From Nemertoderma westbladi (Eukaryota; Animalia; Xenacoelomorpha), in the NCBI GenBank assembly GCA_032718475.1, contig JAUCBJ010000779.1, positions 1 to 59,240 on the forward strand: DNA of 59,240 bases, given 5' to 3'. Position numbers and translations under genes: made by a program. The notes beneath the pieces were generated by a model. That model did no database searches. It worked only from the letters and a program-made list of their open reading frames with translations, and had not been told where the DNA came from. Of this stretch, positions 1 to 59,240 are shown piece by piece (the first letter of the stretch is position 1; each line of letters opens with the position of its first letter).

Positions 1-1105
1 TTTAGCCTGCTCCGCGGCTAATATCTCCGCATCTAAAGAGTCCAAATAAATTTGGCTCCTTCACTATTGGGGTGAAGTCCAGCTAGATGTCTCCTTAGCT
101 CCTTGTCACCTATAAATCATTGATAATCCAACAGATAGATGTCAATAGCATCCTTCTTCTGAGGTTTTTCGGATACCGCCTCGCTTTCTACATGGGAGAA
201 GATTGCATCTGTTGATTCTCCGTGGGCTAGTGCGTTCCGTTAGCTGAGCCTTCCATTGGGTTGTTCCCTGGACTTTAGCATTCACTCGTTGGAACCAAGT
301 CTTTACAGCCACCTGCAGCGACGTGTCTTGACTTCTCTTCGAGGCCTCTTCAAAGGCTGAAAGGATTAATCTGATCCTCAATATACGTTCTCTCAGTTGG
401 TAAAGCAGCTCTCCCCTGCTCTTGAGGTCCCTGTGGTTGTTGAAATAACTGTGTTTCTATTCGTTCCAAGGAGTTGAAGAATCCCTGGACATATCCTGCT
501 GCTGACTTCTTCCATACAGCGGGATCTCGGGTGTCCCTCACTACTCCCATTTGGTATAAGTCTTCCCAAGCAGCTTCCGATAAGTTAAACGGGAGTCTGG
601 GTCCGGGGAAGTTCCATTGAGTCTCTACAATAGACCTTAGTTCTTCCATCGGGTATCCGGCGTAACTGTCCCTGGTCGATCTCTTATTTCTCATCCAATC
701 TGCTTGATGTTCTTCTACGGCTATAAGTACTCTAGTGAGTACTGCCCCCGGAAGAATTAGAAGTGGGTCTGGATAAACCGCTTCTTCCTTCCTTGTTCCG
801 ATCTCGGGCGTTAACTCTTCGGTGTCGGAACTAGAGTTACTACGCAGTTGAGAAATAAGTTCTCGGTTCGGGTACTGTTGTTGTTTTGCAGCCATCGCTT
901 GGTCTCGCTTAACTTGGGCCCTAGTGCCGATAATAGACCTATGGTGCTTCACTAGCCTAGGGTCTGATACCACTACTGTAGGGATGACTTTTCTTACAGT
1001 AGGAGGGGACTTAGACTTTGGTCTGGGATGTTCCATAATTTGATCTGGGTCACAGATCGTTCTTTCCAAGAGACTATCTAACAGTGTTTGTTTTGTGTCA
1101 GACAT
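1..1105 (-). pseudogene. BEL/Pao gag N-terminal region, frameshifted near 380
   Basis: MSDTKQTLLDSL...WNFPGP...WKKSAAGYVQGFF matches the 43120 ORF; it continues in another frame as RIRLILSAFEE...LQVAVKTWFQRV (142..381). Confidence 0.85.
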
Positions 1106-1317
1106 AATTTATTTTACAGTTGAATGCCTACTACTATAATAACAGTTAAAGCAAGTCTAGGGGAAATCAGTATCAACTGTCAGTCTAGTAGTTGCCGATA
1201 TCGCTACTCAATGTAACGTGGTATATATTTAATATTAGAATACCGGTATACACCTTATAGTATATATATCAGGATTATTTATTACAGTACAGACTATGAT
1301 CAATCACAGAATACCGG

Positions 1318-2496
1318 TGTAACAGCGGATTCAGTCCCCCGAAGAATCGGTCCCCCCGGACCGGATCTGCTAGCGGATTTAGTCCCCCCGGACCCAATCC
1401 GCTAGCAGATTTGGTCTCCTTAGGACCAAATCTGCTAGCGGATTGGGTCCTCGTTCGCGGATTTGGTCCCCCCACTGTTATTGCAATAAATTCAAAATGC
1501 ACTGCCAGACTGCTCCGTTCCCTTCCTCATTGTCAATGGTTACAGTACTGGCAGACCGGTTATTCAGTATGTATCGTTTATTGTTCTGGTTAGAAAACCT
1601 TGTCTGTGTAACCTTCTCCTCCCCAATTTCGTAGTACGATAAATTTATTGTAATGAGGTTATAGGCCTATTGTTTTAGCCTTTTTATTATTAGAAAATAT
1701 ATCCTCCCTGCTCCCCACCTGCAAGCTAATAATATGAATGAACTGAACATGAATGAATATGAATAACTGTTACTCAGTTGGGTTTAGGTGTAACAGTTGA
1801 ACTGAATATACACACCCCCCCCCCCCCCCCCCCCCCTCCGAAAATACTATCTGTAAAACCATTTATATTAGGCCTAGGTAATTAATTCATTTAATTATTA
1901 ATTAAACGAAATGACACCAACTGACCAATGACAAACCCAACCAAAGACACCTGACAACTCGAACTACAGTATGATTATTACTGTAATAGGGACAGTACAA
2001 TATCTTCCTCCTCATCATGTAATCATCCCTCATCCATAATGAATCTATAATGTTGAAATTAGCCGCTTCCCTGAGTATAGTTCTCTTCCGCAACTTTGTT
2101 GAATTGACTGGATAGGCTATGTGTCATCTCCCGAAATATAATTATAGACGGCTTGATAAAGCTGCGTCCCATCGAAGTTGGCCATGATAGCCTACTGTAC
2201 TGATGCGACTATATCAGTATATACAGATGTGGGAATTTAATTTAACGCAGTAGCTGGTAGCTACTGCAGTTTAATCAGTCTGCAGGTCTGACCGATAATT
2301 TAATGCATAAGCTATGCTGCTATGTGCTATGTCAGTACCAGTACTGCTGCATTCAGCACTGTCTGACTGTACTGTAAAATTATAATTTAAGGGGGGACAG
2401 AATCCGCTAGCAGATTCGGTCCCACCGGACTCAATCCGCTAGCGGAATCGGTCCCCCACGGACCATATCCGCGGGGGGACAGAATCCGCTGTTACA
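1318..2496. mobile_element. Non-autonomous Ginger1-type DNA transposon (MITE)
   Basis: TIRs TGTAACAGCGGATTC...GAATCCGCTGTTACA with ~30-bp subterminal repeats (AATCCGCTAGCGGA...GGTCCCC). Flanked by CCGG at 1314-1317 and 2497-2500. The homologous empty site in element A's leader (~42825-42840) has a single ACCGGT. TGT..ACA ends with a CCGG TSD are the described Ginger1 hallmarks. Confidence 0.75.
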
Positions 2497-3776
2497 CCGG
2501 TATATAAGTTTAGCCTAATTTATATAAATATATAATAAGCTTACTATAAACACCGGTAATGTCAATTATTTAAAAATAACTGATTATCCGAATTTTAGGA
2601 ATTATTTCTCTTTACTTTATTACTGATATTAAGCAGCAGTTCAACTGATATTAACACCTAATTGATGTATAACAGGCCTACTATTTTATAAATCTGATTG
2701 AGTTGATTTATAAATATCTATATATATACCCGTAATGGGTTTTGACAATATTTGAAATAAACGTTATTATTTCTGTGTAAGAAGTCACTACACAGAGGCT
2801 GAACGCTCTCAGTGGAGTGCTACTTGTTAGACACTAATACTGACAGTAATTCTACTTAACTAAGTTACTTATCACTACAAATTACTTATGTATCGGTTGA
2901 GAATACACAATCTCTAAATAAACAATAAACAAGTTACACGTACAATTTTTTAGGGTAATTTAACAAGAAATTTACGAACCAGACTGACAAGGAGTTAGAA
3001 TTTCTGGTTCTTACAAACTGACAGGAAATTATGGTATTTGAAACCAATAAAGTAGTATTAAGTACGTTGTGTTGTCCAGATAAGGAAATGCTACCGTCTG
3101 ACGGCTTATAGTCTTACACTATAAGCACTACGTTATGTACCCGGAGTGTCCTATACCTAGAGGTTAATTATCGAAGCCAACCATCTAACAGACCTATTAA
3201 CCACGTTACAACACAAATATACTGCCTATGCACTAAATTATTTTCAGGAAAGCGCTGTACTCTAAACCCTAAATTAGGTACAAGCACTTATACAACATAT
3301 AACTAGCAGTTAAATATACGCGAACAGCCAAAAGAACCACGGTATCTGCTGGAATGACCGGAGCACAAAATCACCAGTCTGTCCTATGCCAAGCAGTCCT
3401 GAAGTAGTACCGGGGTTAATTTAACTATAACAGTATGCATAACAAGCATAATTACTGTAAAGAATAAACTTGGGGAGATGTAGGTTGCAAATACTTGCAT
3501 AAACTCTGAATAATAAATATTACGCTACCCGTACAGACTATTCAAATAAAACACAGACCAAATGCTGGCAGACTACTGTCAAGCCTAAATAAACCACAGT
3601 ATATGCAATCTCCGAAATGGTTAGTTAGTAAGCGTTCTAACTACGTAGTACGACTTATTCTTTCGTGGGGGATTTACCTTACAGCACTGGATGCCTCCAC
3701 TTTCCTAACTAGCACTTTATCGGACAGACACTCTACATATACTGCAATCGCCTCAGACATAACAACAGTTAGACAA

Positions 3777-4367
3777 TGTGACAGGATCAGGGATCCGGAC
3801 CGGGTTAATGCTCGTACGCGTCGTCGTAGGCTGATATCAGGTAACTTGGCCGAGGCTGTTAGAGAAAAATGTCTGGAGTTTGATGTTCCTTGCGTTCCAA
3901 TATAAATGTGTAATAATAGCACGGTTAATGGCTGAATATGTTATGAATGATAAACCGGTAATGGCAATATATGATGACAGCATATAACAGCACTTAGTGA
4001 CGACGGTAAGACAATGTTGCCGGTCTGCACTGAAACTGATAACTGGGTAACTGAATGACAAACCGGTATGTAGGATATAATATATGATTACTTCACTCCT
4101 ACGCTACCTTGGCCTGCTACCTAGTGGATGCTCTCCTTTGCCCTTATTGTGTTTCCCCTCTGTTGCTAGCCCATGCTAGCTGTGTCCCCTCCGAGGTGGT
4201 TTGACCTCTAACCTTCCTTTGTGTATGGCTTCGGGGATTGTACTGTCCCCCGATGTTGGTTTTTGATACGAGATTAATTATTGCTAATCTCGTATCTCCA
4301 ACATATTGCTGAAAATGCCACTATCCCATTTTATGAGGGTAATGAGGCGGAATTGAATCCTCTTACA
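3777..4367 (-). mobile_element. Solo LTR (591 bp) of the B/C BEL family, inserted in the A' leader
   Basis: Begins TGTGACAGGATCAGGGATCC (cf. 13955 TGTGACGGGATCAGGGGATCCC), shares GAGGTGGTTTGACCTCTAACC and ends ...TTACA. 5-bp TSD GACAA at 3772-3776 and 4368-4372. Confidence 0.85.
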
Positions 4368-4642
4368 GACAACAATCTGGCCTACAAATTATCTATACAA
4401 TCTGAGCAGGCTTACACGCCTTCTGCTCAATATTACACTTACCGATAAATAAAACTGACAGAAATAAGTAAACCATATAAAGGAGTAAGGAGTGATCAAT
4501 CCCTAATCCCCCAACAGCCTATAATATACAATATTTCACAATCAAATAATACTGGGTAAAGTACCGGTTCGGGTCAGGCCTACAGTTTACCGTCCGACCG
4601 GTACGTTTCGGTTTTATTGCCTACTGAGCAATAAAAGAAACA

Positions 4643-4653
4643 AAATCTATTAA
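4643..4653 (-). promoter_or_regulatory. Non-tRNA primer-binding site of A' (TTAATAGATTT), complementary to LTR segment 5409-5419
   Basis: Directly follows the LTR's terminal CA, has no TGG, and has a perfect 11-nt complement inside the LTR. Confidence 0.75.
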
Positions 4654-5760
4654 TGTTCGCGCTTTTAGACCTTTAGCTGTAGCAGTTTAACCTGCCAATT
4701 TAAATGTCTTTTTAATTATGAATCGACTTTAGCCCTTACCAATTACCTGGTGTACTGAAGTTACATCCGCCGAAGCCAGTCCGTGCGCGGCGTATGACCC
4801 ATGGTGTGGGAGACTGGATTCGGGTTCCCTAGGAAGTTATTGCGGTGTAGGCTACTTTGTATTATTCGATTGATCTCTACTATATAATCTCTGACAACTA
4901 TATTTACTTTCGGGGAAATATTAACAGTTCCTTTAGGACGTGGCGCTTTAGGTATAAAACAGAGTTATGACTTACACTAATCACAACTAGATGGCCACAG
5001 AGTATCGTAAATAGCGCATTCTTTAGGAGATGCTATATTAACCTTCACACGACTTCACACTACTTCACACTAATTCACACTAAATTGCCGACCGTCACTG
5101 ATTTTGATCATATATAAGGAAGATTGCAACTGACACACGTAGGGATTATGAAATAGCATTTAATTCACACAAAACCACTATAATTTGAGTCACAGTTGCT
5201 ACCGGTAGACCCTTCCTCTGCTTACCTCAGTAATCAAGAAAGTTGAGGGGTTTACGAATATTTGTCGGTATTCTCCCAATATAACATCCATAAATATAAA
5301 CACCAATTAACACAATATAAAACAGCATTAAAACAGTGTGGTGAACAGTCAGTAGGTGTTCATGAAGTTTAGTTTGGTCGTATATTGAGTTTGGTTTGGT
5401 GATTCAGGTTAATAGATTTACGTTCTTATAACTAAGGCCATCAGATGTTCTTGGGCCAAAGTCTGAAACGTCCGTACTTAGTACAGAATTCTGAGAGGAA
5501 TCTAATTCTCAGAAAAAGGATAACTGCGCATGCGCCAGTTTCCTCAGGTAGGTCTCTACTGGCATATCTGGGAAGATTGCTCTGATTGGCCGAATAAGCT
5601 CAAACAAAGGAATCTCCACGTACACAAAGAATCAGCTGACAGATTTCGTCATCTTGGTTCTAATTTCTGACCGACGCGTAGTTGAACAATTTTAGGGCTA
5701 TTTTAGAGTATTCCGCGCATTGCGTAAAAATGACTTGTTATGTCCGCAAAAGCTTTTACA
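4654..5760 (-). repeat. 5' LTR of element A' (1107 bp)
   Basis: On minus it starts TGTAAAAGCTT and ends GCGCGAACA, matching element A's LTR (TGTAAAAGCTT...GCGCGTACA). Internal blocks such as AGCGCCACGTCCTAAAGGAACTGTTAATATTTCCC are shared. Confidence 0.85.
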
Positions 5761-6404
5761 CCATGAAGCCGGAATTTTCGATTTTGTCTTTAAATTTTTT
5801 TATAAGCGTTTTAAAAAAGTGTCGGTTGCGAAATCGCACCCTCTGTATCGTAGCCATTCTTCACATTAGTCGTATTTTTATCATATCATTAGAAAGCTTG
5901 CGTTGCAAGGATTCCAAATATGTTACAATATCTGAACTTTGTTGAGAAACAGCTGAGATATAAGCATTCAAAGATCGCAAGAATTATTGTTCGCTGAAGG
6001 CCAATTATTCCATTAAATAAACACACAAAATTCTAGAATGTGTTGTTTATTTTATAAGTTGGTTGGCAACAGCGGTATTTCTATCCAATATCTCTATTGC
6101 GTAGCTATTCATACTTAAACAAAATGTTCCAGAACATCGTGTATTTATTTAATAAAATAGTTGGCCTTCAGCGAACAATAATTCTTGCAATCTTTGAACG
6201 CTTATATCTCAGTTGTTTCTCAACGAAATTCAGATATTGTTACATATTTGGAATCCTTGCAACGCAAGCTATCTAATTATATGACAAAAATACGACTAAT
6301 TTGAAGAATGGCTACTATACAGAGGGTGCGATTTCGCAAAAGACACTTTTTTAAAACGCTTAAAAAAAAATTTAAAGACAAAATCGACAATTCCGGCTTC
6401 ATGG
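5761..6404. mobile_element. Foldback/MITE-like long inverted repeat (~290-bp arms, ~70-bp spacer); left arm cut by A' insertion
   Basis: 5761 CCATGAAGCCGGAATT...TTTGTCTTTAAATT is the reverse complement of ...AATTTAAAGACAAAATCGACAATTCCGGCTTCATGG (ends 6404). Pairing continues inward to ~6048/6117. Confidence 0.8.
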
Positions 6405-6806
6405 GGTCATCGACGGTGAGTGGAACTACGTAGTTGTATTTCAAATTTCAAGCAATATGATAAAGATTTGTAGAAAAATCTGGGGGGGGGGGGGGGGGGG
6501 GTCCGTGTCATCAGAAAATGACACTATCTTACGGGACATGGTGTATAAAAATACTGTAATATACTGTAGGCCTAAAGAAAACTTGATTTTAATAAAGCTA
6601 CTGTAATTAGCTTATTAAAGTAATACAATCTGCCTATCAATTAATTAGTGTACCTACTGACCTACAACAACCAGCAATGTACTGTTAATTACAGTACTGT
6701 TGAACTGGTATACTACTGTGACTGTAAGTAAAAACTTTCAGTCTACGCTAATGGCTGCATGGCCTGTATTAAAGGACGCCTTGGACCAGTTCGTTGAGAA
6801 TAAATT

Positions 6807-7246
6807 CGCAATAATTTTTATTGTCCTTTTAAATCACTCATGATGTCCTTTTTTTTGACTTTTTATTTCCTCCAGAAATTTACCGTTAGGTTCCATGCTA
6901 CCGGTTTATCTACTGCTGTTCTCTCAGGCTATCAGTACCGGTATTAGTATACGCAATAATATTTATTGTCCTTTTAAATCACTATCATGATGTCCTTTTT
7001 TTTTTACTTTTTATGTCCTCTATAAATTTACCGTTAGGTTCCATGCTACCGGTTTCTCTACTGCTGTTCTATCAGGCTATCAGTACCGGTATTAGTTTAC
7101 GCAATAATATTTATGGTCCTTTTAAATCACTATCATGATGTCCTTTTTTTTGACTTTTTATGTCCTCTATAAATTTACCGTTAGGTTCCATGCTACCGGT
7201 TTCTCTACTGCTGTACTCTCAGGCTATCAGTACCGTTATTAGTATA
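6807..7246. repeat. Tandem repeat, ~146-bp unit x3
   Basis: CGCAATAAT...TTAAATCAC...CCGTTAGGTTCCATGCTACCGG recurs at 6807, 6952 and 7100. Confidence 0.9.
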
Positions 7247-7459
7247 TAGAGCACTATTTTGCAGTATTGCTGTATTGTATGTACAGATGTAGGTATAAAG
7301 CAGGTATTTTAGTACCGGTACCGGCACCGGTACTGCTGTAGGCCTACTGTGTAGCCTACCATTTAAATACGGTAATGGTAGGTCAATGATGCTGTCTCTT
7401 TAACCTGTCCCATTCCCTCAAATTTTCATGACATAGTTTATTGTTATGTTCATGACATA

Positions 7460-7985
7460 GTTTATTATTTTGGTTAGAAAATCCGCCTCTGTAACCTGCT
7501 CCTTTCCCTGAATTGGTAAAGTGACCGTTTATTGTTTTGGTTAGAAAGGCCCGCCTCTGTAACCTACTCCTTTCCTTCATTTAGTAAAGTGACTGTTTAT
7601 TTGTTTTGGTTAGAAAATCCCGCCTCTGTAACCTGCTCATTTCCCTCAATTAGTTAAGTGATCGTTTATTGTTTTGGTTAGGAAATCCCGCCTCTGTAAC
7701 CTGCTCCTTTCTCTCAATGGTAATGTTATCGTTTATTGTTTTGGTTATAAAAGACCATCTATGTAACCTGCTCCTTTCCTTCATTTGGTAAAGTGATTGT
7801 TTATTGTTTTGGTTAGAAAATCCCGCCTTGTAACCGGCTCCTTTCCCTGATTTGGTAAAGTGACCGTTTATTGTTTTGGTTAGAATGGCTAGCCTCTGTA
7901 ACCTGCTCCTTTCCTTCATTTGGTAAAGTGACTTTTTATTGTTTTGGATAGAAAATCCGGCCTTAACCTGCTCCTTTCCATCATT
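7460..7985. repeat. Tandem repeat, ~67-68-bp unit x~8
   Basis: GTTTATTGTTTTGGTTAGAAAATCCCGCCTCTGTAACCTGCTCCTTTCC...GGTAAAGTGA repeated. Confidence 0.9.
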
Positions 7986-8323
7986 TTCCGTAATTGTTTT
8001 TTGGCTATAAATTGAGTGTTTTGCTACGTGTCATGTGGTAATCGATTATCGACAACAACCACAAACTATTAAATTTAGAGTCTTTTACCACAGGCGCATA
8101 TGGAAATTTATCTCATAGTCTATAAATCGTAGAATTTTGAATGTTTTGACACAGGCATAGTGAAACCAACTGTCCTACAGACCAGAAATCAACAAATTTT
8201 GAATGTTTTGGCATAGGCATGTTGAAATCAACTGTCTGACAGTCCAGAAATCATCAGTCTGACAGTTTGAAGAAATACATACATAAAAAGTCATTAAAGG
8301 ACAACAAAAGTCATTAAAGGGAC

Positions 8324-9778
8324 TACTACTACTACTAGGATCGGCATGCTGCATTGCAGCTGCATTTTTAAGAATGCTCTGCCGGCTTGTCAACAGAATT
8401 GCACCGCCACAACTCCCTATCACACATGGCATTTGCTAGATCATCCGCATCTTCAAGGCCAGTGTCCTTTAAGATGCGTCTCAAGAAAGTCATGGGCAGT
8501 CCACCATGCTTATTCAATCCATGAGGCTGCCAAAGTACAAGATTATGCACTGGCTGGTCCTCACGGCGAAAGCAATGTCCTGCAAAGCGGAGGCGATTTT
8601 GTTCTAGTGTCAAGCTTGGGGGAACCAATGAGACACCTCCAATGTTATATAGTGTCTGGTTGGAGATGTGTGCATTGTACCTGACACAATGAACCCTGCG
8701 TAGCATTCTTGTGAATGTGCCATCCAGAGATTTGGTGTCCTCAGCAGTTAGAGCCCAGCATGGACTCCCGTAGAGGAGTACTGGAACTACTGCTGCTCTA
8801 AATAATCGGACCTTAAGTTTCCGATTAATTCTCGGTGACTTCCAAATCCTGGAAAGCCTATTCAAGGCTGCCCATGCCTTTCCCTTACATATTCGAAGGT
8901 CCTCACCTGACTTCCGGATCCATGATCCCAGGTAACAGAGGTCGTTCACATGCTCAAGCATACCATCCTTTGAGCTTATGCTCATCCGATCAGAGACTTG
9001 CTGGGGACTTTCAAAGTTAACTGTCAAAATTTTGGTCTTTCTGGAGTTAATAAAAAGACCAACACTAGAAGCAGCATGTTCTAATGAGCTGAGGAGCCGT
9101 TGGGCTCCCTCTGGTGATTCTGAGAGTTCTCCTAAGTCATCAGCAAAGTCTAGATCAGTTAGGTACTTAGCAGGATTTCCTCGACTTCTGGAGCCAGTAG
9201 GTGGAGTTATCATCACCCCATCATCATTATGATGATCTAAAGACATGCGTAGAACATAGTCAACCACAATAATGAACAAGAATGGTGCAAGTGTGTCTCC
9301 TTGGAGGACGCCCCATAACACTTCAAATGGTTCTGGGTCACCGTCAACAGTAGACACAAATGTTGTCGAACCATCGTATACTAATCTGATTGCTGCAATA
9401 ATTTCATCAGGAATCCCATATAATGAAAGTATGCTGAACATACGTGAGTGAGAGACTGAATCAAAGGCCTTGAAGAAGTCAACAAAGATAACAGCCATAT
9501 GCAGCTGTCTTTCTTTTTTGATAATTCTTCAATTATCCTTCTAAGTGCAAAATGGGCTCCATGGTTCCACGACCTTTACGGAACCCATTCTGATTTCCAC
9601 GGAGCAGTCTCTCAATGGGATCCCTGATGCGATTTAATAGAATCCTATTGTATAGCTTTGCAGCAATCGAGATCAATGAGATTCCCCGAAAAGAACCATA
9701 GAGTGTTAGGTTGCCCTTCTTGGGAACTGGCACCAACTTATTTGTTTTCATTTCTTGTGGGACTCTTGTTGTTCGGTA
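8324..9778 (-). mobile_element. 5'-truncated non-LTR retrotransposon (RTE-like LINE), RT C-terminal half
   Basis: RT motifs (RGISLISIAAKLYN, QNGFRKGRGT, FVDFFKAFDSV, GVLQGDTLAPFLF, DFADD, YLGS, RLRFAGH). 3' (TAG)n tail at ~8324-8337. 11-bp TSD ATTAAAGGGAC at 8313-8323 and 9779-9789. Confidence 0.9.
8368..9770 (-). pseudogene. LINE reverse transcriptase fragment (frameshift near 9530)
   Basis: ORFs 8368..9498 and the RT part of 9533..9862. Confidence 0.88.
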
Positions 9779-10965
9779 ATTAAAGGGACAACAAAAGTCA
9801 TTATGCACAATTCGTAAAAAAAGGAGGACAAAAAAGTCAAATAAAAGGACATAAAAAATCACTGCCGAATAAATTGATATTCAACCAACTCGTTCTTTTT
9901 TACCGCATCGGCGTCATTTCCCCTGATTGATAATTGACGGCAACCTGCACAATATACATTGTCAATGTGAATGAAATCCATCGGGTGAGGTCTACATTTT
10001 ATTTCGTGCTATTGTGAATTATATAATACTGTATGTACTGTATAACATGACGCATTGCGGCAAAATCTTCACTTCTTGTCACTTTCTGACTTTACCCAGA
10101 AACATCAGCGGCCAGAGAGATCGTAGAACGCAAATCGATTAACTTTCCACTTACTTGGCACTCACTTTCCAACACATCCTGACTCTCAAACATTCTTACT
10201 GCTGACACTGCCGCCACCGCATACTACAGTAGCATCCCAATAAGGCATTGCCAATTTCATAATAGCATATACGCCTAATATACTGTAATACTGTAGCATC
10301 AACTTTTGAATTAGGATGCATATATCCCATATGCAACAACAGCAGGGTCGGATTAAGGACATGGCGGCCCGGGTGCACTTTTCCACAGCCCCCCCCCCCC
10401 CCACCCCGTTTGTATCTGTGTTATGCATTGCGGCATAACAGAGCTTTTTTTTTACAAATTTAAGTTTGAGCGACAAAGTGAAAAATCCAGTCTAAAATCA
10501 AGTCCAGTCCATTTCAAAATTATATAATATATATAATTATATGACATTACAAATAAAACATTATTAATAAATTAAAACTAGTTTCACTAATTCCTTAAAA
10601 AATTAAAGTAGTAAAATGTATTAGCCGCAAATATATACTTTTTTAAATATTATTAACAACACAGTTGCAGTTACAATACTAAATACTACTGATTAATACG
10701 TCCATAAACGCAAGCCATGAAAAATAATACTACTACTGTATAGTATAATATATTATAAGTGAGAATAAAGATAATCCTAAAAGTCTATGGTCTACCCTAA
10801 AATATTTAGGTTATATAAACCTTAAATCTAAATCGAATATTGTTCTGCAAGATAACGGTGAGCTGATTCATAATCATACTCTAGTTAGTAATTTATTTAA
10901 TAATTATTTTACTAATGTTGCCTCTACTGTAATTTAGTTAAGAAGTTACTGTTATCAAGTAATAA

Positions 10966-13954
10966 TGTGACGGGATCAGGGGATCCCGACCGGTTTATTA
11001 CGTTACGCGTCACCATGTAATTGGGAAAAATATAGTTTGTCGTTGTCGTTCCGATATTGTTATAGGTTAATCCAGATAGTGATATCCGCACTACCCTATC
11101 GCCTACATTATCTCTCCCTGTAGTATGTGCAGTAAGGCCTACAGTATGTCCTGCAGTCTGTATGTGTCCCTCCGGACCGAAGTTTAACCTTCTCGAATAA
11201 TCCAAGAAGTCCTCCCACGATCTGGCCTTACCCTCGATCGGCAGCTACATCCCGTCGGAAGTTTCTCTTCGATTCCCTCTCCTATTCTCGTCCTCGTACC
11301 GGTATGCCCTGTACCCCTCTCTCGGCATATAGTACACCTCGCCAGGTTGCGTCTCTGTGGGACGACGGCAATCTCCTGGAGTTCGACGCCACCGACTCTC
11401 CAACTCCATCTCTACTACCGATGGCTCGCTATCCGTCCTCGCTCTCCTGTTTCTCGCAACGACACTTCTTCTACTCTCTTCTCTTCTTCTTTCTGCAGTG
11501 TAGCGTCCCCGCTCGAGAGATCTCTCGTCGACCTCCCGGTTAAACGCTACTGTTCTTCTTCCCTCTTCTGACTGGGCTTGACGTCTCGTCGCTCGCCCAC
11601 TCGCGACACTAACTTCCCTCTCTCTAGCCCGTCGCATGCCGCCTGGGATATTTGTAATCCCCCTACTATTCTCCATCGCCGGGTGCTGCAGTTCACCTAG
11701 TTCGCCCTGCACATTATCCGCCAACGCCTGTGGGACACTCTCTGCCCCCCCCAAACCCCCTCTCGCCGCTAATCTCTCGTTGTGGGGCTCCTTTAGCCCC
11801 CCCCCCCACTCACCACCTATCACTTCACTATCTCTCACTTTGCCTCTACGCCCCTCTCTAGTCGACGCACTATCTCTACTGCGGCTGGCTCTATTCTCCC
11901 CCGCCTCTCCCTCTATCACTGCGTGGCCTGGCAGGCTCCCGTTGGGTTGACTCACCCTCGCTACTCTCTGCGTATTAACTACATGACCTACCAGGCTCCC
12001 CTTGGGGTCTCTCACCCCCGTTACCCCCTGCGTACTGATTATGTGGCCTGGCAGGCTCTCGTTGGCCAGGCCACCTACATCTGCCGCGTTTATATTAATA
12101 GCACCAGTATCAATATTATTTTCTAAATTATTTAAATTATTAGAATTATTCTGTGCTGAATTCGGGTTATTATTATTTAGATTATTTTGCGTATTTAAAT
12201 TTAAATTATTTGAATTATTTTGTATATTCGAATCTAGATTATTATTTGAATTATTTGGATTATTATTTAGATTAGGAATGTTTGGATTTAAATTATTATT
12301 GTCGGGCAAAATATTATTTCCTGCAATGAAAGTTTGATTAGGGTTGTCTACTACGGTACTATTAATATTAACGCCTTCTAGCGTATTATTATTACCCCCC
12401 CCCCCCCCCGCCCGTACGGTTACACCAGTCTTGGGTCTGTCGTCCGGTCCCTGTAAGTGGGGTATTAACAAATGTTTCCATAACATCTGGCTCCTCGTAA
12501 ATACTACCCGAGCCAGCCTCACTCTCTGATAGCCCCAACTGTGCCAGTTCTAATCGGCGTTTTTGTTTGGCCTGATATTGCATAAGCCCCCTTAACTGGG
12601 CGTGCATATCATCCCGCATGCGTTTTCCCGCTCTCTCTCTCTCTCTATCCTCTCGCAAACTCTGGTTCGCCAACTCTGTTTCTCTCGCCACCCGCTCTCT
12701 ACGCTCGCTGTCTACTCTCGCTTCTCGCTCTCTATGTTCGTTCATCTCTCTCGTCTCTCGCTCCTTACGCTCGTTCTCCGCTCTCGTCTCTCGCTCAAGG
12801 CGTTCCTTCTCTACTCTTGCTTCTCGTTCCTTACGTTCCTTCTCTACTCTCGTTTCTCGCTCCTTACATTCCTCCTCTACTCTCATTTCTCACTCCTTAC
12901 GTTCCTCCTCTACTCTCGTTTCTCGCTCCTTGCATTCCTCTGCCTCTCTTCCTTCTTGTTCTCTACAATTTCTCGCCACCCTCTCGGCCCTCTCTCTACA
13001 CTCCCTCAACAACTCCCTCTCTTTCTCCAACAACGCAGTTCCCTCATCCAACTGCCTCTCTAACTCTTTCTGGTCTAGCGCCACCATGTCTAATTGACAT
13101 GCCAGATCTATCTCTAACACCCTTCTTGCTTTTACGGAGGATGTAGCGGACTTATCGGTCGCGACGGACTCCCGTTGCCTCTCTGTCCTACTAACTTTCC
13201 CCCGCTTTCTGGGGTTCTCGCTAACCGACGAGACCAAATCCTCGGGGTTAACCTCGGATTCGTCCTCGTGCGGGTCTGCCCAACCCACTAACTTAATTCC
13301 CCTAGCATCCACTAAATACGGCCCTATGTACACTACTTGGGGCTCCATTATCCCGGACCACCACAGTTCAAATAGTTCGGTGGCGACCCCCTCGCTCTCT
13401 CACTCGCTAGTTCTCCCTGCCCGAAACGAACTAGGTATCTGAAATGTTTGTTCGACTCATCTAGTCGCTGGCTCAACTTCCCCTGGTCTACCTTTGCTCC
13501 CTCTCTGGCCTCTTTGAGCTGTTTCTTTGTGGCGTTGTAGGCCCGTCGAAGCCAATTGCTGGTTCCGACGTCCTCGTCGCCGACATCTCCTCCTCCTCTC
13601 CTGGTTCGGCGTCGTACCGGCGGCCCCATGTCGCCGTTCCGGTGGGCCATCCATCGCCCTTGGCCTGTGGCTTGCTGGCGACTTCGGCACTTCGACTGCC
13701 GTCGTGCGTGGACTCGTCCTCTCGTTGTAGTAGGCGGCCGCCCTCCGCTTGGGCTGCCGGATCGTCTCTCGTCGGCGAATCCGGCATTGCGGGTCGATAC
13801 CATCACGTCGCGGCCTCGTGAATCGTTTCGTTGGTATCATCCGGGGTCTGCGGGAGTGTCCTCTCTCCCTCTAGATCTCGGGGCTCTGTGCTCATCTTTA
13901 ACTTTCTCTCTTGGTGGCTGGCAGTCATAGTTTACAGTGGTGGGAATTTCGTAC
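10966..13954 (-). mobile_element. B' - internally deleted tandem second unit of element B (gag 5' part 11086-13954 plus 120 bp of LTR 10966-11085)
   Basis: 11086-13954 is nearly identical to ~24395-27341. 10966-11085 nearly equals the first 120 bp of LTR 13955. Confidence 0.9.
13946..13954 (-). promoter_or_regulatory. Non-tRNA primer-binding site GTACGAAAT, complementary to LTR segment 14150-14158
   Basis: Directly after the LTR end with no TGG. The same pair occurs at 27333-27341 / 27537-27545. Confidence 0.65.
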
Positions 13955-14402
13955 TGTGACGGGATCAGGGGATCCCGACCGGTTTATTACGTTACGCGTC
14001 ACCGTGTAATTGGGAAAAAGATAGTTTGTCTTTGTCGTTCCGATATTGTTATAGGTTAATCCAGATAGTGATATAGAATATAATAGCACAGTTGATTGTA
14101 ATTGAATGTTAATAGTAATATAAATGTTATACCGGTAGTGACGGTGACGGTACGAAATGTCACCGATCTGCACTAGATGACTGAGTAAACTGAACTGACC
14201 GGTATTGGTATACAATATAATATATGATTGTCATCCCTACATTACTTTGGCCTCTATATCTAGCGGATGCTTCCCTCGCCCTTATTGGCTAATAGTTTAA
14301 TTCTCGGCTCTCACCTCTGTGGGAGTGCGTCCCCCCCGCTGCTGTTACTTTCCCTCTCGAGGTGGTTTGACCTCTAACCGCTATCCACCCTATCCGCTCA
14401 CA
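13955..14402 (-). repeat. Shared central LTR of B/B' (448 bp, TGTGA...TCACA)
   Basis: Nearly identical to 27342-27729. It has a polypurine tract on one side (14403-14411) and the PBS/leader on the other (13946-13954). Confidence 0.92.
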
Positions 14403-14440
14403 CTCCCCCCCATGCTATCTTCCCAGTGAGAAGATAGCAT
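14403..14440 (-). promoter_or_regulatory. Polypurine tract with adjacent 11-bp hairpin
   Basis: GGGGGGGAG abuts the LTR. The ATGCTATCTTC/GAAGATAGCAT stem is also conserved in C (28272-28309). Confidence 0.75.
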
Positions 14441-15167
14441 CACCTTCGAGTGCGCTTCAATTCCGCTGGAACCCGGTCTACTATCGGGTGTGGGGTGGAG
14501 TTCTTTTATTTTGAGTCAGCTTTCCAGGCCGCTCCCTCTGGGTATGATATTACTACCCCCTCTTGGTGCAACTCCAACCTATGTTGCACCAAGACATCTG
14601 GCGTCTCGGTTCGAGACAATTGTGGACCTCTCTCACACAATTTTTATCTCCACTCCACTCTAACTCTTCTCTACTTCTCTCTACTTCCACTCTAACTCTT
14701 CTCTACTCCTCTCTACTTCCACTCTAACTTTCGGACCTCCTTGTCCCTCACTCTGCCTCTTACTCCTCCCCCCCCCCCCACATTTGAATCGCACCCGTAC
14801 TCTCTTCTCACGCCTCAACACCACCTCTCACTAACTCTCCTGCGTTCTATGCTCCACCCTTATTCGCTCGACTCGTTCCTGACGAACCCCACCCTCCCCT
14901 TTCGCGCCGTCGCGCTCAGGAAGTGTGAGTCGTCTAGTGTCTCGTTCTGTCATAGTCAATTGGCCCCCAGTCCCAGTAGCTAGTTGGAAAAAGGTTACAT
15001 GACTATAGTACTTACTTTGATTATATTGGTTATATGATTATATTCTATTCTAATGATTACTACATACGTACATACTAATTGCACTTTTAATTAAATTTGC
15101 ACTTAGGAGTTCGTATTACTTCACATGTGGTGCCTTCCAGGCATCCCCACATCTCCCCCTCCAAGTT

Positions 15168-18100
15168 CTAGTTCGCCCCTCCTGTCTTTGAGAACCATCT
15201 CAGTTCCTTCCCTCTGTCGTCGTCATGTCTCGGTCGCATTCTGGTCGTCGCCGCTCCCTTGTTCTTGTCCTCCTTAAGGTTCCTCATCCTTGCCGTTACT
15301 TCCCTACTGATTCCCGTCGTCGACTCCTTGGGTGCTGGTGTTATTAGCTCCCGGTATCGCTTCGCGGGTGGCCCCTCCGAATGGCCCTGCTGACGCTGCT
15401 TCCCCCTAGTGGCGTCCCATAGGATCACCTTCATGGCCCGCGGCACATGCTCCGCCAGGAAGTCTCTGAACTCTCCCCGGTTCTGTGTCTTCCATCTGTC
15501 TAAATACATACCTCTGTGTTTAGTTAATAGTCGATTGAGGATGGTAAGGCAATATCAATAAGAATTAAGTTTTATTTACTGTTTTAATATAATAAAATAA
15601 ATATATTTCAAGGGCTAAGGGCCCACATTGTCAATAATCAACTGAATGTAAACAGAATTAATGAATTATTACAGCTACCTATTTATGAAATGTTTTTAAC
15701 AGTACAAAGGTACCTAACTAGCTAACTACTAAATTACTATACGCACAAAATTATTTAATTTTCAGGAACCCCCCGCTTTCCAACACTGCTATACTTAAAT
15801 GATCTACGTCTGTGGATAAATCTCTTGTTAACTGCCCGGGGTCCCAATGATTGAATATACATACTCTCTAATATTAGCCTACCGTGCAAGTCTGACACTC
15901 TCCCTATCACTGTTGCCCTATCCCATAATGGAATGTGTCCAGTAGCTACATGATGGCCCGACAACTCGGATGCTTTGGGCCTACGGTGTTTAACATCGCC
16001 CTGATGCTGGGTCAGACGGACATCAAGACTGTATAAGGTTTGGCCTACATATATGTTGCCACATCAACACTGTATCTGATACACTATACCTCTGGGAGGG
16101 TATTTCGGTTTATGGCCTCTAAGTAGGTATGATCTTAACGTTCTACCCCTAACCGTATATGTGCCGACATCATATTTCTTACACATTCGTTCTAGAGGTT
16201 CTGTTAGTCCCTTTACATAAGGCAGTCCTATATTGACTTCAGGGCGTTGTGGCTTTGTTGGTATGTCTTCACTGGTTACCTTAAGGCTATCAAAGGACTT
16301 ATTACACTTTCGTAAGGAATTATAAATGACCCTAGTTGGATAACCATTGGACATAAGTGAGTCAGTTAACTGCGATTGAGTGCGCCCTCTAGCGTCTCGA
16401 TCCGAACATAATTTGTTAGTCCTATAGAATAACCCACTACACACACTTCTCTTAACTCTCGGGTGATGATTAGAGCTGAAATTCAAATAGCGATGGGAAT
16501 GTGTCGGTTTGTGATATATGGTAGTACGGAATGTTCCTTTACTTAAAGTTACTAAGGTGTCCAAGAAGGCTAAGGACCCATCACTGTGTTGCTTGTCTAC
16601 AGTAAATTTAATTAAAACAGTAATTAAAAAAAAAGTAATTAAAACAGTAAATAAAACTTAATTCTTATTCATACCTCTGTGTATTCATCTGTGTAGTCAG
16701 GCAACTCGTCCCCTTCTGGAATCGGTACAAGCAGCTCCTTTCCTGGTGAGTAAGTCTCCCACAGTAGTCGCAGCCGAGTACCAAAGCGTCCCGCCCCAAG
16801 CCGTCCTTCACCCCAAGCGATCTCCTCGGTCTATGGAGTCGCTGGTAAGCAAACTTCTGGACGTTAACGTCCCTGTCCATGTCTATCTCCTCATCTCGCC
16901 CGGGCATCATCTCTCTGAATACTACCCATGGTGCCGTTGCCGGTTGCTCGTCCAACCTGATGGTGCTCCCCGCGAAATCCATCGCCGGCTCCTCATGCAC
17001 CCAGGCCCGCTTGCCGGGTCTATTCCAGAAGGCCTCGCCTCGCTGGCCGTCACCACTCTCCCGCCAACCCAGTCCGTATCTGAGTGGCCGATTCTCCCGA
17101 TGGGCGGCATCTCTCCGAACTCGTCGTCATCCTCGTCCTCCTCTGGGAGTGGCTCCAAACCCGGTATCCCGGTGGGTCCACTGTGTCCCTTCCCACCTTG
17201 GCTTTCGCCCGTGACTCTCCATCCTTCCAGCTCCCCTGGCCTTCTCTTCGCGAAATCGCCCTCGGCGCCCGCTGGTATGGGCATCGCCTGCAATCCCGAT
17301 GTCGACTGTTTCGGCGAACCCTCTGTCCACCCTAACTCTCGCCCTAGAGACTCGCCCGAGCTCCCTGATGTCCAGTGTAAATCGTCCAAGGCCACCTGGG
17401 CCTCGAACCCGTAGCCCTCTCCTCTAGCTACTGCCTCTCTTTCATCTGCCTCCCGCCTTTCTCGTCTAGCGATTTCTTCCAATCACTTCGCCTCTTGTCT
17501 ATCCGCCTCTAGCTGCTCCCACCTCTGATACGGTGTATCCACCTCCCTGTCTACTAGATATCGGCAGTTGTAATATACCGACTCGCACTTCAGCCCCGGG
17601 TGGTCTACCAGACCCTCGAAAGCCACTTTGAAGGCTCTTCTGTAGTTCAGGGGTGATCCTGATAGCAGAAATGCCGTTGGCTCACTTTCGATAACCACGG
17701 ACATGAATAGGTTTAATAAACCTATCATTATCAAATCCTCCTGCAGGATATATCACTTCTGATATATCTTTATCGCTCCTCTCCGGAATTGATACACCTC
17801 TTGTTTCCCCGGCCTCGCTCCCCACTTCAGCGAATTCGCCAACTCCGCTCCGTACTCCTCCCTGAATTTACCCCAGTCCATTGGCTTGTGGCATACGAGC
17901 CCCATTAGCTGGCCCATCGCCACCGCTCCACAATGGCCCGTGTTCTCTACTAGTCCCAACCTGGCTGGCCCTGTCATAGCCATTAGCCATGTAGACCGTT
18001 TGCATGTCCAGGAGGTTGGGGGTCTCCAGACCGATGATCCTCTCCGCATTGTCGCGGATCGCCGATCCCACCTTTATCGTCGACTTCTCTCTTACTATGT

Positions 18101-18623
18101 TCTGCACCGCCCTTGGCAACCGGTTTAACTTCGGCCCGTTCTTCTTCCCATACGTTCCCAGATCGAACAGGAATGTATCCCCATTTGGCGCAGCCCAATG
18201 CAGAAGTATGGTTCTGGCCGACCCCGCCGACCCTCTTCTCAAACCTTCCTCGTCTTCCACGGTCCCCTCATCGTCCAGGACCATGTATCCTCCCCTGCTG
18301 ACGGACTCTACGAACCTCTTCCAGTCCTTTTTCGGTGGTTCCCTCGGATACTTCGGTATCCCAAACTTCGCCTCGTCTCCCTTTACCACGTAGTTGAAAT
18401 GCTCGAAGATCGCGTTGTCTAGCGACGGCGTCCCGTAGGTCCCGACCAGCCGCCTCTCATGCACCTCCCTGAAATGGTCCTGTAGCGCTCGCGCTTTGTG
18501 ACCCTTCTCCAGCCGTTCATAGAATCCCCTCGTCTTCTCCTCCGGATGCCTCTCGGTGAAGTCTACTAGTATTTCTTTTCCTCCCATCTCCGTCTTTCTC
18601 TTTCTAACAAGTTTCTCCGCCAT
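15168..18623 (-). pseudogene. Element B ORF2 in the env position: DEDDy 3'-5' exonuclease (RNase D/WRN/Mut-7-like) + acidic linker + CCHC knuckle; disrupted and split by a PLE insertion
   Basis: ATG at 18623 is conserved with C (29845). Motifs: MVLDDEG (ExoI), TILLHWAAPNGDTFLFDL, LPRAVQNIVREKSTIKVGSAIRDN (ExoII-like), LLDMQ, W-GARP...YQK*YILQED (ExoIII-like), then CDYCGRLTHQERSC. Confidence 0.65.
15520..16669 (-). mobile_element. 5'-truncated Penelope-like element (RT thumb + GIY-YIG endonuclease)
   Basis: FLDTLV..YHKPTH..YLNFSSNH..NGYP..LPYVKG..GIVYQIQC*CGNIYVGQT..H..LESMYI. 13-bp TSD CATACCTCTGTGT at 15507-15519 and 16670-16682. 32-bp inverted copy of the 3' end at the 5' junction. Confidence 0.9.
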
Positions 18624-19039
18624 TTCGAACACTCTCGATCGCTCACCTATAAGGTGGTGCCTTACCAAGGCTCAATATAAGTGAGTGATGTAGTTAGGAT
18701 GGTCTGTACGGTCCGATAATGGCCTATCTCTCTCTGAACGCTAGATTTATGCTAATTTTCTTATTTTTACTCCCTAAAAGTGCCAAATTTCCTAAATTCC
18801 CTAATTTTGTCAGTTACTTTTATTGTATTCTAGAATATCCTACTTACTGTTACCATAATTTGTTTAATTTTGATTTTTAATATTTATTTTTAATTCTGCA
18901 ACTGTGCTATTAATATTTATAGCGGATTATTTATTTTGATAATCCCTATTCTGACCTACTCTACGGGCTGTGCAGTACAGTAGTATGTCCAGTGCGGTCT
19001 ACACGATCTGTGCTGCTCTACCCACGTGCCCCCCTCTCA

Positions 19040-19410
19040 CTTCTCACTACTAACTCTACTAACTCTCTTACTCTACTAATTCTTACTAATATTCGAACTA
19101 ACTTCTACTAACTCTTACAAACTCTCACTAGGCTACTAACGGTACTACACGTACCCTCTTACTAACTCTTCTACTAACGGTACTACGTACCCTCTTACTA
19201 CTAACTCTCTAACTAACAGTACTATGTACCCTCTTACTACTCTTACTACTAACTAACGGTACTACGTACCCTCTTACTACTCTTACTAACTCTCTAACTA
19301 ACTTCTATCTGCCTACTTACTTACTACGTACTTACTTACTACTATTACTTTCCTTTCTCTTACTCTTACTCTCTTTCACTATTATTTTATTATTTTATTT
19401 TTTTATATTT
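19040..19410. repeat. Low-complexity/tandem spacer between B integrase and ORF2
   Basis: CTAACT/CTACT-rich units with GGTACTACGTACC hairpin motifs. Confidence 0.75.
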
Positions 19411-19475
19411 TGTGTGGGAAGGGCGTCTCGCCCTCAATCCCACCCCCCTCAGTCCAACACTTGGACGACTAAACT

Positions 19476-22400
19476 CTATGGTGCCCCTTCTAGCAGGCAA
19501 CATTTACCTACAGCCCTCCTGTAGGTCTTCCTGTCTTTCGCTCCTATCTTACCCCCTATCCGCACTTCTACCGATCGGACTCTTCCGTCCTCGTCGGAGT
19601 AAGTGTCCACTATTCTTGCTAGCCTCCACTGATTGTTGATGATGGTGTCGTCCATGATGATCACCAAATCACCCTTCTTTAACGCTCTAGTGGTATTTCT
19701 CCACTTGCACCACCTATGTAGTGTGGGTAGGTATTCCTCAACCCACCTCCTCCAGTACTCTGCGCTTATTGCATTAGCGACTTTCCAACTCTGTCGGGAG
19801 TGTATGTCATCTGGGTCTACACCCCGCATGTCGATGGTCGCCGGCCTCTCCATTAGAAAGTGACTGGGTGTCAGCACATCTAGTGATTCTGGGTCGTCAT
19901 TTTCTGGGTATAGCGGTCTGCTATTAATTATACCCTCGCACTTAGCTAGCACCGTCCTTAGTACATCTTCTGTCACCATGTGGGTGTGCATCAACTTCGT
20001 CATCAGACGCTTGGAACTACCCACGAGTCTCTCGACACATCCTAAAGTATGCGGAGCATACGGCGTCCTCTTCTCCCACTTCACCTGTCGTCTCCTCATG
20101 GCTGCCCTGACCTCCTCTCCTACCAGGATGTCCAAGGCCTCTGCCAGCTCGTTCTCCGCGCCCACAAAGTTGGTTCCATTATCGGAGTAGATCACTGCTA
20201 TCGTCCCACCTTTGCGGTCTCTGAATCTCTCTAGGGCATTGATGAATGCCGATGCGGTTGCGTCTTGGGCGAGTTCTATTCCTACCGCCCGTGTGTTGTT
20301 ACATACGAAGATAATGCCGTAGCGTTTCTCCTTGTGCCGCATCACCCTAATCTTTATCGGCCCGAACATATCTACACCGCAGTGCGTGAATGGCGGGTCG
20401 TGCTGTCTCACCCTGCTGGCCGGTAATGGCGCCATCTCCTGTATGGCCCGCTCCTTTCTTGTCCGTCGGCAGGTTTGGCACTGCCCCACTACCGCCTTCA
20501 CCTTCTTTCTTAGCTGCGTGATCCAGAAGGTCCTCCGTATCTCTGTGAGGGTCTGGTTGGTGCTCCTGTGCAATATCGTCTTGTGGGAGTCCCAAATGAT
20601 CTGGTGGACTATCGGCGATCTATTTGGGATGATAATGGGTTTCGGTGGGATGATGAGGCTGTTGTTATTTAGCACTCTGGAGTTCATTACTAGGATCCCT
20701 TTCGTACCGAATCACGGCCTTGGCTGCTCCCTCCAGATCGATGTTTGGTTTCCTCTTGGCATCCTTGCCAATTCCCTTGAGGAAATCCCCGAAGGCTCTC
20801 CAGTACGCTAGCAACTTCTTGGTCTTGTACCAGCTTGAGCTGTAGCTGAGGAGTTTATCCGTTGGGTTATGGTTCTGGCACATGGTTCTTCTGATATTGG
20901 TTGCACCTCCCTGATCTCCCTCACCATCTGACTATATATATCTTCACCTTCTGAGTCTCCTCCCTCTTCCTCTAGTGTTACTTCCTCTGAGCCCGGGTCC
21001 ACCTTCTTCATCGGTGGCCAGGCCATCTTATCATTCAGGAACTGTGGCCCGTGCTGCCACAATACTTCCTTCTTTAAGAAAGTGTGGCGTACCACGCCCC
21101 TCGATAACAAGTCCGCTGGGTTCTCGTCCGTTGGGCAGTAGTGCAACCTTTCCAACTCTGTCATCGCTCTTATTTCGTCCACCCTATTTGCGACGAATAT
21201 AGGGTATCTCGTCTTCTCATTGTGTAGCCAACCAAGCACTACCATGGAGTCCGTCCAGTAGTGTGTTTCCACTATGTTGGGAATAGTGTCCATCAAGTAG
21301 GCTGTGGCCCTTACTCCTAATCTCGCAGCTGTCAACTCGAGTTTCGGGACCGATGCTGAATCTGGCGGCATCGACTTTGCTTTGCTGAATGCAAGTCTGG
21401 GCTTATGAGCCCCCTCTCATTGTACTAGGTAGAGTGCCGCTCCGTACGCTTCCAATGACGCATCGGAGAACATGTGTAGATCCAGATCCATCATGTCCCC
21501 ATCCGGGAAATACACGTGTGGCATGCTGTACGTCCCCATCTGTTCTAAACTCTCCGTCCACTTACTCCACTGCTTGCTGATTTCTTCCGGTACCTCTGTA
21601 TCCCATTCGTCCTTTAGCATATATACTTTCTTAAGTATCTGTTTCCCTGTAACTAATAGTGGGGATGCTAGGCCTAGGGGATCGTATATCCTTGCTATGT
21701 ACGATACATAGCCCCTCTTTGTGTGGATGTCCGCGCCCTCCTGGCTCAGTTGGTACTTGAACTCGTCTGTCTCCCGGTTCCACACGATCCCCAGCGCCTT
21801 CTGCTGGGACTCTACTCTCTTGTTCGCCATGTCCTGTCCCTTGGCTGTTGTGGGGTTATCCATGGTCGAATCTGGCTGTCTGACCTCTATGGCTTTCATA
21901 AACTCTTCTGAGCTGGACTGGAACTTGGTCAGGTTAAACCCGGATCCCTTCAGGATGTCGCGAACTTCGTGTCCTGTATCCAGTAGTTCTTTAACCGTGT
22001 TTCCAGACTCCATTCCGTCGTCTACATAGAAGCCGCATCGAATCATATCGACGGCTTTGGCGCTATACTTCTCCTCTTTCTCCTCTACTGTATCCCTTAC
22101 AACCACAGTCGTCGTAAATGAGGACGACTTGGCCCCCATATTCTGCACCACCATCTTGTACATAGGTATCGTCGACGGTTCCTCGTCGCCGTTGTACCAT
22201 AGGAAGCGCTGTCTGTCACTATCCTCCTCCGTCACACGGACTTGGTTGAACATGCCTTCAATGTCGCAGGTGAAGGCGTGCCTCCCGTTCCTGAATCTCA
22301 GTAGGACCTCGATTCCTGAGTTATAGATATTGGGACCCTCCAGCAGATAATCGTTTAGACACTTGCCGTTGGTCTTAGCCGACACGTCAACTACCATCCG

Positions 22401-25400
22401 CAATTTACCTTTCTTTGGATCTAGAGCCATGTGAAGTGGCAGGTCCTGTCCATGTTCGGTTTGTCGACCGGTAACTCCACGGCCCATCCTTTCTCGACAT
22501 ACTTCCTTATTGTTTTGTGAATATACTCATTCTTCTCGGGGCTCCGTTTTAGCATTTGCTTCAATTTACGAAGCCTCGTGAGTACCATTCCCTTGTTATC
22601 TGGTAGCGGTAATTTTGGTTGTTTCCACACCATCCCTATTGTGTACCGCCCATCGTCGCATCTCATCGACTCCTTTACGCTCTGTATCGCCTGTTTGTCC
22701 TCTACCGAGGTTTCGACCCCAGTTTCTTTTAGTCCCTCAAAATCCTGTCTGAGTAGTCTCCTGAGCTGCTCCTCCGCTCCTTCATCTTCCATCTCCCTCA
22801 TAGTCCCTGCGAACATGCACCCTGATGTCTCCGACATCCCAAACGGAATCTTGGTTCTAATTGGGCCGCTTAGCGTCCACCTGAATGGTGTTAAAATTGC
22901 CATCGGGTCACACTGTCTGTCTTCGCTGAAGACCGTCTGCATTCTCTCGTGGGCCATCGGGCAATCCATTCCCACTATAATGGATACCTTCCTAACGTCC
23001 ACCTCTGGTATTGAGAAATCGATACTGTCCAGGAATCTATATTGTTCGACCTCGATGTTGGTTGGTCACCTGGCGTTGATATTTATTGATTCTATCACCT
23101 GGATGGGGTCGATCATCGCCCCATAATCGCATCCCGGTGCTATCGCTGCTATCCCGCACCGTCCGGTCCTCATCTCCAGGATCTCATCTTTGCTGGAGAT
23201 GGTTGTTACCGCCATCCTACTTGGCCTCGTCTTTAGTCATATCTCTTTGGCCACTCAATTCTCGACCAATGTGAAGGCCGCTCCACTGTCGACCAGCATC
23301 AGTGTGGTTATTGATCGACTGCCTTCTCCGATCACCCTCACTGGTACTACCCCGAGTAGTACTGTTCCTCTCTTCTTCGCCCCTACGGTGCTTGTCGCCA
23401 TTGTCTGCCCTTTGCCTTGACCGAACTTAATTGGTGCGCACCCTTCTTCTCCCGGGTGGAGAAAGCGATCTTTCTCCACTTATTGTGCAGCCAGATCGGC
23501 AGTGCCTGCGCTATCGTGGTGATGTTATTAGATGCGTTGAGTTCGTATGGCGCGTCTAGCATCTTCAACACGATTAGCGCCTTCTCGACTTTGTTCGCAA
23601 ACGTCTTTATGCTAACGGGGTTATCCTGTAGGCCACCCGATGTTATACCCCTCAGAGTCTGCCGGATTATCTTGGCTGGGTGCCCGTACTCCCTGTCTAG
23701 GGCACGCCACGCAGTCATGAAGCCACCCATGATGCCCTGGTACTGACTCATGATGTCGTATGCTGGGCCTCCTGTATATACTTGTAGGTATTTTAGGCAC
23801 TCCGCCTGCATCAGGTTCTTGGTCAATATCTCGTAGCTATACATGCGCCTAAATTGCAGGTATTCTTCCGGCCTACTTCCGTCGAATTTAAATGTCTCTA
23901 TGGGTGGTAGCTCGATTCTGGTCTTAAGTGCATCGATTAATGTAGCCATTCCCATCGCCTGTGCTTCCAATGGGTTCGAAGGATGCTGTACAGATTCTCC
24001 CGTTGGGTGTGGTCCGCCCGTCCTGTCTGTTGCCCTCCGTTGCGTCGGATATATCATTGGGGGTAATGGCCCCCTCCATATCTCCATGTCGCAAGATCTG
24101 TTCTCGTCCAGGGGCTTCGATGTTCTTATTCCTGTTTGAGTATATTGTTGATATTGTGATGGGGGTATGTCACCCTGCCCCCCCCCCCCCCCACCGGTGG
24201 TATGTTTGGTACTGGGGTTGATGTTAATATATTGGGGCCCATACACCTATCCGCAATAACTCTCCCCTCCCCTGGATATATGTTATGTCCTTGCATGCTA
24301 TAGTCATACTGCTGTGCTGGTACCGGTATAGGCCTATCCACTTCTGGCCTACCTACCAGTATGTACTCCGCGACTTCCGGGTTTAATCCCGTCGTCCGCG
24401 CTACCCTATCGCCTACATTATCTCTCCCAGCATGGCCTGTAGTATGTGCAGTAAGGCCTACAGTATGTCCTGCAGTCTGTATGTGTCCCTCCGGACCGAA
24501 GTTTAACCTTCTCGAATAATCCAAGAAGTCCTCCCACGATCTGGCCTTACCCTCGATCGGCAGCTACATCCCGTCGGAAGTTTCTCTTCGATTCCCTCTC
24601 CTATTCTCGTCCTCGTACCAGTATTCCCTGTACCCCTCTCTCGGCATATAGTACACCTCGCCAGGTTGCGTCTCTGTGCGACGACGGCAATCTCCGGGAG
24701 TTCGACGCCACCGACTCTCCAACTCCATCTCTACTACCGACGGCTCGCTATCCGTCCTTGCTCTCCTGTTTCTCGCAACGACACTTCTTCTACTCTCTTC
24801 TCTTCTTCTTTCTGCCATGTAGCGTCCCCGCTTGAGAGATCTCTCGTCGACCTCCCGGTTAAACGCTACTGTTCTTCTTCCCTCTTCTGACTGGGCTTGA
24901 CGTCTCGTCGCTCGCCCACTCGCGACACCAACTTCCCTCTCTCTAGCCCGTCGCATGCCGCCTGGGATATTCGTAATCCCCCTACTATTCTCCATCACCG
25001 GGTGCTGCAGTTCACCTAGTTCGCCCTGCACATTATCCGCCAACGCCTGTGGGACACTCTCTTCCCCCCCCCCCCCTCTCGCCGCTAATCTCTCGTTGTG
25101 GGGCTCCTTTAGCCCCCCCCACTCACCACCTATCACTTCACTATCTCTCACTTTGCCTCTACGCCCCTCTCTAGTCGACGCACTATCTCTACTGCGGCTG
25201 GCTCTATTCACCCCCGCCTCTCCCTCTATCACTGCGTGGCCTGGCAGGCTCCCGTTGGGTTGACTCACCCTCGCTAATCTCTGCGTATTAACTACATGAC
25301 CTACCAGGCTCCCCTTGGGGTCTCTCACCCCCGTTACCCCCTGCGTACTGATTATGTGGCCCCTCAGGCTCTCGTTGGCCGGGCCACCTACATCTGCCGC

Positions 25401-27315
25401 ATTTATATTAATAGCACCAGTATCAATATTATTTTCTAAATTATTTAAATTATTAGAATTATTCTGTGCTGAATTCGGGTTATTATTTAAATTATTCTGT
25501 ATATTTGAATTAGAATTGGGATTATTTTGTTCGTCTGAATGAAAATTATTATTTAGATTATTTTGCGTATTTAAATTTAAATTATTTGAATTATTTTGTA
25601 TATTCGAATCTAGATTATTATTTGAATTATTTGGATTATTATTTAGATTAGGAATGTTCGGATTTAAATTATTATTGTCGGGCAAAATATTATTTCCTGC
25701 AATGAAAGTTTGATTAGGGTTGTCTACTACGGTACTATTAATATTAACGCCTTCTAGCGTATTATTATTACCCCCCCCCCCCCCCCCCCCCCGCCCGTAC
25801 GGTTACACCAGTCTTGGGTCTGTCGTCCGGTCCCTGTAAGTGGGGTATTAACAAACGTTTCCATAACCTCTGGCTCCTCGTAAATACTACCCGAGCCAGC
25901 CTCACTCTCTGATAGCCCCAACTGCGCCAGTTCTAATCGGCGTTTTTGTTTGGCCTGATATTGCATAAGCCCCCTTAACCGGGCGTGCATATCATCCCGC
26001 ATGCGTTTTCCCGCTCTCTCTCTCTCTCTCTCTATCCTCTCGCAAACTCTGGTTCGCCAACTCTGTTTCTCTCGCCACCCGCTCTCTACGCTCGTTGTCT
26101 ACTCTCGCTTCTCGCTCTCTATGTTCGTTCATCTCTCTCGTCTCTCGCTCCTTACGCTCGTTCTCCGCTCTCGTCTCTCGCTCAAGGCGTTCCTTCTCTA
26201 CTCTTGCTTCTCGTTCCTTACGTTCCTTCTCTACTCTCGTTTCTCGCTCCTTACATTCCTCCTCTACTCTCGTTTCTCGCTCCTTACGTTCCTCCTCTAC
26301 TCTCGTTTCTCGCTCCTTGCGTTCCTCTGCCTCTCTTCCTTCTTGTTCTCTACAATTTCTCGCCACCCTCTCGGCCCTCTCTCTACACTCCCTCAACAAC
26401 TCCCTCTCTTTCTCCAACAACGCAGTTCCCTCAACCAACTGCCTCTCTAACTCTTTCTGGTCTAGCGCCACCATGTCTAATTGACATGCCAGATCTATCT
26501 CTAACACCCTTCTTGCTTTTACGGAGGATGTAGCGGACTTATCGGTCGCGACGGACTCCCGTTGCCTCTCTGTCCTACTAACTTTCCCCCGCTTTCTGGG
26601 GTTCTCGCTAACCAACGAGACCAAATCCTCAGGGTTAACCTCGGATTCGTCCTCGTGCGGGTCTGCCCAACCCACTAACTTAATTCCCCTAGCATCCACT
26701 AAATACGGCCCTAAGTACACTACTTGGGGCTCCATTATCCCGGACCGCCACAGTTCAAATAGTTCGGTGGCGACCCCCTCGCTCTCTCACTCGCTAGTTC
26801 TCCCTGCCCGAAACGAACTAGGTATCTGAAATGTTTGTTCGACTCATCTAGTCGCTGGCTCAACTTCCCCTGGTCTACCTTTGCTCCCTCTCTGGCCTCT
26901 TTGAGCTGTTTCTTTGTGGTGTTGTAGGCCCGTCGAAGCCAATTGCTGGTTCCGACGTCCTCGTCGCCGACATCTCCTCCTCCTCTCCTGGTTCGGCGTC
27001 GTACCGGCGGCCCCATGTCGTTGTTCCGGTGGGCCATCCATCGCCCTTGGCCTGTGGCTTGCTGGCGACTTCGGCACTTCGACTGCCGCCATGCGTGGAC
27101 TCGTCCTCTCGTTGTAGTAGGCGGCCGCCCTCCGCTTGGGCTGCCGGATCGTCTCTCGTCGGCGAATCCAGCATTGCGGGTTGATACCGTCGCGTCGCGG
27201 CCTCGTGAATCGTTTCGTTGGTATCGTCCGGGGTCAGCGGGAGTGTCCTCTCTCCCTCTAGATCTCGGGGCTCTGTGCTCATCTTTAACTTTCTCTCTTG
27301 GTGGCTGGCAGTCAC
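19476..27315 (-). pseudogene. Element B gag-pol (many frameshifts/stops; zinc-knuckle region apparently deleted)
   Basis: ORF pieces 26875-27315, 25992-26735 (ER-rich), 24564-25685 (N-rich), 23383-24246 (gag core), 23255-23479 (PR), 22421-23002, 21417-22487 (RT), 20808-21371 (RNase H), 19476-20687 (IN). Confidence 0.92.
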
Positions 27316-27341
27316 AGTTTACAGTGTTGGGAATTTCGTAC

Positions 27342-27729
27342 TGTGACGGGATCAGGGGATCTCGACCGGTTTATTACGTTACGCGTCACCGTGTAATTGG
27401 GAAAAAGATAGTTTGTCTTTGTCGTTCCGATATTGTTATAGGTTAATCCAGATAGTGATATAGAATATAATAGCACAGTTGATTGTAATTGAATGTTAAT
27501 AGTAATATAAATGTTATACCAGTAGTGACGGTGACGGTACGAAATGTCACCGATCTGCACTAGATGACTGAGTAAACTGAACTGACCGGTATTGGTATAC
27601 AATATAATATATGATTGTCATCCCTAGATTACTTTGGCCTCTCTATCTAGCGGATGCTTCCCTCGCCCTTATTGGCTAATAGTTTAATTATCGGCTCTCA
27701 CCTCTGTGGGAGTGCTTCCACCCCCCCCC
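27342..27729 (-). repeat. 5' LTR of B, interrupted at a C-run by element C
   Basis: Matches 13955-~14338, then switches abruptly to a different TGTGACGGGATCC LTR at 27730. Confidence 0.88.
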
Positions 27730-28271
27730 TGTGACGGGATCCAGGAAGGATCCCGGTTTATCCGGTTGTTTAGTTCATGCATCCCCGCCGTGTGTGAAAG
27801 GTAAAAGGAGTTCGTATCGTTCGTCGTATATAATAATCGGCTGTACGGGTATATAGATACAGGTATAGATATAGATAATGTTGTCGTACACGGAAGGCGG
27901 GATACGGTAATTAAAGTCCCGGTCCTTCCCTAGCTAAACTAACTAACCTAACTAGCACCAATATGATACTGAGATAACTGAACTGAAATGATTACTGCCA
28001 ACTGGCTATATTGCACGGTTGGCCTTGTTACTCTACCTAATCGATGCCTTTCCCCCCTGATTGGTTGATACCCTTGTTGGCGCCCTTTGGAGTGTTTCCG
28101 TTCACTCCACCTGTTCTCTCTTGGTTAGGGGTTTGGCCCCTGACCCTCATTGTGTTTCTCCTTCCCATTTTGTTGGGGTGACACGAGTTGGTGATTACCC
28201 AATCTCGTGGCCCCCAATATTGCTTATCGGCTTAACTTTATGGGGTGTTAGCGGGATTGAATAAGCTAACA
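27730..28271 (-). repeat. 3' LTR of element C (542 bp)
   Basis: TGTGACGGGATCC...GCTAACA followed by the C-run PPT and hairpin as in B. Confidence 0.85.
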
Positions 28272-28939
28272 CTCCCCCCCATGCTATCTTCCCGGTGAGA
28301 AGATAGCATCCACCTCAAAGTGCGCTACAATCCCGCTGGATCCCGATCTAGTATCGGGTGTGGGGTGGAATTCTTTTCTCTCGGAGCCGGCTTTCCAGGC
28401 CGCTCCCTATGGATATGATAACGCTACCCTGTATGCCTGGCGTCCCATGTCGGGCCGATCGCGCTCACCTCTCACGCGACTTTTGTTTCCCCAACACTTT
28501 CGCCCTATCTCTTCTCCACTCTCACCCTAACTCTCGCATACCCTTGGACCTCCTCGTCCCTCACTCAGCCTCTTATTCCTCCCCCTCCACACTAGAATCG
28601 CATCCGCACTCTCTCCGCGCTTCGTACTATCACTCTGTCCCTCAACCCCACTTTGACTATCTCATCCCTTCTGACGAATCTCACCCCCCTCCCATGCCGT
28701 TGCACTCAAGAAGTGTGAAATCGTCTGGTGTCTCATCCATAGTGCCATAGTCAGTTTACCCCCCAGTCCCAGTAGCTAATTGAGAAAGGTTGTATGACTA
28801 TAGTACTTACTCCGAACGTATATATTTGTAGATTACTGATTGCTACGTACGTACATACAAATTGTACTTATATGATTATTTACATTAATTAAATTTGTAC
28901 ATAGTTCGCACGTCTCACGTGGCGCCTTCCAGGCGCACT

Positions 28940-29845
28940 ACATCAAAGCCTCAGTCCATCCCTCCTTGGCGTCCGTGGTGTCCCCGAAAGTTGCACTTCG
29001 GACATCGGTTCTGCAACCGTGGACACACTCCCATCCTGTGGCTCGTCTCGTGCCAGTAGAGACAGCTGGTCCCTTTCTGGAACCGGTACAAACAGCTCCT
29101 TTCCTGGTGGGTCTGTCTCCCACAGTAGTCGCAACCGAGTACCAATGTCTCCCGCCCCACGTCGTCTTCCATCCCAAGCGATCTCCGCGGTCTGTGGAGT
29201 CGCTGATAGGCGAACTTCTGGACGTTAGCGTCCCTGTCTACGTCGATCTCCTCGCCCCTCCCGGGCATCGTCTCTCCGAATACTACCCGTGGTGCCGTCC
29301 CCGGTTGCTTGCCCAACCTGATAGTGCTCCCCGCGAAATCCATTGCCGGCTCCTCGTGCACCCAGGCCCGCTTGTCGGGTCTATCCCAGAAGGCTCTCGC
29401 CCCACTGGCCGTCACCACCCTCCCGCCAACCCAGTCCGTGTCCGAGTGGCCTATCCTCTCGATGGGCGGCACCTCTCCGAACTCGTCGTCGTCCTCGTCC
29501 TCCTCTCGCAGCGGTTCCAACCCCGGTATCCTGGTGGACCCACTATGTCCCTTCCCGCCTTGGTTCTTGCCCGTAACTCTCCATTCCTCAAGCTCCCCTA
29601 GCTTCCTTTGCGGTTGTTCGCCCTCGGCGCCCGCTGGTATGGGCATCGCTTGCAATCCCGACGTCGACTGTTTCGGTGATCCCACCGTCCACCCCAGTTC
29701 TTTCCCTAGAGACTCCCCCGAACTCCCTGACGAAGCCCAACGAAGTTCGTCTAAGGCTGCTTGTTCCTCGAAGCCGTAGCTCTGCGCCCTAGCTTCCTCC
29801 TCCCTCTCCTCTGCTTCTCTCCTCTCTCACAAGTTTGCCTGCCAT
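28940..29845 (-). pseudogene. Element C ORF2 remnant: exonuclease part deleted, three tandem CCHC knuckles retained
   Basis: ATG 29845 (MAGKLV) is joined almost directly to the homologue of B ~17460. Knuckles: CDYCGRQTHQERSC-LYRFQKGTS-CLYWHETSHRMGVC-PRLQNR-CPKCNFRGH. Confidence 0.75.
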
Positions 29846-30194
29846 CTCGAACTCTGCCCGATCGCTCACCCGTAGGTGGTGCCTTGCCAAGGCTCAAACG
29901 TGATGAGTGATTGGTTTAGGTGGTTTAAGTTCAGTTCGATGGCCTATCTCTTTCTGAATTTCTGAGTTAAATAGCCTATATTTTTTACTACTGTTACCAT
30001 AATTTGTTCCCCTTCTTAGCCCTATTCTTATTCTAATTTTATTTTTAATCCTACTGTCTTACCACTTGCTACTGCCTATGGATTATTCTATCTCCTAATC
30101 CACATTCTGGCCTACTCTGTGGGCCTGTGCAGTACAGCAGTATATTGCGCGCGGCCTACACGATCTATCCAACTGTACTCATATGCCCCCCTCT

Positions 30195-30690
30195 CGCTAC
30201 TAACTGCTAACTAATATCTATATCTTATATACCCTTCTACCTCTTACTCTCTCTCTAACTAACGGTACTACGTACCCTCTAACTCTTACTCTCTCTCTAA
30301 CTAACGGTACTACGTACCCTCTAACTCTTACTCTCTCTCTAACTAACGGTACTACGTACCCTCTAACTCTTACTCTCTCTCTAACTAATGGTACTACGTA
30401 CCCTCTAACTCTTACTCTCTCTCTAACTAACGGTACTACGTACCCTCTAACTCTCTACCTAACGGTACTACGTACCTCCTAACTAACTAACTAACTCTAG
30501 GTACTACGTAGCTCCTAACTAACTAACTAACTGACGGTACTACGTACCCTCTTACTGACTAACTAACTCTAGGTACTACGTACCTCCTAACTAACTAACT
30601 CTAGGTACTACGTACCTTCTTACTGACTAACTTCTGCCTACTAACTGCGTACCTACTATGTACTATTATTTTATTTTTTATTTTATTTTT
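30195..30690. repeat. Tandem array (~40-bp units) with repeated GGTACTACGTACC hairpin
   Basis: About ten copies between C integrase and ORF2. Confidence 0.85.
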
Positions 30691-30770
30691 TTGTGTGGGA
30701 AGGGCGTCTCGCCCTCAATCCCACCCCCCTCAGTCCAAAACTTGGACGACTAAACTCTTCTCTAACTCCA

Positions 30771-33700
30771 CTAAGGTGCCCCTTCTAACAGACAGCATTT
30801 CCTTACAGCTCTCCTGTAGGTTTTTCTGTCCTTCGCACCTATCTTACCACCTATCCGCACTTCTACCGATCGGACTCTTCCGTCCTCATCGGAGTAAGTG
30901 CCTACAACTCTCGCCAACCGCCACTGGTTGTTGATGATAGTATCATCCGTAATGATTACGAGATCTCCCTCTCTTAACTCCCTATTCGGCTTACTCCATT
31001 TGCTTCTTTTATGGAGCATGGGTAGGTATTCTTCGACCCACCTCCTCCAATACTCTGCGCTTATTGCTTTTGCGACTTTCCAACTCTGGCGGGAGTGTAT
31101 GTCGTCTGGATCCACACCCCGCATATCGATGGTTGCTGGCCTTTCCATTAGAAAATGGCTAGGCGTCAGCACGTCTAGTGACTCAGGGTCATCATTCTCT
31201 GGGTATAGCGGTCTGCTATTAATGATCCCCTCGCACTTCGCAAGCACTGTCCGTAAGACGTCCTCTGTGACCATGTGGGTGTTCATTAGCTTCGTCATTA
31301 GACGCTTTGAACTGCCCACCAGTCTCTCGACGCATCCTAGTGTATGTGGTGCATACGGCGTCCTTCTCTCCCACTTTACTTGTCGTCGTCTCATGGCCGC
31401 CCTGACTTCCCCTCCCCTTCCAAGATGTCCAAGGCCTCTGCCATCTCATTCTCTGCCCCCACAAAATTGGTGCCGTTGTCGCTGTATATCACTGCGATCG
31501 TCCCACCTTTGCGGTCTCTAAACCTTTCTAGGGCATTAATGAATGCTGATGCGGTTGCATCTTGGGCGAGTTCTATCCCTACCACCCGCGTGTTGTTACA
31601 TACGAAGATGATACTGTAGCGTTTCTCCGTGTGCCGCAACACCTTGATCTTTATTGGCCCGAACATGTCCACACCGCAATGCGTAAATGGCGGGTCGTGC
31701 TGTCTTACTCTACTCGCTGGTAGTGGCACCATCTCTTGTATGGCTCGCCCCTTCTTCGCTCGTCGGCAGATCTGGCACTGCCCCACCACCGCTTTTACCT
31801 TCTTCCTCAACTGTTTGACCCAAAAGGTCCTCCTTATCTCGGTGAGGGTTCGGTTGGTGCCCCCGTGCAATATCGACTTATGGGAGTCCCAGATAATCTG
31901 GTGAACTATTGGCGATCCTGTTGGAATGATGATGGGTTTCGGTGGTACGATTATGCTGTTGTTGTATCCCACCCTAGAATTCATTACTAGAATCCCGTCG
32001 TCATTAAGTTGTGGCGACAGCGTAATCAGCTCGCTGTCCCGTCGGAGGTGCTGTTGGTTACCGACGCGTTCCACCTCGTCACCATAGTTCTTCCATTGTT
32101 CATAGCGGATCACTGCCTTGGCCGCTCCTTCCAGATCTATGGTTGTCCTGATCTTCTTGTCCTTGCCAACTCCCGCGAGGAAATTCCCGAAGGCTCTCCA
32201 GTACGCCACTAATTTCTTGGTCTTAAACCAACTAGAACTGTAGCTGAGGAGTTTATCCGTTGGGTTATCGCATAGTTCTTGTTTTGGTTGCACGTCCCTA
32301 ATCTCCCTCACCATCTGGGAGTATATCTCTTCTCCCTCTGAATCTCCCTCTTCTCCCTCTGACACTATTTCTGAGCCCGGGTCCACCTTTCTCATCGGCG
32401 GCCAGGCCTCCTTATCGCTCAGAAATTGTGGCCCATGTTGCCACAATACTTCCTTCTTCAAGAAAGTGTGGCGTACCACGCCCCTCGACAACAAATCCGC
32501 TGGGTTCTCGTCCGTTGGGCAGTAGTGCCACCTTTCCAGTTCTGTGGTCGCCCTTATTTCGTCCACTCTGTTTGCGATGAATATTGGGTATCTCGTCCTT
32601 TCGTTATGTAGCCAACCAAGCACTACCATGGAGTCCGTCCAGTAGTGTGTCTCTACTATGTTGGGAATAGTATCCACTAGGTATGCTGTGGCTCTTACTC
32701 CTAGTCTCGCCGCTGTCAATTCTAACTTGGGAACTGATGCTGAATCTGGCGGCGTTGACTTTGCTTTGCTAAAGGCTAGTCTGGGCTTGTGAGCCCCCTC
32801 TCGTTGTACTAAATAGAGTGCCGCTCCGTACGCCTCCAACGACGCATCGGAGAACATGTGTAGGTCCAGATTCGTCATGTTCCCATCCGGGAAATACACT
32901 CGTGGCATGTTTTATGTTCCCATCTTCTCCAACTCTCCTGTCCACTTACTCCACTGTTTCTTGATTTCCTCTGGTACCTCTACGTCCCACTCATCCTTCA
33001 TTTTGTATACTCTCTTGAGTATCTGTTTTCCCGTGACTAATAATGGGGATGCTAGGCTTAGGGGATCGTATATCCTTGCTATATACGATACATAGCCCCT
33101 CTTCGTGTGGATGTCTGCGCCCTCCTGGCTCAGCTGATACTTCAGTTCGTCTGTCTCCCTGTTCCACACGATTCCCAATGCCTTCTGTTGAGATTCTGTT
33201 CTCTTGTTCGCCATGTCCTGCCCTTTGGCTGTTGTGGGATTATCCATGGTCGATTCCGGTCTCTTGTCCTCTATCGCCTTGATAAATTCTTCCGAACTGG
33301 ATTGGAATTTGGTCAGGTTAAAGCCGGATCCTTTTAGGATGTCGCGAACCTCGCGCCCTGTGTCCAGTATCTCCTTAACCGGATTTCCAGACTCCATTCC
33401 GTCGTCTACGTAGAAGCCGCGTCGAATCATATCGACGCCCCTAGTGCTGTATCTATCTTCCTTCCCCTTCACTGTATCTCTCACTGCCATAGTCGTCGTA
33501 AATGAAGACGACTTGGCCCCCATGTTTTGTACTACCATCTTATATGCCGGTATTATCGACGGTTCTTCCTCGCCGTTATACCATAAGAAGCGTTGACGGT
33601 CGCTATCTTCCTCCGTTACACGGACTTGGTTGAACATGCCCTCTATGTCACACGTGAAGGCGCGTTTCCCATTCCTAAATCTAAGTAGGACCTCTATGCC

Positions 33701-33884
33701 CGAGTTATATATGTTTGGGCCTTCTAACAGATAGTCGTTTAAGCATTTTCCGTTGGTCTTTGCCGATGCGTCAACTACCATCCGCAGCTTACCTTTCTTT
33801 GGGTCTAAAGCCACGTGGAGTGGCAGGTAATATGTCCTGTCCGTGTTCGGTTCGTCAACCGGTAACTCCACGGCCCATCCTTTC
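30771..33884 (-). pseudogene. Element C pol (RT-RNase H-integrase), frameshifted
   Basis: ORFs 32912-33884 (YYLPLH, FYVDD), 31391-32908 (FSDAS, YWTDS, GVDMFGP), 30771-31394 (CCLLE). Confidence 0.93.
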
Positions 33885-35451
33885 AGGAAAATCCCTTGCG
33901 GTATCAGGTCTGCCTTCCCTTTAAAAGCAGCCGTCGCCCTACCTGTAATCGTTCCTTTGTAGAACGTTATCAGCCTCATGTAATATCTAAACTAACACCT
34001 AGCTTATCTACCATCTATTCCGAAAAAATACAGAAGCTCATCATTGATGGTATTGCTGAGAAGGCATCTACCCCTCCAGATGTTGGCTTCTACCTGCCCC
34101 ACCATGGTGTATCCACGCCTAAGTTTCGTGTAGTCTTTAATGGATCTAGCACTGACTGCAAAGGCGTCAGTCTCAACTCTTGCTTAGATCCTGGCCCCAA
34201 CCTTTTGGCCCCATTGACTGATATACTACTTCGCTTTCGTCTTCGCCCATTTTTTGTAGTGGCTGATGTAGTCGCAGCCTTCCACCAGGTCGAACTTCAC
34301 CCCTCAGATAGACTTTGGGTTAAGTTTCTTTGGAAAGGTGGATATTACCAGTTCAAACGTGTCCCTTTCGGATTGGCATCTAGTTCCTATCACCTTCATT
34401 CTACCGTTCTATCCCATATCTACCAGAATGCTGATCCCACCTTTGCCCGCCAGTTGGTTGAATCACTCCTTTGTGATGATGTTGTCTGGAGTGGAGATTC
34501 CCAATACGAAGCAGACAAGTTCCTTCATGATTCTGTTTGTCTGTTTAGCAATGCTGCGATGGAGCTTAAGGTCATTGATTCCCCTTGCAAGGTTCTTGGC
34601 CTATCATTAGATCCGACACTTGACATAATCTATGTTAATACTAGTGTTATCAAACCACCCACCATCTTCAACCGCCGGGAACTGCTCCGTTCTCTAGCCA
34701 AAGTCTTTGACCCTCTTGGTTTATTGTGTCCTTGGACTATTCGCCCCCGTCTTCTACTTCAACGTTCCTGGAAAGTGGGTGGAGGTTGGAATACTCCTTT
34801 ACCTATTGATTTACAATCTGAGTGGTTGTCCTGGTCTAAAGAAGCTGACCAGATAGTTACTTTTCCAAGGTGTGTTCATATCACCCCATCCTCTCACCTT
34901 CACATATTTTGTGATAGCTCATCTCATGCCTATGGTTTCTTGGCATATGTTGTCCAGCCTAGACTTCAGTCTTTCTTGTATTACGGCAAATCTCGTGCAG
35001 CACCTTTGAAGCCAACCCACTCAACCCCTCGTTTAGAACTACTGGCTGCCCTTATTGGTGCTCGATTCCTCCACCATGTGCAATCAGCTATCGTTCAACC
35101 AGACCATGTGCATCTTTGGACTGATCCTTGTGTGTCCTCTATTGGATCCGTAAAGGCGTTGCGAAACGGGATGTCTTTGTATCCAACCGCCTCCAAGAGA
35201 TTGCGACTCTTTCTTTACCAACCCAATGGCGATATGTGCCTACCACCTTGAATCCTGCTGATTTACCTTCCCGTGGCACCCATCTTTCTACACTGTGCAA
35301 CAGTGATTTGTACCGCCATGGTCCTGCCTACATCACTGAACCTGAAAGCCATTGGCCTCAAGTTCCCACACCACCGCCTCAACTTCTTACAGTAGAAGTT
35401 CCTGATCCATTATTGGATTGCCCTATTGATATTTCACGTTTCAACGTCTGA
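33883..35451 (+). pseudogene. BEL/Pao element D pol fragment (RT, RNase H), inverted relative to its gag
   Basis: FYLPHHGV, RVVFNGS, GPNLL, ADVVAAF, RVPFGLASS, LCDD, FDPLG, HIFCDSS, PRLELLAA, WTD, NPADLPSRG. Confidence 0.9.
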
Positions 35452-36910
35452 TTTTTTGTTTGTACGTAGGTATCACTTGCCTGGATCCGACCGAAAAAAA
35501 AAAATTTCGAAAAAATGTACTGGGGTGGTTATATTGCAGCACCAAAATTACAAGTAGTGCACAATTTTCACAAAATTTGAAAGTTACATTTTCGGCTAAT
35601 TATTTTTCAATACAGATTTTCTGGGGTGCAAAATACATTGGAAAATATTTTAAAATGATATGATTACTATAAATGGCTGTTTAGACCTCTCTGCGTAGGA
35701 AAAAAATGAAAAAAACAAGTAACCAGCACTTTTCAGTTAGAACACAAAATTTTTAATTCACTTATACTATGCTATAAATTCACATTTTCAGGTTTTCGAG
35801 GGCGCTGATTCTAATGGAATACATTTCAAATATGCTAGATCATTGCTACTTGTATTTTTCGGCGTAATTTGGCAAATTTTGGTGCTAGCACCAAATTTCG
35901 TACCCATCACCAAAAAGTACAAGTTTGCGATGTCCAGTGCTGTTTTTATTGATTCCATCGGATTCAGGACCCTCATAAACCCGTATAACGCAAGAAACGA
36001 GGTGAAACTATCTACTGATCAATTTGCATATTTTCCAAAATTTGGTGCTGGCACAACAATTTTCACCCAACGGCGAAAAATACAAGTTTGAGAACTCCTA
36101 TGAAATTTTTACTGCTTCCATTGAATTCAGAACCATCACAAACCCGTATAACGCAAGAAACAAGGTGACACAATCAATTGATATATTTGATGGTTTTCAA
36201 AATTTGGTGCTGGCACCACATTTTGCACCCACATCCGAAAAATACAAGTTTGAGATGCCTAGTTCGATAATTATATATTCCATTGAATTCAGAACAGCCA
36301 TAAACCTCTAAAACGCAAGAAATAAATTGTCACAAGCAATTTTATCTATTGAATGGAATTTCAAAATTTCGTGCTAGCACCAAAATTTGCACACAGCACC
36401 GAAAAATACAAGTTTGATACGCTTAGTGCAACTCGTATATATTTCATCGAATCCAGAACCCCAAAAAACCCCAATTGCGTAAAAAACAAGTTTCAAATAA
36501 TCAATTTACAAAATTGACATATTTCAAAATTTGGTGCTGGCACCAAAATTTGGCACCCACCGAAAAAAACAAGTTTGAAATTTCTAAATCAATTTATATG
36601 AATTCCATCCAATTTCTAACACCAAAAAACCGGTGTAAATCGAAAATAGATATGTTACAATTCATATTTAATGAAATGTAATTTTCAAAAAACGTCTCAA
36701 AAAAGTGCCAAAAGTAGGGTTAAAAAATGGTGCTATAAATCGAAAAGTATGCAATATTTTTGAAAACGGTTTTCACTACTAGGAAGATAATAGATTTTTA
36801 GGAAAAGTCAGAAAGTTTCAGATTCCCAACTGCGTTTGTTTCAGAATTATAATAAAAAAACCACGGGGGGGGTCATATTGACCCCCCCCCCCCCCCCGGG
36901 TTTAATAGGG
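35452..36910 (-). mobile_element. TTAA-targeting (piggyBac-like) non-autonomous DNA element, one end visible, internal ~163-bp repeats
   Basis: Minus-strand terminus TTAA|CCCTATTAAACCCGGGG...GTCAATATGACCCCC interrupts D exactly at TTAA 36911-36914. TTTGGTGCT(A/G)GCACCA repeats at ~35878, 36041, 36202, 36368 and 36530. Confidence 0.65.
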
Positions 36911-39084
36911 TTAAAGGGAAGGCAGACCTGATACCGCAAGGGATTTTCCTGAGAACGGCAAGGTACAGTATAAGCAGGATCTGATTCAACTGGGTATTCC
37001 TTGATACCAACTGACTCAAGGCTCCATAGTCGAGTAATATCGTCATCCAACTCGAAAACAAAGAGTGAAGGACTAGATATATGGTCAATATTAGATAAAG
37101 AATTCATTGGTCCAGAAAGGACATAACCAAAAAAGGTAGATATGGCAGTAGGTAAACCTGGAACTATCAAAGGTTGACCAGTTACTGACCAAAGTTGATC
37201 AGCTCCGATCATGAGGTCGATGGTGCGGTTGTTCCCATCAAAAGAATCGGCCCAAGGACCAAGATGAGCGATCTGACTGGGAAGGTATAGAAGACGTTCC
37301 TGTCGCATGTCTGGACAAAGTCTCTCAGTGGTCCAAGCCATCAACGTGATAGGTTGTGGAGAGAAAGTACTCCTTAGGTCAAAGGATACACAATGGGATA
37401 GTTGAGAATATACCTGTTCCCCAAAGGATCCGGTGGTTAAGGTACGGGACTGGCTAGCAGGTAGACCAATATGAGAGGCAGTGCTACCACGAATATAGGA
37501 ACGTTTGGACCCATCGTCGAGATACACGTGAATCCAAACACCATTGTCTGAGTTTGGCGAAGAAATAAAAGCCCTTGCTATCTTAACAAATACAGTATAA
37601 GGTTCCAAGTCTGTAGCCGAATTTGCAGGATCAATGGATGCTGAACTAGGTTGCCAAGAAGTAGGCGGTTGATAGCTAATAGGTTTATCAGGTCGACTAT
37701 TAGTAGTATTGGCGGCAGAAGAACTAGACACGCCTGATTTCTGACTATAGCATAATAAGGAGTGATGAGATTTACCACAACTGCGACATTTGGTGGTTGA
37801 AGGGCAACTGGCAGTTTTATGTGGACCAAGGCAATTATGGCATAAATGTGAAGATCTAATTAAAGCTGAACGATCTTCCGGTGATTTACTCAGGAAGGCA
37901 GAACAGAGTTTTATACTATGTGGTTTACCACCACAGGCTAGGCAAGAATGACGTTCAGAGACAGGCAATGCAGATACAGTAGATCGCTGAAATTCAATAC
38001 GATTATGGCTGGAAAATCTCTGCTTAGAATCTGCAGTAGGTTTGGGGGTAGAATTATTTGGAGGTTTAAAGGCCATAGCCTCTCGAGTTTCCAGCTCTAT
38101 ACGAACAAACTTAAGAAGCTCAGTTAGATCAAAACGATCAGTAGTATGGCTGCGGTTCCATTCAAGTACAACCTCATTAGGAAGCTTCTGAATGAGCAAT
38201 GGGGCCAGTAATAAAGAAGTTAATCCAGAGGATTGAGTACTATTTTGTGGCTGGCTGGAAGGTTCAATCTCAGAGGCCAGTGTCTGAATTTCGCGGAGAG
38301 AACCCTGGAATATATCAATAGTCCTACGAAAGGAACCTACATCATTAGCTATGATAGCAGGCAGGCTACAAATTCGGGATGCATACAACCCAATAAGATG
38401 ATGCGGATTCCCGTATCTTTGTTTCAAAAGATCAATGGAAAGCTGGTAATTGCAGGCAGAAGCAGATATGCCAGCTAGGGCATCCTTAGCTTCACCCTGG
38501 AGAGAGTGGCGGAGGTACACGAATTTCTTAATATCTGGTAGGCTGGTTTCGTGCACTAATACACTGAATTGGTCCCAAAAAGGGCGCCATTGAATAAAAT
38601 CTCCATTAAAACGAGGTACCTGAATTTTAGGTAGGCCTTGAATATGTTCCTGCGGCCTCGAGTCTGATGAAGATATTGAATTATTATCAATGCGGTCTGA
38701 GGCACGATCGAGACGAGTAAGGAGACGCTGTGACTTAAACAACAACTCATCCATCTGATCAAAGATACCACGATCAAGGGGCGCATGTCCAGCCCGATTT
38801 GGGGTACTCCCTTCCCCAAACTGGCTGTCGGTATCGACTTCTAAAGTTTGTGAAATTACATGGTTCAAGGCAGAACGCTGAGTTTCAAGTCGGTTGATCC
38901 TATAGGCGAGGTCATCCGAATCGGCTCTATCTCCAAGGTCACGGACAGCACTCAAATCAGCTATAAAACGTCTACAGCGCGTACGTTCTGTATCTAATTG
39001 CAGCCTTAAATTGGCAACTTCCGGGATACCGGTAGGCGGTGTACCGGTAGCTGGCAATGTGGTATCGTTTTCGAAATCTGACAT
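36911..39084 (-). CDS. BEL/Pao element D gag-protease (open up to the TTAA insertion)
   Basis: LPKIQVPRFNGDFIQWRPFWDQF (DUF1759-like), three BEL knuckles (CLACGGKPHSIKLC, CHNCLGPHKTASC, CRSCGKSHHSLLC), protease YLDDGS, IDLMIGAD, LWSLESVGI. Confidence 0.92.
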
Positions 39085-39622
39085 AATTAGGTAGGCTAGG
39101 AGTAGGATGTTCTATAATACCGGTACCGAATACCACATCAGTTACCGTTATGGAGGTTCTGAGTTAAAGTGTAGGCCGATTGCTGTACCGGTAAAGGAAT
39201 GTAAAATGGCAGGACGTACTGTTAACGGTTATCCAAGTATGAAATTCCGAGGATGTTGATCGAGTTTATACTGTTACAGTATACCGGTAAGGTGAAATCG
39301 AAAGGTTCATCGCAGTAATCCGGTTCGAAGAGTGTGGCAACGCCAAAGGTTGGTAAGAGAAAAGGTAGGCATAACTTGTGGACTGTATAATATAATAAGT
39401 ACTGAAATATAATAGGTCGGCAGGTAGGTCGGCATACAGACTGACAGGCATGACAGGTAAGAAGGCATTTGGTACTGTACCGGTAGGTAAGTACGGTATG
39501 TGTGCAATAAGGCCATAAAGCATATAATCAAGGTCCATTATATATCTCTACTGTAGTTAAGGAGTCTTTAAGTCTATAAGTAGGAAAGGAGTCTATAAAC
39601 GTCGGCACAGTCTATAAGTAGG

Positions 39623-40885
39623 TGTAAAAGCTTCTGTGGGATATAACTGGCCCCTTTGCTTCGCAATCCAGTTTCCCCCCAGGCGCTGGAATACTCTAAA
39701 AGGGTTCTCTAACTGTATATATATTCCCCTCGCCCTCAAGGTACCGTTACTGGTGTTTTAACGGACATAAAAGTCATTCTGTTATATACGTGTTTTAGCG
39801 GACATGGTAAGACAAAAAACCTGCAATGCGACAAATACCTTTCATAGCTTAGCCGTGATGATTCATATTACGACATCTAACAGCTGGTTGCTGACATGGA
39901 AACAGCCATTGAACGCATGGTTCTTTGTTTGGCTTGAACCAATCAGAGCGATTTTTCCTGTCGACGTGTAGCTTTTCGGTCGATCATAAGGAGTGTGTTC
40001 AGTCTTACAGTTTTTTCTTGATACTTTGTGGTTATTGCTGTCTAGGCCAGGAATAACGGCTCTAGAGTCAATTCATTTCATACTTTTAGAAGAAACATTA
40101 GTAGGCTAAAATTATAGAGCGTATGACTGTTATCAGTTCTTAACAACTCATATCACATATCGGTCCATATCAGTTCATATCATAACTTAACATACCGTCT
40201 TAATGCTGTTTACTGTTGTGTTTTGGTTGAATATTATTTGGAGAACATATATAAAGAACCCAAATTTCCCAATTTTCTTGATACACTACAGGTTAGAGAG
40301 ACGGGTTATATATAGCGATTGCGACTTATATTGTTGTGGTTTGTAGTGAATTTAATGCTATTTGATAAGCACTACATTGGTCCGTTGCTATTCCCTTTAT
40401 ATATGATAAAATTCATTGACGGTCGGCAAATTAGTGAGCAGTATTGTGTGTTACCGGTAGTGTGCATGATTGTGACTGATAACTAAGCATTTCCTAAAGA
40501 ATGCGCCTCATACGTGAATCTTAAGCCTTACCGACTTACCGTTGTGATTAGTGTAAGTCATATCTCGGTTTACTTAGATAGAGCGCCACGTCCTAAAGGA
40601 ACTGTTAATATTTCCCGAAAGTAAATAATATTAGTCAGAAATTAATTATTAATGATCAATCGAATAATACAATACAGTAAGCTTCACTGCAATAATAATT
40701 TAAGCCCTCAGAATCCAGTCTCCCGGGATTATCCAGCGGGTGAATGGACGCGCACTAGGCTGGCTTCTGCTAATGTTGTGTTTATTGGTATTAAATATTT
40801 GTCATCTTCTAAAGTATATTTATAAACCAAAAGACATATAAATTTTGGCAGGTTAAACTGCTAAAGGTCTTCAAAAGCGCGTACA
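39623..40885 (+). repeat. 5' LTR of A
   Basis: TGTAAAAG...GCGCGTACA. Only three differences from the 3' LTR seen by eye (39751, 39782, 40054). Confidence 0.96.
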
Positions 40886-40896
40886 ATAACAGTTAT
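40886..40896 (+). promoter_or_regulatory. Non-tRNA primer-binding site ATAACAGTTAT, complementary to LTR segment 40123-40133
   Basis: Directly follows the LTR, has no TGG, and pairs with ATGACTGTTAT (10 Watson-Crick pairs + 1 G-U). Confidence 0.75.
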
Positions 40897-43119
40897 TGAC
40901 TTTATTGCAGTAAGCAATAAAGTTGAAAGTACCGGTCGACCGGTAAACCTGAACCGGTACTTCTGTAGGTCAGTAGGCCCAACTGCCAGAACCGGTACTG
41001 CTGTAGGTCCGTAGGTCCAACTGCCAGAACCGGTACTTCTGTAGGTCCGTAGGCCCAACTGTCCTAACCGGTACTTCCAGTATAAGTACATTAGTATTAT
41101 TCGATTTTGATTATTGCATACAGGTAGGCTGTTTAAGAGATTAGGGACTGTACACCCCTTGTTTCTTTTGGAGCTTACTTATTTCTGTCAGTTTTATTTA
41201 CATGTAAGTTAATATTGAGCTGAAGACGTGTAAGTCTGCTCAGATTGTTCAGATAATTGTAGGCTGGACTGTTGTCGGATTGTTGTTGGGTTTGGAGAGA
41301 TTACTGCGTGTGTAGAGTTTGTCCGATAGAGTGCCAGTTAGTAAGTTGGGGCAGCCATAGCTGTAAGGTCAATCCCCTATTAAAGAATAAGTCGTACTAC
41401 CGTGTTAGAACGCATACTAACTAACCATTTTGGAATCTGCACATACTGTAGTTTATTTAGGCTTGACAGTATTCTGCCAGCGTTTTGGCCTGTGTTTGTT
41501 TGTGTGGTCTGTTCAGGTACCGTAATAGTTATTACTCAGATATTTTGTAGGCTGGATTGTTGTCTAGCTATTATTAGGTCTGAAGAGATTGCTGCGTGTG
41601 TAGAGTTTGTCCGATAGAGTGCCAGTTAGTAAGTTGGGGCAGCCATAGCTGTAAGGTCAATCCCCTCTTAAAGAATAAGTCGTACTACCGTGTTAGAACG
41701 CATACTAACTAACCATTTTGGAATCTGCACATACTGTAGTTTATTTAGGCTTGGTGGTAGTCTGCCAGCGTTTGGTTTGTATTTTGTTTGAGTATTCTGT
41801 ACGGGTAGCGTAATATTTATTATTCAGAGTTTATGCGATTATTCGCAACATTCATGTCCCCAAGTTTATTCCTACAGTAATTGTGTTTGTTACACATACC
41901 GTTATAGTTAAATTAACCCCGGTACTACACGGGCTGCTTGGCGTAGGACAAGACTGGTGACTTTGTGCTTCGGTCACTCCAGCAGATGCCGTGGTTCTTT
42001 TAACTGTTCAAGTATATTTAACTACTGATTATTTGTTGTACCAGTGCTTGTACCTAATTTAGGGTTTAGTGTACAGTGCTTTCCGAAAGTAATTAGTGTG
42101 TAGGCAGTATATTTGTGTTGTAAAGTGGTTAATAGGCACGCTGGATCTGGTAGTCCGCGGTAATTAACTTCTAGGTAGGAACACTCCGTGATACATAACG
42201 TAGTACCTATAGCGATACGGCTATAGGTCGTCAGGCGGTGGTATTTTCCTATCTGGACAGTGCAATATATTTACTACTACTTATTATTTTCAAATACCGT
42301 AGTACCCTGTCCGTTGTAATAAACCGAATTCTAACCCTTTGTTAGACTGGTTTGTAGACTTCCTGTAAAATTACCCTAAAAATTAGTACGTAATATTTTT
42401 TGTTGTGTTTAATTAGAGATTTAATCTCACCCGTATCGTACGTAATTTGTAGTATTAAGTAACTTAGGTAAATTAGAATTATCTGTTTTAGTGTCCCATA
42501 AATAGCACTTCACTGAGAGCGCACAGCTTCTGTGTAGTGACCCCCAGAAATAATAACATTTATTTCAAATATTGACAAAACCCTTTTTAAACGGGTATAT
42601 ATATATATTATAAATCAACTCAAACGATTTATAAATAGTAGGCCTGCCATACAACAACTAGGTCTCAATATCAGTTGGACTACTGCTTAAATAACGGTAA
42701 CAAAGTAAGTTAAAGTAACCAAGTAACCCTAAATATTCAGAAATTCAATTATTATAAAAATAATTGACATACCGGTATTTACCATAGGCTTATTATATTT
42801 ATTCTATAAATTCGAGCTGAAATCATACCGGTATTCTGTAATAATTCTAGTTCATAATTATACTTATATATACTATAAGTGTAAGCTGTATACCGGTATT
42901 CACGATAGGCCTATTATATATTTATATATATTTGTGCTAAAATTATATACCGGTACTCTGTGACAAAACTAGTTTAAAATACTTATATATATTATAAGTG
43001 CATACCGGTATTCTAATATACTGCAATAAATTACCGGTACTAGGCCAACGGTCATACTGAATTACTAGACTTGCTTTAACTGTAACTATAGCAGTAAGTA
43101 TTCAACTGTATAGCTAAAC

Positions 43120-46100
43120 ATGTCTGACACTCAGCAAAACCTGTCAGACAGTCTAATCGATACAACCATCTGTGACACAGATAGGAGTGTGGAGCGATTA
43201 AGAAAGGAGTTCAGCTCACCTCCTACTGAAAGAAAGGTCATCCCTCCAGTAGTAGTATCAGACCCTAAGTTAATCCAACACCGTAGGTCTATCATCGGCA
43301 CTCGGGCCCAAGTCAAACGGAACCAGGAAGCAGCTGCCCCACAGCAGCAACAGCCTAGTCAAGAAACTTGTTCCCAGCGATTCAATAGCTCCAGTAGTTC
43401 GGATACTGTCGAACTGACCCCCGAACGCGGATTGCAGATGACGGCTAAAGCCTACTCAGACCCCCTTCTCACCCTTCCTGCCGCAGTGCTAACTACTATA
43501 TTGATTGCGGTGGAGGAACATCAAGCCGACTGGGCGAGAAATAAGCGAGCGACCCAAGATAATTATGCGGGATACGCCAGGGAAGAATTGATGTCGATTG
43601 TCGAGTCACAATGGAACTTTCCCGGACCCGGACTCCCGTTAGATCTGTCCGAGGCTACTTGGGAAGATATACACAGGATGGGAGTAGCTAAAGATACGAT
43701 GGATCCAGCTGTTTGGAAGAGGTCGGCAGCAGGATATGTGCAGGGATTCTTCGGCTCCTTAGAGAGATTAGAAGAACAACTGTTTCGACAACCCCAAGGA
43801 GCTCAAGAGCAGGAAGAACTGCTATATCAAGTACGCGAAAGAACCCTACGCATTCGACTAATCCTATCAGCTTTTGAGGAAACTTCCAAAAGGAGACAGG
43901 ACACGTCACTGCAGGTTGCTGTCAAAACTTGGTTCCAGCGGGTAGGTCTCCAAATCCAAGAAACAGACCAGTGGAAATCCCAGCTGTCTGAGAGACTAAC
44001 TTATGAAGAACCAACCGATGCCACCCTTTCTCAAGTGGAAGGCGAAGAGACCTCAGAGAAACCACGAACGAGAGACGCCATAGACATTTATCTGTCCGAC
44101 TATCAGCGATTCCTAGGAGACGAAGAGTTGAGGAGACGGCTGTCTGGACTTTCCCCCAATAGTGAAGGAACCCAGCGTGTGTTAGATTCAATCGATGCTG
44201 AAATGTTAGCTGCTAACCAAGCAGAATTTTGATGAAAAACTCCGCCTCGCTAGAGTCCAAGAAGAAAAAGTAAAGAAAAGACGGATAGAGGAACAAAAGG
44301 CGGCGGCTACGGCAGAAGCAGAAGCAGAAAGAAAAGCAGCGGCGGCAGAAGTAGAAGCCGAAAGAAAGGCAGCCGCGGCAGAAGTAGAAGCAGAAAGAAT
44401 AGCAGCAAGGGCAGCAGCGGCAGAAGCAGAAGCAAAAAGAAGGGCAGCAGCGGCAGAAGCAGAAGCAAAAAGAAAGGCAGCGGCGGCAGAAGCAAAGGCG
44501 GAAAGGGCAGTGGCAGAAGCAGAACGGAGAGCGTCTGAGCAGACTACCCAACTGGAGTTGGAAAATCTGCAAGAGACGCAAGACAACATAAATAAACAGT
44601 TAACTGCTAGTCACATGCAGATGATGAGAAAATCTACTCCCAAACGCCAGGGATACACATCATCGGAAGAAAGTGAAACCACCGATCCTGAAGGCGGAGG
44701 AAATAGATCTCGTCTAAGCAGGCGTAGAAAAACATCTCATCGTCACAAATTGCCTGATTTGCCCCCAGCTGTTAGAAGACAACTAGCTAGCACAGACTTA
44801 GCGAGTACGGAACCCACATACCAAACTATTCAGGTCAAAAGACTCCCTACAATAGTTGATGAGCCTGAAATAATTAGGCCTGTCGTTCCCAAAGTCACAC
44901 CTGTGCTAGAGACCCCTGTACTTCCAGAGCTTAACTCTAAGTTCCCTTTACACAGTACTATACTGCCTGTACCCGGTAGAACAGTCCATGAGAATATTCC
45001 TGTCCTGGAAGCTGAGAGAGAAATCAAAGATTTGTCTCCCGTCGTCCCACGTCAGCCCGCTACAATGTTGGCAACTCCCGCTTCGGCGGTTGAGTGGGTA
45101 GAGGAGGGACGGCGGGGGATGAATCTCCTGCTCAGACAGATGCAGGAGACTGTTCACCAGCTTAAGGGAACAGTAAGGGAAGGTAGAGCAGAGTTGCAAG
45201 AAGTGCAGCAAAGTATCGCACTGGAACGCGACAAGTTAGTCAATATACAAAAGGGCATACCAATACCCCCTGTAACATTGTGTCAACCTGTTAGGTCTGA
45301 AGTATTACATGCGCAAGGTGTGGAGCCTACACGCATCTATACTGCTAGTGAAGTAGAAACTCCTATAGCAAACCCTATTAAGGGTGATTATAGACCTGTT
45401 ATTAATGATATTCCCTATAGACCTGATAATGATCCGAGAAATTTATATACCGATAATTCGATATTAAATAACACGATGGCCCAAGAAAGCTTTACGCGGC
45501 AGATGGCTAGAACAGAAGCCCGCCAAGAGGTCAAAGTGGGAGAGATCGTCAAATTCAATGGAGATGAGATGAAATGGTTACCTTTCAACGAATATTACAA
45601 AGACAGCATACAGAACTCTGTGCTATCTAACGGAGAGAAACTTAGGTTCCTCATCAAGTGCTTGGAAGGACCTCCCAAGTTAATGGCGTTAAAGTTTATT
45701 GGACATCCAGAAGGATTAAGACAAGTATGGGATACATTAAACATCAGGTATGGTAACAAGGATAACATAGCTAAGTATTTGTATGCAAAATTAGTAGCCC
45801 CCCGACACTTCCTTAGTAGCGGGATTATAGAGTTTTCCGATGAGATTCAAGAGATCTGTAGACAATTGGACTGGTTAGGTAAGTCTCATGAATATCAGAG
45901 TTCAATGGTTATTGGAGCCGTAGTCTCTACTTTACCAAAGGGTGGAGTATGTACCCGCTGGGACAAGAAAGTGTTGTACATGAATGAACAACAATGACGA
46001 AGTCCTACCATGGCTGATCTCATGTCCTTCTTAGATGGTGAGGTAAAACTACAACTCATCAAGCAGTCCAGAGAGAAAACATCGGAAAATAAGGTAAGTG

Positions 46101-49100
46101 AGAAACCCGCTTCTAGGAGAAGAATAACACCGGTGTGTTACACTGACGACGGCGAAAGCCAAGTTTCTCAAGAAGAGGACAGCGGGAAAGATACTGAGCG
46201 ATCTTACTACGTTGACAAAACCTCAAAAGATGTAAGTAAATACAAGGCTCGAAACAACGATAGGAGAGAACAGGTTGCCAAGACCCCCCCTCAGTCTCCT
46301 AACAGAATGCACCGAAGAAAACCCGAAGAAAAAACGAGAGTGCATCAAGTTACCCAAGGTAAGGTGAGTAACATAAAACCTAACTGTGCGCTGTGCGACG
46401 GGACCCACCGTTTGAGTGCGTGTGCTGAATTTCTAAAGAAATCCCTTGTAGACAGACGTGCAGTTGTGTGGGACAAGCGGTTATGCTATAATTGCCTCAG
46501 ACCAGGACACCAACGGCGAACCTGTTACTCCGACATAAAGTGTGCAAAGTGTGGCGCGAAACATCACATCTTGTTACACAGTGAGTTCGAACGAGACAAA
46601 CAGAGTCAGGTAAGTGAGCCCGAACTACATGTCCAATTCAGTGATGTAAACGGCACTGATCAGGAGTCTGAGATGGAAGGATTCTATACTGACGAATTCT
46701 CCGACGCCAACGAATCCTGTTATCTAATCAATACCGCAGTGTATCGAGCACTTACTTATGAAAAGGACACCAACAATGAGTTTCCCCCAACTACTTTTGC
46801 CAAACAACCATCTTGGAAAGCTCCAACTTCCAACGTAGGAATCAGAGAATTTCCTGTAGTGCAGGTAAGAGTTCACGGTCTTAACAAAAGTTACATAGTG
46901 AACGCCCTCCTTGACTCCGGCAGCACAGGAACATTCATCTATCAAGAATTAGCCGAAGATATCTTTGCTGGACAACCCAAATTCCGGACTAAATTGAATA
47001 TGTCAGGAATTATGCAGGTTTGGAAATCTACCTTAACGGCAGATTACTATGTAGGTGTGTTGTCCACCCCCCAGGATAAGTTAGGAACACAAGGTATAAG
47101 GTCGGTAAAAATGGTGGCTATAAAGAACTTCGCTACTACTCAAGCAGACCTTTATAATTGGGACGAGGATGAGAGCATCCAACATCTTGAGATACCTCGA
47201 TTCCAGACAGATTATCCTGGAGTGCAAATCCTCATCGGCCAGAATGCACATGAGGCGCTCGAAACATTGGAGAAACGGCCTGCTCAACCACAGCCACTGC
47301 AAACCTATGCAGTAAGAACTAGAGTAGGTTGGTACTTTACTGGCCCTTCCCGCAGGACTCTCGAAGAGAGAATGCCACAAGAACACACATACCAAGTACA
47401 CGATTGGGAAGTGGAGAGCAGTGAGGTGGACGAACTAACTGAGGGAACACCATACTCCTCAGATAATGACGACATCTACCAACTCTTCGATGAAGAGAAC
47501 ACAATCGACCTACTTACAGAAAACCAAACTTGGAAAAGTCAGGTGAACCTAGGTCAACTGATTCACCCATCGGTACCCATCGCTTACAATGACGAACTAA
47601 ACGATGAGATAGAGCGCTACAACGCTAGAACTCGGGACGAACTAGCTGTACGATTCTTTACTCAGGAACTGGTAGAGCCCAATTCATATGATAAGGCTCT
47701 ATCGATAGAAGAAGAAAGAGCCAAGCAAATCCAGGAAACAACTACACGTTTTTTAAAAGACCAAGGTAGGTATGAAATCGGCCTACCATTTCGAAAACGA
47801 GAACCTAGATTTATAAATAACAGACCTTTGGCAGAGAAAAGAATCGCTCAATTACATCGACGACTTACAGCTAATGCTTCAGCGAAAGAAATGTACCAAA
47901 CTCAGCTGAGGAAATTTATAACAAAGGGATACGCGGAGCGAGTACCGGAAGGAACACCAGTGACTGAGAGAACGTATTATTTAACACATCATTACGTTCC
48001 CAAACCCGGTAAACCCCATGAAGTAAGAGTCGTATTTGATGGCTCCGCTCTATATATGGGCCAATCCCTTAATTCCGAGTTGTTACCAGGACCCAACTTA
48101 CTCCAATCTTTGTTGGGAATACTATTAAGATTAAGACAATATTCCATCACGTTCGCCTCTGATATCGAAGGAATGTTCTTACAAGTCAAGGCGCTGGATA
48201 GAGATAGAGATAGCCTGAGATTTCTGTGGTGGCCTGAAGGAGACCTCAACCAGAAACCGGTAGAGTACTGGATGACCATCCAGGCTTTTGGGATCATATC
48301 AAGCCCTTCCAACGCCTGCTCCGTGGTGCGAACCACTGCGAATGACAACCGAGACTCCTTCTCCAAAGAAGTGACAGACAACATAAAACGCAATATATAC
48401 ATGGACGACAATTTAAGGTCCCTTCCATCAGTAGAAGAAGCCATAGCTGTCGCGAAAGGAACGGTAGAGTGTTTGAAAAGAGGTGGATTTCGACTGACGA
48501 AATTCACTAGCAACTCCCGTGAGTTTCTGGAAGCCATACCGGTAGAAGATCGCGGAGCGAAAGACCTAGACTTGATAAAGGACGATCTTCCTGAAACCAA
48601 GACGCTAGGCTTGAAGTGGGACACTGAAAGAGACATCCTGTTTTTTCAGTTGAAACAGCGAGATAATCCAGTTCGGACCAAACGGATTTGTTTAAGTATC
48701 CTGAGTACTTATTTCGACCCATTGGGATTTATTAGCCCAGTTATATTGATTGCTCGGAGTTTAGTACAACAGATGTGGCTTGAAAACCACTCATGGGACG
48801 ATCCGCTTAAGGGAGAATTGTTGAAGAAATGGATGAAATGGGAAGATTCTCTACCTGCCATCGAGAACTTTATAATATTTTGCATATTTGTGCATATTTT
48901 GGCCATGTTCTTCCTACGTATTCCTATCAACTCCATGTGTTTGGAGACGCCAGCGACATGGGAATAGGTATAGTAGCATATCTGCGAGTCGAAACTCCGG
49001 ATGGAATCAAGGTCGCCTTGGTTACCTCTAAGGCATTGATTAACAACAAGTTAAAGGTTCCTCGAGCGGAGTTAAAGGCGGCTTTATACGCTACAGCCAT

Positions 49101-51277
49101 CGGCCGGAACGTAATGGAACAAATCGACTATACACTGGAGAAAACGGTTTATTGGACCGACGCTTTACTCGTGTTGGAGTATCTCACCAATGAAGTCTGT
49201 CAGTTTAGCGTTTTTGTTACTAACCGAGTAGCTATTATTCTTAGTCGCACAAAGATAGATCAATGGAGACATTGCCCTGGTACGATTAATCCAGCCGATA
49301 TCGCCTCCAGGGGAGCAACTCCACAGGAACTGATAGATACTCCAGATTGGTTGGGTGGACCCGACTTCCTGAGCAAGGAAGAGGATGAATGGCCTCCTCA
49401 CCTTACTACGGCAGAGATTAGACAAGCCAAGGGAGCGGAGACAGTCAAACCTAAAACCCGGGCGAGTAAATCGAAGTTATTTAAACCGACTATCGATCTA
49501 TCTGTATTACATACTTCCGGGAATGATGCTTCGGATCCACAATCCCTCAACACAAATAAGTCTGTTGTGGAAATTAGAGATAAAGATTGGAAATCTGGAA
49601 TACCAGACGTCTCGCAAGGAATCTCACCCATGCTGCAGAGAGCAATGCATCATTACAGTTCCTGGAATCGGCTCTGTAAAGCCGTCACATATTTAAGATG
49701 ATGTTTTCATCATCACTACTCCAGGACGAAGACCACTAGTGATCACGCTCCATTGACATCTGCACAAGTTCATGTTATTAAGAATTTACCCAAATATAAG
49801 ATATCTGATCGTTTTCTAAAAGAGAAAATTAGTCACCAGGAGTATGAAGAAACAAATAAACAGATACTGAGACTCCTGCAATGCTATGAGGATTCCGAAA
49901 AGTACTTCCTGTTGTTGAGAAATCCACAGATGCGCTTAAGGGATCGATTCTCGAGCACAATGATAGATGGGTTAATACGTGTTGGAGGAAGACTCACCAA
50001 CGCGCCCTTATCCTTTGACACCAAATTCCCCATACTTATTAGAAATCTTGAAGTACAAATCAAGATGATTGTAGACGTTCACGGTAAACTTTATCATGCA
50101 GGTAGAGAACGAATTCTTAGCGAAATTCGAACTCGCTATTATTTTGATAAACCCCGTAGAGCTCTGAACCAAGTTCTTAGGAACTGCATACCCTGTAGGA
50201 AAGCATTCAGTAGGCCTTTAACACAGCGAGAGGCAGAATTACCTAGGGAACGAGTAAGCTTCTATGAACCACCTTTTACTAATACTGGTGTAGATTTATT
50301 TGGCCCTATTGAAGTATATCGTGCAAGGACTATAGTCAAGAGATGGTGTGTCATCTTCGTGTGCATGACTTGTAGAGCCATCCATCTCGATATGGTGAAC
50401 GATCTATCTACTAACAGCTTCGTCTTAAGTTTACGACGACAGATCGAGTAATACCATGAGATTGGATAAAGGAACGAACTTCATAGGTGCCAACAACGAG
50501 ATACAGGCTTACGTGAAGGACTGGAACCAAAGACAGGTGGATGACCAGCTAAGGATAACAGCGTCTAGCTGGACCTTCAACGCTGCCGACGCCCCTTGGT
50601 GGGGAGGAAGTTGGGAGAGATTAATTCGAAGTGTCAAAACCGCATTTCACTTTATAGTGCCATGCCGCGCGTATCTCACCGACGAACTTTTGCGGACGTT
50701 AATGGAGGAAATTGCTGCCTATCTCAACGAGAGACCGCTTATGCCAGTCTCATCGAGTCCCGATTCCCTGGAAGCGCTAACACCCGCGCACTTCCTACTG
50801 AAGAAACCCGTAGCCATGCTCCCACGATCGGAGATTGCCGACGGAGACGAATACTGCCGTCGAACTTGGCAACTTATGCAGTTGCTATCCCGTCGTTTCG
50901 CTGACCATTTCAAGAAACATTATCTGCCCACGCTACAACTTCGAACTAAGTGGTTTGCGCAGCAAGAAAACGTCAGCGCCGGAGATATGGTGCTTATTGT
51001 AGATCCAGACCTCCCACGTAAACGGTGGCAGACAGGTCGTATCATCGAGACACACATCTCAGATGATGGTTTAGTACGCTCGGTAGAACTCATCGTCATG
51101 CGGCGTAACTTCAAGAAGCCAGGCATCATCTTTGAGACGCAACAACTCAATCGCCCAGTTGGTCGTTTATGTTTACTGGAAAGAGACAGAGAACTCTCTG
51201 GAAACTATGGAAGGCAAGACACTCTTCCCACTACCACCTCCCTAATTCCTCAAACATCTAGGGACTCCCTAACGTGA
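43120..51277 (+). pseudogene. Element A gag-pol (disrupted near 44230, 45995, ~48890, 49699, ~50450)
   Basis: Gag core FNGDEMKWLPF, BEL knuckles CALCDGTHRLSAC/CYNCLRPGHQRRTC/CAKCGAKHHILLH, PR ALLDSGS, RT YMDD, RH HVFGDAS/YWTD, IN GVDLFGP/DKGTNF/LCLLE. Confidence 0.95.
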
Positions 51278-52903
51278 TACGTCTGGAGTGGGTGTATGAC
51301 TATATTATTTTATCTATTTTGTTATATTTTATATGCGAACTTTATTATGTACTTTATTATAATCGTTTTTATTCAATTTTATTTAGTAGAATGTTATTTT
51401 AGTGATTATTTAGTAGATTAGTGCAATATATTAGTGTTTATTACGTACATAATTACTTATAATATATATTTAGTGCGACGGCGAGAAATAATTTTTTATC
51501 TTTCCTTACTGTCCGTATCATATTATAAATACGTGACTACAGTAAGATGAAATGTCCGTACTTATTAAAGTACAATAAAGCCACTACTATATTCAAGTAT
51601 TATTGGTAGGCAGAGTATTAGGAATGCAAAGTTCAGATCCTCGTGTCTCGGCTAAACCAAGCTCTGGGTAGACCTTGGAAACGACTTGCCTCTTCACACT
51701 GACATTGCTTCGTGCGATATTGCTCTTCTACCTTATATTAAATAATACATATAGTAGCGTGATGTCCCTCTAACAGTAGCGTAAAACGCAAATAAATCTG
51801 TTAAACCTTTTGACCATCTGTAATTCTAGTCGATTAAGATATCGTGGCACCCACCGATATACTTGAAAGACAAATTCTAGAATCAATGGTTAACATCCCC
51901 AGACAAGTTCTGGAATAAATCGGTGCCCATCTTAAATATTAATTTAATATTTATTAAAATCTGTAAAATTCAGATCCGTTAACAATTCTAGTCGATTAAG
52001 ATATCGTAGCACTTCCCGATACTCTTAAAAGACAAATTTCATAGAATTAAGGATCCTATGTCCCCAGACCTGCTCTGGAATCAAATTGTGTCAATTTTAA
52101 CATCAAATAATAAAATTCACGGGAATAAATTTAAATTCATATTTTTAAATGAATTTCATAAATTGTCATTTTGTACAATTTATAACATTCCCAAAATTCC
52201 ATTAATTAATAGATCATGGGAGCGGAGATTCATCCTGTTGAGTGTATTAGAGTGCGAGAATCTCCAACATATAGTCAATAGCCGATAAAATTAACAAAAT
52301 CATGCATAAAGAGGATATTGACAATTAAAGAATTATTATTAAATAGCATCCCAGATCTGTATGCATGAGAATTACCCTAATTCTACCGCTAGCATTCCAT
52401 AATGTCACCATAGCAACACCCACGCTAGAATTAGAAGCAAGTTAAGAGAACAATAGAAAGCTTGTCACATTGCATAGCATAGAGAATACATAGCACACTG
52501 TTAGTATCCAAGGATACACAGTAATGACGTGACATTCTGGAAGGCACTGACTAACGGACAAATGGCCTGTATGTGTACAATTGGTGACAGTTGTGTGGAA
52601 TTTGTGCGTTTGTAGGTGAATGTTACTGCTAAGGTGTGTTTACAGTAGCTAGTCGCAATTGTGAAAGTAGCCCAACTCTCCTATAGAAAGAACCTAAAGT
52701 GGATTCAAGCCTTTGGGACGGACAGTGGAGTGACTTGTGCCGGTTATCGTTGTCGTGATGTTGCTACATGTTGGCGTAAACACCGCGACGACGGTACATC
52801 GGCGCTGAGAATCCCACTGTCCGGGGGCGAAGAGAAGTAGGCAGCGACGTCCGCTCGCCTAAACATTAACTCATTTCGATATTAATAAACTCAGATAGCA
52901 GGT

Positions 52904-54352
52904 ATGACGGAGTTGATAGAAGATGATCTTGGTATCAGGGAGCGATATACTCTACCTTTGCCAGCATTTGTGGATAGCTTGATACGCGGTGAAACCGATC
53001 CAACCGTTACGGAGGACGATGGTCGTTATATCGAACCGCCGATGTCCCAAGAGCAACTTACGCGTGAATTGGACTAGCGAAAATTCACCTCTCGCTATAC
53101 GCATCGTAATAGTACGTATATGGACTTCCTAACTACCGGCCATCCTATCGATTTACATGATACGGACGATGTAGACACCGAAAGGGAAATGGTTCTATTT
53201 AAATATCATACCCAGCGGCGTCGTAACGATAAACCGAGAATAGATCATGAAAATTCTATTCGTAACAGACTGGGAAGACGAACCAATATGCCTAGAATCT
53301 GAGGAGATTCAGCCTATCGCGCCCGGAACAGCGACAATGATTACATCCTAGAATAGTATCAAGGTCCACAATGTCTCACTGCGTACGATTATCGCCATGC
53401 CAACTATGTTTCTCGGCAACGTTATCGGTTATGCGCATCGAGAGACCACGATACGCCCATGGACACCAACGTCCGCTGTTCCTATTTCCAAGAACAACCG
53501 ACTATGGAAATTTATTGCGCATATTGCAGACTCAATAACTTGCATATCTTTGCGGTTTGCCCTCAATTTATGACTCAATGTCACCATTGTCAACTAAAGG
53601 GACATGCTAGTTTCGACTGCCCTTTTAATCACGATTTGGAAAGCGTAGATGAAATGATCACACTGCGTTACATCAGAGCTTGGGAAGCGAACGCTGATTT
53701 ACATTGTGATTCGCGCCATCGCTATTATCCCGGACGCGCTTACGAAGGAGTTTATGCGTTCCATCCTTATCTATTCGCTTCTGTTGAACAGAAATCACGC
53801 ATATCGAGTTACGAGCTACTGAAGCGCGTCGGAGAATGTATTTCAACTAAATTCGTACGCAAATTTCTCAGGAGTGTTAATCCTAGCGACCTTCATTCCT
53901 ATAACTTAATCAATTATATCCGTCAGGATCCGGACTATGGAGACTTGTTTGTTAACTCACACCCCGAGTTGCAGGAAGTACATCGAAGGCCTTACGAATA
54001 CCGAGCCCGCGAACGCGAGTTGGAAAGGACCATTAAACCCCGGAAGTTTCTAACTGCCTATGGTCCACCCACGGCCCTCGTTCAGACCACTCGTAAAGGA
54101 CCCGTAAGAGCGGCTGTCTTGAAACGAGCTCTCAAAGCCGTTAGACCCCTCTCACCTGACGTTGATGTCAATCAACCCGGTACTTCGACTGGCGGATACA
54201 CCGACCATAATCCTACACCCTCTGATGCAATCATATTGCACCCTTCACCCATGAGTTATAGCCCTCCTTGTAAAGTGGCTCGCCCCAAAGAGAAAAGGAC
54301 TCTTGCTAGCTTTAAAAAACTGCGTAAACGCCGTCCGCGCAAGAAAGACTAA
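52904..54352 (+). pseudogene. Element A extra 3' ORF (~480 codons, three in-frame stops) with tandem CCHC zinc knuckles
   Basis: ATG 52904 and ORFs 53120 and 53459 are all in one frame. CAYCRLNNLHIFAVCP..CHHCQLKGHASFDC; basic C-terminus KKLRKRRPRKK. Confidence 0.7.
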
Positions 54353-54430
54353 CTGTTTAGAGTATTTACGTATATTAGAAACTGTGATTTTGTATATTTT
54401 ATAGACTCAAATCCCATTTTCTGGGAGCGG

Positions 54431-55693
54431 TGTAAAAGCTTCTGTGGGATATAACTGGCCCCTTTGCTTCGCAATCCAGTTTCCCCCCAGGCGCTGGAAT
54501 ACTCTAAAAGGGTTCTCTAACTGTATATATATTCCCCTCGCCCTCAAGGTACCGTTACAGGTGTTTTAACGGACATAAAAGTCATTCTGCTATATACGTG
54601 TTTTAGCGGACATGGTAAGACAAAAAACCTGCAATGCGACAAATACCTTTCATAGCTTAGCCGTGATGATTCATATTACGACATCTAACAGCTGGTTGCT
54701 GACATGGAAACAGCCATTGAACGCATGGTTCTTTGTTTGGCTTGAACCAATCAGAGCGATTTTTCCTGTCGACGTGTAGCTTTTCGGTCGATCATAAGGA
54801 GTGTGTTCAGTCTTACAGTTTTTTCTTGATACTTTGTGGTTATTGCTGTCTAGGCCAGGAACAACGGCTCTAGAGTCAATTCATTTCATACTTTTAGAAG
54901 AAACATTAGTAGGCTAAAATTATAGAGCGTATGACTGTTATCAGTTCTTAACAACTCATATCACATATCGGTCCATATCAGTTCATATCATAACTTAACA
55001 TACCGTCTTAATGCTGTTTACTGTTGTGTTTTGGTTGAATATTATTTGGAGAACATATATAAAGAACCCAAATTTCCCAATTTTCTTGATACACTACAGG
55101 TTAGAGAGACGGGTTATATATAGCGATTGCGACTTATATTGTTGTGGTTTGTAGTGAATTTAATGCTATTTGATAAGCACTACATTGGTCCGTTGCTATT
55201 CCCTTTATATATGATAAAATTCATTGACGGTCGGCAAATTAGTGAGCAGTATTGTGTGTTACCGGTAGTGTGCATGATTGTGACTGATAACTAAGCATTT
55301 CCTAAAGAATGCGCCTCATACGTGAATCTTAAGCCTTACCGACTTACCGTTGTGATTAGTGTAAGTCATATCTCGGTTTACTTAGATAGAGCGCCACGTC
55401 CTAAAGGAACTGTTAATATTTCCCGAAAGTAAATAATATTAGTCAGAAATTAATTATTAATGATCAATCGAATAATACAATACAGTAAGCTTCACTGCAA
55501 TAATAATTTAAGCCCTCAGAATCCAGTCTCCCGGGATTATCCAGCGGGTGAATGGACGCGCACTAGGCTGGCTTCTGCTAATGTTGTGTTTATTGGTATT
55601 AAATATTTGTCATCTTCTAAAGTATATTTATAAACCAAAAGACATATAAATTTTGGCAGGTTAAACTGCTAAAGGTCTTCAAAAGCGCGTACA
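54431..55693 (+). repeat. 3' LTR of A
   Basis: Direct repeat of 39623-40885, preceded by the short purine tract GGGAGCGG (54423-54430). Confidence 0.96.
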
Positions 55694-55774
55694 GTAGGAA
55701 AGGAGTCTATAAACGTCGGCAGTAGTAATAGTATGCCACCCTCGGCGACAGTTGGACCCACTTCACACCTTGGG

Positions 55775-56217
55775 TGTTAAGTAGATCATTAATTAATTAA
55801 CCAATTAATTAATTGGTCGATTAAACAATTAATTAATTGTTTAATCAATCGACTCGTATCAAATAATGTTGCCAAAGGCAATTTAATTTGATACAAATCA
55901 ATCAGATAGGGACGCGGGATGAATAAATTGTACTATAACAAACGAAATATACAATACAATAGACACTGTCAATACAATATACAGTACATTTGTATTATTT
56001 TTGCCATACAGTAGGTAAAGATAGAATTAAATATAAAGATGCAATCGAGGCCCAAAACATAAATATACCCTCACTCGAAAATAAAATGGCCCCAGTTTAG
56101 CCCCGAGTCATCCCTCAATAATCTATGGCTGCTCGGGCTCTTATTAACCGTATAGCATGACTAACCCCGTTATCATGTAAACCATTGTCAATTCACCTGA
56201 GAAAATTATAATAAACA
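55775..56217 (-). repeat. Candidate 5' LTR of element D (outer boundary uncertain)
   Basis: D's leader resumes at 55694. A TGTTAA...AAACA-bounded AT-rich block follows. There is no second copy in the window to confirm it. Confidence 0.35.
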
Positions 56218-56734
56218 TCTGATGAAATATAGTCGACTATTTTCATATTTTTAATATAGCAACATTGAAATATATATTTATAACATAACACATATACATA
56301 TAGCAGAGTAACATTTAAGATACTGGTTGCTTTGGTAAGTAATCATTCTCATTAGTTAGTGATTATAGTTTGGAAAGTGCTTCCTGCGTGCAATCTGTAT
56401 CATCAATAGAAAACGCATTCTTCATAGTCATCAACACAGGCGCCAAGGCAGATGGTGGTGGCTTCCTTTACCTGTTTGTCTAGTGCTTCCTAACCTGTAT
56501 AATTCAACAAAGTTTAAAGTTTTTACTGTGTGTCTTTTTCATAGCCTATGTTAAATCAAATTACATTCATGTAACTATTGTAACATTTATATTATAAAAT
56601 GGATATGGTGAGGGATTGAACTTATTGTTACTTGATTTATTTACCTTATCAATTAATCCCATGCTTCTTCTCTCCACTCTTTTTCTATACCCCACGCATT
56701 ATTCTTCTTTCACAACTCCATTCTAACCTCCCTC

Positions 56735-56770
56735 TATAAAAGCCCCCAGTCACCGCATTCCCATTCATTC
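56735..56770 (+). promoter_or_regulatory. TATA box + initiator-like element upstream of the 56882 ORF
   Basis: TATAAAAG at 56735 and TCATTC about 30 bp downstream. Confidence 0.5.
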
Positions 56771-56881
56771 TCTAATTTTTATTTTTAAAAGTTTTATTTA
56801 TTTTCATAAAAGTTTTATTTATTTAAAATTATGTAAAATCATTTATCGAAAACTCATAATATCAATTGACATTGCTATATA

Positions 56882-57931
56882 ATGCCTAGTTATGAAAAAT
56901 GTTTGGTTTGTAATAAAGAAATGAGACAAGACAATCTATCTCGTCACATGGAAAGACATAGAAAGGATAAACTAATGGATCCATTACCAAAGAAATTTAA
57001 AAAATCCGAAGATATTTTTAGTGAAGATGAAAAGAAAAAGAGAGTTGAGCGTGATATATTAAAGATAAAACAGACAACAGAAAATAAATTTCATAAAGTT
57101 ATGAATATTTTGAAAAGGATACAAAAACAGTTACCCCTAGAAAATGATGAAAATTTGAGTGAGGAAAGTGAAGAAGAAGAGGACGATGAGATGGAGAATG
57201 AAAATAGTGAGGGTCAAGATGAAGTTGAAGAGAGTGAAGTTGGGAACGAAGTGAGTGAAGGTCAGGAAGATGACGAAGAAAGTGAAGGTCAGGAAGAGGG
57301 TGAAGATAGCGAAGGTCAGGAAGAGAATGAAGAAAGTGAAGAACAGGAAGAGGATGAAGAAAGTGAAGAACAGGAAGAGGATGAAGAAAGTGAAGAACAG
57401 GAAGAGGATGAAGAAAGTGAAGAACAGGAAGAGGATGAAGAAAGCGAAGGTCAGAAAGAGGATGAAGAAAGTGAAGGTCATGAAGAGGACGAAGAAAGTG
57501 AAGAACAGGAAGACGACGAAGAAAGTGAAGGTCAGGAAAGTGAAGAAGATGATGAAAATGATAATAATAAGGAAATATTGAGACAATTACTTGGAAATAA
57601 GAATAAATTGCGGAAAATTATTAAACATTTAGAAGAGAATGGTGAAAATAAAGAAGAGATATTGAGACAAATATTAGGAAACAAAAATCAAATGCGGAAA
57701 TTTATTAAACAAATGGAAGAAAATGAGGAAAATAGAGAAGAGATATTAAGACAGGTTCTGGGAAATAAAAGTAAATTACTGAAAATTAATGAACAATTGA
57801 ATAAAATTAAGAAACTGTTGGTTAATGAGGAAGATGAAATTAAAGAAAATCAACCAGCTTTTACTTATTTTCGAAGACCTATGACAACAAACTCTCGTAC
57901 AGTATTTGCCCGCGCAGGAGGACACTATTGA
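56882..57931 (+). CDS. Intronless hypothetical protein: N-terminal C2H2-like finger, acidic SEEQEEDEE repeats, three EILRQxLGNK helical repeats
   Basis: 349-aa intact ORF beginning CLVCNKEMRQDNLSRHMERH, with a preceding TATA/Inr. Confidence 0.65.
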   Translation: MPSYEKCLVCNKEMRQDNLSRHMERHRKDKLMDPLPKKFKKSEDIFSEDEKKKRVERDILKIKQTTENKFHKVMNILKRIQKQLPLENDENLSEESEEEEDDEMENENSEGQDEVEESEVGNEVSEGQEDDEESEGQEEGEDSEGQEENEESEEQEEDEESEEQEEDEESEEQEEDEESEEQEEDEESEGQKEDEESEGHEEDEESEEQEDDEESEGQESEEDDENDNNKEILRQLLGNKNKLRKIIKHLEENGENKEEILRQILGNKNQMRKFIKQMEENEENREEILRQVLGNKSKLLKINEQLNKIKKLLVNEEDEIKENQPAFTYFRRPMTTNSRTVFARAGGHY

Positions 57932-57954
57932 CATTTGTTTGTTTGAGTTCTTTT

Positions 57955-58115
57955 CATAATAGTATTAAAACTATTTATCCATAACAATTATATTAGTATT
58001 AGGACTATTTATCCATAACATTTATATTAGTATTAGGATTACTTATCCCTAATTATTATATTAGTATTATAAATGTATTTGCCAACAATATTTATTACTA
58101 TTAGGTCTATTTATT
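57955..58115. repeat. Degenerate ~33-bp tandem repeat
   Basis: TATTAGTATTAGGACTATTTATCCATAACAATT-like unit x4-5. Confidence 0.7.
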
Positions 58116-58338
58116 CAAGAAATTATATGTTTTTATAATATATTTTGGAAAATTAGTCGACTAAGTCATAATTTTTAAAACTTTAAATAAGGGTGGAGTT
58201 ATTTTATAAAGTTAAGAAGAGTGAATCAATGGAGGCAACATGAAGTCTAATCTCTTGACATTTACTCGTAAGACCGCACATTAACTCCCAAGGTTGCATA
58301 CTATCACTATAGCTGGGAGAGTCAAAGCTAGTATACAG

Positions 58339-59240
58339 AAGTGAGGGAGTGAGTGAGGGAAGTGAGGGAAGTGAGGGAAGTGAGGGAAGTGAGGGAGTGA
58401 GTGAGGGAAGTGAGGGAAGTGAGGGAGTGAGTGAGGGAAGTGAGGGAAGTGAGGGAAGTGAGGGAAGTGAGGGAAGTGAGGGAAGTGAGGGAGTGAGTGA
58501 GGGAGTGAGTGAGGGAGTGAGGGAAGTGAGGGAAGTGAGGGAAGTGAGGGAAGTGAGGGAAGTGAGGGAAGTGAGGGAGTGAGTGAGGGAGTGAGTGAGG
58601 GAGTGAGGGAAGTGAGGGAAGTGAGGGAAGTGAGGGAAGTGAGGGAGTGAGTGAGGGAAGTGAGGGAAGTGAGGGAAGTGAGGGAAGTGAGGGAAGTGAG
58701 GGAAGTGAGGGAAGTGAGGGAGTGAGTGAGGGAGTGAGTGAGGGAAGTGAGGGAAGTGAGGGAAGTGAGGGAAGTGAGGGAAGTGAGGGAAGTGAGGGAA
58801 GTGAGGGAAGTGAGGGAGTGAGTGAGGGAGTGAGTGAGGGAGTGAGGGAAGTGAGGGAAGTGAGGGAGTGAGGGAAGTGAGGGAAGTGAGGGAAGTGAGG
58901 GAAGTGAGGGAGTGAGTGAGGGAAGTGAGGGAAGTGAGGGAAGTGAGGGAAGTGAGGGAAGTGAGGGAAGTGAGGGAAGTGAGGGAAGTGAGGGAAGTGA
59001 GGGAAGTGAGGGAGTGAGTGAGGGAGTGAGTGAGGGAAGTGAGGGAAGTGAGGGAAGTGAGGGAAGTGAGGGAAGTGAGGGAAGTGAGGGAAGTGAGGGA
59101 GGAGTGAGGGAGGAGTGAGGGAAGTGAGGGAAGTGAGGGAAGTGAGGGAAGTGAGGGAAGTGAGGGAAGTGAGGGAGTGAGTGAGGGAGTGAGTGAGGGA
59201 AGTGAGGGAAGTGAGGGAAGTGAGGGAGTGAGTGAGGGAA
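58339..59240. repeat. G-rich minisatellite (GTGAGGGAA / GTGAGGGA / GTGA units), runs off the window end
   Basis: Directly visible; the strand contains no C. Confidence 0.97.

Follow-up and report, generated by a model that had tools for sequence, protein, structure and literature searches.

Element A occupies positions 39623-55693 on the plus strand of the window, the whole 59,240-nt stretch of Nemertoderma westbladi DNA analysed here, and is an element of about 16 kb with BEL/Pao domains. Its long terminal repeats (LTRs; 5' copy 39623-40885, 3' copy 54431-55693, both plus strand) are 1263 nt long each, have TG...CA termini, and show three differences between the two copies. The target-site duplication GTAGG is found at 39618-39622 and 55694-55698 and a purine-rich tract lies 5' of the 3' LTR (54419-54430, plus strand), so that the BEL/Pao criteria of TG...CA LTRs, target-site duplication, and polypurine tract are all present in A. 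The gag-pol region (43114-51277, plus strand) is interrupted in this copy and spread over several stop-to-stop frames. A profile scan detected DUF1759, the Pao peptidase (Peptidase_A17), the integrase zinc domain (Integrase_H2C2), and DUF5641, which is the domain order of BEL/Pao elements. The seven frames of A that were scanned gave no match to a chromodomain but Pao domains instead. The nearest proteins are of the Pao type (35-45% identity), the best matches bear PF05380, and those named come from cnidarians, echinoderms, hemichordates, crustaceans, one nemertean, and fish. Extra Cys/His-rich open frames are located between integrase and 3' LTR both in A (53357-54352, plus strand) and in element C described below (28951-29826, minus strand), and have no Pfam match. 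A is inserted in the leader of D, a divergent BEL element (33866-39111) whose gag is on the minus strand and whose reverse transcriptase (RT) piece is inverted on the plus strand, with an unrelated tandem-repeat insert between the two. The window further contains a LINE-type RT fragment (8368-9528, minus strand), another retroelement-like fragment (15800-16657, minus strand), an acidic-repeat open frame (56870-57931, plus strand), and a GTGAGGGAA-type satellite (58338-59240).

A second element, A', is related to A via homology of the LTR, the leader, and gag, and its 5' LTR of 1107 nt lies at 4654-5760 on the minus strand. An AATAAA in the leader, about 30 nt past the 5' LTR, is conserved between the two (40914-40921, plus strand, and 4620-4613, minus strand). 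In each element the putative primer-binding site (PBS) directly following the 5' LTR is complementary to a segment within this LTR. The PBS of A, ATAACAGTTAT (40886-40896, plus strand), adjoins the LTR end ...GTACA and forms 11 bp including one G-U with the segment ATGACTGTTAT (40123-40133, plus strand; copy in the 3' LTR at 54931-54941), which would provide the 3' end of a self-primer. Because of the G-U pair the PBS of A is not an exact copy of its segment. The PBS of A', TTAATAGATTT (4643-4653, minus strand), matches the segment AAATCTATTAA (5409-5419, minus strand) in 11 of 11 pairs. The segments are homologous by alignment, are 763 nt (A) and 766 nt (A') away from the LTR end, and leave a long loop of about 750 nt to the PBS. 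They also represent the longest PBS-anchored run in their own LTRs, the runners-up having 8 and 7 bp, respectively. Comparing the 11 pairs of A and A', six are identical, four are changed on both sides, and one is changed on one side; given the local divergence of 0.44, four such matched changes would be expected by chance with a probability of roughly 5e-4 to 2e-3. The coordinates and letters of both pairs, the homologous position, and the compensatory change had been claimed in the original prediction and all reappeared on rechecking. Its further claim that no BEL element in this stretch has a TGG-type PBS applies to A, A', B, and C, the 5' LTR of D being undefinable. At all four defined 5' LTR ends (A, A', and two of B) TGG is absent within 9 nt, the LTR ends of A, A', and B do not carry the 18-nt PBS for tRNA-Arg or tRNA-Gly of the ICTV criterion, and a search of the window for tRNA genes found none. 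The missing tRNA site leaves the protein-based assignment to BEL/Pao standing.

Single cases of such pairing are not extreme: in AT-rich sequence, 9- to 11-mers that match by chance are cheap, and related families could have inherited such a match. Among dinucleotide-shuffled LTRs, 41 of 5000 contained the match of A with one G-U allowed, about 1 in 100, while the match of A' was found in 2 of 5000 (exact) and 41 of 5000 (one G-U). A looser shuffle search over offsets gave 4/200 for each element, and a later one 3/100 (A) and 2/100 (A'). In the public sequencing runs X1, X3, X4, and X5 aligned on 39500-43200, neither a PBS/segment variant was seen among the 40 of 530 rows listed, nor a joint at the intron-like stretch described below; these data are uninformative on both points.

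Families B and C provide a second pair. B is a tandem array with a common LTR (10963-27735, minus strand; LTRs at 27735-27342 and 14402-13955, fragment at 11085-10966) with its pol at 19476-24246 on the minus strand. The LTR at 13955-14402 (minus strand) has 448 nt, the copy at 27735-27342 is 5'-truncated. The B segment ATTTCGTAC (14150-14158, minus strand; second copy 27545-27537) and the PBS GTACGAAAT (13946-13954, minus strand; second copy 27341-27333) form 9 of 9 pairs in both copies, and shuffles reached this in 1/200 and 2/100. Of C the window contains the 3' LTR (27730-28271, minus strand), which adjoins the truncated B LTR, while the 5' LTR and the PBS are outside. The segment TTTAATTAC (27907-27915, minus strand) is homologous to the B segment and differs from it at four of nine positions. 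The PBS of C was predicted blind as the complement of 27915-27907, and the prediction was recorded before the four public sequencing runs aligned on the C LTR end (X1, X2, X3, X5) were inspected. All nine predicted letters matched the loose ends at the C LTR end in X1, X3, and X5, which represent three samples; owing to an admixture of 3' flanks, agreement over the whole loose end is only 0.51-0.73, and X2 had no loose-end row listed at this position. None of the 25 variant rows falls within the C segment, which is in or near the deepest-covered bins. The B/C pair thus adds four compensatory changes to the four of A/A', giving two independent pairs in this genome. The ends of the B and C LTRs also contain a strong GGGATC...GATCCC hairpin (13955-13985 and 27730-27760, minus strand), resembling a U5 inverted-repeat stem.

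For a broader comparison with other animals, the RT of A was aligned with 48 of 120 listed relatives and 96 loci were retrieved. A long-range direct repeat was present in 40 of these, and in 19 it seemed to define the 5' LTR end. L052, first taken as TGG-type, was dropped as the repeat there lies within the RT and results from overlapping contig ends, and 18 loci were kept. Self-pairing of 9-15 bp is found in 17 of these 18, or in 14 of 15 families if near-identical copies are collapsed. Two relatives (L035 and L090) have contiguous pairing of 10-11 bp, 14 have pairing of 10-15 bp across a junction, one has a junction with a mismatch (L083, 9 of 10), and one (L026) is the sole TGG-type element and shows no self-pairing. 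Its TGG-type PBS is located 5 nt past the LTR at the start of the contig and, we presume, resembles a tRNA-Tyr site. In the junction type the pairing sequence spans a GT-AG intron-like segment inside the LTR, and three to nine of the paired bases are contributed by the upstream exon. The first junction search demanded GT and YAG alone, but the best junctions of L018, L038, L040, L042, L071, and L092 nevertheless are on GTAAGT, GTACGT, or GTAAGG donors. Contiguous pairing at offsets 0-2 is weak in most relatives. Once the first results were available, the offsets allowed were extended from 0-2 to 0-5, and the shuffle controls use the wide range. At most 2 of 100 shuffles reach the score in 14 of the 17 self-pairing loci, and weaker values were obtained for L038 (8/100, compared to 0/100 in the earlier junction test), L035 (7/100), and L083 (3/100). 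When the PBSs were matched against the LTRs of other families the median score was 6.5-7.5, with chance highs of 14.5 (B PBS on L086) and 10.5 (A PBS on L051). A splice-junction partner was also sought for A, A', and B and was no better than the contiguous one; the 12-13 bp junctions of A' use poor donors. Scans of 19 further loci with unknown LTR ends revealed 10-13 bp candidates in 14, nothing convincing in L028, L029, L031, and L095, and a match inside the LTR in L089. These loci were left out of the main count because shuffles reached 9-11.5 in the first scan and the second was run without shuffles.

The letters of the PBS vary among the families, which a conserved tRNA primer would not be expected to give. 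The RT tree (59 rows) unites A, B, C, and every self-pairing locus in a single group (96/92) from which L026 is excluded, and within this group the contiguous and junction forms are intermixed. Long branches lead to A, B/C, and the outgroup D, which leaves the root and the placement of these elements unsure. The tree contains no named references of the Sinbad/Sailor, Suzu, Tas, BEL, Pao, Dan, or Flow clades. The loci L081-L096 are BEL/Pao elements with LTRs in contigs filed under bacterial MAGs, most likely reflecting contamination of these assemblies by host-animal DNA. Scans of viral contigs found no relatives, and the exact LTR motif had no match in metagenome contigs.

Chance is a very improbable explanation, since both sides changed at eight positions across the two independent family pairs, a prediction made blind came true, and the pairing is present in nearly all relatives, although cross-family scores sometimes reach 10-14. 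The original prediction had named the loss of complementarity in a larger set of families as an outcome that would speak against it; the complementarity was retained in 17 of the 18 loci. Its core proposal, priming from the own LTR without a tRNA, is strengthened by the B/C covariation, the blind C prediction, and the 17 relatives; it is still a reading of the sequences, and its Tf1-like transcription start is doubtful, as detailed in the following. Overall, we assign a probability of about 85% to the primer being an LTR-derived RNA and priming being independent of tRNA.

In the original prediction the transcript begins at the first paired base, 40123 in A and 5419 in A', so that exactly as in Tf1 the first 11 bases would be the primer. 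The PBS abuts the LTR end, the first base of the segments of A, A', and B is an A preceded by a pyrimidine, and the pairing ends there. The segment of C, however, starts with T, so that this initial A, which had been part of the prediction, carries little weight. Extension of the duplex upstream is weak, being significant at p<0.05 in 2 of 16 cases (Fisher p=0.013), and not significant in A (0.32) or A' (0.23), which would also fit a start at the first paired base. However, a TATA box 25-35 nt upstream of that base is absent in 18 of 18 elements, and promoter-like signals are located further upstream. In A a CCAAT box at 39939 is followed by an initiator-like TCAGTC (39999-40004; both plus strand, motif matches only) with a candidate start near 40001, which is 122 nt upstream of the segment. 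The counterparts in A' are at about 5589 (CCAAT) and about 5525 (initiator-like) on the minus strand. In both elements CCAAT precedes the initiator-like site by about 60 nt, at -184 and -170 from the segment, respectively, which speaks against a start at the segment. Initiator-like sites are found at -89 to -122 in A, A', L018, L059, L085, and L092, and a clear TATA is present at -133/-135 in L069 and L051, two junction-type families. The promoter motifs used here are short and common. A start at the first paired base would also leave a first exon of only 3-9 nt in the junction-type relatives. In addition, the B and C segments are in the loop of a predicted hairpin (z of -1.4 and -1.6 only) whose 5' arm is upstream of the segment. 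AATAAA or ATTAAA occurs within 100 nt after the segment in 11 of the 13 relatives listed, as needed for the R overlap. Transcription starting about 110-120 nt upstream of the segment, with the segment being an internal primer, is thus the favoured reading of these motifs, and the Tf1-like start is unlikely.

Immediately 5' of the segment lies a motif, TTATAGAGCGT in A (40112-40122, plus strand) and TTATAAGAACGT in A' (5431-5420, minus strand), that could itself be regarded as a TATA box; transcripts of the 5' LTR would then not include the segment. In A', TTATAAGA(A) lies 10 nt before the segment and deviates from a TATA box at a single position; the A motif, however, is a poor TATA match. Alternatively, the pairing could be real but structural, acting in packaging or circularisation or in controlling splicing or translation, while something else would serve as the primer, for example an internal tRNA fragment. 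Half-tRNA primers exist in copia elements, according to the accessible part of the source (PMC6317226). However, the pairing is primer-sized and at the exact primer position (offset 0-5) in about 18 families with unrelated letters, a second conserved primer site was not seen, and the one TGG-type element is the one without the pairing. Together these variants are quite improbable.

Flanking structures were searched for around the duplex. Tf1-like flanking duplexes were above chance neither as local R-U5 pairing (0/16) nor as U5-leader pairing (0/16). The minimum free energy (MFE) fold of A predicts an LTR arm at 40681-40695 (plus strand) to pair with the leader at 40902-40915 in a U5-leader-like stem, and the same stem is predicted in the MFE fold of A' (4852-4837 with 4634-4619). 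These folds are suggestive of a U5-leader stem in A and A' (p=0.08 for A), which is not a general feature. A further helix, joining the TTATA motif to the bases past the PBS, had first been taken as proof of an upstream start, and turned out not to be above chance in A and A'. The LTRs of A and A' also contain an intron-like stretch 3' of the segment (40292-40851, plus strand, and 5225-4692, minus strand) with an AG|GT donor and a TTGGCAG acceptor in a 19-nt block identical between the two; a further GTAAGT is found at about 40553. The stretch of A includes an ATTAAA at about 40789 and the U5-leader arm. If it is removed, the distance from the segment to the LTR end becomes 203 nt in A compared to 204 nt in B. 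Judged from these motifs, the stretch may separate spliced mRNA from unspliced genomic RNA.

In the mechanism that we propose, the transcript would start some 110-120 nt 5' of the segment (near 40001 in A) and would contain the segment internally, not as its first 11 bases. The segment would fold onto the PBS and an RNase H-type cut 3' of it would free a 3' end, as described for Tf2, for which cleavage of the self-primer by RT is reported in the accessible part of the source (PMC5341516). From this end, RT would copy U5 and then the remainder of R as far as the cut, followed by a jump to the 3' R. The primer end could be copied during plus-strand synthesis, which could keep PBS and segment matched and would explain their change in lock-step. 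In A, A', B, and C the segment would be used as it is, whereas most relatives would generate it by splicing out the LTR intron. The persistence of this intron would be explained by the strong-stop DNA ending at the cut, which is downstream of the junction, and the rest being copied from the unspliced 3' LTR. Since the intron is kept in both LTRs, the spliced copy should be the 5' one or a separate RNA, which argues for the segment being transcribed from the 5' LTR.

A separate RNA would mean priming in trans, namely by a short transcript of the 5' LTR or a solo LTR, spliced in the junction families and shortened or cleaved at the segment, while the genomic RNA stays unspliced. The intron retention in both LTRs would be explained without a half-spliced genome, and the 750-nt loop of A and A' would be irrelevant. 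The poly(A)-like signals after the segment inside the LTR and the very high copy number of these LTRs in the sequencing runs would also fit. However, a primer shared among many copies would tolerate the mixing of families less well, and the described self-primed elements work in cis, as far as the accessible parts of the sources tell (PMC10085805, PMC5341516). We consider a trans primer rather unlikely, and regard the more exact proposal, priming in cis by the internal segment, as slightly more probable than not. For the widest scenario we would give even odds: a large BEL/Pao lineage of aquatic animals has dropped tRNA priming and uses an internal primer cut from the leader RNA. In many families this primer would be assembled by the spliceosome from two LTR exons, which would tie DNA copying to splicing, and the absence of the intron in A, A', B, and C would have come about or been maintained more than once within this lineage.

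Among the LTR superfamilies, BEL/Pao has been studied least. In the BEL/Pao literature surveyed we found neither self-priming nor a splice-built primer reported; subscription papers, Repbase/GyDB notes, and supplements were outside the scope, and an earlier mention is therefore possible. The accessible main text of three BEL/Pao surveys mentions neither PBS nor tRNA (PMC3118150, PMC554778, PMC6238403), and the accessible parts of three other papers contain nothing on BEL/Pao priming (PMC8220671, PMC3601003, PMC7472051). If our reading is true, each of the three superfamilies of LTR retrotransposons has evolved self-priming, with the BEL/Pao form departing from that of Tf1 in its internal and often splice-built primer. 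It would explain why tRNA-based annotation of such elements reports no PBS and would offer a simple sequence rule for locating their primer sites. It would also predict insensitivity to silencing by tRNA fragments, and make precise and cheap predictions on RNA ends.

The replication of the Belpaoviridae is described as poorly understood by the ICTV, which lists a PBS of 18 nt for tRNA-Arg or tRNA-Gly as well as genome sizes of 4.2-10 kb (PMC8742986). A shares with them the domain content and order, the TG...CA LTRs, the 5-bp target-site duplication, and the purine tract, but has no tRNA PBS and is 16 kb long compared to the 4.2-10 kb given (PMC8742986). Self-priming has been described for Tf1/Tf2/Tj1 and Tf1/sushi elements and predicted for Tcn1 and the copia TAR elements, as given in the accessible parts of the respective papers (PMC6317226, PMC4600332, PMC10085805, PMC5341516). 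Judging from the same partial sources, Tf1/Tf2/Tj1, Tf1/sushi, and Tcn1 resemble the elements presented here in having no tRNA site and, directly following the 5' LTR, a PBS complementary to about 10-11 bases of their own LTR (PMC4600332, PMC10085805, PMC5341516, PMC6317226). By this analogy, the BEL/Pao elements likely work like Tf1 self-priming, yet they are outside the Tf1/sushi group. They belong to BEL/Pao whereas the Tf1-type elements are Ty3/gypsy chromoviruses, and their segment is probably internal, judged from the surrounding motifs, and not the 5' end of the RNA. Two further flanking duplexes ('pretzel') are part of the Tf1 priming structure in the accessible text (PMC10085805); they were not found generally here, and the loop is up to 750 nt long. 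Furthermore, in many BEL/Pao relatives the primer would have to be assembled by splicing, which is not seen for Tf1 in the accessible sources. For the plant Ty1/copia TAR elements (Houba, Osr-1), a case absent from the original prediction, self-priming was likewise predicted from PBS-LTR complementarity of at least 10 bp; in contrast, these are copia elements of plants, and the accessible part of the paper describes no splice-junction form (PMC6317226). The fungal GalEa copia elements have also lost the tRNA PBS and have a self-complementary feature instead, the Conserved Hairpin Site. As far as the accessible text describes it, the partner in GalEa is outside the LTR and the palindrome is conserved, whereas here the partner is in the LTR and its letters vary by family (PMC5445492).
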